A stretch of DNA of 64,000 nucleotides. Source: Geosiphon pyriformis uo1. Lineage: Eukaryota; Fungi; Glomeromycota. Within the stretch, counting starts at the first letter, position 1, and each line of letters begins with the position of its first letter. Below, piece after piece: positions 1-64,000 of this stretch. A program made the position numbers and the translations under genes. A model generated the notes under the pieces. The model saw only the letters and a program-made list of their open reading frames with translations. It was not told where the DNA came from and ran no database searches. Location: the NCBI GenBank assembly GCA_016748015.1, contig JAAOMT010000387.1:62001-126000 (forward strand), given 5' to 3'.

Positions 1-33
<33 letters not shown>

Positions 34-2032
34 TAGTTAACGAATGAAGTCCAAACGCTACCTACTACTATACATCAAAGAAATGATCTAAAGTAGACAC
101 GAATCATGCATTTTCTACATGTGACCAGCCACTTAGGCCAGTCAGAATAACACTATACAGCTATATGAACAGAAACTGAGTCACCAATACCAGAAAAAAA
201 TAAGCAACACTTGTGATAACCAAAGCTAATACTGAAAGCTTCAACCACTCCCAGCAAATTGACCACACCAGCAGAAAACTTCAAAGACAAACCAGACAAT
301 GAAATAGGAATCAAACTATCTAGAGGAATCAATCTGTTCTTCTCCATGTATGCACAATGTTTCACACAAACTAATCAAATATCATCCCTAAAAGTAAGAC
401 CAAGAGAACACGCAAACTCAACAATCTTTAAACTAGCCACCTTTGGGTTATGGAAGACAAGTACAGCCTCATGAAACCAATTATTAAAAACAAAACCTTT
501 ATAAAGAGTTGTTAACACTAAAGAACCAGAGACACAAGATGACAATAAATGCAACACATTCAACAAAGAATGAAACAATCCAGAAAGTGCCTTCCAAGAC
601 TTCATGTGGGATTCTAATAACCAACGCCAAGCAGAATTATTGACTTCACAAGAAAACACATGATCTAACATCTCTATTTTACTGTAATACAAACATAAAA
701 CACTAAGATAAGACCTATTATAAAGACACTTACGAACAGCCACAGACAGCTGATAATGTAAAGCCTTTATGAAATAAGTGTGCATATTAGCCAAGACTCC
801 CTTCATGAAATAAGTGCACATATTAGCCAAGACTCTGCTGGTAAAACCAGCAGCCATATGCAAATCTGGATGCCATACCAATGAGAAGTGCGACCAATCA
901 ATCTCAGAAACCAAATCACTTGCCAAAAACTTAACTCCTGAACTTATTTTCCAACATGCACGACTAATGGAGCAGAAAACATCTCAGACAAAACATCTAG
1001 AGTTACCAGAAATCACAACATCATTGGCCACTAAAAAGCACTTATCCAAGCAAGAAAGAAGAAACCAACTAGAAAGAGAATCAGAACCAGCAATCACATC
1101 AGTTTGCTTATTCCTTTCCACACCAGAATGACTTTTGACTTTATGCTAGCTAACCCTTAAATTCTTTTCATGAATTATGTTAACAATATGCCAATGCTCA
1201 ATCCAGCATTAACTGTAAAAATCAGGATGCAAAAGACCCAATTCCAACTTGCATGCATCCAAGACAAATTGACTATCTGAAAACAAGCAAACTGAACTAG
1301 AAGGGGGGACACATTCCAGGGCCAAAACAATGGCTTGTAGCTCAGCCAGAGTGGATGACATCACACCCGAAATGCCAACACCTAAACCCAGACCAATGTT
1401 CTCAAAAAAGGCAGCAGTGCCAGCTTTACAGCTGACTGTACCCAGATTTCTCAAAGATCCATCTGTGTAGACAAATAAACAACCAGTTTCAACATGTGAA
1501 AAATGATCACAAACAGACAAAAATTCACCAGAACCAAAAATATTCAAAGAACCAACATCATTCGAAACTGAAGAAAGAGCAAAAAAAGAAATCACACCAT
1601 TGAAAAATGCAGCAGAAAGCCTAAACCAATCAGAAATGGGGCCATAAAAGTCCAACCTCTTCTACTGCTTAAATACATACCAACTAAAAACAGAACCATG
1701 ATGATCATAAAGCTGATCAACAAAAGCTATACCATAATGCTGGAGAAATGGAAGAAACTTAAAAAATCTTGACTTGCTAAGAACAGCTGACATGGGCACT
1801 CCACCATTAAACCAAAATGCATTGGCTGAAGAGCCACCCAAAAACAAATTGCAATCAAAGAGTATGTGAACCAAGCCAGCCAGAAAGTTATTAGAAGCAC
1901 TGACACGAATACAAACTGGACAACTCAATGGGTAAACAGAATGCCAACACAAAACTTGTAAGTCATGAGATCTGTGAGAAAATAAGCAGCCCAAAATACC
2001 ATTGGAGTTTACAAAACTGATGTGAGAGGCGA
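1..2032 (-). mobile_element. LINE copy L-a, 3' part (RNase H, C-terminal zinc finger, 3' UTR, poly-A); interrupted by Gypsy A1
   Basis: Poly-T at 1-31. Minus-strand ORF fragments show RNase H (VYTDGSL...STLAELQAI...LFSDSQ, 1209-1655) and CLYY..E..DHVFSC (375-926), homologous to ORF2 of the full copy at 21765-27439. ORF2 stop at 153. Confidence 0.93.
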
Positions 2033-2706
2033 TGTTACCAGAGGTTTTTGGTCTCTTTTCTTAAATGTTGTTGATGCTTGTTTGCTGTGAATTCATGTTT
2101 TCTGGATGTGGTTGAACCTCCAGTAACTGAATTTATCTTCAAATTATCTCCTATAATTTGAACTTGCTGGGCTTATGAGTGGAATGGCCAATTCCATGCC
2201 AGTTGCTTTATGTAGTTACATTGTAGTAAACGTCAACTCTTTCCCAGGAATTGCTCATCTGGAAGCTCACTAAAAATGTGTAGTTACTTTGCTGTAAAAG
2301 TCAACTCTTCTACAGGAATCTCGTCTGTAGGCTACCCCAATGATTGTAATAAGAAAATAAAAAAAAATAAAAAAAATGTAAAAGAAATAGAATTTTGTTG
2401 AGGGAAACGTTTTCTATCCAGGCCTGGAGTCACTAACAGTTTACTGAAATTGGTAGCTAATCAATTTTGAAATGTTAGTTGGGTTTTGGGGATTTTCCAA
2501 GTACAATAATTAAAGAATTTGGTTTTTCGAATTATTTGATATTTATTTCTTTTTGTGTGTATAGAAATGGTTTTTAAGAGATAAATTTAAGATAAGATAC
2601 ATTTTCTCGAAGAGAAAAGCTCTTCTTTTATACAACTTGTCGTAACACTATTCTATGAACTTGAACTTTGCTATTTTCTAAAATTTTGCTGAACTAAAGA
2701 TACATT
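2033..2706 (-). repeat. 3' LTR of A1 (runs into assembly gap)
   Basis: Matches 10466-10749 with 6 substitutions in 284 bp. Homologous to LTRs at 23229, 32729, 41596 and 55536. Confidence 0.95.
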
Positions 2707-3285
2707 NNNNNNNNNNNNNNNNNNNNNNNNNNNNNNNNNNNNNNNNNNNNNNNNNNNNNNNNNNNNNNNNNNNNNNNNNNNNNNNNNNNNNNNNNNNNNN
2801 NNNNNNNNNNNNNNNNNNNNNNNNNNNNNNNNNNNNNNNNNNNNNNNNNNNNNNNNNNNNNNNNNNNNNNNNNNNNNNNNNNNNNNNNNNNNNNNNNNNN
2901 NNNNNNNNNNNNNNNNNNNNNNNNNNNNNNNNNNNNNNNNNNNNNNNNNNNNNNNNNNNNNNNNNNNNNNNNNNNNNNNNNNNNNNNNNNNNNNNNNNNN
3001 NNNNNNNNNNNNNNNNNNNNNNNNNNNNNNNNNNNNNNNNNNNNNNNNNNNNNNNNNNNNNNNNNNNNNNNNNNNNNNNNNNNNNNNNNNNNNNNNNNNN
3101 NNNNNNNNNNNNNNNNNNNNNNNNNNNNNNNNNNNNNNNNNNNNNNNNNNNNNNNNNNNNNNNNNNNNNNNNNNNNNNNNNNNNNNNNNNNNNNNNNNNN
3201 NNNNNNNNNNNNNNNNNNNNNNNNNNNNNNNNNNNNNNNNNNNNNNNNNNNNNNNNNNNNNNNNNNNNNNNNNNNNNNNNNNNNT
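2707..3285. other. assembly gap (N run); should hold the rest of the A1 3' LTR, the PPT and ORF3
   Basis: N run whose flanks align to copy A2 on both sides. Confidence 0.95.
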
Positions 3286-3368
3286 TGGTGTATGGGTTTT
3301 TATGTTATTTTTGTTTTGTTTTTGTGAGATTGTTTCTAAATTATAAGAAAATAACTAGTAAAATTAAA

Positions 3369-6300
3369 TTAAGTGTTCAGATTGGAGGGTTGTTCAATGA
3401 CAACTATTGGTTCTAAGTTTCGGGGAATGTCTTCGGGACTGACCAAAGGGGAATGTGTACCGATTTGTGGAATTAATGGTTCAAGATTGTTTCTGGAATG
3501 ATAGTGTTTCAAACAATCTCCATGTGCAACTTTTGCTAGGATTTTGTTATCAAGTCTTAGCTTGTATGATCTATTGCTTAGGACTTCATGGATAAAGAAT
3601 AGTCCATCCCATTTATTTTCAAATTTTCCACTCTATTATTTTTCAGCTTTAGTTCTGTGTAAGAAAACTTTGTTTCCAATTTTGAATTTATTGGTGACTG
3701 AAGACAATTTGTCATCATGCCATTCTTTTTGTTGAGCTTGGGAGTGTTCAATATGGGTGGCTGCTATTCGTCGTTTTCCTTCCAATGTGCTAAGCAGAGT
3801 GTAGACTCTTCGCTGAAGCATTTCTTGGAAATTGTTTTTATTGATCGGTTGTGCTGGGTATGTTTCTACTGTAAAACTAATTGGTAACGTTGCCGTCCTT
3901 CCATAAGTTAAATCAAATGGTGTGTGTTTTGTGGTATCTTGTTTTAATATTCTATATGCTAGTAACACTGATGGGATAAAGAGATCCCATTCTTGCTCAA
4001 AATCAGTTAAGACTTTGGCTAATGACTCACACAATGTTCTGTTAAACTGTTCCACAAGTCCATTTGTTTGTGGATGGTAAGGCGAAGACAGAGATCTTTT
4101 GACATTGAATCGTTCACAAATTTCTTGTATCAGGTTGTTCACAAAGTGTGTTCCCTAATCAGATAAAAATTCAATTGGACATCCATGTCTACAAATGATG
4201 TCTTCGTTGATGAAATTTGCTACTGATTTTGTATCTGCTTGTTGAATGGCTCTGGTTTTAGGCCATTTAGTAAGATAGTCTACAGCTACTGCAATATAAC
4301 GGTTTCCTTGAGTGGTGATAGATAGTGGTCCAACTAAATCGATACCAACTCTGTCAAAAGGCTGTCCAACTTTGATTGGATTTAAAGGTTCTGTAGGGCG
4401 AGTTCCTCCTTTTCTTTGACAAACATCACAAAATTCGACATATTCATGAATGTCTTTTTTCATTCGAGGCCAAAAGTAGTATTCTAGTGTTCTTTGGGTG
4501 GTGCTATCTTTTCTGAAGTGTGCTGATGAAGAATCCGAGTGTATGTTGTATAAAATGGTCTTTTTTTCTTGTTCTTGTATTAATCTGAGTGGTTTGGTTG
4601 GGTTTTTGAAATTTCGATAATAGATAATGTTGTTGTGTAGAAAATATTGTTTGGCTTGTTGTTGTAACTGATGTTTTTCATCTGGGGACCAATCTGTTGG
4701 GATTGTTAATGTCTCCAAATATTGTTTGAGATTGTTGTAGTTTTCAGGGTTCATTGTTTGTTGTTTTGATGCTATTAATTCAATTAGGTGTTGGTTTTGT
4801 TTCTAATCTTGCCTCATCCTTGAGAGACAATCAACGTTGGTGTGGAGTTTTCCTGGTTTGTGGTGTACAATGTATTGGTAATTAGCTAAAAATCCTGTCC
4901 ATTGGGTTTGTTTTGCGTTCAGCTGGGTGTTTTTGTTTTGAAGCCATTTAAGTCCAATATTATCAGTGATAATATCAAATTCTTTGGGTCTGAGATAAAG
5001 GTTGAAGTGATGTAGGGCCCAGATTACTGCTGCGGTTTCTAATTCTGTTGCGGGGTAGTTCTTTTCGGCTGGCTTTAATGTTCTACTAGCATAAGCAATT
5101 ACTCACTCATTTCCATTGTCATCTAACTGTGATAGAATGGCACCAAAGACAGTATAAGAAGCGTCAGTTGCTAACCAGAATCAGTTGTTGAAGTTTGGGT
5201 AGGCGAGGATTGGGGCTGTTGTGAGTTTTTCCTTGAGTATCTTGAAGGCCTTTTGGTGTTCTTTTGTCCATTTGTATTTGACATTTTTCATAGTGAGCTG
5301 GTTGAGGGGTTTTGCAATTTCTGAGAATCCTTTAATGAATTTTCGGTAATAGGATGCTAATCCAATAAATCCTCTTAATTCTGTGGTATTTCGTGGAGTC
5401 TTGAAGTTTTTGACAGTACTGATTTTTCTAGGGTCTGGTTTAATTCCATCTTTGCTAACAATGTGACCAAAAAAAGCTAAACTTGTTTTTCCGAAGTAGC
5501 ATTTTTCAATGCTCAGTTTCAATCCTGCTTTTTGTAATCGTTGAAAAACTTCTCGCAGGTGAATTAAATATAGCTCAAATGATAGTGAATAAACATCAGT
5601 GTCATCAAGATAAACTATTACTGATTTCCAAAGGAGACCTTTGTAAACAACATCCATGAGTCTTTGAAATGTTGCTGGTGTATTGCATAATCCAAAAGGC
5701 ATTACATTGAACTCGTAATTTCTTCCTTGAGTGGTGAATGCTGTTTTGGGGCGGTCTTTGGGATCCATAGCAACTTGCCAGTATCCACTCTCTAAATCTA
5801 ATATTGAAAAGTATTTGGACTTTTCAAGAGCATCCAACATGTCATCAATTCGGGGAAGAGGGTAGGCATCCCCAATAGTGACACTGTTGAGTTGTCGGTA
5901 ATCAACACAAAATCGTATCTTTCCATTTTTTTTTTTAACTAGAACCACAGGTGAGGCCCATGGGCTTATTGATGGTTGAATAAGCCCATTGTTAAGCATC
6001 TGTTGTACTTCTTCTCGGATAAATTGGTGACTTTCTGGAGCAACTCAGTAGGCTTGTTTTCGCTTGGGTTTGGTATCTCCTGTATAGATTTGGTGTTGAA
6101 CCAAATCAGTTCTTCCTAAGTCATTGTTGTTTTTGGCGAAGATATCAGCAAATTCCGCAATTAGTTCTTTGAGCTGGGTCTGTTGTTGTAGTTCAAGTTG
6201 TCCCATGTTGATTTGAGATAGTTTTTCCATGACAACATGATAGTTTTCAGAGCTAGGGTTTGGGTTGATTTTCAGTAGGGAATGTCCAATAATTTCAGAG

Positions 6301-9300
6301 AAATCGGGGACTGTTTGGGGTAATTCTTGTTGAAATATATTACTGTGAATAACTCCAATTTCTAAATTATTTAATAAAATTATGGGATAATTATTGGGAT
6401 TGTAAAAAGTAACTTGGACTTTTTTTGTTTCTTCTGGAATATAAATGTTTGGGATCAAAATATTATGTTCCAAGCAGACTTGTTCATTGGATTCAAAAAT
6501 TTGTTGTGTGGTTGTTGGCTTTGTGCAAGTGTAAATTTCTGGATGTTCTCCAAAGGGTGAGATGGTAATCGGTTGTAGAAGTCTGAGAATCTGGTGGGAT
6601 TTGTTCTGTGTGTTAAGAGCTATATTAACTGGAACTGTGAATTGTCTAGTTGAACCAAAATCTTGGGTTCCTCTATCACTTTTTCCTAATTGTTCTCTTT
6701 GATTGACTAGTTGCAAATCCGAAATGTTGATTAAGGGTAGGTAAATAGCTTGGGCAATTTTTTCAGCATGTTCGATCTTGAATGGTTTGTCAGTTTCATT
6801 TTAAAGCATCACTGTTATGTCTCCAGTATATCCAGCATCGATTATTCCTTCTCTGATATTGATTCTTTTGCTTGCCAAAGAGGACCGGGAGACGATTTGA
6901 ACCATTGCTCCTGGTGGGATTTCGAGTGCAATTTTAAGATTGATTTTTGTGAGAGATTTGGGTTTGAGAACAAGAGTATCCTTGCCTGGATATCTTAGGT
7001 CATATCCAGCATCAATTTTATGTACTTTTTCGGGTTTTATTCCTTGTTCGTTGCTGTTAAAGTATTTAAGTTGTAAGGCAGGCTGATTTTCGATAAGGTA
7101 AATGGGTATTGTTTCAATTTCTTCTATTTCTTCAGGTTCTCCAAATTCAATTTCATTCTCATCATTTTCACTGGGCAAGGAAATACTAAGAGCATAGCAT
7201 TCAGGACACCACTGTTTATCACAAGGCATAATGCATTCTTCACATAGCCTAATGTTCATTTGCTCTAATCATTGAATTTGAGCTTCTTGGGTCGGGTAGG
7301 TGTAACTTACAATTTGGTGGTAGACTTCTACTTCATCTTTGTAATCAAATCCAGCTAATTCCATAGTGTATTCAATGTATTCTGCTTTTTTCATTTGACA
7401 AACATCTTCTTTGGTAGCTCCATTAATTAATGCTATTGCTAAGTTAAAAATTATCTCGGCATCATAAGGGTAGTAATAAAGTTTGTTGAGAGCACTGTTG
7501 TATGCTGCATTAAAGGGTGTTCCTCTTTTTACTTTTTCTGAAATTGATAAAGCATATTGGCAGGTCTGATCATAGACGCCTCCTCTTATTGCTACATCAA
7601 TCCAATTGTATTCTTCTGGTAGCATATCCCCACAAGTCAAACAAGGAGTGTTGTCCCATTTTCCACTCCTTTTTATTAGATGGCCCTATCGCTCTCTGTG
7701 GCAAGCCTTGCAGTAATAACAAGTATGATTCTCATATTTTTCTTCAGGTAAAATGCAGGCTCCCATTGACAATAGTTTCTTGTGACAGTCCTTACATTTA
7801 AGGGGAATATAGAGGCGTTGTTTCCTTGGTTCGGGTTTTAAGTAAGGTATATTGCATCCAGAAGTTTCAGGTTTAGTGTGTGGGGTAAAATGTTCTTGTT
7901 CTGTTTCATCAGCCCAGTTGGATGTTGATCCAAGAGCCATGAATGTTTCGATTATTGGTTTTTTTTCTTCTGGTTCAAATTCAAAAGCCGGGGCTTTTTC
8001 AGAGCGTTTGTTGAATGTACCACAAATGGCAGGTACCCAGGCATGTTGTCCTTGGTAGGAGATTGTTAACTCTTGTGTTTCCCAGTTCAGATTAGCATTG
8101 GCTTTTTGAAGCCAATCATTTCTGACAAGGGCTTGGTACTGGGGTGCATCCATTACAAGAACTTTGACTGGAATGGTGATTCCATCAAGAGTGAATGGAA
8201 AATTGTCAATTTCTCCTACTGGTGTCTTTTTCATGCCATCGGCAGTGATGATTACTGTTTGAGCTGGTCGGTCGACATTTCTTTTCAACTGTTGCATTAA
8301 CTGGTAGGTAATAATGCTTCCGGCAGATCTACTGTCTAGGATCAAGCGAATTGGCTTTCCTTTTACTTCAGCTTCTGTGTACATTGCAGTGATGGCTTTT
8401 TGTTCATTAGCCACTGCATTGCTAAGCAAGAATGGTGATTCATTTGCTTCAAATTCAAAAGGAAAGATATCAGAGAGATTGGCGTTTTCAGCAATTCGGG
8501 CTGGTGGAATAGTAATGTGATTATGAGAAGGGTTTTGTTGTTGTTGTGCTGCAGCTCTACCTTCCAAAAGTGTAGTATGGTGAAAATTCTGTTCTTTTGG
8601 CATTGTTAAATAACTGGGTTGAGTGTGGTAGTGGTTGGGTCTTGGTTGAGTGAAATTTTGGAGAACCAATTGGTTATTTGGACTGATTCTATTGTTGTTT
8701 ACTTGGTATTGGTTTTGTGGTGTGAATTGATTTTGTGTAATCAGTCTTCAAGCAGGTACTTGATAATGTTGTGTGGGTGGTTATTGGTATTGCTGTTGGA
8801 TTGGTTGTGGGGCGGGCTGATAATAGTTATTTTGGTACTAGGATCTTGGTGGATAGTAAGCTGATGGTGATGGTTGATAATAAGATTGCTGTGGTGGAGA
8901 GTAACATTGATTACCCCTGTTTTGTTGGTCTTGCTGTAGCTTTCTGCAATCTTTTTTCCAGTGGCCAGAGATTTCACAGTAATGGCAATTCTGGGGCTGG
9001 TTATTTGAAAATGGTGCAAAGTTATTTTGATTTTGTCTTTGGGGTGGTTGATATCTTTGGGGTTGTTGTTGTTGTTGGTTGGTAAAATAGTTTTCGATCT
9101 TCTTTGTGAGTTGGTCAATTTTTTTCTTAGCTGCTGAGCTGGTTTCTCTAATTGCCAAATTTACAAGTTTTGTACGATTGGCCTCTTTCATGGCCATTTC
9201 GTATCTTTTCGCATGCTGGATGGCAGAGTTTAAATCTTCTGGCGCGTGTGGGCGAACCTTTTTAATTAGTTTATCTTTTAGACCAGCAAATTGATCCAAG

Positions 9301-10421
9301 ATTTGAGCATCGGAATAATAATCGTTTGTCTCGAGTTGGCGAATCTATCTGAGAAGTTTGTTGAATTTCCCAATATAAGTCATAACGGATTCGGAGGGTT
9401 CTTGTTTGATATTTCGAAAACGATTGTGAAGAGTAATAGAGGTATTATTGTCAGTGAACTGTTCAAGGAAGGCTGTTTTGAAAGCATTCCAATCATTGAA
9501 TAGGGCAGCAAGGTTTTCAAACCATTCTTCTGCTGTTTCTTTGAGAAAGTAGGGAATTGTTCTTAACATTCTGGCAGTGTTCCATCCATTTGCATCTCCA
9601 GCTTTAGTAACTTGGTCGAGTCATTCTTGGGGACTGGTCTCAATATCTTCTCCATTGAATTCAGGGATTTTTGCGATGTATGTTGTCATTTCGTTTTCTT
9701 CGTTTTTACTGTCTATTGATTCTTCTTCGGTTATTTCAGAGTTGTTTTCTTTGTTTGCTGCTGTCTCAGAGTGTTCACTTTGATTTTTAGCTAGAAAATC
9801 AAGGAGATTGGAACTAGTTTGAAGGGGTTCTTGTTGTCTGGTAGGACTTCTGAGTGATGTAAAATCTTCTGGTCTTGCAAATCGATTCAAGAGTGAATTA
9901 GGTGTTTGTGCTTGTACAAGTGAGGCTGGAAAAGGTGTGATAGTAAGTGGAAGTTTTGAACTGGTTCCTTGTTCAGGTGTTTGTAAATGTTTAGCAGTTG
10001 TTTTCGGTAGTGTTGGAGTATTTGGGGTGGTTCTTGAATATTGCTTTAATTTGTTTTTGCCTTTGTTGCTTGTTTCTGTTTCCGATTCAAAATTAATAGT
10101 GTATTGAGACTGCACTGGATATGTTTCTTCACAGTATTTGATAATGTTATAATTAAGTTCGTGAAAGTAAGTGGCAAGTGTTTCACTATTAAGGTCTTCA
10201 GTTCCCAACTGTGAATAGTGTGCTAAATTATTGTAAAGGTTGCTTCTAACTTCTGAGATATTGTAATTTCCAAAAAGATAATTGTTGATGCGGTTTTCAA
10301 TGTATTGGTATACTGATTTCTTGACAATTTCAATTCCGTCTGGAATGTTGAATCTTTGCTTGCAGTGGGTGTAAATTGATTGGTAATACTCTAGAGTTGT
10401 TGTGTCTGGTGTGGTCGCCAC
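3369..10421 (-). pseudogene. A1 single-frame Gag-Pol polyprotein (~2350 aa): N-extension, Gag, CCHC, protease, Cys-rich domain, dUTPase, RT, RNase H, integrase; nonsense-disrupted
   Basis: Ten ORF fragments (starts 10451, 9569, 9299, 8669, 7640, 7259, 6716, 5999, 4754, 4142) are all in one frame. Motifs: CHYCEISGHWKKDC, LILDSRSAGS, DAGYDL/SRSSLA/GIIDAGYTG/KIAQ/RGTQDFGST, PWASPVVLVKKK, YLDD, H-H-CDVC, GIDLVGP, YHPQTNGLVE, KWDG. At least 12 in-frame stops. Confidence 0.95.
6640..7077 (-). pseudogene. dUTPase domain in A1 pol (between protease and RT)
   Basis: All five trimeric-dUTPase motifs in order: DAGYDL, SRSSLA, GIIDAGYTG, KIAQAI, SDRGTQDFGST (GFGSTG in A2). Confidence 0.93.
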
Positions 10422-10450
10422 TTTGAGTTGTTTTTGCTGTGTTGTTTCCA

Positions 10451-10463
10451 TGGGAGAGCACCA
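10451..10463 (-). promoter_or_regulatory. primer binding site of A1 (TGGTGCTCTCCCA)
   Basis: Starts 2 nt after the LTR end with TGG (complement of tRNA CCA). Same core in A2 (41581-41593) and family B (51466-51480). tRNA identity not determined. Confidence 0.85.
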
Positions 10464-10465
10464 AA

Positions 10466-11068
10466 TGTTACCGGAGGTTTTTGGTCTCTTTTCTTAAATG
10501 TTGTTGATGCTTGTTTGCTGTGAATTCATGTTTTCTGGATGTGGTTGAACCTCCAGTAACTGAATTTATCTTCAAATTATCTCCTATAATTTGAACTTGC
10601 TGGGCTTATGAGTGGAATGGCCAATTCCGTGCCAGTTGCTTTATGTAGTTACGTTGTAGTAAACGTCAACTTTTTCCCAGGAATTGCTCGTCTGGAAGCT
10701 CACTAAAAATGTGTAGTTACTTTGCTGTGAAAGTCAACTCTTCTACAGGNNNNNNNNNNNNNNNNNNNNNNNNNNNNNNNNNNNNNNGAACTATTAGATA
10801 TTTCGGTGAACTATCAATTATTTCAGCGAATTTCTACAAATTTCGGCGAACTTCTGAATGTTACATAGTTCAGGGTATTGCATGATTGATCATCGCAATT
10901 AGGTTACATTTGTGTTGTGTACAATTTGGGTTATTAATTAAATGATAATTTCGGACATTTTTGCTAATGTAATAAGTGATCATTTGAAATGATAATATAT
11001 GCTAATTAATGATAGGAATTATAAGATAATTTCATGCTAAATAATATCTCTAATTTCGTCTGGTAACA
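10466..11068 (-). repeat. 5' LTR of A1 (contains gap 10750-10787)
   Basis: Homologous to the 3' LTR and to the A2 LTRs; adjacent to the PBS. Confidence 0.95.
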
Positions 11069-11072
11069 GCGA

Positions 11073-11118
11073 CCTTGTTCTCAGATTGGACCTACAAAAA
11101 GGACTTTAGACCATAAGG
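11073..11118 (-). mobile_element. LINE L-a, 5'-most remnant (5'-truncated)
   Basis: Reverse strand reads YGLKSFL*VQSENKVAS, joining in register across A1 to ASHISFVNSNGILG at 2032. Matches LYGLKTFEQIQAKSKLAS of the full LINE. Confidence 0.85.
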
Positions 11119-11504
11119 TCTTTTTTTTGTTATTGTATTTATTACTTCCAAAAAATTTTTTACTATTTAATTGTATTATGTTTACTTTTTAAAAATTTCA
11201 AAATCTTGTTTTTTTATTTTTTTAACTTAGAATTAATAAGCTTAAATAATATAAATAAAATTTAAAAAAAAAAAGAACTTTGCTAAAGTTTTTTCCTTTA
11301 ATAAAAAGTTAACAAGAGAAAAATGTGTTTATAAATCAGTTTATTAACAAAAGATTTAGTTTAATTAAATATATTAATATAAACATATATTAAACCGTGT
11401 TTTTTCAATGTAACAAATTGGTATCACGTGTTAGGAATTTTTTACAATTCAAAAATTTGCCCTTTGGTGTCGTTGTACGTCCTGTATTCCAGCTTTTGAT
11501 CAAA

Positions 11505-14110
11505 ATGGCCGAGAAAAAAAAACTTGTCCTCATAAGGGCTCTTGAAGATAAAATCCGAGACGAAACTGATATACAACAAAGCTTATCTTCAATAATTGAA
11601 TTCACGGAGGTTTTTACCCACTTTAGTCCTCATTAACAGCATTTATACTTGGCTTCAAACTTGAATAAATTCAAAGGTGCTTTCAGGACCCTTCGCCAAA
11701 AATAATACACGCAGCATTACATGCTTTGGGTCGTTTGTTCTCTTCTCTGATTTTAAAGGGTGAATTACAGCGATCCAAGGGTGGAAATGCAACACCAGCC
11801 GAAGATGATGTAGCTATAGAACAAACATGGCTTCGTGAGAAATATATTAGTTATTTAAATAGATTGTGCATACTACTCGGACACGAAGAGCCGGGATTGC
11901 AAGTAAGAGATTCTTTCAAATGTCCTGGATATATTTATCTTGAAAGCTTCTCCCAAATATTGACTTCAGTTTCTTTTTTATCAAGATCCCATCTCTGAAT
12001 ATTTTATTAGATCTTTTGAAGAATGAATCTATGTATTTCACACATGTATCTAGGTCCCATCAATTTTCTAATAATCATTTCTATCGTGTGGTTGAGAGTC
12101 TCATTGATAACGATAATTTCAGTGAACCCTTAAAAAAGGAGTTCTCGGAGAAATATTGGAATTTATATGACGATTTGAGATACTATTTTTTAAAAGACGC
12201 CGCGTTAGTAAAATTATTTTGCCATTCAATGAATATATTAAATAAATTTCTTGTAATAACGCCGAGAAATTTTTATGCGCAAAACCCGTTGAAAGCAAGA
12301 TAATAAATTTTGCTGTGAATAGTGGTAGGAATACGGGAAAATCCGGTCCAAACTCAAAGGTAAGAATGCATTTAAGTATTGTATTGCTTTAACATTAAAT
12401 ATATTAATTTGGGTAGAGATGGAAACTGGCAGGGGAACTATCTGGAAAAAAATTGAACAGAATTATGGAAAATACCTTTGAGATATTAGATAGCTTGCGA
12501 ACAATGCCTACTGAAGAGTCCGAGATCGATAAATTTTGGACAGCGCATCCACTTTCTGGTAAAGCAAAAAATTCCCAGATTTTGGATGAGGATTGAATAA
12601 TAATAAAGAGTTTTTTAACCTTTATTTCTAAAAGCTCTCACTAAGCAATCTGAAGCCGCTGATGACCTCTATGATCAACAGAATCACGATAATGTATCTA
12701 AAAAAGAGGGCAAAATTCCCAAAAAATCTTCAACCAATCATCACAGATTACCAATCCTTCTTCAATTAAACGAACATAAAAGAGTCTTCTCCGAGTGTTG
12801 GCTAGCAGTGTTGAATTTACCCATGACAACGGATTCTTACAAGAAAATTTTGCTAATCATGCACAAGAAAATCATTCCTCACATGTTGAATCCTCCTTTA
12901 CTCTTGGATTTTTTAACAGAGTCCTACAATGCAGGTTGGAGCCTCTTTTTCGCTTCAGGCATTCCATAATTTTTTATAAACCACTCATAATAAAATATGA
13001 GATATTTCCAGGCGGAGTTGTAAGCATACTTGCGCTTAATGGCCTCTTTACCTTGATTCACGAACACAATCTGTAAGGAAAAATCCATGAGTAGGCAAAT
13101 TTATTCTATTAAGGCTAATTACCTTTTTCAAAAGGGATTACCCCGACTTTTACATAAAGCTCTATGGATTATTTGATCGAAACCTAATGCATGTGAAATA
13201 TCGATCAAGATTTTTCCGCCTAGCTGATCTTTTCCTTGCATCAACGTTGGTATCCGATGCATGTCTGCTTAGCATTAACCTACCAATCAAAAGCTTCACA
13301 ACTGTTTCATGTAATTATTTTCATTAGACATCTTCCTGTCCAACTCGTTGCAGCATTCATCAAGCGAATGTCACGTCTTTCATTAACCAGCCCACCACAC
13401 GGGATTGTGATCCTTATTCCGATGATCTACAATTTAATCAAACGCCATCCTAGCTGTATGGTGCTGATACATTGTACAAAAGAGAATTCGCCCAAAGATG
13501 GTAATATTGGATTCGAACCCCTTTTTTTTGAGAAATTTCATTGTAACTTGATTTGAACCTAATTAGTACCAAACCTCGAAAACATAATAGATGAATATGA
13601 TTACAACGAATCAGATCCTATGAAAAGTGGTGCCCTTAATAGCTCATTGTGGGAACTCAAGGTAAGTTTATTTTTAACAACTACTTTGTCTATCCTTCCT
13701 ATTTGCAACCTAATTTTACTGTGCCCTCATAAATATTCAAAGACATTGCAAGAACATTATTACCCAAATGTTGCAACTTTAGCCAAAATATTTGAAGAGC
13801 AATTCAGTAAACCTTCATATAATCTGGAAGATTTCTTGGATCACACATATGCAACGGTACCAAATTTCCCATTTTATTTTCAGCATCCTATTGATTGCTG
13901 AGTGAGCCAATGATGTAATTTCCAATTCTTTAGATATTTTCCAGCGAAGTGGCACGTAAGCCACGGAAAAATAAAACCCCAGCTCTTGCCTTCCAGAAAC
14001 CCGATTTTTTATTTCCAACACAGCTCGATAATGATCTTCAAGAAGGGAAGGATGCTCCAGAGGTTTATGCTGTAAGCGAAGAAACTAGTTGGGAAATATG
14101 GCAATTTTGA
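11505..14110 (+). CDS. NOC4: Nucleolar complex protein 4 (CBF/Mak21 family), about 12 exons
   Basis: Spliced reading with GT-AG introns: MAEKKK..; FSECWLAVL..PLLLDFLTESYNAG/GVVSILALNGLFTLIHEHNL/DYPDFYIKLY..HVKYRSRFFRLADLFLAS/THLPVQLVAAFIKRMSRLSL..; ALNSSLWEL; HYYPNVATLAKIF. Stop TGA at 14108-14110. Approximate exons: 11505-11609, 11687-11902, 11986-12203, 12296-12359, 12417-12558, 12635-12934, 13012-13072, 13135-13245, 13329-13500, 13591-13661, 13743-13856, 13933-14110. Confidence 0.92.
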
Positions 14111-14371
14111 GGTTATACTTATTGCTATCTCAGGTAATTAGATTTTTGATATTTCTCTGGTTTTCTTTGAAAGTCTTAAATTCGATTTATGAGATCAACA
14201 TTTTGTGAATAACTTTCCTTACTAATGTCCATTTTTAATTTAAGTTGATTTTTCGGCGTATATCGTTAGTATTCTTATTACACTGCACCAAAACTCATCG
14301 TACCCTATCATACGATGGGTGTTACTGATTCTTCGATTTTTTAGCAGTAGCAATTGTGGAGACGAATTCTT

Positions 14372-15724
14372 TTAACTTTCAAAATAAAGATACAAGACAT
14401 TTGAACTGATATTAAAACCCAAGAGGGAAAGAAGAAAAAGCACAAGAAATATAGCTACTGGATAAAGAAACATCTCTGTGTGCAAAAGGAAAGGCAATGC
14501 TTGATACGAGTAACGAAACGAGAAGATTAGCAAGATTGTTTTCTAAAATATTCATAAATAAATGAGGATCTCGAAATAAAACACTTACCGTTGTATCCAA
14601 GAAAAGTGATATAAGAATAATAGCTGCACGCTATTAGATACATGGTATTTCCCAACAATAGACATACCCAATTATGTCTAATTAGTACTGGCATTAGAAA
14701 AAATTGCGCCACATATAAGATTAAAAAAAGAGGGAAAAATGAGTTGCAATGCACGTCGAAAGCGTACGCCCATTCAACTGTTTGTTCGACCGCGTGTATT
14801 GTGTGCCGGTGTGTTAGGAATCGATTTGCAAATGACCTGTGCACATGAATAATTAATCAATAAATATAGACAATTCTAAAATGTAAATTTAAACAAGATT
14901 AACTTTACCAGCAAATAGAAGAAATACACATTCCCACAACGACGAAGTCAACAAATACCATGAATGTCATCATCTTCAAAATCCCAATAAAACCATGTCC
15001 ATACACCAAACCCCAAGCGATTGCAGATACTTTTTACATTTTGAACGTACATGTACAAAAAGATTAGTACCGAATATTGTTATAGAAAATGCAAAACTAT
15101 AATTCAAAGGAGATAAAGAAAGAGGATAAAAAACATTTGGCTAAAAGCCTAAGAGGCTAAAAATGACACTAGGAAATCACAACACAGCATGAAAACCTAC
15201 CACAAAGAAAAAATGATAATATTACCACAAATGCTGGATCATCTCTTGCCCACTGATTTTTTGTTTCTGTGATTGAGAATAAAGTGAATTTGGGAAAAGA
15301 AAGCCAGGAAATAAACATGAAAACAATTGGGAACTCACGTTTGTGATAATATATATTTCGATATCTGAAATAAAATTTGAGTTAATATAAGGATGATTGA
15401 ATTTTTGATACTTCTTTTTGTAGTTGAAAGAATATTTACACTCGTCTCGGAGCTATGCATAAATATAGCATTTGCCAAAAAGCGAATTCAAAATCCTTGG
15501 ATCAGGGAAAGAGTACAACCAAACAGACTTTTGTAAAGAGATGGAGCAGAAAAAAGCATCTATGAACTGAGAAACTATATATTCGGTACCATTTGTGGAA
15601 ATCGAAACAATCGTCGAAGAAAAAGTGGTATCGAGGCAGTCCAATATTGGGACCGCCTTCGTTTTTGATTCTGATCGTCATAGCCGTAGAGAGATCGCGT
15701 GGTTGTGGTCGGCAGTATTGGCAT
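14372..15724 (-). CDS. UNC50: UNC-50/Gmh1 family Golgi membrane protein, multi-exon
   Basis: Spliced reading: MPILPTT..LRRLFRFPQM/DFEFA.WQMLYLCIAPRRV/YRNIYYHK/QTKNQWARDDPAF..; VEWAYAFDVHCNSFFPLF..YSYITFLGYN/ALPFL..GFNISS. Stop at 14372-14374. Confidence 0.92.
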
Positions 15725-16440
15725 ATTTTAGTATTTCTTTAGTGCAAGCTAGTAAGAGATTCAGAGTTTCGAGAATTGATTAAATTTACCAAAAAATATC
15801 AGTCATTGAATACTTTTAAATACTTGTCCATCATTGACTCAGATTAGTCAACCAAATAAGGTTAATTGCAAAAATAACATTTTTGGTAGATATTACACCA
15901 GTAATATGAGATATAAAGAATAAGCACAGCATGAATAAACGATTAAAATTCATTAAACTACTGCATCAAGGAATTCACATAAATAAATAATTAAATTACT
16001 GTTTTATAATAAAAAAATAATAAAAATATTATAATTTTGAAAATATTTTTAAGTTTAAATTTTCTGTTTTTAAAATTAAAAAGTAGAAAAATTAATAATT
16101 AAAATGCATTCTTTTATAATTTTTGAGATATTTTATTAAACAATAGAATTTTATTTTGATTTTATATTATATAATTAAAAAAAATTAATTTAAAAATACA
16201 TGGTATTTGAGTATTTTATTAAATTTTAACAATTTATAACACATGTTTTAAAAATTGCTAAACTTTACCAATATAATTTTTAAATATAATTAGAATAATA
16301 AATTTATTATTGGTATTATTAATTAAAATCTAAAACCAAAAACATCTTAAAAATACTTTGAATTTCTATTATTAAATTTAACATTATATTATTTAATATT
16401 TTGGTTATTTAATATTTGAATTATTTTATATTTAAAATAG

Positions 16441-16441
<1 letters not shown>

Positions 16442-16494
<53 letters not shown>
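16442..16494. repeat. (TTA)n microsatellite
   Basis: About 17 tandem TTA units. Confidence 0.95.
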
Positions 16495-17530
16495 TTAAAA
16501 TTTAGTTTTTTATTGTTTAATAAAATATAATCCAATTATAAATATAATTAAATATAAAAATTAATTATAAAAATTATTAATTTAAATATTGTACAAGTTA
16601 TAATAATTAAAATAAATACTTTTTTTTATTGTTTTAATAAAGTATAATCTTTTTATTAGCTATATTAATTACATTAAAATTACTATACTTATAAATTATG
16701 TATTTTTAATATATAATTAATTATTTAGACTTAAGCTAATAAATATTTATTTATTTTTTAAACCAAAAATATTTAATGTTTTAATTTTATTAAAGTAATT
16801 TATAAATATAATTATATATTTATTTTCCTGTTATTTTTTTATAAAAATTTTTTTGCTATAATCTATATATATTGTAATTTATCTAAAAAAATAAGTCTTA
16901 TACTTATTTTTATATTAATTAAAACTTTTAAACACAATATTAAATACTTAAAAAATATTAATTAATTTAAATCTTAAAAACATAAAATAACTTTTAATAT
17001 TTATAAAAATTATTTTTTAACAGTTACCAAAAAAAGAACCAAATTTACCAAAAATTAATTTTCTTAATTATAAAATTCATTAATTTTGATTTTAATTTAA
17101 CTATTTTATTAATAACAACAAAAAAACAATAGTTTTAATACAAAACACTAAATTAACAAATTAATTTTAGATATTAAAAAATAGTTTAAAAAACCAAATA
17201 ATTTAAATCTTATTATCTGTAATAATATTAATATTTAAAAGTTTTTTACTAATATATAATACTTTTATAAAATATTAGTTTTAATAATAGTATTATTAAG
17301 AACTTTTTTAAACTTAAAGATAATAACAACAAATTTTTAACAATAATTGAATTTAGAAAATTAAGAAATAAAACAAGTCTAATTACTAATTTTAAAAACA
17401 GTACAACCAAAAAAACTAACTTAAAATTTACAATAATGTATTAATACAATTTATTAGGCTTTAATATAATACTAAAAACTTTACTAAAAATCTTTAAAAT
17501 TTTGCTTTTTATAAATATATTAAATATTAA

Positions 17531-17909
17531 AGTTCATTTCTTGATTGTCTCTTATCAGGATCTAGTTTGGTTGTCCAGGGCAAAGTTGCGTATTAATTAT
17601 GAAAAAAATGACATGTTGTGTAGAGAACAAGATTATTTGTAATGGTGTTGATAGGTCACCTTTCTGGCTTGGGTTTTTATGTGTTGGATTACTTATCATA
17701 TGTTGGATCATGTAGTCATATAAGGTTTTTCTCTAACATTGCTGATCACTATTTGATTTGTGATAGTTTGAGGGTTATGGTTAGTGTAGTATAGTGTATC
17801 CTTGACTGGCTCGGATGGCTAGTCACATGTAAACAATGCGTAAGTCATGGTCTTCAAACTTTATGTAATAATTAGTGATTAGGCTACACTTTATAACAGC
17901 ATAAAAAAA
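17531..17909 (+). mobile_element. LINE 3'-end fragment (diverged)
   Basis: Resembles the ORF2 C-terminus, then the 3' UTR motif ctggctcggatggctagtcacatgtaaa and an A-tail. Confidence 0.7.
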
Positions 17910-18059
17910 TATATATTATATATTAAAAGAGAGACCATTTACTTAAAATATTTTTAATAATTAATAATTATTTTTTAAACATTATTAAATTTAATAATAT
18001 TACTAAAAAACAAAAAAAATTGCTTTTATTAGTTTAATTTTTGTAATTAAATAATTTTA

Positions 18060-18270
18060 TTGTTATTATTATTATATTTTAATAAAATGTGACCAAACCA
18101 CTTTTTAAAATTATACAATAATACAAAAGATATAATTCATGTATTAGCTACATGTAACCAGCCATTTAAGTTAATTAAATACTTAATTACTATTTAATAC
18201 CAAAGAATTCAGCAATTTTAATAAAATAAAACTATAATTTAAAACAAAACAACCAAAAAATAAAACTAAT
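18060..18270 (-). mobile_element. heavily AT-eroded LINE 3' end
   Basis: ctacatgtaaccagccatttaag matches ctacatgtgaccagccacttagg at 115-137. Confidence 0.55.
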
Positions 18271-18694
18271 TAAATAAGTATTATTTGTGTTTACTAAAAC
18301 TGAATAACTTATATATAACTCTAAATTGAAAATTGAAAATTTATATTTTTTATATAATTATTAATTAAAGCTTAAACAAAATCAATAATTTTAGTTAATA
18401 CCAAATTAAAAAATTTAAAAAATTTAAAATTTTTTATATTATTTTTTAAAATTCAAACTTTTATTAGCAACTATATATTGTATTATTTTTTTGATTAAAA
18501 GTAAATACTATAATATTAAAGAACTAATAATTAAAATCTATATATATAAACTTTATTTTTAATAAAATTATTTATAATTAAATTTTTTTTAGCTGTATTT
18601 AATATGTAAACAAAAAAGTAATTTAATATTTTTATTTTTTTATACTAAATACTTAATTTATTGTAATAATTCTTTTATTATTATTATTATTAAC

Positions 18695-19532
18695 TGGGAT
18701 GCCACTTCGAAAGTATGGCACCCTGATTTGCATATGCTTGCTGGGTCTACCAGTTGGAAGTCTTCTGTTTTACGTTCGTATTTGATGAAAGCTGTACACC
18801 GACGGCTTCTGGTGGCAGTTAGAAAAAGATTGTATAATAAGAGTTATCCTGGTGTGCAATGTTTGCTTTGTGGTGAGGTGAAGCTGCCTAATCATGCTTT
18901 TTCATGTGCATTAGATGTTGGTATCCAGGAGAAAATTCTGGCTGAGGCCTCTGCTTCATGGATCTCTTTGGTGGAGGTTAGTTCTTTGTCTTTTTCTGCT
19001 GTTTTGCAGTTCCTTAGTCTTTGCTCCTCAGATATTGGTCTATACTTGGTTGTGTGTAAAGAGTTTATTATAAAAGACTGGTATGCAGAAGCTGTTGGAG
19101 TTTTTAAAGATAAAAAAGAGGCTGTGGGGATTGTCATCAATTATGTGAGATGTTTTATTAAGTTACATCATTCTAGAATTTGGCTGGTAAGGTCTAAACA
19201 TAGAGTGGATATGGAGAGGGCTGGTTTGGTTGGTGATGGTAGATTGGTGTCAGGTCTTACACAGTGTGCAGTGCAAATGTTGTCAAATGGTGTTGCTAAC
19301 TCCTTTGCAGTTAGCTTTGGTCATTGTAAGTCTTGTCTTTTCTTTTCTGGATTGAATTATAATCCATGTGTTGTTATAGATGTATAGTGGTGTCTTGTTT
19401 GGCCCAAGTGGCTGGCCACATGTAGCAAATGTGTAAACCACATTTAGTTTGAGCCTCTTAGTTTGGCTCTATGTACTAAATAGTGGTTGGGCTTCACTTG
19501 TTAAATGCATTTAATAAAAAAATAAATAAAAA
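18695..19532 (+). mobile_element. 5'-truncated LINE (ORF2 C-terminus with zinc finger, 3' UTR, poly-A)
   Basis: ORF 18728-19387 (WHPD..; CLLCGEV..HAFSC). 3' UTR motif at 19400-19425. Candidate 12-bp TSD ATTATTATTAAC at 18683-18694 and 19533-19544 (low complexity). Confidence 0.9.
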
Positions 19533-19815
19533 ATTATTATTAACAATTTATTATAAAAAGGTTTAATAAAATACATATGTAAATTTACAAATTTATAATT
19601 TATAAACTTATAAAATAATTTAATTACATATTAAGTATTTTTTAATATTATAATATATTATGTTTTAATAAATTATTATTTTTATTTATATTAATAAAAT
19701 TAAAATAAACACCTATGATGAAAGCATAGTTTTTGCTAATAGAATAGCTTTTCCTTTTCCCTTTTCTCTTTTTTTTTCTTCAGTTATTTCTCTCAATACG
19801 CCCCTTTTTGTTGCC

Positions 19816-21768
19816 ATGGAACCGGTGAGTTTGTCTACTGGTGGTTCTGGTTCTGAATTGACTGGGTTGGGGACCCCAGTCTGGCACCAAAAAAAAGGCA
19901 CAAGTTGAAAGTGTCTACTCTTGTGGTCTGTTGTATAAGAAACCTAGAAAACCTGAGGTCACTGGTGGAGTTGTGGATTTGTCTGCTGGCCCTCTGTCTG
20001 CTGCTTTGTTATATTTGGGCGATGAAGAATATAAGGTATCTTGGGGAAGTGAAGTTAAAAACAACAAGTCAAGCATAAGTGGGGTGTTGGATGTAAAGAA
20101 TATGACAAACACTATTGCCAAAGAAACAAGTTATGCAGAATCTGGTGAAGACAATGAAATGAACAAGACTATGCCAAGAAAAACCTGGACCCGTACTTAT
20201 ATGCTAGGCAAACCTCCAAAAGCTCCAACGTTTGACTCCATGAGTGATGATGAGAATGCACTAAGTCTTCCGTCTTTAAAATGTTTAATGGCTCCAATCA
20301 GATGCTGTCTGTCAAGTTACATGTTATGGAAAAGTGAAGCTTCGAACCAGTAAAGTCATTCACTTTAGATGTAGAATTGTCTACTGTGCCTGGAAATACT
20401 AATAGTGATAAGCTCATTTCAATCAAAAAATTTTTTTATAAAATCGATGGTTTTGGGGGAGTTTCAACTCCCTCAAAATTTCCTGGTGTTATTTGTTTAA
20501 CTTTCACAAGTGAGTCTAGTTTGATTAAGGCCAGAAAAATGGCAGTCCATAAGAAAATTGTTGTCAATGGTGATCTCAAAAAAGCAAACATTCATTTGAA
20601 TTGGGAAGTGGTCATTAAGGAGATCCCAGTGGATCTTCCAAAGGTGGCTGTGGAATCAGTTTTTTCTAAATTTGGCAAGATTGTTTCTACTAGGATGCAA
20701 TTGATTAGTCTTTGGCAAAAGGCCCGGATTGAATTTGAGTCATCAGAAGTTGCCAGTTTGGTCACTTCTAAGTGGTCTGTTCTTGTGGGAAAAGATTCAG
20801 TTTGCATAGTGCTGGCTGTTAGTGATAAACAAATGTGGGTATCTAGAGATTAACATTGGGTTATGCTTTATACTTTGCCTGTGGGTACTTCTGCTTATGA
20901 TTTGTCTGATTTGTTGATGTCATATGGTGGGAAGACTTGTTTTATTGGCCGCAATTCCAGTTTATATGTCCACAATTGATGTGCAATCATTTGTTTTGAA
21001 AATGAAGCTGCCAGATTGGCTGCTGTTTATATCATTCCAATTTTCAAGGGTGTTAGTTTGTATTGGACTAGTCTTGTTTTGGCTAGTTGTGCCAAGTGTA
21101 AACAATTTGGTCATATCATTGTCAACTATTCTGTGGGTGGAAGTTCTGGTATTTGTGGAAAAAAGGTAGTTTCTGATCATGATAGGGTTCACTTAACTGG
21201 TATATATAAGAAGAAATTGGCTTCTATTGTCCATCTGGTTTCGTTTGATGGCAAGACATAGGCTCAAGTTGCTAGTGGCACCCCCTCCCATGTGTTTTAT
21301 TCTGGTTTTTTTGGTTCTGGTTTGCGTTCTGGTTTGGTTCCTCCTTCAGCTGTCTCTAATTCTCTTGTTGTTTCCCATTTGGGTGATCATTTGGCAGTTT
21401 TGGAGTGCTCTTTGGAGCTTTTGGCTGATTGTGTTTCTGGCATCCTGGTTAGGTTGGATTCTTTTGGTATGGTTTCTTCAGTTCTTTCTTCTCTGGCCTT
21501 CTCTTCTGTTGTATCTGCAGCTTTGGGTTCTGGGGTGGATTTAGATATGATTGTGGACAATGCTTCAGGTTTTCTTGATATTACCTCCCCTGTTACTGAT
21601 GATACTGTTGTCAATCTCAGTGCTAGTAGTTCCAAGGTTCTTACTGCCAAGGTGGGCAGTTTGGAGACAAAATTGGTCGCTTTGGAAGCTTTAGTTGATT
21701 CAGTTTTAGATAAGTTGAATTTTTTGTGCTCTGGTTTGGGTTTGTTAACTCCCACAGTTTCTCAATGA
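19816..21768 (+). pseudogene. LINE L-b ORF1 (RRM domains + CCHC knuckle), disrupted
   Basis: ATG at 19816. RRM-like VVIKEIPVDL..VFSKFGKIVS..ARIEF; second RRM LYTLPVGT..CAIICFENE; CAKCKQFGH; C-terminal coiled-coil-like LETKLVALEA. Confidence 0.8.
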
Positions 21769-24700
21769 CTCATTTAATTTGGAAGATTGCAACATGCAAT
21801 GTCAGAGATATGAACAATTGTGCAAAGCAAGCAGACATTGTTTGTTGGCATAAGGATATAAACAATCTGGTCTCTATTGTTACTAAAACAAAGTTGTGGA
21901 GAAAAGTTTGCCTTTAGATTGCTGATAGGTTTGATGGTGTTCATGTTTTTACTTCTGGTTTGGATTCTGGTCACATGGGATCTGGTGTTGCTATTATTTT
22001 GAACTCTTTATTGGCAAGACATGTGTGCAAGATTTTGAAGATGCCTGGTCAGCTCTTGTTGGTGAGGCTGCTTTTTAAGAACAAGCTTTCTGTGTCAATT
22101 CTGGGGCTGTATGCTGGCGCTTCTTTGGTGGTTTGTTTCTCTTAGGCTGGTGATATCAACTCTTTCATTGCTAAAGCGGTAAATGAATCTTTCTTCTTCA
22201 TTTTTGGTGGTGATTTCAATGAGAACGGTTCTCACAAATGTGCCAGTTTCAAAAAGTGTTTTGATTTGGATTTGGTTAACTCTTTGAGTAGGAGTTTGTT
22301 TGTGAAATCTCTGACTTGGTGCAATTCTTGTGGTGTTGCAAAGATGATTGACTATGTTTTTGTCTTCTCTAATTTGATTAACACAGTTGTGGATTGCAGT
22401 GTGGCTGGTATTAATAACTTTTTTGATACTGATTATAGGGCTGTTTCTGTGTCTGTGAGTATAGGTAGATTGTTGGATGTGCAGCTTTCTTTATTGTGTA
22501 AACAGACCACCAGGGATTGTTGGAAATTTGACATCAAAAATGCCAATAGAGCTAAGTGATTGGAGTTCAAGAACACTTTGGCTGCTAATGTCTCTATGTT
22601 TTCAGATGCATTTGGTACTGCTGTGAAATTTTCTGATATAGATGCTATGTAGGATATTGTTCACAAGATCATGATTCTTTCTGCAGATGGTACATTTAAA
22701 AGAAAGTGGTTCAAGAGTTTTGATGGCATTTTCATTAAGATGTCTTTTAGGTTTCATAAGCTAGAATTGCTGGTTTCAAAGTTGATCAAGACTTTACGTT
22801 TGGTTTCTAGTGAAGAGTTTGTTGCTTTGTTGGAGGTGTGGCACAGGCTTAATTCTCCTGGTACATCAGTGGTAAAATCTCTGTTTTTTTTAGGTTCTGG
22901 TTTTGATCTTATTTGTTCTGTGCTGGCCAAAGCGAAGAAGTTTTACCGTGCTTCTAAGTTGTTGGAATCCAAATGTGCTGAAAAATCTTCGATCAGGCAG
23001 GCTATTAGTAAGAGGATAGAAAGTTTTGAACTGGACAAGGGTCACACTATTAAGAGTGTTTTGGAGCGTCCCTTTCACAAGGTGGTCTTGGATCATCTGG
23101 TTATGGAAAATGAGTTGATTTTGAAGCCTAACTCTGTCAAATCGAAGGTGGACGAAATTATGGAAGGGTGGACCAGGAAGCGTAGAGTGGTTTCTAATAT
23201 CTCCAAAGATTAGGCTCACCAATATTGGTGTTACCAGACGAAATTAGAGATATTGTTTAACATGAAATTACTCTTATAAATCTTATCATTAATTAGCATA
23301 TATTATCATTTCAAATTATTACTTATTACATTAGCAAAATGTCTGAAATTATCATTTAATTAATAATCCAATTTGTACATAACACAAATGTAACCTAAGT
23401 GTAATAATCAATCATACAATACCCCAAAATATGTAACATTCAAAAGTTTGCCGAAATTTGTAGAAATTCACTGAAATAATTGATAGTTCACTGAAATATC
23501 TAATAGTTCACAGAAATAACTTATAGTTTGCCAAAATGTATCTGTAGTTCAGCAAAATTGTAAAAAAGAGCAAAGTTCAAGTTCATAGAATAGTGTTATG
23601 ACAAGTTGTATAAAAGAAGAGCTTCTCTCTTCAAGAAAATGTATCTTACTTTAGATTTATCACTTAGAACCATTCCTACACACACAAAAAGAAATAAATA
23701 TCAAATAATTTGAAAAAAACCAAATTTTTTAATTATTGCACTTGGAAAATCCTCAAAACCCAACTAACATTTTAAAATTGATTAGTTACTAATTTCAGTA
23801 AACTGTTAGTGACTCCAGGCCTGGATAGAAAACATTTCCCTTGATAAAATCCTATTTCTTTTACATTTCTTTTATTTTTCTTTTCTTTTCTTATTATAAT
23901 CATTAGGATAGCCTACAGACGAGATTTCTGTAGAAAAGTTGACTTTTGCAGCAAAGTAACTACACATTTTTTAGTAAGCTTCCAGACAAGCAATTTCTGG
24001 GAAAGAGTTAATGTTTACTACAATGTAACTACATAAAGTAACTGGCAAGGAATTGGCCATTCCATTTATAAGCCCAGTAGTTCAAATTATAAGAGATAAT
24101 TTGAAGATAAATTCAGTTATTGGAGGTTCAAACACTTCCCATAATTGTGAATTAACAGCATTACAACAAACATACAAGAGCTAAGAAGAGACCAAAAACC
24201 TCCAGTAACATCGGCCTTTAGAGTATGTTTTTGATGGTGCTTTTTCTGGTGTCATGTGTCCGATTAGTTTTGATGAAATGTCAGCAGTCGTCAAGGATTT
24301 TCTTGATAGAAAGGCGGCTAGTCTCTCTGGTATTTCTAACGAATTGTGAAAGTGTTGTGACAAATCAGTTTTGGATATGCTTTTAGTGCTCTTGAACCTG
24401 TGTTTAATTAGTGAGTCAGTTCCTGGATCTTGGAAAAAAGCTTGGGTTTCTATGATCCCTAAACTGTATAAATAGAAGAGAGTTCTTATGAACACTTATC
24501 CTATTGCTTTGATTGAAACGGCCTGCAAAATTCTTTCCAAGATTCTTTCAGATAGGATTTCTTCGGTTTGCAGCACTTTTGATGTCCTTCGCAGAAACAA
24601 TTTTTCAGTTCTAAAAAATACAACAACCCAGTCTCCCATTTTTGCTGTTGGTTCAGTGATTGAAGATGCCCTGGAGAAAAACCGAGAACTCTGGTTGGTT

Positions 24701-27439
24701 TTGCAAGACATGTGTAAGGCTTATGACTCAGTTGGTTGGAAACATCTCAGAAGAAGTCTGGTCAGGATTAAGATATGTGAGAAGTTTATTAGATTTTTTG
24801 GTAGCATTCACAATGGTCATCTTAACAGAGTGATGACTGACTTTGGCCTAACTGATGGATATTGTGTTTATGATGGGCTGGACCAAGGAGAAGTTTTCTT
24901 TTCTCTTCTCTGGCATATATTCTATGATTCACTCTTGTGTAAAGTCAAAAGACAGAATAGTGTGTATAGCTATAAGTTGAATTCTTATTTTATATCCAAA
25001 ACTGGCTGGGTGGATCCTCAAGCTGGGCTGTCTTCATTTTTTGCTGCTGGTGCTTTTGTCGATAATACTATTTGGGTTGGTAGCAGCCAGGCTGTTACAC
25101 AATACATCCTTGATATTGCTAGTAAGTTTTTCAAGTTTAACAATATTTCTGTAAATAACAACAAAACGGTGGCCATCCCTATCAATTGCCAGGTGTTGAA
25201 TCCTCATTTGACTATCAATGGTGCACCTATTTCTATTGCCAAGAAAGAAGAATCTCATCATTATCTAGGCATTTTTTTATTTTCTAAAGGTCTTTCAAAG
25301 CCCAGCTTAGCTAAAGCCCAGATAGATGTATGGTTTTTTGTGAATCTAGTTTTAAGAAAGGCAGTTTCTGATAAACAGTGTGCGTATTTGGTGTTCACAG
25401 TTCTTTTTTCCATCATCAGCTATAGAACTCAGTTCAGTTTTGTTTTTGTGGGTGTTTGTAACAAATGGGATGCTCTAGTACGCAAAATCTTGAAATCTAA
25501 GTCTGAGTTGCCCCGTGATTTCCCCAATGATGTACTGCACCACTCCTCATTGTATGGTTTAAAGACTTTTGAGCAGATTCAGGCTAAAAGTAAATTGGCA
25601 TCTGCTGTTATTTTTGCAAATTCTGCTGGTATTTTGGGTCGCCTTTTTTTTCATAGGTCTCATGATCTTCAAGTTTTCAGCTGGCGCCCGCATCATTCTT
25701 TGCTGTTTTTATTTCATATTGGTGTCAATTCCTTGAACAATTTTTTGGCTGGTGTGGTTCATATTTTTTCCAGATGTGATTTGTCTTTGGGTGGCTCTTT
25801 GGCTTGTGCTTTTTGCCATCAGTGCAGTATTCCTATGTTTTTGGTTCTTGGTAAACTCTGTTTTTTCAGATGTGTCTCTTCACTCAGACATTATGGAATT
25901 GCTTTTGTGGAACAGCTTTATGACCATAATGGTAATGTTTTCAGTTGGAGAGCCTTTAAGCATTGGAAGAGGCTAGACTCTCATGGCCCAATCCCTTTCT
26001 GGTTTGATCTCTCCATTCGCTTTCTTGGTGGTGTTGGTCCCCTCTCCTTAAGTTCTTCTTTGGTGGATGGTCATGCTGTATCAGATATTCGTCTCTTTCA
26101 TGATTTTAGTGTGATTTGTGACACTCTGCTGACTGCTGATGCTGCCCACCTTTTTGTGTATATGGATGGGTCTCTGTCTGGTCTGAGCACTGTTGACATG
26201 AAAGCAGATACTGCTGTTTTTTTTGAAGACATTAACTTGGGTTTGGGGGTGGGGGTGTTTGGTTTGGTTTCTTTTACTCTAATGGAGCTGCAAGCCATAG
26301 CTTTGGCTCTTGAGTGTGTTCCTTCTTCTTGTTCAATTGACTTGTTTTCAGATAGCCAAGCTGTTTTGGATGCATATAGATCAAAGTTTTTGCTGGTTCA
26401 TCCGGATTTCAGGAACCACTGTTGAATTGAGCATCACCACATTGCTACCATTATTCATCAAAAGAATTTGGATGTGAATTGGGTTAAGGTAAAAGATCAT
26501 TCAAATGTCTCAGGCAATGAGCATGCTGATGCATTTGCCAAAAATGCTGCTTTCTCTGTTTGGCATCTGCCTCATTTAGTTAGTGAACATTTTCTGTGCA
26601 CTGGTAGTATGGCAGTTTTTGGTAATTCTAAACACTTTGTTCATGATATTTTCCAATCAGTTTATCATGCTCATTGGGAGATTGGAGTTGGTTCTCATGT
26701 TGTGGCTAATAGTTTGCATGCTGATGTTAATTGGTTTAAGTCTTCTATGGTATGGCACACCAATTTTTACTTGGCCTCCAGTTTCATAAGCATGTGCATG
26801 GTGAGCTGTCACACTTACTTTATGAAAGCTTTTTATTATCAGCTTTCTGTTGCTGTGTGCAAGCATTTATATGATAGGAGATACTCCAGTGTGGTCTGTC
26901 TGTTCTGTGGTAATGTTGAGTTCTCAGATCACGTTTTTTCATGTCCTCAGGATGCTGCAGACTGTGCTCGTTTGTTGGACACTTATGCTTCAGCTTGGAA
27001 GGCTCTTTTTGGTTTATTTTGCTCTTCTTTATGTGTTTTACAGGTGTTGGCTTCTTGTATTTCTGAGGTTGAAATTGGTGTTGCTCTGTGTAAAGACTTT
27101 GTTTTCGATGACTGGTTTCAGGAGTCTGTCTTGGTTTTTAAAGATTCTAAGGAGAGTACTAAAAGGATTGTGGGCTTTGTGCGTGAGTTTTGTCTTGTAT
27201 TTTGGAATGATATTTGGTTGGTTCATGCCAAACACCAGGCATTTATGAAGAGGCATGGTTTAATTCCATGTGATGGGTCCATTTTCATGTTAATTTCTGG
27301 TTTGTTTGTGGCATTTTTGGCTGGTGTGATTAGGCTGTTGGGTATTGCTAAAGCTTTTGGAGTTAGTTTTGGGTTTTGCAAGCTTTGTTTATTCTTTTCG
27401 GGTATTGAGAACACAGTCTCTGTGCATATAGGTGTGTAG
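21765..27439 (+). pseudogene. LINE L-b ORF2 (AP endonuclease, RT, RNase H, zinc finger), split by solo LTR 23229-24210
   Basis: IATCNVR, GSGVAI, GGDFNE, IDYVF, TDYRAV (APE); PIALIET, QDMCKAYDSV, GLDQGE, AFVDN (RT); YMDGS, MELQAI, FSDSQ, KVKDH..GNEHAD (RNase H); CLFC..DHVFSC. Confidence 0.92.
23229..24210 (+). mobile_element. solo LTR of Gypsy family A (982 bp)
   Basis: TGTTA...TAACA termini. TSD TTGG (23225-28) / TCGG (24211-14). LINE reads HQYRPLEY when the LTR is removed. TATAAA near 23608, AATAAA near 23693. Confidence 0.95.
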
Positions 27440-30400
27440 TGTTGTTCTGATTAGCCCAAGTGGCTGGTCACATGTAGAAAGTACATGATTCGCACTTAGT
27501 TTAAATCATTTGTACGATGTATAATGCTAGGTAGCGTTTGGACCTCACTTGTAAAATATTAATAAAAAAAAATAAATAAATAAACTTAGCAAATTTTTAA
27601 CCAAAAAAATAATAATCTTATTATTAATAACTTTAAATATTTTTAAATTTTAAATTACATAATATAAATTTTTTTTTTATTTGGTATTTTTTGTAATAAT
27701 CTAAAATATTTAATAACAATTTTAATTAATAAGTATTTAAAACAGCTTAATTATTTAAAAAACAATTTAACAATACTATTAACCAAAATTATATTTAAAA
27801 TTAAAATAATTACTTAAAATTTTATTATAGTAAATAATAATAATTCAATAATTTAATATTTAAACCAAATTTTAAATCAAAAAAAAATAAGTTATAATAC
27901 TACTTAAAATTTTAAAAAATTAATATTTTATTAGTGTAAATTTTTTAACTTTTACAAAATTTAAAAAATTCAAAATACAATTATTACAAGAGATTATAAT
28001 AAAAAAACAAAATATATTAATATAAAATATATTTTTCTCTTGTTAATCCCTTGGTCACAATGAGAGCTTAATTATATCAAAAGAATAAATTTTTTCTCCT
28101 CTCTTATTTTTATAAATTTTGCAGTTATTTCTTTTAACATACTTCTGTTTATAAGTATAAAACCAATAGGCTTTTTTGCTAATAAGTCAGCATCTATTTG
28201 GCTGGGTTGAGAACCCAGTCAGGTATTAAAACTAAGCATTTAGTGAGTGGTTATTTATAAGATGTTTTTTATAAAAAACCCAAAAAGCCTACTATTGTTA
28301 ACAGTATAGTCAAGACATCTGTTGGCCTTCTGGTTTTTACAAATATGTTTACTGATAGTAACAGACCTGTAAGGTTCTGAAACAGCAAAGTAAGCAGCAA
28401 GACAAGCAGTATTAGTGGTATTTCAGATCTGGAAAACATAAAGGATATGATTGTGGAAGAAACAAGCTATATTGATTCAAATGTTTCAGAAGTTGATAAT
28501 ACAATAAATGATACTACTTTCAAGAAGACATGTACTAGGACATATATTTTGGGCAACAAGCCAAACAAGATTTTTTTCAATAATTTAAGCAATAATAATG
28601 ACAATATTTTGACACTTCTGGTTTCTAAATTTTCTGGTACTAAGCATTTATTAACTATTGGGTCATGTGTCCTGAATAAATGCAATTTTGGGTTAATTAA
28701 ATCTTTCACACTTAATATTGAGTTGTTAGCTATACTTGGGAAGACTAATAGTAATAAATTAATGGCAATAAAAAAAATTTTTTATCAAATTGATGGTTTT
28801 GAAGGAGCATTAACTCCCTTAAGATTTCTAGAAATCATCAGAGCTTTATTTACTTCTGAATCTAGTATAAATAAGACAAAAAAATTGGCAATCTGTGAAA
28901 AAATTATGGTTAATAATAATCTCAAAAAAGTAAACAGTCATTTAAATTAAGAAATAATTGTTAAGGAGATTCCAGTTGATTTTTTCAAATTGGCTGTAGA
29001 GTCAATTTTTTCTAAATTTGGTAAGATTGTATTAATCAAGATATAACTAATTGGTTTATAACAAAAGGCTTTGGTAAAATATAAATCTTCTGATATAGCT
29101 GATTTGGTTGCAACTAGATAGTCTGTTTTTATGGGAAAAAACTTTGTTTATATGGCAAAAGCAATTGGTAACAAACAAATATGGATGTTCAAAGATTAGC
29201 ATCAGGCTTTGTTGTATATGCTTCTAATTAACACTACTGCTCATAACCTATCTGATTTATTGGTTTCTTATGGTAAAAAAACTTGTGTTATTGGCTGTAA
29301 TTCAAATTCATATGTGCATGATAGGTGTGCTATAGTGTGTTTTGAAAATGAGGCATTCAAATTGGCTGCTATTGGCTCTACTCCAGTATTTAAGAGTGTG
29401 AATTTGTGCTGAACTGGTTTCTCTTTGGTTTGTTGTGCTTAGTGTAAACAATTTGGTTATATTTCTGTTGGTTGTACAATGGGTGAGAATCCTGATGGTC
29501 ATGATAAGTAGGTAGTAACTTCTCAGAATTGTGTTTGTTTGGCCAATATTTATAAGAAAAAGCAAGCATTTATTGCTTGTCTGGTTTTTTTCAGTGGCAA
29601 AACTTGGATCCAAATTGCTGATGGTTCTTTTTCTTATGTGATTTTGTCAAATTCTTTTGGTCTTGGTTTGTCTTTAGGTGTAAAACCCATTCCAATGGTT
29701 TCCAATCCTCTTAATAATTCCTGTTTGGTTAATCATTTGGCTTTTTTGGAATATTTTTTAAAGTTTTTGGCAGATCAAGTTTCTGTTGTTAAGAAAAAAC
29801 TTAGCTTTGTAGAATTGGTGCCTTTGGCATCCAAGTTTTATATATCACTTTTGGTTACTTTAGCATCTTTGGTTTTTAATTTAAATTCAGATATAACTCT
29901 AAATAATATGTTGATGTTTCCTACCCTTTTTTTTTGGTTATTGTGAATACAATTGCTGACTTTAACTCAAGTAGTTCTAAGGTTTTAACCACTAAAGTAG
30001 ATGGATTGAAGTCTAAGTTGGTAACTTTAGAAGTATTAGTTAAATTAGTTTTAGAGAGATTAAATTGTTTATGCTCTAATTTGGGTTTGTTAGCTCCTTT
30101 TACTTCTCAATAAGTAATCTGGTTTAGAAATTTGCTATGTGCAATGTTCAGAGTATTAATGTTTCTGCCAAGCAGGATGACATTGTTTATTGGCATATGG
30201 AATTAGAGAACATAATTTTAATTGTTACAGAAATGAAATTAAGATCTTATATTAAGCCATAGATCAAGAATAAGTTTGATGGTGTTTGGGTTTTTACTTT
30301 TGGTTTGGATACAGATTTTCTTGGCACTGGGGTTGTCATAATCATGAACAATTCTTTGGCTTATTATATGTTTACAGTAGAAAAAATTTCTGGTCAGTTG

Positions 30401-32728
30401 ATTTCTATATGTCTTCTGTTTAAAAATAAGCTTTTAGTTTCAGTTTTGGGTTTTTATACTGGTGTATTCATTGGTATTTATTTTGGCCAAGCTGCTAATA
30501 TCAGCTTTATGATATCTAAGGTGATCAATTCTAGCTTTTTTGTGGTCTTAGGTGGTGACTTTAATGAAAATAGGTCCAAAAAAAGTGCTAGTTTCAAGTT
30601 TTGCTTAAATTTGAGTCTGGTCAATACTTTTAATAAATATGTATTGACCAAAGTTCTTACTTGGGACAATTCTAGGGGCATCAAAAGAGTTATAGATTTT
30701 ATTTTTGTAAGTAAGAACTTAGTGTTTGCAATTGCATCACATAGAGTCAATGATATGTTTAGGTTTTTTGATACAGATTATAAGTCAGTTTCAGTTTCAA
30801 TTAGTTTGGGTGAACTTCTGAATGCTTGTCTTATCAGTGCTTGTAAGCAGACCAACTAAGACCAGTGAAAGTTCAAGTTGGAAAATGTTGACAAAGTTCA
30901 GTGGTTGCATTTCAAAGAGTGTTCTTCCACTGTGTTGTTGGCCAAATTAAACATATTTGAGGTTGCAAAAGACAATAGTAACTTAAATATAATGTAGAAT
31001 TTGTTAGAGGAAGCCATAGTACAAGCTACTACTAGAGTGTTTTCTAAGAACTGGTATAGTGAATATGATTGTTCAAGAAACAAACAATTGTCGAAATTTT
31101 ATAAGTTGAAGCTGCTCATTGCTAAGATTGTGAAATGCTGGAATTTTAAAGATCTTCTGAATTTTGACTGTCTTGTTAAAGTTTGAACATTTATTGATGT
31201 TGTTGAAGTGTCTAAGATTATTAGCATGGTTTCAGATAGTGTTGGTTCAAGAGATTTGGTTAGGTATTTGTCAGTAGTAAGGAAGAAATATCATAAGTTT
31301 AAGTATTATGAATTAAAATTGGCTAAAAATGCTAATATTAGGAAGGCTATTAACTAACATATGGGAAATTTCTGCTCTGATAAGAGATAGATAATAAAAA
31401 GCATTTTGGAACACTCATTTCACAAGATTGTTTTGGATTATTTAGTAGTAAACAATATAATGGTAGTGGAATCTAAGAAGGTAAAGCTTAAGGTTAATGA
31501 GATCATAGAAGAGTGAACAAAAAAGCAGTCAGTGCTCCCAAAGATGTCTAATCTATGGTCTTGTTAATATATGCCTCTGAATTATATAGATAATGATGCC
31601 TTCTTTGATGTGATAAAAAAAATTAACATGGAGAAATTGTCTTTAACTATTAGTAATTTATCTAATGATAAAGCTGCTGGTTTGTCTGGGATTCCTAATA
31701 AACTTTGAAATCATTGTGGTAGAGAAGTGCTGACTTGTCTTTTGAAGCTGCTAAATACTTGTTTAGCATTGAGTATGGTTCTAATCTCTTGGAAGAGAAC
31801 ATGAGTGTCAATGATTCCTAAACTTTATGAATAGAATAGTGTTTTAATGAACACTAGGCTTATTGCTTTGGTTGAAACAGTCTGGAAAATCTTATTAAAA
31901 ATCTTTTCTGATTGAATATCTTTAGCTTGCAGTAAATTTGATGTTTTTTGTGGTAATAACTTTTTGGTGTTGAAAGAACTTCAATCTAGTCTTCTATTTT
32001 TGCCATTGGATTAATTGTAGAGGATGCTTTGAAGAAAAATAGAGAGCTCTGGCTGGTGTTATAAGATATGCACAAAGCTTATAATTTGGTAGGCTAGCAT
32101 TATTTAAAGGCTAGCTTGCATCATATCAAAATGTGTGATCAGTTTATTAGGTTCTTTAGTAACATTTATGAAAACAGATTTAATAGGGTGATGACAGATT
32201 TTAAACTTTCAAATAATTATAGAGTGCATGATAGTTTGAATCAAGATAAGGTCTTTTCTCTACTCCTCTGAAAAATTTTCTATGATCCATTTTTGTGTGA
32301 GGTTAAGAGACATAAGCACTTATGCAAATACAGAATTGATACTAAGTTTGTGACAAGATCTGGCAGGATTGAAACAATTGATGGGAAAACTTTTTTTTTG
32401 GCTGTTAATGCCTTTGTTGATAATATAATTTGGGTTGAAAATTGCCAGACTTCCATACAATATATTCTAAATATTGCTAATAAATTTTTTATGGTCAATG
32501 ACATTTTAATAAACAATAATAAGATGGTGGCTATACTTATCAATTAGGGTGTTAAGTCTGCTTTACTGTTAATTAATAGTTTACCAATTTCAATTGCCAA
32601 AAGAAGTGAAGCACACAGATACTTGGGCATTTTTTTGTCTATTAAAGGTTTCTCCAAGCTTAGTTTGGTTCAGGCTCATCTGGATGTTAGGTTTTTCTCT
32701 AATGTGGTATTAAAAAAAGCTATTATGA

Positions 32729-33714
32729 TGTTACTGGAGGTTTTTGGTTTCTTCTTAGCTCTTGTATGTTTGTTGTAATGCTGTTAACTCACAACTATGG
32801 GAAGTGTTTGAACCTCCAATAACTGAATTTTTATCTTCAAATTATCTCTTATAATTTAAACTGCTGGGCTTATAAGTGGAATGGCCAATTCCGTGCCAGT
32901 TGCTTCATGTAATTACATTGTAGTAAACGTCAACTCTTTCTCAGGAATTGCTTGTCTGGAAGCTCACTAAAAATGTGTAGTTATTTTGCTGTAAAAGTCA
33001 ACTCTTCTATAAGAATCTCATCTGTAGGCTACCCTAATGATTATAATAAGAAAATAAAAGAAAGAAAATAAAAGAAATGTAAAAGAAATAGAATTCTGTC
33101 AAAAGAAACGTTTTCTATCCAGGCCTGGAGTCACTAACAGTTTACTGAAATTGGTAGTTAATCAATTTCAAAATGTTAATTGGGTTTTGAGGATTTTCCA
33201 AGTGCAATAATTAAAGAATTTGGTTTTTTTTGAATTATTTGATATTTATTTCTTTTTGTGTGTGTAGAAATGGTTTTAAGTAATAAATCTAAAGTAAGAT
33301 ATATTTTCTTGAAAAGAGAAGCTCTTCTTTTATACAACTTGTCATAATACTATTCTATGAACTTAAACTTTGCTCTTTTTTACAATTTCACTGAACTACA
33401 GATACATTTCGGTGAACTACAAGTTATTTCTGCAAACTATTAGATATTTCAGTGAACTATCAATTATTTTGGTGAATTTCTACAAATTTTGGCAAACTTT
33501 TGAATGTTACATATTTCGGGGTATTGCATGATTGATCATTGCAATTAGGTTACATTTGTGTTATGTACAAATTGGGTTATTAATTAAATGATAATTTCAG
33601 ACATTTTGCTAATGTAATAAGTGATAATTTGAAACAATAATATATGCTAATTAATGATAGGAATTATAAAGATAATTTCATGCTAAATAATATTTCTAAT
33701 TTTGTCTGGTAATA
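32729..33714 (-). repeat. 3' LTR of A2
   Basis: 986-bp direct repeat of 41596-42573, next to the PPT GAGGAGGAGGTTA. Confidence 0.95.
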
Positions 33715-34402
33715 TAACCTCCTCCTCAAAACTGAGCTCTGTCAAAGTCCAAGTACTGTCTGTAATTTCCAGATAATAATCCAAAATTATTGAAGAAATT
33801 TGGTCTGAAAATTGTTGAAATTTCAGTTCTGTAAGCTTTCCAATGTATTGAATCTTCAAAGGTTGTAAAATTGGGTTTTGTAGGACGTTTTTACAGGTGT
33901 GGAATAGATCATAAAATCTAAGAGCAGCTTTTAGTTTATAATGACTGTTTGTAAGTCCAGCTGTTGTCTTGAATTTGTTGTGGAGTTGTTTCTGAATAGC
34001 TTCTTTTGTGAGGTTTGCTGCTGTAAGCTCCCGTTTTCATTCATGAAGTGTTTTTCCAATGTAGAAATATCTATATATTGGAGTATAGTTGTAGTTTTCT
34101 TCATTAAGACACAGTTGAAGTTTTTGTTGAATAGTAGTATTTGGTGGAATACTAATAAAAGTGAGTATTAAGTTTTCTCTTAAAGCAAGCTTTAAAAGTT
34201 CTGACAGGTGAATTCCAGAATAACTTCTTGTGTTCTTCTTATATGGGTGATATTTTCGTGAATTTGGGGCTAAATTTGTAACTACTTCTGTTTGGGTATA
34301 ATTAATGTGGTTTCCAGTAACAGTAATAGATAATTTGGGTATTGTTTTTAAAGCTAACATTAGTTTTTGGGATAATTGCTGAATGTTTTGAGGAATAGTC
34401 AT
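33683..34402 (-). pseudogene. A2 ORF3 (env position, ~239 aa, unknown function)
   Basis: ATG at 34402. One TGA at 34037-39 (CGA in A3). Frame continues through the PPT (EEEVI) to TAG inside the LTR. Homolog in A3. Confidence 0.8.
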
Positions 34403-34524
34403 TATAAGAGATTTGAAAATAAAAGAAATTTATTTTTGATGTATGGGTTTTTATGTTATTTTTGCTTTGTTTTTGTAAGATTGTTTCTAAATTATAAGGA
34501 GATAACTATAATAATAAATTTAAG

Positions 34525-37500
34525 TTAAGTGTTCAAGTTGGGAGATTGTTCAATGACAACTATTAGTTCTAAATTTTGGGGAATATCTTCGGGATTGATT
34601 AAAGGGGAATGTGTACCAATTTGTGGAATTAATAGTTCAGAATTGTTTCTGAAATTATAGTGTTTCAAATGATCTCCATGTGCAACTTTTGCTAGGATTT
34701 TGTCATTATGTCTTAGCTTGTATGATCTATTGCCTAGGACTTCATGGATAAAAAATGGTCCATCCCATTTATTTTCAAATTTTTCACTCCATTGTTTTTC
34801 AGCTTTAGTTCTGTGTAAGAAAACTTTGTTTCCGATTTTAAATTCATTGGTAACTGGAGGCAATTTGTTGTCATGCCATTCTTTTTGTTGAGCTTGAGAG
34901 TGTTTAATATGGATGGCTGCTATTCATTGTTTTCCTTTCAATGTGCTAAGCAGAGTATAGGCTCTTTGTTGTAGTGTTTTCTGAAAGTTGTCTTTATTAA
35001 TTGGTTGTACTGAATATGTTTCCATTGTGAAACTAATTGGTAATGTTGCTGTCCTTCCGTAGGTTAGATCAAATGATGTGTGTTTTGTGGTATCTTGTTT
35101 TAGTGTTCTATATGCTAATAACACTGATAGAATAAAGAGATCCTATTTTTGCTCAAAATCCATTGAGACTTTGGCTAATAATTCACACAATGTTCTGTTG
35201 AAATGTTCTACAAGTTTATTTGTTTGTGGATGGTAGGGCGAAGATAATGGTCTCTTAACATTAAATTGTTCACAAATTTCCTGGATTAAATTGTTCATGA
35301 AATGTGTTCCTTAATCAGATAAAAGTTCTATTGGGCATCCATGTTTACAAATGATGTCTTCATAGATAAAGTTTGCTACTGATTTTGCATCTGCTCATTG
35401 AATGGCTCTGGCTTCAGGCCATTTGGTGAGATAGTCTACAGCTACTGCAATATAACGGTTTCCTTGGTTTGTGATAGGTAGTGATCTGACTAAATCGATA
35501 CCAATTCGGTCAAAAGGCTGTCCAACTTTAATTGGGTTTAAAGGTTCTGTAGGGCAAGTTCCTTCTTTTCTTTGACAACTATCACAAGATTTAACATATT
35601 CATAAATGTCTTTTCTCATTCAAGGCCAAAAGTAATATTCTAGTGTTCTCTGAGTGGTGCTGTCTTTTCCTAGGTGTGCTGATGAAAGGTCTGAATACAT
35701 GTTATATAAAATAGTTTTTTTTTTATGTTCTTGTATTAATCTGAGCGGATTGTCTGGGTTTTTGAAGTTTCAATAATAGATCATGTTATTGTGTAAGAGG
35801 TATTGTCTGGCTTGTTGTTGTAACCAATGTTTTTCATCTGGGGACCAATCTGTTGGGATTGTTAATGTCTCCAAATATTGTTTAAGATTGTTGTAGTTTT
35901 CGGGGTTTATTGTTTGTTGTTTTGTTGTTAATTCAAATGGGTGTTGGTTCTGTATTCTAATCTTGTCTCATTCTTGAGAGACATCAATGTTGGTGTGAAG
36001 TTTTCTTGGTTTGTGGTGTACAGTGTATTGATAGTTGGCTAAAAATCCTGTCCATCAGGTTTGTTTTGCATTCAGTTGGGTGTTTTTGTTCTGAAGCCAT
36101 TTGAGTCTAATATTATCAATGATAATATCAAATTCTTTGGGTCTGAGGTAAAAGTTGAAGTGATGTAGGGCCCAAATTATGGCTGCTGTTTCTAGTTCTG
36201 TGGCAGAGTAGTTTTTCTCAGCTGGTTTTAATGTTCTGCTAGCATAAGCAATTACTTGCTCATTTCCATTGTTATCTAATTATGATAAGATGGCACCAAA
36301 GGCAGTATAAGAAGTATCTGTAGCTAGTCAAAATTGGTTACTAAAGTTTGAGTAGGCAAGAATTGGAGCTGTTGTCAGCTTTTTCTTGAGAATTTCAAAA
36401 GCTTTTTGGCATTTTTCTATCTATTTGTATTCGATGTTTTTAGTAATGAGCTGGTTGAAGGGTTTTGTGATTTCTAAGAATCCTTTGATGAATTTTTGAT
36501 AATAGGAAGCTAATCCAATAAATCCTCTCAATTCTGTGGTATTTTGTGAAGTCTTGAAGTTCTTAACAGTGCTGATTTTTCTGGGGTCTGGTTTAATTCT
36601 ATCTTTGCTTACAATGTGGCCAAGAAAGGCCAAACTCGTTTTTCCGAAATAGCATTTTTCGATGTTCAGTTTCAATTCTGCTTTCTGTAATCATTGAAAA
36701 ACTTCTTGCAGGTGTGTTAAGTGTAATTCAAAAGATAGTGAATAAACATTAGTATCATTGAGATAGACAACTACTGATTTCCAAAGAAGGCCTTTGTAAA
36801 CAACATCCATGAGTCTTTGGAATGTTGTTGGTGTATTGTATAATCCGAAAGGCATTATGTTGAACTCATAGTTTCTTTCTTAAGTGGTAAATGCTGTTTT
36901 GGAGCAATCTTTGGGATCTATGGCAACTTGCCAGTATTCACTCTCTAAATCTAATGTCGAAAAGTATTTGGATTTTCCAAGGGCATCCAACATATTATTA
37001 ATTCAGGAAAGGGGGTAGGCATCTCCAATGGTAACACTGTTGAGTTGTCGATAATCAACACAAAATCGTATCTTTCCATTTTTCTTTTTAACTAAGACCA
37101 CCAGTGAGGCCCATGGACTCATTGATGATTAAATAAGCTCATTGTTGAGCATCCATTGTACTTCTTTGCGAATAAATTGGTGACTTTCTGGAGCAACTCA
37201 GTAGGCTTGCTGTCATCTTGGTTTGGCATCTTCTGTATAGATTTGGTGTTGAACCAAATCAGTTCTTCCTAGGTCATTGTTGTTTTCAGCAAAGATATTG
37301 GCAAATTCTACAATTAGCTCTTTGAGCTGGCTCCGTTGTTGTGGTTCAAGTTGTTCCATGTTGATTCGAGATAGTTTTTCCATGACAACATGGTAGTTTT
37401 CAGAGCTGAGATTTGGATTGATTTTTGGTAGTGAATGTCCAATAATTTCAGAGAAATCAGGGACTGTTTGGGGTAATTCTTGTTGAAAAATATTACTATG

Positions 37501-40500
37501 AATAACTCTAATTTCTAAGTTATTTAATAAAACTATGGGGTAATTATTGGGGTTGTAAAAAATAACTCAGACTTTCTTTGTTCCTTCTGGGATGTAAATA
37601 TTTGGGATTGAGATATTATGTTCCAAGCAAATTCGTTCATTAGACTCAAAAATTTGTTGTGTGGTCATTGGCTTTTTACAAGTGTAAATTTCAGAGTGTT
37701 CTCCAAAGAGTGAAATAGTAATTGGTTGTGGAAATTGTAGAATCTGGTAAGATTCTTTCTGTTCATTGAGGGCTATGTTTACTGGAACTGTAAATCGTCC
37801 AGTTGAACCAAAACCTTGGGTTTTTCTTTCACTTTTTCTCAATAGTTTTTTTTGATTGACTAATTGTAAACCCGAAATGTTAATTAAGGGTAAATAAATG
37901 GCTTGGGCAATTTTTTCAGCATGTTCAATCTGAAAAAGTTTATCAGTTTCATTTTGTAACATGATTGTAATGTCTCCTGTATATCCAGCATCTATGATTC
38001 CTCCTCTAACATTGATTTCTGTGCTTGCCAATAATGATCATGAAGTGATTTGGACCATTGCTCTTGGTGGGATTTTGAGGGCAACTTTGAAATTGATTTT
38101 GGTAAGGGAATTTGGTTGAAAAACCAAAGTGTCTTTTTCTGGATATCGTAGATCATATCCAGCATCAATTTCATGTGCTTTTTCCAGTTTTATTCCTTGT
38201 CCATTGTTGTTGAAGTATTTGAGTTGTAAAGCAGACTGATTTTTGATGAGGTAGATAGGTGTTGTTTCAATTTCTTCTGTTGTTTCAGATTCTCTGAATT
38301 CAATTTCGTATTTATTGCTTTTACTGAGCAATGGAATGCTAAGAGTGTAGCATTCAGGACACCATTGTTCATCACATGGCATTATACACTCCTCACATAA
38401 TTTAATGTTCATTTGCTTTAATTGTTAAATTTGAGCTTCTTGGGTCAGGTAGATGTGACTTGCAATTTGGTAGTATATTTCTACTTCATCTTCATAATCG
38501 AATCCAGCTAATTCCAATGTATATTCAATATATTCAGCTTCCTTCATTTGAAGGACATCTTTTTTGGTTCCTCTATTAATTAAAACCATGACAAGTTTGT
38601 AGATCATTTCGGCATTATGGGGGTAGTGATAGAGTTTGCTGAGGGTGCTGTTATATGTGACATTGAAAGGTGTTCCACGTTTTACTTTTTCTGCAATAGA
38701 AAGAGCATATTGACAAGTTTGATCACAGACTCCTCCTCTAAATGCAACATCAATCCAGTTACATTCATTGGGAAGCTGCTTTTCACAAGTAAAACAGGGT
38801 GTTCCATCTCATTTTCCACTTCTTTTAATCAAGTGGCCCCATTGTTCTCAATGGCAGGTCTTACAATAGTAGCAGATGTGACTTTCATATTCTTTTTTAG
38901 GTAAAATACAAGCTCCCATTGACGATAGTTTTTTGTGGCAGTCTTTATATTTAAGGGGAATATAGGGGCATTGTTTCCTTGGTTCAGGCTTTGAGTAAGG
39001 AATATTCCATCCAGGAGTTTCAGGTTCAGAGTATGGAATAAAATGTTCTTGTTCAGTCTCCTCAGCCCAATTGGATGTTGATTCAAGAGCCATGAATGTT
39101 TTAATTATTGGTTTTTCTTCTTCTGGTTTGAATTCAAAAGCTGGGGCTTTTTCGGAGCATTTGTTGAATGTACCACAAGTGGCAGGTACTTGGACATATT
39201 GTCCTTAGTAAGAGATTTGTAATTCTTGGGTTTTCCAGTCTAATTTCATATTGGTTTTTTGAAGCCAGTCATTTCCGACAAGAGCTTGATACTGAGGAGC
39301 ATTCATTACAAGAACTTTGACTGAAATGGTGATTCCATTAAGAGTGAATGGAAAATTGTCAATTTCTTCTACTGGAGTCTTTTTTATGTTATTGGCAGTA
39401 ATGATTACTGTTTGAGCTGGTCAGTCGACATTTTTCTTTAACTGTTGTATTAACTGGTAGGTGATGATGCTTTCAGCAGATCCACTGTCTAGGATTAAGT
39501 GAATTGTCTTTCCTTCGACTTCTACTTTAGTGTACATAGCAGTGATTGCTTTTTGTTCATTGGTGGCTGCATTGCTAAGCAGGAATGGTGACTCATTTGC
39601 TTTGAACTCAAAAGAGAATATATCTGAAAGGTTGGCGTTTTCAGCAATTCTGGCTGGTGAGATTGTAGTAGGAATATAGGAAGGGTTTTGTTGTTGTGCT
39701 GCAGCTCTACCTTCCGAGAGTGCAGTATGGTGAAAATCCTGTTCTTCAGGTATTGTAAGATAGCTAGGTTGAGTATGATAATGAGTGGGTCTTGGCTGAG
39801 CTGGATTTCAGGAAACTAATTGGTTATTTGGATTGATTCTGTTGTTGTTTGTTGCAAATTGGTTTTGTGATGCAAATTGGTTTTGTTGAACCAATCTTCG
39901 AGCAGGTACTTGGTAATGTTGAATGGGCTGTGGAGCAGGTTGATAGTAGTCAGTTTGATATTGTGGTCTTGGTGGATAGTAAGCTGGTAGTAGTGGTGGT
40001 TGGTAATAAAATTGTTGTGGCAAAGAGTAATGTTGATTACTCCTATTCTGTTGGTCTCGTTGTAGCTTCTTGCAATCTCTTTTCCAGTGGCCAGAAATTC
40101 CACAGTAATGACAATTCTGAGGCTGGTTATTAGAGGATGATGTGAAGTTGTTTTGATTCCGTCTTTGGGGTGGTTGATATCTTTGGGGTTGCTGTTGTTG
40201 TTGGTTGGTGAAATAGTTTTTGACTTTCTTTGTGAGTTGGTCAATTTTCTCTTCAGCTGCTGAGCTGGTCTCTCCAATAGCTAAGTTCATGAGTTTTGTA
40301 CAATTGGCTTCTTCTATGGCCATTTCATATCTCTTTGCATGCTGAATGGCAGAGTTTAAATCTTCTGGGGCATGTGGGCAAACCTTTTTAATCAGTTTAT
40401 CCTTTAAACCAGTGATAAATTGATCCAAGATTTGAGCATCAGAATAATAATCATTAGTTTCAAGTTGGCAAATTTGTTTGAAAAGTTTGTTGAATTTTCC

Positions 40501-41550
40501 AATATAAGTTATGACAGATTTGGAGGGTTCTTGTTTGATATTGTGAAAACAATTTTGAAGTGTGATTGAGGTGTTGTTATCGGTAAATTGTTCTAAGAAG
40601 GCAGTTTTGAAAGCTGTCCAATCATTAAAAGGGGTGGTCAAGTTTTTGAACCATTTGCCTGCTGTTTCTTTGAGAAAGTAGAGAATTGTTCTTAACATTC
40701 TGGCAGCATTCCATCCATTTGCATTTCCAGCTTTAGTAACTTGGTCAAGATATTCTTGGGAACTGGTTTCAATGTCTTTTTCATTAAATTCAGGGATTTT
40801 TGTGATGTATGGTGTCATTTTATTTTCTTCGTTTTCACTGTTTATTGATTCTTCTTTAGATATTTCAGAATCATTTTCTTTGTTTGCTGCTGTCTCAGAG
40901 TGTTCACTTTGATTTTCAGCTAGAAAGTCAAGAAAATTGGAACTAGTTTGAAGGGATTCTTGTTGTCTGGTGGGACTTCTGGGTAATGTAAAATCTTCTA
41001 GTCTTGCAAATCGATTTAAGGGTGAGTTAGGTGTTTGTGCTTGTGCAAGTGAAGCTGGAAAAGATGTGATAGTAAGTAGAAGTTTTGAACTGGTTCCTTG
41101 TTCAGGTGTTTGTAAGTGTTTGGCAGTTGTTTTTGGTAGTATTGGAGTATTTGGAGTGGTTTTTGAGTATTGTTTCAATTTTTGTTTGTCTTTGTTGCTT
41201 GTTTCTGTCTCTGATTCAAAATCAATAAAGTATTGAGACTGCACTAGATATGTTTCTTCACAGTACTTGATAATGTTAAAATTAAGTTCTTGAAAGTAAG
41301 TGGCAAGTGTTTCACTGTTAAGATCTTTAGTTCTCAACTGTGAATAGTGTACTAAATTATTGTAAAGGTTGCTTCTAACTTCTGAGATATTGTAATTTCC
41401 AAAAAGATAACTGTTGATGCAGTTTTCAATGTATTGGTATACTGATTTCTTGACAACTTCAATTCCGTCTGAAATGTTGAATCTTTGCTTGCAGTAGGTG
41501 TAAATTGACTGGTAATACTTTAGAGTTGTTGTGTCTGGTGTGGTTGCCAC
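34525..41550 (-). pseudogene. A2 single-frame Gag-Pol polyprotein with Cys-rich domain and dUTPase, nonsense-disrupted
   Basis: Fragments starting at 41550, 39093, 38607, 38412, 38031, 36675, 35619, 35124 and 34863 share one frame. Motifs CHYCGISGHWKRDC, DAGYDL, GGIIDAGYTG, GFGSTG, KWDGPF. Confidence 0.93.
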
Positions 41551-41595
41551 TTTGAAGTTGTTTTTGCTGTGTTGTTTTTGTGAGAGAGCACTAAA

Positions 41596-42573
41596 TGTTA
41601 CTGGAGGTTTTTGGTCTCTTCTTAGCTCTTGTATGTTTGTTGTAATGCTGTTAACTTACGACTATGGGAAGTGTTTGAACCTCCAATAACTGAATTTTTA
41701 TCTTCAAATTATCTCCTATAATTTGAACTACTGGGCTTATAAGTGGAATGGCCAATTCTGTGCCAGTTGCTTTGTGTAGTTACATTGTAGTAAATGTCAA
41801 CTCTTTCCCAAGAATTGCTCATCTGAAAGCTCACTAAAAATGTGTAGTTATTTTGCTGTGAAAGTCAACTCTTCAACAGGAATCTTGTCTGTAGGCTACC
41901 CTAATAATTATAATAAGAAAATAAAAGAAAAAAAATAAAAGAAATGTAAAAGAAATAGAATTCTGTCAAGGGAAACGTTTTCTATTCAGGCCTGGAGTCA
42001 CTAACAGTTTACTGAAATTGGTAGCTAATCAATTTCAAAATGTTAGTTGGGTTTTGGGGATTTTTCAAGTGCAATAATTAAAGAATTTGGTTTTTCAAAT
42101 TATTTGATATTTATTTCATTTTTGTGTGTAAAGAATAATTGTTAAATCTGAAGTAAGATATATTTTCTTGAAAAGAGAAGCTCTTCTTTTATACAACTTG
42201 TTGTAACACTATTTTATGAACTTGAACTTTGCTCTTTTCTACAATTTTGCTGAACTAAAGATACATTTCGGCAAATTACAAGTTATTTCTGCAAACTATT
42301 AGATATTTTGGTAAACTATCAATTATTTCAGCAAATTTCTACAAATTTCGGCAAACTTTTGAATGTTACATATTTCGGGGTATTGCATAATTGATCATTG
42401 CAATTAGGTTACATTTGTGTTATGTACAAATTGGGTTATTAATTAAATGATAATTTCGGATATTTTGCTAATGTAATAAGTGATAATTTGAAACGATAAT
42501 ATATGCTAATTAATAATAGGAATTATAAAGATAATTTCATGCTAAATAATATTTTTAATTTCGTTTGGTAACA
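41596..42573 (-). repeat. 5' LTR of A2
   Basis: 978-bp direct repeat adjacent to the PBS. Confidence 0.95.
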
Positions 42574-44760
42574 ATGGTAAACAATTTTTTTACTTGGTTT
42601 TAGCTGTCTTGTAGCCTATAATTAACTATCAAACACAATTTAGTTTTGTTTCTTTAAGTGTATGCTACAAATAAGATGTGATGATCAAAAAAAGCTTAGA
42701 GCCAAGACTGGTTTGCCACATGATTTTCTCAGTAAGGTTTTGTACCATCTATTTTTGTATGAGTTGAAACCCTTTGAACAAGTTCAATCTGAAAGAAAAC
42801 TTGCTTTATTGATCTTTTTCTCTAACACTTATGAATCTACAAGTTATAAAGTAATCTTTTATGAATTCTTCGCAATTTTCTGTCAAGTTACATATTAGTT
42901 CAGTAAACAATTTTTTAGCTGGAGTGGTGAAAATTCTTTTGGACAATAAACTATCTTTGGCAAACAATTTGCCTAGTGCTTTTTGTGAGTCTAATAGATT
43001 TTTAATGTTTAGTATCTTGGGTCAGCCTTTGTATTTTACCTCTGTTCTTTCATTAAAGTGGTTTGGCATTGCATTTGGTGATAGACTTTTGGACAAAAAA
43101 AAGAATGTAATGGATTGGAAAACATTTCAGTGGTAGAAAAAATTGGACTTAAGGGGCCCTGTGCTTTTTGGTTTACTTTAGCATTTGAGTTTATGATCAA
43201 GTTTACTTCTTTGGAGGGTGAGACTGCTGCTATTCCTAGGGTGCCTGTATTGAATGTTTTAGAATCTAAGAGATTCTCTAATATTTGTGATGGTCTGCTG
43301 GAGATTTGGTCCAGTTGTATTAAAGTTTTTACAGATAGATTCCTAAAAAATGCTGATTTTATTGAGATAACTGGTAGTACAGCTGTTTACTTTTTAGTTG
43401 TGAATATGAGTATTGGGATTAAGGTGGCTGGGCTTCTGTCTTCTACTCTGACTAAGTTGCAAACTGTTGTTTTGGCTTTGGAGTGTGTTCTGTCTTTGTG
43501 TTCTGTGATTGTGTACTCAGACAGCCAGTCTGCTATTAATGTCTGCATATCTGAAACTTTTTTCTCTGTGTCTGACTTCTATAATCAGTGTTGAATTAAG
43601 TGATTGCACATAGTCAATCTTCTTAAAAATAAAAACATTTCTGCTAAATGGGTGAAAGTTAAAGGATACTTTGGAGTACCTGGTAATGTTAGGACTGATG
43701 TATTGGCTAATGAATCCATTTTTTCACCTCTTTTTTTGCCAGTTGGAATTTGGGAAAGATTTTTGGTTGCTGAGAATACTGTAATATCTAGCAATACTTG
43801 TCATTTTGTTCACAATCAATACTGGTTTATTTGTCATGCTCATTAGAAGACTGGTCTCAGTTTTAATATAGTTCCAGATGCTATAATTAAGGAAATAGAT
43901 TGGAATACCACTTCAAGGATTTGGCACTTTGATTCACATATGCTTACTGAATTTACGAGTAGAAAGTTGGCCAATTTGCACACATATTTAATAAAATCTG
44001 TATATAGGCAGCTGCCAGTTGCAGTCAGAAAAAGACTTTACAATAAAAGTTATCTTGGGGTGCTGTGCCTGCTTTGTAGTAAGATGAAGTTGTCTGACCA
44101 TGCTTTCACTTATTTTAGTGACTCTTGTCTCCATGAAGACATTTTGGTTGAAGCTGCTAAGAAATGAATGTTATTGTCTGGTCTTTTGTGTTTGTCTATC
44201 TCTATTATTTTATGGTCACTTTTAATGTGTTTTTTGGATGTGGGTCTTTACATGGCTATTTGTAAGAGTTTTGTGTTGGAAAATTGGTATGATAAAGCTG
44301 TTGTGGTCTTTAAAGGTAAAGAAAAAACTATATTGGCTTTTGTTAAATTTGTTGGTTTTGTGGTAGAGTTATATTGTACTAAGATGTGATTTATTAAGTC
44401 TAAGCATAGAATAGATATGAAAAAAGCTGGTTTAATCAAGGATAGTAGTGTTGTGTCAGGTTTTTTTTGCTACTTAAAATTGGCACTATTAGATAGGATG
44501 GTTCATATGCTTAGTGTTATAAACTTTTTTGCTGTTAAGTTTGATAGATATAGATTGTGTCATTTTTTTTCTGGTTTGGGTAGTGATATGTATGTTTATA
44601 TAGGTATATAGTGTAGTCTTGTTTGGCCCAAGTGACTAACCATATGTAAATAGTGTGTAAACTGCATTTAGTTGGTTCCACTTAATTTGGTTCTATGTAC
44701 TAAATAGCAGTTGAATTTTATTCATTAAATCATGTAATAAAAAAACAAAACAAAATATAT

Positions 44761-47700
44761 ACAAGTTTTTCTAAAATTATGCTTTAAAATTTCTAATTAC
44801 TTTGTTAAATTAAACAGATATAAAATTATATAAATTAAGTTTTTTTATTAACAAAATAATAATTAAACTTTTTTGTTTACAAATTAATTAATAAATATAT
44901 TTTAATAATATTATAATTAAAAATAACAAAATTTTTTTAAAATCTTAACAAAAAAAATATTTTGTAATTAACAAAAATATATTGTTTAAAAACAAATAAT
45001 ATTCTATAAAAATTATAAATATTTTAACAAAAAAGCACTTTAAAAAATTAACTCTTATTTAATTAAATAAAAAAATAAATTCAAAATTTAAGAATTTATG
45101 TTTAAAATTTTTTTTAATATATAATTTAATTACTATTTAATATAATATATTAAACTAAGTAACTTAAATTAAAAGTAATTTATGTACTTTCTACATGTAA
45201 TTAAACATAAATTCAATTTAAGTTAAACTATATTAAATTTTAAAAAAAAATTTATTTTAAGAAAATATTTTATTTATAATAACAATTAATATACTATTAT
45301 TTTTAATTAAATTACTTAACTATTTAATAATTATATTTATATTAGATTTAATATTATTAAGTTAATATTCCTGGAAATAATAGGTTAAAAAAAAATTTAT
45401 TATTAAATAAACTAGTATTATACTTATTTATATAAATATTAAAATTATATTTAGTTTTAATTATTATTATATTCAAAAAAAGCTGATTTACAGTTTTATT
45501 AAGAATAAATACTTTATTTTAGATATTAAAAACCAAATTTTTAATTTTTATATACAAGACAAAAAAAATATTTAAAAAAATAATGACCAAAATAACAAAA
45601 AAATTAATTAATTTAATAATAAATTTAATTAAAGTAATTAAACTTAAGATTTAAGAATTCAAAAAATCCAATCTAAATTTAATAATAAAATCAACACCAA
45701 AAACAGCCAAAAAAACAACAAAAAAAAACCAAAAAATGAAAGTTTTAACATAAAATTTTTTATTAGTAATTTTAATAAACAATTTAGAAAAATAGGTAAT
45801 AATACTTTACAATTAGCAAAAAAAATGCTTAAAATTTTGGCATTTGTTTTTATTAAATATAATACTTATGCAAAGTGCCAATTTTTATTACAACAAAATT
45901 TAAAAATTTATATAACTTAAATATTACAATAATAAAACATTAATAATAATAAAATCAAAAAAATAGAGAATAAAACAAATATGATTACTAATTTAAAAAA
46001 TCAAATTATTGATTTTAAAAACAATATAACTGAAAAAAAAATTGACTAATTTGGTCTTAAAATTATTATTTAAGATCATAATCTCTTTTTAGTTAAACAA
46101 AAAAAAGATTTTAATACTGTTTTTTTTAATTAGTACAAACTAATTATTAAAAACAATAACAGCAGATAAAAAGTTCTTAAAATAAACAACAGTATATTAT
46201 TACAAACCAATAGATTTCAATTTAATTAAAATAATAATATCAAAAAATATGTCAAAAAAATATATTATAAAATACAACAAAAGTAAAAAAAAAACCAAAA
46301 GTTATTACAAAAAATTTTGCAATTATAAGTATAATTAAAAAAAAAATCATTAATAAAAATCTTAATAAAAACAAAGTTTATATAAAACAACTTAATATTG
46401 TTTTTTAAAAAAAAGTTGAATTTAACAAAACCAAACAGCAAATAAAATAAAAAATTAACCAAGACCAATTTAACTTTAAAAGTAAAATTAAATATTAAAA
46501 TAGAAACTATTTACTTAAAAAACTTTTAATAACTAGAAATTGTTTTTTAGATATTATTAAAGACAACATTAGAAAACAAAAAAAAAAGATTAATTTAATT
46601 TTTAAGATTCAATAACTTAATAATTTGTTTTGTTTTTAAAATTAGCAATAATTTGTTAAAAAATATCATATTTAATAATATAGCCAACAGTTAATTTTGA
46701 CTTATTACGAAAGATATACTGTTATTATTATTATTTATATTAAGAAAAAGTTAATTGTTACTAAAAAAAATTTATTATATTAGTAAAAAATAAATAACTG
46801 TTGTTATTTTTTTAAGTTTTTGATTTTTTTGGCTATTTATAAAAATTTTCTATAAATATATCTGTATATAATTCTAATACAAAAATTAATTATTTGTTTT
46901 TAAACAATAAATGAATCATTAATAGCTTATCAAAAAATTTTAAAATTTTAGAAACATGTTTAACTAAATAGTTATTTATAATTAAAATAACACTAATATT
47001 TAAATATCCTAAATTCAAACTAGAAATAAATACTTTTATATTCATAAACTTATTTGCAATCTATAGTTTAATACCAAAATAAAATTTAGTTTTAGTAACA
47101 ATTAAAATATTATTTTTTAATTCTTTATGCTATCTAATAATATTATTTTGTTTGGCAAAAATATTCATATTTTTAATATTATATGTAATTATTTTTTAAG
47201 TTAAACTATTTATTAAGGACAAGAAAAAAATATTATATTATTGTCCAAACTAAAAAACTTTAATTATTTGTAATTAACTTTATTAATCTTTTTAAAACTG
47301 TTATATTAACTTTTAGATTACTAATTTTAATAATTAAGACTTTGTTTTTATTAAACCATATATTTTGAAAAATATCAACTGTATTAAGCAACAAATAAAA
47401 AAACTATAATAATATTTCAATAATAAATTTGAATTTTGGGCTATTATATTACATAAATATCTTTTTGGTATTTAATAATAATTAATAAAAAATAAAGATA
47501 TTAAATTTGCAAACAATTTTAACAATATAATTAGTCAGCAATTTTATAGAATATTTCAAAATATTTAAATAAAAAAACAAAACTAAAACAGTTGAGTTAT
47601 TGTTGTAATTGTTGAATAAAAATTTCATTAAAAAAGTACTAATTAATAATATAAGTAAAAAACAATTTAAAAAACTACTTATTATAAAAATTTAAATAAT

Positions 47701-49659
47701 ACTACTAAAAAACATTAAGTAAAACATTAAACTTATTTTTTTGTGTAAATAAAAACAAAATATTTCTTGTCAAAATTAATGAATTTTTATTTTAAACTTT
47801 AACCAGTAAATTTTAAATTTAGTTCATAAATACTAAAAACATAACTGTATTTTTCACATTTAGTACATACAAAAAGCAATAATTTAGTTTAAATTAAGTT
47901 CATATTCTTAAAAACCAAAATTAAATGAATAACAATATATTTAATTTTAGCAAAATTAAAACATATAATAGCATAATATACATATATTTATAATATAAAA
48001 TTTTGTAAAATAAAACATGTTTTCTTATTATAAGACAACAAAAATTTAAAAAAATTGTAAATAATAATATTTATTAGCAAAATGTATAAAAAAACATAAT
48101 AGCAGTTTTTTAAATTTTATATTTGTTTGTTATTGTTAACTTTAATTATACAAACAAAATTTTTATTTGGCAAAATAACTATTTAGAAATAACCAAATTA
48201 GTGGTTTTTATACTATTAAATTTAATTAATGTTTTTTGTTAAAGACCAATAAGTTGTATTTTAATAAATTTTACAGTCTTATATTTAATTAATGTTAATT
48301 TTAAAACTAATTTAAACAGATTAATTAGAATTTTTTTGATAATAACTTTTTGATCTAATTTGATATTAATTTTTTTAATTTGGTATTAACTATAATATTT
48401 GCTTTTACAACTAGTTGTTTAATGACTTTTAAACTAATTCTAAACATGAACATAAATTTAATAATACTTTAAAATTTTAAGAAAGTTAATGTTTTTTTAA
48501 ACTTATTGATTTAATAAAAAAGTTTTTTAATAAATTTGATTTTTTTATTTAAAAATTTGCCAAAAACTATAACAAAACCAATATTTAATACATATAATTT
48601 AACTAACTTAAAACTTTTATGTTTTTTAATATATATAGTTATATATATAATAGTACTAATAAATACAAATAATAGAAAATTAAAAGTATTATTATTACTT
48701 AATATATTAAAAAATAGTTTTTTAGAAGACTTTATTAAATTGTAAATTCTGATACAAATATTTCTTAACTAATTTTATCTATAAATTTATTATTATTAAA
48801 CTATTTAAATTAATATAACTGGTTTTTTTACTATTGTGTTTTTTAAATTTTTTAAGTTAAATGTTTTACTTATGCTTTTTATTTTGCTATTAACTTTGTT
48901 GTTTTAAGATTAATATTTAATTATGCTACTAATTTTTAGCATATATATAATCAAAAATCTAATTAATAAATCTATAATATTAGATCTAATAGCAATTTTT
49001 TTGGATTATTTAACAAAACTTTTCAAATTATATATATGTATATCTTAGTTATTTTTTAAATTAAAATAATAATTTATATTATTTATATTAATATTTATAA
49101 CTTTAGCCAAATTACTAATCAACTTTATAATTATAAACAGACTTGTATTAAAAAAAACAGTTAAAAAATAAATAAATAAGAAAAAAATAAGTAAAATAAC
49201 TTTTTTCAAATTTTAATAGTTTTATAATAAGCAAAAAATCAACAAAAAAAGTTTTTTACTTTTTTTAATGTTTTTGGTAAAGTTTTTTATAATTATTATA
49301 ATATAATAATTATTTTTTGCTGTTATTAATTTTTTTATTATTATTTAAATAAATACAGTCTAATTATTATCTAGTATATAAAATCAAATTAAGTAATCCT
49401 AATTAAATATAACTCACATGCTTACTATATATAACCAGTTACTTAAGCCAATTTAAACAATATTATATACTTATATACACAATTAGACCACTATTCAAAC
49501 CAAAAAAAAACATTTACCAAAACTTACTGGTTGTTAATAATAATTTAATTAAATCAATTTTAATTTTATTAAATAATTATTTAATTTTTATTAATTTTAA
49601 TGTTTTTGTTATTATTGTTTTATTTTTTATTAATATAATTATAATTTTTTATATATATA
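44761..49659. other. extremely AT-rich tract of eroded repeats
   Basis: Very low G+C, almost no CpG. LINE-tail relics at about 45180-45210 (tactttctacatgtaa) and 49325-49530. Confidence 0.7.
49325..49530 (-). mobile_element. AT-eroded LINE 3' end
   Basis: Aligns to 49660-49860: atctagtatataaaa..., accagttacttaagcc vs gctagccactcaggcc. Confidence 0.65.
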
Positions 49660-50639
49660 TTTTTTTTTAATGCAATTTAACAAATGAAGCCCAACTGCAA
49701 TCTAGTATATAAAACCAGACTAAGAGGCTTAAACTAAATATGGCTCATGCACTTTCTATATGTGGCTAGCCACTCAGGCCAGACAAGACAACATTACACA
49801 CCTAAAAGAACACATGGATTATCATCCAAACCAGAGAAAAGGAGACAAGACCTACAACGGCCAAAACTAACAGCAAAAGAGCTAATAATGCCAAGCATCC
49901 TCACCACCTTGCCAGACAACAAAGAGTTTATGCAATAAGACAAACCAAAAATCAACATGTCATTACCAACCAAACCTGCCGCCTCCATTTTTACCCTGTA
50001 TGCAGACCTCACCAACCAGGTTTTTGAGCGATACAACTCAACAAAACACCCAACAAAACCAACTACAACACTAACAGCCTTCTTTTTACTTTCGAGAACC
50101 TTTATAGCCTCTGCACACCAATCCCTCAGCACAAATCCCTTACATAGGACAGAATATAAGCCAATGTCCAAAAAACACTGATCAAGAGACTGCAAAACAG
50201 CAGAAGATGACAAGCTACAAGATTCAGCAAAAAACACCCAATTAGCAGAAACAACAGCCAAAATCTTCCTCTGAATTTCCATGTCACAGGAACACATGAA
50301 AACATAATCCGACAACTCTACCTCATGACACAACAAACACAGCACACCAAAGTAACATTTATTATACAGCCATTTCCTTACTGCCACAGGCATCTGATGG
50401 TGCACAGTCTTTATCAAATAGGTGCAAAGACAGGAAGACCTCCAACTAGTAAAACCAGCAAGCATATGCAAATCAGGATGCCACACCCTAATAGTAGCTT
50501 TCCAATCAACAGTTTCAGTCAACATGGTAAAAATTATGTCTCGACCAGGGCCTGCCTCCCATTGAACATGATGTTACTCATAAAATATAAGTAGTATATT
50601 AGCATATAAATTAGCCAATCATAGGTAGACGTAGTAAAT

Positions 50640-50808
50640 GTGAAATTCCAGGATTTCTCTCAAAGGAATTGCAAGATTTCAGGAATTACAGGATTCTCAC
50701 ACAAGGAATTGCAGGATTCCAAAATTCCAGGATTCCTCTTAAAGGAATTGCAGAATTCCAGGAATTTCAGGATTCCTGACATAAAGAATTGAGGAATTGA
50801 GGAATCTC
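50640..50808 (+). repeat. AGGA(A)TT(G/C)C-based tandem array in family B U3 (second copy about 52768-52937)
   Basis: Repeated 9-10 bp units ggaattgca/ggattcca. Confidence 0.85.
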
Positions 50809-51589
50809 AAATACGTATATATAGCAGTAGTATCAGAAGTTAGAAAATTAGTCAATGGGACTTAGAGTCAATTGATTTGCAAAGTCAAATAGACTCCCAA
50901 AGTTAATTAGACTCACAGGTCATAATTATTAAATACCCTTCCTTCAAAAGATAGAATACTATAACTTGAAGTGAAATCACTCTCATATTAATGAAATTAT
51001 CTATTATCTTCAAATCCATGTTATTATCTACTACTTAACCTGCTGGCACAATAGCTCTTGATCACGGTTATTGACAAGACACTTATTTCTTATTTTATTT
51101 TCTTATTTCTTTATTTTCTTTTATTTTCTTTTGTTGTTCACTAAATTGATTAAAAAGATTAAGCACTGAGTTATTGACATCACGGATAATCTGGTAAAAG
51201 ACCCAGAAATAAGAGTAGAATTATATATTATCAGATAGCTTACCAGAAGGGCACAACTGCCAGAATAAATCTGGCCACCAAGCTGAAAAAGAAATTGGGA
51301 AAACAACTTGAGAATACAACCACTATCAACCTTATTGAATCTCTGTCTATTATACAAAGGACTCAACCAAAACCTTCAGATATTACCAACAACATTATAT
51401 CAATAGAGCACCAAGTTATGAGTTTGTTATTTGATTTGAGACCCCAAATAATCATCTGTAATATTTGGTGCTCTCTGTGAAGTATAATCCAACAGAGAAC
51501 CAGTACCAATAACAACCATACAAGAAAGTGGCAGACCAAAAAAAAACAAGAGAAAATCACTTAGGATTTGCAAAATCCTTATTTTACCA

Positions 51590-52000
51590 TTACCTTTGAA
51601 AACTCGTTAAATTAAAACTCTGATTATTCAAGACCTGATCATTAAAACCCTGAACATTCAAAAATTACCATTGATAAATTCATTAAAAACTTGTTAAATT
51701 AAAACTTTGTTTATTCAAAATCTGATCATTAAAACCCTGAACATTTAAAACTTACCTTTAATAAATTCGTTAAAAACTCATTAAATTAAAACTCCGATTA
51801 TTTAAAACCCAATTATTAAAACTCTGAACATTTGAAAATTACCATTGATAAATTTATTAAAAACTCATTAAATTAAAACTCTGATTATTCAAGACCCGAT
51901 CATTAAAACCCCAAACATTCAAAACTTACCTTTGATAAACTTGTTAAAACTTATTAAAACTCTGATTATTCAAGACTCAATCATTCAAAAACCCAAACAT
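51590..52000 (+). repeat. 87-bp tandem repeat (~4.5 copies) inside family B
   Basis: Unit anchors (acc..) at 51667, 51754, 51841 and 51928; degenerate continuation to about 52150. Confidence 0.85.
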
Positions 52001-52439
52001 TCGAAACCTGATAATTCCAACTCTGCTATCGTACAAAAAAACTTACCATCAATAAAACTTGTTAAACCTCTAGCAATTCAAACTCCAGGAATTATCCAAA
52101 AACCTGAACATTCAAAGTCTAATAAATTCCAAACCCCACTATCATACAAGGAAACTTACCTCCAATAGCCCAATAAAACCTAATTCTCACAGTACTAATA
52201 AATCAGCAAAACTCACCTGATGGCCCTAAGTCAGAATATTGGGACGTAGTCACAATCCACTTTCATGTATCATATATTTAAAGAAGAGCCAATCAGCAAG
52301 AACAAATGAGAATTGGAATCGGAACTTAATTTCGATTTAAACTCCGCTGATGACAGCAACAATTCAAACTCCACTAATAACAAATGATGATTTAAACTCC
52401 ACCAACAACAATTCAAACTCCACTTCAAACACTGAATGA

Positions 52440-52699
52440 TATATCACACTTCTAGATCTTACAATAGAGCAGGAATTAACTCAATTCAGTGATAATAATG
52501 AGGGCATTATGTCTGAACATGTACATAATACAGATGCAAGATTTGAACATGGATATTCTGGACAAACCACTATAGTTAAAAACCCCAGTCACATATAAAA
52601 TTAGATTTACAAATAGCAATAGAAATTACCATAACAACATTGATACAAAAGAGAGATTTAGAAAATTTTACAGGAGCTCAATATTAAAGGAGGGAATAA
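52440..52699 (+). pseudogene. dUTPase N-terminal relic in family B
   Basis: QELTQFSDNNEGIMSEHVHNTDARFEHGYSG../LDLQIAIEI..TLIQ../LNIKGG aligns to family A LQLKYFNSNEQGIKPEKVHKIDAGYDLRYPG..INLKIALEI..MVQ..INIRGG. Confidence 0.7.
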
Positions 52700-55535
52700 T
52701 GTTACTCATAAATATAGAAAGTATATTAGCATATAAATTAGCCAATTATAGATAGATGTAGTAAATGTGGAATTCCAGGATTCCTCTCAAAGGAATTGCA
52801 GGATTCCAGGAATTGCAGAATTCTTATATGAGGAATTGCAAAATTCCAGAATTCCAGGATTCCTCTCAAAGAAATTGCAGAATTCCAAGAATTTCAGGAT
52901 TCCTAACATAAAGAATTAAGGAATTGAGGAATTTCAAATATGTATATATAGCAGTAGTATCAGAAGTTAAAAAATTAGTCAATGGGACTTAGAGTCAATT
53001 GATTTGCAAAGTTAATTAGACTCATAGAATTAATTAGACTTGCAAAATCATAATTATTAAAATTACAAAAAAAAAAAGAATCCTTTAGTGAGATCTCTCA
53101 GTTTTAGATTTAATCTAAGCAATCTTCCAATTCTCAATCATCAAATAAATAATTATTTCATATCTCAATCCACTCTCCACTATTAACACTTCATGTTGAT
53201 AGAAATTGATACTTAACCACGCTGAAACAATAACTCTTGATCATGGCTATTAACGGGATACTAATCTACTAATTGCCTTGGCTTATTTCTTTATATTTCT
53301 TTATTTTCTTTATTTTCTGTGATTTTGTTATTGTGTACTAACCAATTGATTAAAAGTGCTGATTACTGACATCAAAAATTGTCTGGTAAAAGACCCCTGC
53401 GAGTGGGTAGGACACATACAGAAAATACAGATTACTTACCAGAGGATTGCCAGCCACCAAGCCAAGAAAAGAATTGACAGACTTGCGAGTTTGGGAAGCT
53501 ATGGATAAACAACTATTGAATCTCTGTCTATTATACAAAGAACTTATTTGAAAATACCTTCAGATTATTATCATTACCAATCGCCTTGAGCACCAAGTTA
53601 TGGGTTTGTTATTTCATCAACACCCCAAATAATTACCTGTAACAATGACAAATGGATCTAAACAAATTCCAAACAAAATGACAAATGTTGCCAGACACAA
53701 GTGTGTTCTCAGCAACTAAAAAATGCTCACTGACACCAACAGACAAAGAAAATCAAGAGAGAGCAGCATCCACTCTAACATTGCTATGTACCCCAGAATG
53801 TTTCTTAATCTTGACCCAATAAACAGAAAAATCCTTGTCATGAACCAAATTAAAAATCCTGCACCTCTCCAACCAACACAAGAAGTGGAAATCAGGCACA
53901 GATAATGACATTTCAGAAACGCATGCATCAATAGCTGTCTGACTATTAGAATACAATACAACAGAACAAGAAGAAGGAATACACACCAAAGCCAAAGCAA
54001 TGGCCTACAGTTCGGCCATAGTAGAAGACAACAGCCCAAGAACCCTAATGTCAACACTCAAATTAATTGCAGAAAAATAAGCTGCCACTTCACTGGCTAC
54101 ATCAGCATGTCCATAATTCCTAACAGAACCATCCATAAAAACCTCAAAAGAACCAGACCAGATCTTATGCAACCCATCTTGAACAACAAAAAACTCCTTG
54201 GTACCCAAAACGCTCAAACTAGAAGGACAAGCAGACTCCACAGAAATGGCCATAGAAGCACCCCTACCACAAAAAAACTCAGACACCACCTTAAACCAGT
54301 GGAGAACAGGACCCCTTGGATCCAGCCTCTTCTAATGCTGAAAAGTCTTCCAACTCATAACACACCATTTTTTATCAAACAGTTTATCACTAAAAGCCAC
54401 ACCAAACTGCTTCAATGAATGAACAGAATTGAGAAATAGAGACCCCCCCAGAATGGAAGACATAGGAAAGTGACCAGGACTATGGAATGCATTGGGCAAA
54501 TTATTGGCCAAAAACAGCTCGTTATACAGAAAAATCTTAACCACACCAGCCAGAAAATTATTTACAGAACTAACACACAATTTAACAGGAAACTGTAAAG
54601 AGTTTAGAGGAGACCACTCCAGAATCTGCAAATCAAGAAACCTATGCTCAAACAAATGTCCAAGAACACCAAAAGAATTGGAAAATAAGATCAAGACAGC
54701 CAACTTTCCTTTGGACTACACCTGCTCAAAAGATTTTAGGCCATACAAAGAAAAATGACACAAAGCCTCAGTGGAGAAATCATGAGGCAAACTAGCTTTG
54801 GACTTAAGATTTTTTCTCAACATCACATCCCATTTGCAGCATACAGACGACAAAACAAAGCTGAACTGAGTGCGATAGCTGACAATAGGCTGCAAGACAG
54901 CCAACACCAAATATAAGAACTGTTTATCAGTGATAGCTTTTCTAAGAATCACATTAGTAAAAAAACAAACATTAGAATGTGCTTTGGCCAGACTTGGCTT
55001 TGAAAGCGCATTAGTAGATAAAAAAATCCTCAGATAACGATAAGCCTTACCCTTTTTAGCGATTAAAATGGGAAGACTACTAATACACAAAGAAGCAACC
55101 CTAACACCCTGATTGATTGGAATGACCACAGTCTTTTCATTATTAATAGAAATGTCATTAAGGGCAAAAAACTCACTTGCAATATCCAAAATATTCTGAG
55201 TAGCAGTTTGACAGTTCCCAACCCATATTGTATCATCAACAAAAGCACCAGCCACAAAATAAGAAGAGAACCCACTGCTGCTCTCAATATGGTCTGACCT
55301 CGAAATGAACCTGAAATCTATCTGGTATCCAAAAAACTGTTCATGCCTTTTAACCTCACACAGAAGTGGGTCATAAAAAATTCTCCACAAAAGGGATGAG
55401 AAGACTTCACCCTGATCCAACCCATTATGCATCACATAACCATTTAAAAGCCCAAAGTTCGTTATTATCCTGTTAACTCTATTCTCATAAATGTTACCAA
55501 AAAATGACACAAATCTTTTACACATTTTGATATAC

Positions 55536-56550
55536 TGTTACTGAAGGTTTTTGGTCTCTTTTTTTGAATGTTGTAACTGTTTGTTGGTTGCAAATTCACG
55601 TTTTCTAGAAGTAGTTGAACCTCCAATAACTGAATTTATCTTCAAATTATTTCTTATAATTTGAACTGCTGGGCTTATAAGTGGAATGGCCAATTTCTTG
55701 CCAGTTACTTTATGTAGTTACGTTGTAGTAAATGTCAACTCTTTCTCAGAAATTGCTTGTCTGAAAGCTTACTAAAAAAAATGTGTAGTTACTTTGCTGT
55801 AAAAGTCAACTTTTCTACAGAAATCTCATCTGTAGGCTACCTTAATGATTGTAATAAGAAAAGAAAAGAAAAATAAAAGAAATGTAAAAGAAATAGAATT
55901 CTGTTAAGAGAAACGTTTTCTATTCAGGCCTGGAGTCACTAACAGTTTACTAAAATTGGTAGCTAATCAATTTTGAAATGTTAGTTGGGTTTTGGGAATT
56001 TTCCAAGTGCAATAATTAAAAAATTTGGTTTTTTGAATTATTTGATATTTATTTCTTTCTGTGTGTATAGGAATGATTCTAAGTAATAAATCTAAAGTAA
56101 AATACATTTTCTTGAAGAGAAAAGCTCTTCTTTTATACAACTTGTTGTAGTACTAGTCTATGAACTTGCACTTTTTCTCTTTGTTCAAATTTTGGTAAAC
56201 TAAAGATACATTTTGATGAACTACAAGTTATTTCACTGAACTATTGATTAGTTTGGGTGAACTATTCATAATTTCGGCAAATTTCTGTAAATTTTGGCGA
56301 ATTTCTTATAAATTTAGGCGAATTTCTGTAAATTTCAGTGAATTTTAGAATGTTACAAAGTTCAGAGTATTGTGTAATTTGATCATCCTACTTTCTGTTA
56401 TACTAATTAGATTATTTTAATTGAATCGTAATATGTGATAATTGATTAAATAATAAATGATAATTTGAAATGATATTAATATACTAATTAATTATAGGAA
56501 TTATAAGGGTAATTTCGTGCTAATTAATAGCTAAAATTCTACTGGTAACA
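55536..56550 (-). repeat. 3' LTR of A3 (1015 bp)
   Basis: TGTTA...TAACA termini. R/U5 homologous to other A LTRs; distal U3 diverged. Confidence 0.92.
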
Positions 56551-57238
56551 TAATCTCTTCCTCAAGACTGAACTCCATCAAAGTCCAAGCACTATCTGTG
56601 ATATTGAGATAGTGATCCAAAATAATTGAAGTAATCTGGTCTGAAAATTGTTGAAATTTCAGTTCTATGAGCTTGCCAATATATTGAATTTTCATTGGTT
56701 GCAGTATTGAATTTTGTAGAACATTTTCACAAGTATTAAACAAATCATAAAGTTTAAAAGCTGCTCTAAGTTTGTAGTGAGTGTTTGTTGGTCCAGCTGC
56801 TGTTTTGAATTTATTGTGGATTTGTTTTTGTATAGCTTCAGGAGTGAGATTTGTTGTTTCAAGTTCCAGTTTTCGTTCATAAAGTGTTTTTCCAATGTGA
56901 AAGTATTTATAGATAAGGGTGTGTTCATTGTTCTGTTCATTGAAAAGTGATAGAAGTTTTTGTTGCATTGTATCATTTGGTGAAATGTCAATAGGGACAA
57001 TTAAAAGATTTTTTTCCAGTGCTTGTTTCAAAAGTCTTGGTAACCTATTTTCAGAGTAACTACTTGTTTTTTTTTTATAGGGGTGATAGTTCTGTGAATG
57101 ATTTGCTACTGGGGCTGTGGTTTTCTTCTAAATGTAATTAATTTGACTTCCATTAATCATTATGGATAAGTCAGGAAGTATTTTCAAAGCTAACATTAAC
57201 TTTTGGGATATTTGTTGAATATTTCGAGGAATAATCAT
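56531..57238 (-). pseudogene. A3 ORF3 (env position, ~235 aa)
   Basis: ATG at 57238 (MIIPRNIQQISQKLMLALK). One TAG near 57129. In frame with ORF 56531-57031. Ends inside the LTR. Confidence 0.8.
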
Positions 57239-57373
57239 GATAAAATTGACTAATTATGACAAGAGAGAATAAAAAAAATTATTTTTGAGATATGGAGTTT
57301 TTTATTTGTTTTTGGGTTTGGGTGTTTTTGTAATTTATTTACTATTTTTGTCTTTGTGTTTTTATTGTAAAAT

Positions 57374-60300
57374 TTAAGTGTTCAAGTTTGGTTGTTGTTT
57401 TATTATAATTATTGGTTCTAAATTTCGGAGAATATCTTCAGAATTAATTAAAAAGGAATGTGTACCAATTTGTGGAATTAATGGTTCAGGATTGTTTCTG
57501 AAATAATAGTATTTCAATCTGTCTCTATGTACAACTTTTGCTAGTATTTTGTCATCAAGTTTTAACTTGTATAATCTATTGCCTAGAATTTCGTGAATAT
57601 AAAATGGTCCATCCCATTTGTTTTCAAATTTCCCACTCCATTGTTTTTTAGCCTTAGTTCTGTGTAAGAGAACTTTATTTCTAACTTTAAATTCATTGAT
57701 AATAAGTGGTAATTTGTTGTCATGTCTTTCTTTTTGTTAAGCTTGAGAATGTTTAATATGAGTTGCTGCTATTCTTTTTTTTCCTTCCAGTGTACTAAGA
57801 AGAGTGTAGGCTCTTCTTTGGAGTGTTTCTTGAAAGTTTTCTTTATTGATTGGTTGTACTAGGTATGTTTCTACTGTGAAGTTAATTGGTAATGTTGCTG
57901 TCCTTCCATAAGTAAGATCAAATGGTGTGTGTTTCGTAGTATTTTGTTTTAGTGTTCTGTATGCTAGTAACACTGATAGAATAAAGATATCTTATTCCTG
58001 CTCAAAGTCTGTTGAGACTTTGGCTAGAGATTCACACAATGTTCTGTTAAAACATTCTACAAGTCTATTTGTTTGAGAGTGATAAAGTGATGATAGAGGT
58101 CTTTTGACATTAAACCATTCACAAATTTCTTGTATCAAGTTGTTCACAAAATGTGTTTCTTGATCAGATAAAAGTTCAATTGGGCATCCATGTCTACAAA
58201 TAATGTCTTCATAAATAAAATTTGCTACTGATTTTGCATCTGCTCTTTGGATGGTTCTAGTTTTAGGCCATTTGGTAAGATAATCTACTGCAACTGCAAT
58301 ATAACAATTTCTTTGAGTTGTGATAGGTAATGGTTCGACTAAATCAATTCCAACTCTGTTAAAAGATTGTCCAACTTTGATTGGATTTAAAGATTCTGTG
58401 GGACAAGTTCCTCCTCTTCTTTGACAATTATCACAAAATTCTATATATTGTCAAATGTCTTTTTGCATGTGAGGCCAAAAATAATGTTCAAGAGTTCTTT
58501 GAATTGTTCCATCTCTTCCCAAGTGTGTTGAAGAAGGATCTGTGTGCATGTTGTATAGAATTGTTTTTTTTTTATTTTCCTGTACTAATCTGAGTGGTTG
58601 GTTTGGGTTTTTATGATTTTTGTAATATATTTTGTTATAATGTATAAAATATTGTTTGGATTGGTGTTGTAATTAATGTTTTTCACTTGGAGACCAATTT
58701 TCCAGCATGGTGAGAGTCTCCAAATAGTTTTTGATGTTGTTGTAGTTTTCTGGATCTATTGTTGTTAATCTTGTTGTTTGTTCTACTGTTAAGTTTGTTG
58801 GTGTTGATGTTGGTATTAATATTGTCTCATTCTTGAGAGACTATTAACATTGGTGTGTAGTTTTCCTGGTTTGTGATGTACAATGTATCTGTAGTCTGCT
58901 AGGAAGTCATTCCATCAAGACTGTTTGGCACTTTGTTCAGTTTTTTTTTTATTAAGCCATTTGAGGCCAATATTGTTAGTTATTATGTCAAATTCTTTTC
59001 CATTCTTCAGATATTGTTGAAAGTATTTGAGAGTCCAGATGACTGCAGTGGCTTCCAATTCAGTTGAGCCATATTTGAGTTCTGTTGGCTTGAGTGTTCT
59101 GCTGGCATAGGCAATAACTTGTTCCTGGCCATTTTTATCCAATTGTGATAAGATGGTACCAAATGCTATGTGTGAAGCATCAGTGGCTAATTGGAATCGT
59201 TTATTGAAGTCTAAGTAAGCAAGAACTGGGGCTGTTGTCAATTTTGTTTTGAGAGTTTCAAAAAGTTTTTGTTGTTCTTCAGTCTATTTGTATAGTACGT
59301 TTTTGTTGATAAGATAATTGAGTGGTTTGGTAATTTCTGAAAATCCTTTTATGAATTTTTGATAGTAAGAGGCTAATCCTACAAATTCTCTTAGTTCTGT
59401 AGTATTTCTGGAAGTTTGAAAGTTTTTGACAGCACTGATTGTTCCTGGATTTGGTTTGACTGCATCTTTACTAATTATGTGTCCAAGAAAGATCAAGCTT
59501 GTTTTTCCAAAATGACATTTCTCAATGTTTAACTTTAATCCTGCTTTCTGTAATTTTTGAAAAACTTCTCGCAGGTGAATGAGATGAGTCTTAAAGCTTG
59601 GTGAGTATACATTAGTGTTATCAAGATAGACAACTACTAATTACCACAAGAGTCCTTCATATATCATATTCATGAGTTGCTGAAATGCTAGTGTATTGCA
59701 GAGTTTAAAAGGCATAACATTAAACTCATAATTTCTTCCCTGGGTGGTAAATGCTGTTTTGGATCTGTCTTTTGGATTCATTTCGACTTGTCAGTATCCA
59801 CTTTCCAAGTCTAGAGTTGAGAAGAACTTGGCTTTTCCTAGAGCATCTAGCATGTCATCAATTCTTGGAAGAGGGTAGGCATCTCCAATTGTCACACTGT
59901 TCAATTGGCAATAGTTAACACAAAATCTGATTTTTCCATTTTTTTTTTTGACCAGGACTACTGGTGAAGCCCAAAGACTTCTTGATGATTGAATCAATCC
60001 GTTATTGAGCATTCTCTAGACTTCTTCTCTGATGAATTGGTGGCTGGCTGGTGGCACTCTGTAAGTTTGCTGTCGTTTTGGTAGAGCATCTCCTGTATGG
60101 ATCTGATGTTGAACTATATCCATTTTTCCCAGGTCATTGTTGTCTTTTGCAAATATATCTGCAAATTCAGCTATCAATTGTTTCAATTGTTTTTGTTGTT
60201 GAGGTTCTAAGAGACTCATGTTGATTTGAAAGAGTTTTTTTTCCAAAAAGTGGTGGTTTTCAGTAGTGGAAATAATATTTGGATTTGGGAGTAGTATGTG

Positions 60301-63300
60301 CCTTACAATTTCGATGAAATTAGAGACAATTTAAGGGTTTTTATCTTGAAAAATATTGCTGTGTATGATTCCAATTTCTAGTTTGTTTAATAAGATAATA
60401 GGATAATTATTGGAGTTGTAGAATGTAACTCAAAATTTTTTCATTCTTTTGGGAATATAAACGTTTAGGATTGAGATTTCATGCTTCAAACAGATTTGTT
60501 CATTGGATTTAAAGATTTGTTGTGTAGTGGTGGGTTTTGAACAAGTATAAATTTTGTGATGTTCTTCAAAAGATGAAATGGTAATTGGCTAAGGAAGTTG
60601 AAGAATCTGGTGAGATTCATTTTGTGTATTTAGAGCTATGTTTACTGGAACTGTAAATCGTCCAGTTAAACCAAAACCTTAAGTTCCTTTTTCACTTTTT
60701 CCTAATTGTTCTCTGTTGTTTACTGATTGTAAACCCGAAATGTTGATTAAGGATAAGTAAATTGCTTGAGCAATTTTTTCAGCATGTTCAATCTTGAATG
60801 GTTTGTCTGTTTCATTTTATAACATGATAGTAATGTCTCCAGTGTATTCTGCATCTATAATTCCTCCTCTAATATTGATTCTTTTGCTTGCCAATGATGA
60901 TCTGGAGGCAATTTGAACTATTGCTCTTGGTAGTATTTCAAGAGCAATTTTGAGATTGATTTTTGTTAAGGACTTTAGTTGGAGAACCAAAGTATCTTTT
61001 CCTGGGTATCTTAGGTCATATTCAGTATCAATTTCGTGTGCTTTTTCTGGTCTGATTCCTTGGCCATGGTTGTCAAAATATTTAAGTTGTAGAGGTGGTT
61101 GCTTTTTAAGAAGATAGATGGGGGTGGTTGGTAGTTCTTCTACTAGTTCAGATATTCCAAATTCGATTTCATTTTCATCATTCTCATCTGGCAGAAGAAT
61201 GCTAAGAGCATAACATTTTAAATACCATTGGTTATCACAAGACATAACACATTCTTCACACAATTGAATGTTTATTTGCTCTAATCATTGAATTTGAGCT
61301 TCTTTGGTCGGATATGTGTGGCTTGCAATTTGGTGATAGGTTTCTACTTTATCTTTATAATCAAATCCAGCTAATTCCATGGTATACTCAATATATTCAG
61401 CTTCTTTCATTTGGTGGACATCTTCTTGGGTGGCTTTATTAATCAATGCCATTGCTAGGTCAAAAATCATTTTAGCATCATAAGGGTAGTGGTAAAGTTT
61501 ATTGAAAGCACTGTTGTATGCTGCATCAAATAGTGTTCTTCTTCTGACTTTTTCCGAAATTGATAGAGCATATTGACAGGTTTGATCACATACTTCTTCT
61601 TTTATTGCTACATCAATCCAATTGCATTCTTCTGATAGCATTTTTTCATATGTAAGACAAGATGTGTTGTCCCATTTTCCACTTCTTTTTGGAGATCCAA
61701 ATTGTTCTTTATGGCATGCTTTGCAAAAGTAACAGGTACGAGTTTCATATTCCTCTTCTGGAGAAATACATGCTCCCATTGATGAAAGTTTTTTGTTGCA
61801 ATCTTTGCATTTGAGTGGAATATAGGGTGGTTGTTTCCGTGGTTCTGGTGTAGAATATTTAACTTTCTTTTATTCTCTTGATTCTTTAAAAATCTTTTGT
61901 TTTGTTTCCTCAGCCCAATTGGATGGTAATCCAAGAGCCATGTAGGTTTTAGTAAGTGGTATTTTTTTCTCTTCTTCAAATTCAAATACTGGGGCTTTTT
62001 TTGATCATTTGTTAAAAGTACCACAAGTTGCAGGTACTATGGTATATTGTCCTTGGTATGAAATTTTAAGTTCTTGAGTTTTCCAGTTCAGGTTTGCATT
62101 GGCCTTGAGAAGCCAATCATTTTTGACTAGAGCTTGGTATTGGGGTGCATCCATAACAAGAACTTTAACTGGAATGGTGATTCCATTAATTGTAAAGAGG
62201 AAATCATCAATTTCTCTTACTGGAGTCTTCTTTATATCATCAGCTGTGACAATAACTGTTTGAGCTGGTCTGTCTATGTTTTGTTTGAGTTGTTGCATTA
62301 GCTGATAAGTGATAATACTTCCAGCCAATCCACTATCTAAGATTAAGTGAATGGGTTTTTCTTTCACTGTAGCTTCTGTGTACATAGCAGTAATTGCTTT
62401 CTGTTTATTGACTGCTGTATTACTAAGCAGAAATGGTGATTTATTTGCTTCAAATTCAAATGGAAATATGTCTGACAAATTGGCATTTTGGGCAATTTGA
62501 GCTGATGGAATGATATGGTTAGAAGGGTTTGATCTTGGTGCTGCAACTTCACCTTCAAAAAGTGCAGTTTGTTGAAAATCCGATTCCTCTGGTATTGTAA
62601 GATAACTGGGTTGAGTGTGATAGTGATTGGGTTTTTGCTGACCAGAATTTCGGAGAACCAACTGGTTATTTGGATTGATTCTGTTGTGGTTACTCTGCAA
62701 TTGATTTTGGGGTGTGAATTGGTTATATTGAACCAATCTTCTTGCTGGTACTTGATATTGTTGAGTGGATGGTGTCTGATATGACTGAATTGGTAAAGGT
62801 TGCTAATATTGTTGCTGTATTGGTTGTGGAACTGGTGGATAGTAACTGTTTTGATTTTGTGGTCTTGGTGAATAATAGGTTGGTGGTAGAGATTAGTAAT
62901 AGAATTGTTGTGGTGAAGAGTAACGTTGATTATTCCTGTTTTGTTGGTCTCTTTGTAATTTCCTACAATTTCGTTTCCAGTGTCCTGGAATTCCACAATA
63001 ATGACAATTTTGAGGTTGGTTGTTGAATGGTGATCCAAAATTGTTTTGGTTGTATCATTGTGGAGATTGATATCTTTGTAATTGTTGTTGCTGTTGTTGT
63101 TGGTTTGTGAAGTAGCTTTCAATCTTTTTTGTGAGTTGGTCTATCTTCTCTTCAGCTGCTGAGCTGGTTTCTCCAATTGCAAGGTTTACAAACTTGGTGT
63201 GATTTGCTTCTTCTATTGCCATTTCATAGCTCTTTGCATGTCTAATAGCAGTTGCTAAGTCTGCTGGAGCATGTGGACAGACTTTCTTAATCAGTTTGTT

Positions 63301-64000
63301 TTTTAACTCTGCTATAAACTGATTCAGAATTTGAGCATCAGAATAGTAGTCATTGGTTTCCAATTGTTGAATTCGTCTGAGAAGTTTGTTAAATCTTCCA
63401 AAATAGGTCATAACAGTTTCAGATGTTTCTTATTTGATATTGCGAAAGTGGTTTCTGAGAGTAATAGAGGTATTGTTGTCAGTAAATTGTTGTAGAAAAG
63501 CATCTTTGAATGCTTGCCAGTTTTCAAATGGTTCTTCTAAGTTTTCAAACCATTCTCCTGCTGTTCCTTGGAGAAAGTAGGGAATTGCTTTGAGCATTCT
63601 TGCTGCAATTCAACCATTTGCATCTTCTGTTTTTTGAACTTTGTCAAGCCATTCTTGAGAGCTGGTATTATTGTCTTCACCAGTGAATTCTGGGATTTTT
63701 GCAATGTAAGCAGTTGCCATTTCTTTTTTGTTTTCTGTAATTTTTTCTGGTTCTGATTTAGTTTCTTCACTTTCTAAGCTGTCTGAGTGATTACTTTCAT
63801 TTTTCTGTAAGTAATCAATAATATTGGCACTTGTTGATATTGGTTCCTGTTGTTGAGTAGAATTTTTAGGTAACTAAAAATCTTCTGGTCTGAAGAAACG
63901 GTTAAGTGGTGAACTTGGTATTTGTAGTTAAACAAGTAAAATTAAAAATAGTGTAATAGAAAGTGGTAATTTAACACTGGTTCCTTGTTCAGGTGTTTGC
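57374..64000 (-). pseudogene. A3 Gag-Pol polyprotein (partial), disrupted
   Basis: Fragments from 63411 to 59241 share one frame, with one net frameshift before 57973. Motifs LILDSG, DTEYDL/GGIIDAEYTG, WASPVVLVKKK, LATDAS. Confidence 0.92.

Follow-up and report, generated by a model that had tools for sequence, protein, structure and literature searches.

A decayed Ty3/Gypsy family of Geosiphon pyriformis with a dUTPase and a separate integrase gene

LTR retrotransposons are taught as elements that deliver their integrase within Pol, and the integrase of yeast Ty3 is cut out of Pol. Ty3 also carries a frameshift between Gag and Pol (PMC5911963). In the Juno, Vesta and TelKA elements of bdelloid rotifers, according to main-text passages of their description (PMC5408684), a dUTPase lies between protease and reverse transcriptase (RT), beside an extra zinc motif in Juno; these elements have a GPY/F module without a chromodomain and a variable third open reading frame (ORF3) that is often not an env gene. 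In fungi, dUTPase-bearing Gypsy elements comprise PosPlaTy3-3/4/5, Phanerochaete elements and Tuber Tmt1, with the dUTPase of PosPlaTy3-5 between protease and RT, as given in the main text of a survey that covered no Mucoromycota (PMC2864245). For the planarian element Burro, too, a dUTPase between protease and RT has been published.

The window analysed here, a stretch of 64,000 nucleotides of Geosiphon pyriformis DNA, contains three copies of a Ty3/Gypsy family (A1, A2 and A3), as the original prediction had claimed, plus a solo LTR; the ORF3 of A1 is indeed hidden in an assembly gap. We consider it probable that these copies represent a decayed three-gene family of Geosiphon, whose integrase was likely translated alone after a short spacer and whose dUTPase would have limited uracil in the cDNA. 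Gene 1 comprises an N-terminal extension, Gag, protease, a Cys-rich insert, dUTPase, RT and RNase H, gene 2 the integrase and gene 3 ORF3. The features are the following:

2033..2706, minus strand: visible portion of the A1 3' LTR (sequence)
2707..3284, no strand: run of N, an assembly gap that hides the A1 ORF3 and the beginning of the 3' LTR
3369..4754, minus strand: separate integrase ORF of 461 aa, with HHCC, DDE and a GPF/SH3-like end, without a chromodomain (Pfam, sequence)
4755..4805, minus strand: stop codon at 4805-4803, found in all copies, then an A/C-rich spacer whose length varies from copy to copy, 48 nt here (three-copy comparison)
4806..6170, minus strand: RT and RNase H (Pfam, structure match)
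6642..7073, minus strand: trimeric-type dUTPase, motifs I-V (Pfam and motif check)
7197..7796, minus strand: Cys-rich insert, about 14 conserved Cys, CxxC clusters flanking a helical core, no family match
8001..8420, minus strand: aspartic protease (Pfam)
8931..9689, minus strand: Gag, capsid and CCHC knuckle (Pfam)
9690..10421, minus strand: N-terminal extension of 244 aa in the same frame as Gag, a conserved domain of about 110 aa (10421-10086) and a low-complexity linker, without an AUG
10446..10463, minus strand: primer-binding site (PBS), its TGG beginning 2 nt past the LTR (sequence)
10466..11068, minus strand: A1 5' LTR, TGTTAC..GTAACA, with an N gap at 10750-10787; about 980 bp in A2
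23229..24210, plus strand: solo LTR of the same family as A1-A3, duplication TTGG/TCGG (sequence)
32729..42573, minus strand: copy A2, both LTRs present and 93.1% alike, duplication CCAT/TCAT (sequence)
33683..34402, minus strand: ORF3 of A2, one stop, overrunning the polypurine tract (PPT) into the 3' LTR
55536..64000, minus strand: copy A3, truncated by the window edge (sequence)
56531..57238, minus strand: ORF3 of A3, one stop (sequence)

A1 occupies the minus strand from 2033 to 11068, with LTR ends TGTTAC..GTAACA and the flanking duplication TCGC/TCGC; A2 and A3 are 85% and 76% identical to it at the DNA level. A1, A2 and the solo LTR are each flanked by a 4-bp target duplication, which, together with the LTR ends, PBS and PPT, fits Ty3/Gypsy elements (Metaviridae), and a Pfam scan gave the domain order Gag, protease, dUTPase, RT, RNase H and integrase. 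The best solved-structure match of the RT is that of Ty3 (E 1e-64), far above foamy and orthoretroviral RTs. In each of two separate searches, all 120 of the protein matches listed came from G. pyriformis, and the domain order was kept in 117 of 120 gene models. None of the three copies is intact, the A1 frame alone holding 15 stops. A1-A3 and the solo LTR are members of a decayed, high-copy Ty3/Gypsy family of G. pyriformis. Decay specific to CpG or CpA was ruled out, C>T rates relative to the three-copy majority being alike before A, C, G and T.

The extension before Gag had been predicted at 244 aa, which is the length counted from V24 to the Gag Met. The first ATG of A1 lies inside the PBS and is missing in A2, and the extension is otherwise devoid of Met; its start may be the GTG at 10421. 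The extension is likely translated from a codon other than AUG, or behind a spliced leader, yielding a longer form of Gag. The AAAGTGGC motif, which carries the candidate GTG, was also found 3' of the PBS in a non-coding element, and may therefore be a cis signal. Between protease and RT, the two modules announced by the original prediction were both recovered, namely the Cys-rich insert (C899-C1098, 200 aa) and a complete dUTPase with its five conserved motifs. The insert likely binds three to four zinc ions; its predicted model (pLDDT 52) best matches a generic helix bundle (Z 6.6, residues 84-145). The dUTPase motifs are retained in the majority of 43 gene models, and the enzyme would exclude uracil from the cDNA. 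A search for its donor returned phage and eukaryotic matches that all had less than 40% identity or near-equal scores. The idea that the linker past the dUTPase is a second, decayed dUTPase was unsupported. ORF3, the insert and the extension matched no family; for DUF1016_N, no more than 3 of 28 members gave a hit, the best at E 0.028.

Compared with a mutation-matched null, the selection test gave 0.40/0.42 for the insert, 0.40/0.31 for the dUTPase, 0.47 for ORF3 and 0.37/0.25 for RT (p<=0.0025), and 1.06-1.11 for the LTR controls. Purifying selection acts on the insert, dUTPase and ORF3 at close to the level of Gag and RT. Conservation of the accessory regions, which had been proposed as a check, therefore holds for these three modules but not for the extension domain, where selection between A1 and A2 was undetected (19 differences, p=0.92) and coding status is based on gene models (59-70% identity).

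We compared the family with metagenome elements chosen by protease likeness (L001-L008, P0237, P0239 and P0242; 12 loci examined). In a quick RT-RNase H tree, built without named reference clades or fungal chromoviruses, the family sits on its own branch; the clade recovered has 13 rows (SH-aLRT 97), and the family lies clear of the plant and algal rows that carry a chromodomain. The matches listed in an RT search of long proteins were taken up by multi-RT gene models, close relatives making up only 3 of the 120. A dUTPase was found in none of the seven relatives' loci that span protease to RT, and an ORF3 in two of the four that show that region. Homology of the extension and insert to the relatives' versions was undetected (profile comparison probability 0.1-0.2%, in alignments with long flanks); ORF3 compared with the L001/L007 ORFs gave a probability of 4% (E 0.01), which is suggestive only. 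The predicted distinct lineage with accessory modules thus stands as regards selection, domain order and its own RT-RNase H branch, but the combination of modules is no clade signature, since the relatives examined lack the dUTPase and their extension and insert show no recognizable homology to those of the family. The extension, insert and ORF3 may be slots filled with different cargo across the wider clade, and the dUTPase a capture by the Geosiphon family itself.

Could this be an ordinary, catalogued Gypsy family with lineage-specific inserts, its layout already in Repbase or the literature and its accessory parts passengers without a role in transposition? The published placement of the dUTPase in PosPlaTy3-5, Juno/Vesta/TelKA and Burro points that way, as do the relatives without dUTPase, some of them also without ORF3, and the fact that LTR elements constitute 41.2% of the G. 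pyriformis genome (curated; PMC11952901). We nevertheless regard this reading as unlikely: the insert, dUTPase and ORF3 are selected about as Gag and RT are, and no description of the whole structure was found in the literature searched (main-text passages and titles). As a system the family is of a familiar kind, all its enzymes being standard and the dUTPase placement published in the passages cited above.

What sets the three-gene family apart is the junction between RNase H and integrase. The single frame of about 2350 aa that had been predicted fails for the family and exists in A1 only, by virtue of its 48-nt spacer. Indeed, spacers of 48, 46 and 56 nt in A1, A2 and A3 put the integrase in three different frames, and of 53 stop sites the three copies have only that following RNase H in common. 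Among indels, 14 of the 15 in gene 1 are without a frame break and the integrase has none; outside the genes, 7 of 8 break the frame. With the shared stop and frame-free spacer, the canonical Pol organisation (integrase inside the polyprotein) is absent here. The integrase start codon is ATA in A2 and A3, which we read as G>A decay of ATG. Summed depth in run X1 drops by a factor of about ten over the spacer, where 1-nt insertions occur, and neither the stop nor the integrase ATG has an alternative letter listed, both weak observations on short contigs. As predicted, the integrase ends in a GPF module (GPF in A2/A3, GLF in A1) without a chromodomain (no Pfam match up to E 1), a short Pro-rich tail following the SH3-like part. 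All four relatives that reach the integrase, out of the 12 loci, display a stop, a spacer of 87-101 nt and an ATG at the aligned Met (L002 and L003 being near-identical); P0237 and P0239 terminate after RNase H. The separate integrase gene, missed by the original prediction, is the family's most unusual feature, and no description of one in LTR elements was found in the literature searched. The dUTPase placement, extra zinc motif, GPY/F module without a chromodomain and non-env ORF3, in turn, are published in the rotifer passages.

The integrase might still be joined to Pol by splicing, read-through or frameshifting, making an ordinary polyprotein by one unusual step. To our knowledge, all characterised Ty3/Gypsy elements package integrase within Pol, and the spacers of A1 (48 nt) and L002/L003 (87 nt) are in frame. 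However, the seven junctions (A1-A3 and four relatives) together use all three frames and both TAG and TAA, have further stops inside the spacer and share no splice acceptor recognizable by eye; moreover, the Met is at the aligned place in 4/4 relatives. Joining to Pol is thus rather improbable.

Keeping the integrase as a separate gene implies that the enzyme is likely made by a route unusual for such elements. Our first choice, albeit a tentative one, is reinitiation at the integrase AUG: ribosomes ending gene 1 would scan along the unstructured A/C-rich spacer and restart there. Ranked below it, though to be taken seriously, is a shorter RNA for the integrase, either spliced or with an internal start. 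In stop/start overlap reinitiation of the calicivirus and victorivirus type, the two codons share bases or are separated by just a few; by contrast, the stop-to-start distance here is 46-101 nt in 7/7 junctions, without the classic overlap. A free integrase would enter the particle or reach the cDNA by binding, not as a part of Pol.

The extra ORF predicted in the env position does lie there in A2 and A3 (about 235-239 aa), but its product is not env-like, and 'retrovirus-like' was an overstatement for it: the highest 19-residue hydropathy is 0.95-1.29 in 5/5 proteins, with no membrane segment or signal-like stretch, and no env Pfam match was obtained. The predicted model has a helical core (pLDDT 80-93). 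A fold search with the model gave a best Z of 4.2, and Foldseek found nothing in PDB or BFVD at E<=0.001; PHROGs and PDB sequences yielded weak matches only. ORF3 is a soluble helical protein, not env, and likely a nucleic-acid-binding accessory protein. In the Atlas, the top match of an ORF3 homologue is a eukaryotic hypothetical cluster, mostly Mucoromycota, and the second a closterovirus coat protein cluster (0.93, 156/256 features), a lead only; closterovirus coat protein is absent among the structural matches listed for the ORF3 model, and viral contig scans contained no relatives of ORF3 or the protease. The env position of ORF3 and that second match might suggest a structural or movement protein acquired from a virus, an env stand-in for the transfer of particles or RNA among nuclei, hyphae or hosts, which the lack of any membrane segment or signal-like hydrophobic stretch and the eukaryotic top match make very improbable.

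A lineage without a Pol-borne integrase must solve translation and packaging otherwise, and a spacer-type junction extends the routes past stop/start overlap. The G. pyriformis genome paper reportedly describes an expansion of dUTPase and Gag domains; the present family accounts for these, and for hundreds of the species' 'hypothetical proteins', as transposon parts. It also supplies three conserved protein modules that lack a known family. A more far-reaching proposal, which we hold to be doubtful, is that of a fungal LTR clade with a three-gene RNA, in which integrase would be made and packaged apart from Pol over a spacer of free length, two Gag forms would arise via a GUG start, ORF3 and the zinc-rich insert would be new folds countering host silencing or carrying the free integrase, and a dUTPase would have been captured, the Geosiphon genome being overrun.

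How, then, does the family compare with known systems? With PosPlaTy3-3/4/5, the Phanerochaete elements and Tmt1 it shares a fungal host and a dUTPase captured into pol; those elements are grouped with chromoviruses and have one or two ORFs, and the main text of the survey describes no separate integrase (PMC2864245). The rotifer elements, likened here by layout and not by RT kinship, resemble it in dUTPase placement, the zinc motif of Juno, the GPY/F module without a chromodomain and a non-env ORF3. They differ in that the Geosiphon family has a 200-aa Cys insert before the dUTPase, a 244-aa Gag extension and a separate integrase, and its ORF3 is none of the env, GDSL, DEDDy, coiled-coil or membrane types reported in the passages on Juno, Vesta and TelKA (PMC5408684). 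Yeast Ty3, of the Metaviridae type, offers the best RT structure match and the same protease-RT-RNase H-integrase order, LTR, PBS and PPT, but frameshifts between Gag and Pol, whereas the Geosiphon family runs from Gag to RNase H in one frame and keeps integrase apart. Finally, the metagenome relatives lack the dUTPase and several have a gag/pol frameshift at TTTAAAC, but they share with the family the RT-RNase H clade, the stop after RNase H, the separate integrase, an N-terminal extension (in most), an insert between protease and RT, the TGGTGC primer site and a GAGCTCA-like motif 5' of the PPT.

The stretch from 2033 to 11068 on the minus strand (copy A1) is an LTR element whose ends read TGTTAC..GTAACA, flanked by a TCGC/TCGC duplication and with a primer site that begins TGG two bases past the 5' LTR. 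The original prediction of an LTR element in three copies was borne out by these ends, by 4-bp duplications that also occur at A2 and at a solo LTR (each with one C/T difference), and by the identity of the further copies to A1:

32729-42573, minus strand, copy A2, 85% identical to A1
55536 to window edge, minus strand, copy A3, 76% identical to A1
23229-24210, solo LTR of the same family

Pfam gives the domain order Gag, protease (PR), dUTPase, reverse transcriptase (RT), RNase H (RH) and integrase, and no chromodomain in the element. The predicted modules are present: the 244-aa extension ahead of Gag, the 200-aa Cys-rich insert between protease and dUTPase, the dUTPase, the chromodomain-less integrase, and ORF3, which is visible in A2 and A3 and falls in an N gap in A1. 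The family is a genuine member of Ty3/Gypsy, its accessory modules are under selection and unassigned, and its arrangement in three genes is unusual.

The integrase is encoded as a separate gene, which corrects the earlier reading of a single ~2350-aa frame. At 53 codon sites at least one copy carries a stop; 8 of these stops are shared by two copies, and a single one, directly behind RNase H (4805-4803), by A1, A2 and A3. The spacer from this stop to the integrase start measures 48, 46 and 56 nt in A1, A2 and A3, so that the integrase frame differs from copy to copy. Aligned with one another, the three copies show 15 indels in gene 1 (extension to RNase H), 14 of which leave the frame intact (the other is a 1-nt loss in A2). 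There are no indels in the integrase, and outside genes 7 of 8 are frame-breaking. Across the spacer, the summed depth of contigs from run X1 falls from ~200-250 thousand to ~25 thousand, with 1-nt insertions, and the stop and the integrase ATG have no alternative letter listed, both being weak indications as the contigs are short. A point against a separate start is that the start codon is ATA in A2 and A3, which we take as G>A decay, a frequent change in these copies.

A protease-alignment scan of metagenome contigs yielded 12 related loci from 49 pattern matches. Four reach the integrase start (L001, L002, L003 and L005, L002 and L003 being near-identical), and in all four RNase H is followed by a stop, an ATG-free spacer of 87-101 nt and an ATG at the Met aligning with that of the A1 integrase. 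The protein records P0237 and P0239 end after RNase H. In the RT-RH tree (48 rows, quick method, no named reference clades; P0226 and P0216 omitted as too short), the three copies and ten relatives, chosen by protease likeness, were joined with an SH-aLRT of 97, apart from chromodomain-bearing rows; we infer a fungal origin for the metagenome relatives. The dUTPase profile had no match in the 12 loci (7 spanning PR to RT) or in three proteins, the relatives' extension is an H-x3-H..C-x2-C domain, and no homology of their extension and insert to those of the A1 family was detectable; the slots are therefore common to the clade, the cargo is not. In locus L007 (5424-6006) and protein P0242 (residues 1405-1800), the part of pol beyond RNase H is not integrase but a tail without a Pfam family, acidic and bearing Cys/His. 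Near the gag/pol junction of L001, L004, L005 and L006 the two frames overlap and there is a slippery site, TTTAAAC, that the Geosiphon family lacks.

Transposition would proceed by standard copy-and-paste through RNA. From family knowledge, the protease would release Gag parts, insert, dUTPase and RT-RH from the gene 1 product, and the dUTPase is predicted to lower dUTP where reverse transcription occurs, a role assumed for such domains in PMC2864245. The integrase would be produced apart, and we favour a restart of translation after a short scan across the unstructured, A/C-rich spacer, because stop/start overlap is absent from the RNase H/integrase junctions and no common splice acceptor was found there. 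A shorter RNA would rank second, and fusion by recoding appears the least likely route.

Selection was assessed from the share of silent changes relative to a null in which identical base changes are distributed randomly; the ratios are upper values, since post-insertion decay is included. Tested for a ratio near 1, the Cys insert (0.40/0.42), the dUTPase (0.40/0.31) and ORF3 (0.47) lay well below the LTR controls (1.06-1.11), and values for the extension linker, Gag and RT were 0.47/0.55, 0.31 and 0.37/0.25 (p <= 0.005 throughout, controls aside). The extension domain gave no selection signal (p=0.92; A1 versus A2 only, 19 differences), nor did the integrase C-terminus in this pair; we regard the domain as coding because gene models down to 59-70% identity keep its frame and hydrophobic pattern. 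The extension contains no AUG (that of A1 falls within the primer site, and A2 lacks it), and homology among gene models begins at a GTG in the context AAAGTGG. GUG initiation is a candidate and no more, since this motif is also found after the primer site of a non-coding element. About 14 Cys of the insert are kept across 17 rows, suggesting three to four zinc sites; its structure model is poor. Motifs I-V of the dUTPase are intact in most of 43 gene models, and module order is identical in 117 of 120 (selected by likeness).

ORF3 (~239 aa) has a helical core at residues 81-205 (pLDDT 80-93) and no membrane segment; its likeness to DUF1016_N is below cut-off. From the basic and aromatic character of this core, nucleic-acid binding is possible, though somewhat less likely than not. 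Distant homologues among 35 representatives comprise four Geosiphon models and two metagenome records. The latter end in the same residues as the polypurine tract (PPT) and LTR start encode and are thus likely ORF3s too, part of whose score may come from this cis sequence. The top Atlas match of one homologue is a mostly Mucoromycota hypothetical cluster. An ORF with weak motif likeness occupies the ORF3 place in L001 and L007, and none does in L005 and L010. A GAGCTCA-like motif, read as part of the ORF3 C-terminus, lies a few bases upstream of the PPT clade-wide:

33712-33740, motif in A2
56550-56580, motif in A3
5500-5535 of L001, motif
5050-5085 of L005, motif
52670-52699 of the window, motif

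The matches listed were all Geosiphon pyriformis gene models, both for ORF3 (120 of 188) and for residues 26-1290 (120 of 1623). In run X1, 49,936 contigs aligned to the inner part of A1, which is not a copy number and fits a large family. LTR elements cover 41.2% of the genome according to PMC11952901, whose accessible text does not describe element structures.

The LTRs of A1 are only 6 transitions apart over the comparable 284 bp (2.1%), yet its genes carry 14 premature stops; the LTRs of A2 differ by 6.9%. Possible causes of the likeness in A1 are a collapse in the assembly, conversion between its LTRs, or a broken template having been copied. The extension domain and integrase C-terminus show much higher likeness between A1 and A2 than the middle does, a pattern that suggests subfamilies have recombined. 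The window holds many decayed LINE-like copies (RRM-type ORF1, endonuclease, RT, RNase H), which host the insertions of both the LTR copies and the solo LTR. Strongly A+T-rich stretches (9-14% G+C) are possibly end-stage cytosine decay. One LTR element of 3 kb is non-autonomous: its ends read TGTTAC..GTAACA, it has an ATGA/ATGA duplication and internal tandem repeats, a primer site, TGGTGCTCTC, resembling that of the family, and a broken dUTPase N-terminal piece (52440-52684) directly ahead of its PPT; it was likely moved in trans by the A1 family or a relative.

50572-53644, plus strand, non-autonomous LTR element
375-2060, 18593-22600, 24476-27439, 28381-32720, 42574-44930, 49538-50570 and 53716-55535, LINE-like copies
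13224-13901, plus strand, host gene exons, CBF/Mak21 family
14527-14856, minus strand, host gene exons, UNC-50 family
16001-17000 and 45001-49000, A+T-rich stretches

A separate Gypsy integrase is not described in the accessible text of PMC5911963, 10.64898/2026.05.21.726589 or 10.1101/2021.03.30.436303, and no description of the three-gene layout was found in the literature searched; Repbase, Dfam, GyDB, subscription papers and supplements lie outside that search and may bear on novelty. By the accessible parts of the sources, other traits are already reported (PMC2864245, PMC5408684). Fungal Gypsy elements with a dUTPase include one in which it lies between PR and RT (PMC2864245), the planarian Burro is a further case (PMC6431247), and an Entomophthora preprint mentions dUTPase enrichment alongside retroviral domains (10.1101/2023.09.13.557621). 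The Geosiphon family carries its dUTPase at the same place as the rotifer lineages, which combine a dUTPase between PR and RT with an extra zinc knuckle, a GPY/F module without chromodomain and varied ORF3s (PMC5408684).

Follow-up and report, generated by a model that had tools for sequence, protein, structure and literature searches.

A Ty3/Gypsy retrotransposon of the fungus Geosiphon pyriformis was found to carry an open stretch of 244 codons, free of ATG, directly in front of its capsid region, and the comparison of copies and gene models indicates that this stretch is very probably translated. The extension would begin at a conserved GUG codon, and the ribosomes passing this codon would reach the capsid AUG by leaky scanning. 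We put the probability of the whole scheme (a coding extension that starts at the GUG, and a capsid AUG reached by leaky scanning) at roughly 0.6.

The window, meaning the whole stretch of 64,000 nucleotides that was analysed, contains three decayed copies of the element on the minus strand (A1, A2 and A3) and one solo LTR. The coordinates are collected in Table 1. The LTRs are about 980 bp long and have TG...CA termini, a 4-bp duplication flanks each of A1, A2 and the solo LTR, and the identity of the LTR pairs is 97.9% and 92.2%. An 18-mer resembling a primer-binding site lies 2 nt past the LTR and a purine tract directly precedes the 3' LTR; an 18-nt primer-binding site and a polypurine tract are hallmarks of Ty3/Gypsy elements (Metaviridae) (PMC7879559). 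The Pfam families follow one another as PF03732, PF19259, PF00098, PF13650, PF00078, PF17919 (partial, below the cut-off) and PF17921, and the domain order of capsid, zinc knuckle, protease, dUTPase, reverse transcriptase (RT), RNase H (part) and integrase is that of Ty3/Gypsy. By its LTRs, the 18-mer, the purine tract and the Pfam order, the element is a Ty3/Gypsy LTR retrotransposon. The gag and pol ORF pieces of A1 share one frame, which is interrupted by stops alone.

Table 1. Features of the element in the window (positions of the whole stretch)
Feature	Position	Strand	Remarks
Copy A1	2033-11068	-	LTR-bounded
A1 5' LTR	10466..11068	-	N gap 10750-10787; ends TGTTACC...GGTAACA; 4-bp target-site duplication
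A1 PBS-like 18-mer	10446..10463	-	starts TGG; contains the A1 ATG 10451-49
A1 A/C-rich spacer	10422..10445	-	length varies among copies and subfamilies
A1 GTG, proposed weak start codon	10419..10421	-	context AAA-GTG-GC; putative start
A1 extension, 244 codons	GTG 10421-19 to capsid Met 9689	-	stop-free, ATG-free, 732 nt
A1 N-terminal domain, ~105 codons	10107..10421	-	12% Tyr; predicted four-helix bundle
A1 linker	9690..10106	-	Ser/Thr/Pro- and acid-rich; fast-evolving; indels in frame
A1 capsid-head ATG	9687..9689	-	first ATG after the gap; in frame
A1 gag-pol	3636..9689	-	one reading frame with in-frame stops; ORF pieces and Pfam domains
A1 3' LTR, visible part	2033..2706	-	remainder in N gap 2707-3284
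Copy A2	about 32728-42573	-	LTR-bounded
A2 5' LTR	41596..42573	-	TATA-like box near 42195-42188
A2 extension, 244 codons	40819..41550	-	GTG 41550-48 in context AAA-GTG-GC; single out-of-frame ATG 40874-72; capsid ATG 40818-16
Copy A3 (diverged)	from about 55536 to beyond the window	-	cut by the window end
A3 linker, 3' part, and capsid ATG	63718..64000	-	capsid ATG 63720-18; single ATG 63800-798 in visible part

The tests at the DNA level used the three copies and six LTRs. The contigs of sequencing run X1 served as a record of DNA variation, their depth not being a copy count, while runs X2 and X3 scarcely cover the stretch. The related gene models number 398; at least 120 among the matches listed, and all of these, belong to Geosiphon pyriformis, and all matches listed in two further homologue searches were gene models of the same species, which points to this fungus as the most likely host.

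Several other features of the window were recorded. The dUTPase lies between the protease and RT (7685-6045, minus strand) and is preceded by a Cys-rich segment without a Pfam match. A sense ORF of ~235 codons follows the integrase (A2 about 34400-33712, A3 about 57240-56531, minus strand) and continues across the polypurine tract as far as the 3' LTR, which it enters; two pieces of it were scanned and gave no Pfam family. A different repeat, present in many decayed copies that are 64-72% alike and carry RT-like ORFs, occupies 8-2060, 18593-31000, 42569-45000 and 48000-55537; this repeat may be LINE-like, and the LTR elements are inserted into its copies. Very AT-rich stretches (9-14% GC) were seen at 16000-17000 and 45000-49000, and a unit of ~87 bp is tandemly repeated at 51590-52167.

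The first-pass annotation had reported no ATG on the sense strand of A1 between 10448 and 9690 and a single one each in A2 and in as much of A3 as is visible, together with a frame open for 244 codons from the GTG to the capsid Met in A1 and A2. The recount agreed on every point. The number of ATGs expected by chance had been put at about 10; it was computed as 8.4 from base composition and 6.8 from dinucleotide shuffles, and the shortfall against chance stood. None of 1000 dinucleotide shuffles of A1 was as low. Among 20,000 shuffles, no stop-free frame exceeded 171 codons, compared with the 244 seen. The element bodies carry 18-19 ATGs per kb, and their 759-nt windows (113-128 per copy) hold 13-14 on average. 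The p-values for the lack of ATG are somewhat overstated because the window was chosen post hoc and the copies are related; despite this choice, no body window holds fewer than 2-3 ATGs.

The loss concerns ATG and not its neighbours. The share of ATG among TG dinucleotides is 0/23 in the A1 extension and 1/27 in that of A2, as against 121/345, 133/376 and 128/363 in the bodies (Fisher p=1.1e-4 for A1), while CTG, GTG and TTG occur in the extension near their usual rates and the CpG observed/expected ratio is alike inside and outside. Codons for Tyr, His, Asn and Asp standing before G end in T in none of 4 cases in the A1 extension and in 52 of 59 downstream (p=5.5e-4). From the capsid Met onward, the next 300 nt contain 9-10 ATGs in A1 and A2. 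At the protein level, Met accounts for 25 of 54,282 aligned residues in the extension and for 523 of 39,964 downstream (261 related, non-independent proteins), and no extension column of the family gene models has Met as a common residue. When the protein was held fixed and synonymous codons were resampled from a pool that included the extension itself, the lack of out-of-frame ATGs was not significant (p 0.06 and 0.43); shuffling of the codon order gave p 0.002 and 0.016. The ATG-free open stretch is a real feature, and the loss of ATG in it is specific.

The dN/dS ratio, which the first-pass annotation had named as a check on the extension, was weak or neutral among the copies (0.6-1.0). Between A1 and A2 it was 0.62 (0.91 for codons 1-120 and 0.50 for codons 121-244), and against A3, over 90 linker codons, 1.01-1.03; the capsid, protease, dUTPase, RT and integrase gave 0.21-0.47. 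The divergence of A1 from A2 in codons 1-120 is ~6% at both classes of sites (pS 0.065), which is about the decay expected from the LTR pairs, and the comparison therefore holds little signal. Direct dN/dS is the weakest evidence on the coding of the extension. The indels among ten representative models are in frame and confined to the linker, except for a gap of 9 residues in one model, and the A3 DNA has one 15-nt gap. The two stops in the A3 linker stand at columns with Gln in the gene models. It should be noted that gene models are stop-free by construction, so counts of stops and indels are biased; taken alone, the lack of stops between subfamilies says little (P 0.05-0.23).

Comparison of the subfamilies says more about the N-terminal domain. 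Of the 111 columns of this domain, 27 set subfamily C (16 models) apart from the rest and 45 set apart subfamily F (5 models, 1-5 per column), which amounts to 24-41%. The mean BLOSUM62 score of these changes is +0.52 for C and +0.36 for F, compared with -0.31 to -0.49 under neutral mutation (p 0.001-0.007), and changes from hydrophobic to polar residues number 2 and 4 where 5.5 and 9.7 are expected (p 0.01-0.05). In an earlier form of the BLOSUM test, five of six comparisons had p 0.06-0.63 and one had 0.008, and a narrower version with subfamily A alone as the reference gave p 0.06. In eight mosaic models (P0151, P0154, P0155, P0206, P0236, P0255, P0257 and P0258) the N-terminal domain comes from a subfamily other than that of the first residues, linker or capsid, suggesting recombination between subfamilies.

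The Tyr-rich N-terminal domain and the linker rich in Ser, Thr, Pro and acidic residues, both proposed earlier, were confirmed in composition. Structure prediction, another of the suggested checks, was run for this domain with AlphaFold. The first model, built with 33 similar sequences, had a pLDDT of 52; with 55 sequences four helices were obtained at a pLDDT of 85.9 and a pTM of 0.78, the rise from 52 to 86 being due to the addition of the divergent subfamilies. According to this model, the extension likely encodes a folded four-helix domain. The fold libraries returned no match to either AlphaFold model: the best hit, a designed protein, reached Z 7.2 (rmsd 3.0, 97 aligned residues), and none of 48,161 chains had Z>=8. 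The Pfam scan of the extension gave nothing meaningful (best E 0.02). A search of 1.84 billion proteins gave 72 matches, and all ten that were looked up were from Geosiphon; the sister family described below fell short of E 0.001 there. In two metagenome scans, none of 593 and none of 83 pattern matches was confirmed.

The chimeric gene model P0180 includes a segment of a distant sister family, which aligns over the full domain (E 3.6e-5, 216 proteins). This segment starts K-V-A-T, and a Met follows 293 residues later, at a capsid-like region. The V follows a gene-model junction and speaks for the residue, not for a particular codon. Inside the extension of this one sequence are two Met residues, which are perhaps, but not certainly, products of decay. 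Pieces of other Geosiphon Gypsy families were also seen in P0180 (residues 1023-1330) and in the N-terminal parts of P0009, P0086 and P0092; P0180 and P0009 have a long low-complexity stretch ending in Met right before the capsid motif.

For the position of the GTG (position 1), 199 of 216 gene models could be anchored and 17 were dropped. Of the 173 models reaching upstream of this point, 159 have Val at position 1, 4 have Met and 1 has Ile, and 18 further models begin exactly there. Variants with Met outnumber those with Ile, as expected for a GTG codon, and the GTG itself was seen directly in A1, A2 and the loose ends of run X1 contigs. The five residues preceding the GTG have FK as their last two in 144 of the 173 models and are TTTSK-like in 9, eight of which are among the 14 models of subfamily C. 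Back-translation implies a 1-nt shift directly before the GTG between subfamilies: the NNFK-like and TTTSK-like residues come from the same bases read one step off frame, which would place the beginning of frame conservation at the GTG. In A1, no further near-cognate codon occurs in frame before position 16, which falls within a near-invariant block beginning at position 9. The public gene models enter the frame from many unrelated upstream ATGs, as expected without a shared AUG. On these grounds, the extension probably starts at this GUG. In fungi, GUG is an inefficient start codon.

The length of the spacer upstream of the GTG varies between copies and subfamilies, and its frame is therefore not conserved. 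The open frame extends upstream of the GTG by 24 codons in A1 and by 35 in A2, in different frames owing to a 1-nt indel. A start inside the 35 codons of A2 was rejected, their frame not being common to subfamily C. The ATG at 10451-49, which adjoins the boundary of the ATG count (10448), is in frame in A1; A2 has ACA at this site, in another frame. In the run X1 contigs, the middle base of the site is C in 61% of the depth and the third base is A in 35%. This ATG is likely a product of CpG decay of ACG. As a true start it was rejected on the two-sided CpG decay pattern and on its being in frame through a minority spacer length alone. The ATG at 10529 was likewise rejected, as the sisters have GTG there in 95% of the depth and a stop follows at 10496-94 in A1.

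The statement that every ATG in R/U5 is ACG in a sister LTR proved too broad: this applies to five of the nine ATG columns downstream of the TATA box. Of the other four, one is ACA/ATA, one is a private insertion, one is GTG (10529) and one is ATG/ATA. The column ~30 nt past the TATA box has ATG in 3 of the 5 LTRs covering it, ATA in 2 and ACG in none. The proposal of an ancestral leader of ~1.3 kb without any ATG thus held for eight of nine columns and failed for the ATG ~30 nt past the TATA box. This ATG lies near the expected transcription start, and our guess is that it may fall outside the transcript or lie too near the cap to be used. Among the six LTRs, the end of U5 (10536-10490 compared with 41668-41620) takes three or more forms of equal length that look unrelated. 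No stable hairpin was found near the GTG or the ATG, and five 140-nt stretches showed no RNA structure beyond that of shuffles (z 0.17-1.63).

The Met at the capsid head is present in 162 of 183 models, with Ile in 20, and it persists even where one subfamily has it a residue away from its place in another. Since gag and pol share one frame in A1, the products would be Gag-Pol polyproteins. Transcription would begin from the LTR TATA box and ribosomes would scan through ~1.3 kb of leader. Inefficient initiation at the GUG would yield a long Gag-Pol as the minority isoform, while most ribosomes would pass the GUG and scan on to the capsid AUG to make the short form. The helical domain of the long form, which occupies the position of the retroviral matrix, may be a minor particle component for targeting or packaging; this role is our guess. 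If the GUG were the sole start, later ATGs would be nearly harmless, yet they are absent up to the capsid Met, and the simplest reading of this is that the stretch is both translated and scanned. The comparative evidence thus favours the two isoforms of the first-pass annotation, and we infer, with the odds leaning towards it, that both starts are used on one RNA. It is a more tentative idea, rated somewhat below even odds, that a fungal Gypsy clade, with sister families whose N-terminal domain can barely be aligned, possesses an undescribed four-helix Gag domain made from a conserved GUG alone, the leakiness of which fixes the ratio of domain-bearing to plain capsid.

The frame conservation that starts exactly at the GTG would also be produced by splicing, if the AAG before TGGCG acted as a 3' splice site and an exon ending in A supplied or created an AUG, the unspliced RNA being scanned to the capsid AUG. 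Four of the 173 gene models do have an exon junction at this point, with RPKTS ahead of the V, but the upstream exons and starts of the gene models are varied and none is common. The A/C-rich stretch lacks both a pyrimidine tract and a CTAAC-like branch site, and in A1 and A2 alike a CAG stands 15-16 nt upstream of the GTG. AAG splice acceptors are rare. We consider splicing improbable. Hardly more probable is a long Gag-Pol alone, with the GUG, another near-cognate codon (positions 16-41 include several ATT codons in frame) or internal entry as the sole start, and with the capsid-head Met being structural or part of a cleavage site. The protease could cut the single gag-pol frame between the linker and the capsid; however, such a scheme gives no account of why out-of-frame ATGs are absent up to, and only to, the capsid Met, and of why this Met is kept despite the one-residue shift.

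The weak dN/dS and the low pS of codons 1-120 would fit an untranslated role as well, namely a scanned 5' leader or packaging RNA in which the open frame is a relic of a once-coding domain, and any scanned leader is expected to avoid AUG. The low divergence of A1 and A2 is, however, also that of decay after insertion, as judged from the LTR pairs, and the subfamilies look mosaic. The conservative substitutions across subfamilies speak against a relic, as do the in-frame indels of the ten representatives and the A3 DNA next to an upstream spacer that shifts frame, and the five stretches tested are no more structured than shuffles. We regard such a leader as unlikely. Still less credit is given to two transcripts, with the long form made from the full-length RNA and the capsid-start form from an RNA of internal start. 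The precedent is Ty1 p22, made from the internally initiated Ty1i RNA (PMC5408680), but the long form would still require a non-AUG start, and 732 nt free of ATG would be unneeded unless the internal start lay near the GTG. Leaky scanning from the GUG to the capsid AUG is the reading that we prefer.

Among known systems, Ty1 is likewise a single retrotransposon with a long and a short form of Gag; it is a Copia-type element, and its short form p22 is a truncated Gag translated from AUG starts on the separate internal RNA. The retroviral matrix protein (MA) is described as helical and N-terminal to the capsid, with a spacer between (PMC6525542), and the likeness to the extension is in position alone, MA giving no structural match among the fold-library matches listed. 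Position 2 of the extension is Ala in 70, Val in 33 and Thr in 5 of 108 models; with Ala as residue 2, the glycine for myristoylation is absent. An N-terminal Gly for myristoylation is found in many but not all MA proteins. The Neurospora gene cpc-1 has an open, AUG-free, in-frame extension of >700 nt read from near-cognate codons (PMC5487733), so long non-AUG extensions are feasible in filamentous fungi; unlike the present element, cpc-1 encodes a host transcription factor and has uORFs and several near-cognate starts.

The closest parallels are MLV glyco-Gag and PEG10. Glyco-Gag (gPr80) starts at an upstream in-frame near-cognate codon on the same unspliced RNA (PMC3042739), a pattern that is matched here at the level of sequence. 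Its 88 added residues provide a signal peptide and ER entry, whereas no hydrophobic segment was found in the extension (maximal 19-residue hydropathy 0.52 in A1 and 0.72 in A2); the analogy drawn in the first-pass annotation thus applies to the start mechanism and not to a signal or membrane segment. The mammalian retrotransposon-derived gag gene PEG10 uses both an in-frame CUG and an AUG to make long and short Gag-like proteins (PMC2800197), and the arrangement of an upstream near-cognate start and an AUG would be the same here. In PEG10, a domesticated gene, the extension has 34 residues and there is a -1 frameshift; the present element is multi-copy (398 related models, three LTR-bounded copies), with a GUG, 244 residues that include a predicted folded domain, and a single gag-pol frame throughout A1. 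With no signal segment, no frameshift and no domestication, it belongs to neither the PEG10 nor the glyco-Gag family.

In the open-access literature searched, the titles and abstract openings named no self-replicating LTR retrotransposon with such starts, nor this family. If correct, the scheme adds a folded Gag domain without a detected relative outside this genome, and it explains why the public gene models of the family start at many unrelated, decay-derived ATGs. LTR sequence makes up 41.2% of the Geosiphon genome (PMC11952901). Long and short Gag forms made through a near-cognate start are already known from a gammaretrovirus and from the domesticated PEG10; the scheme, if true, would mean that the same strategy occurs in ordinary Gypsy elements of a fungus.
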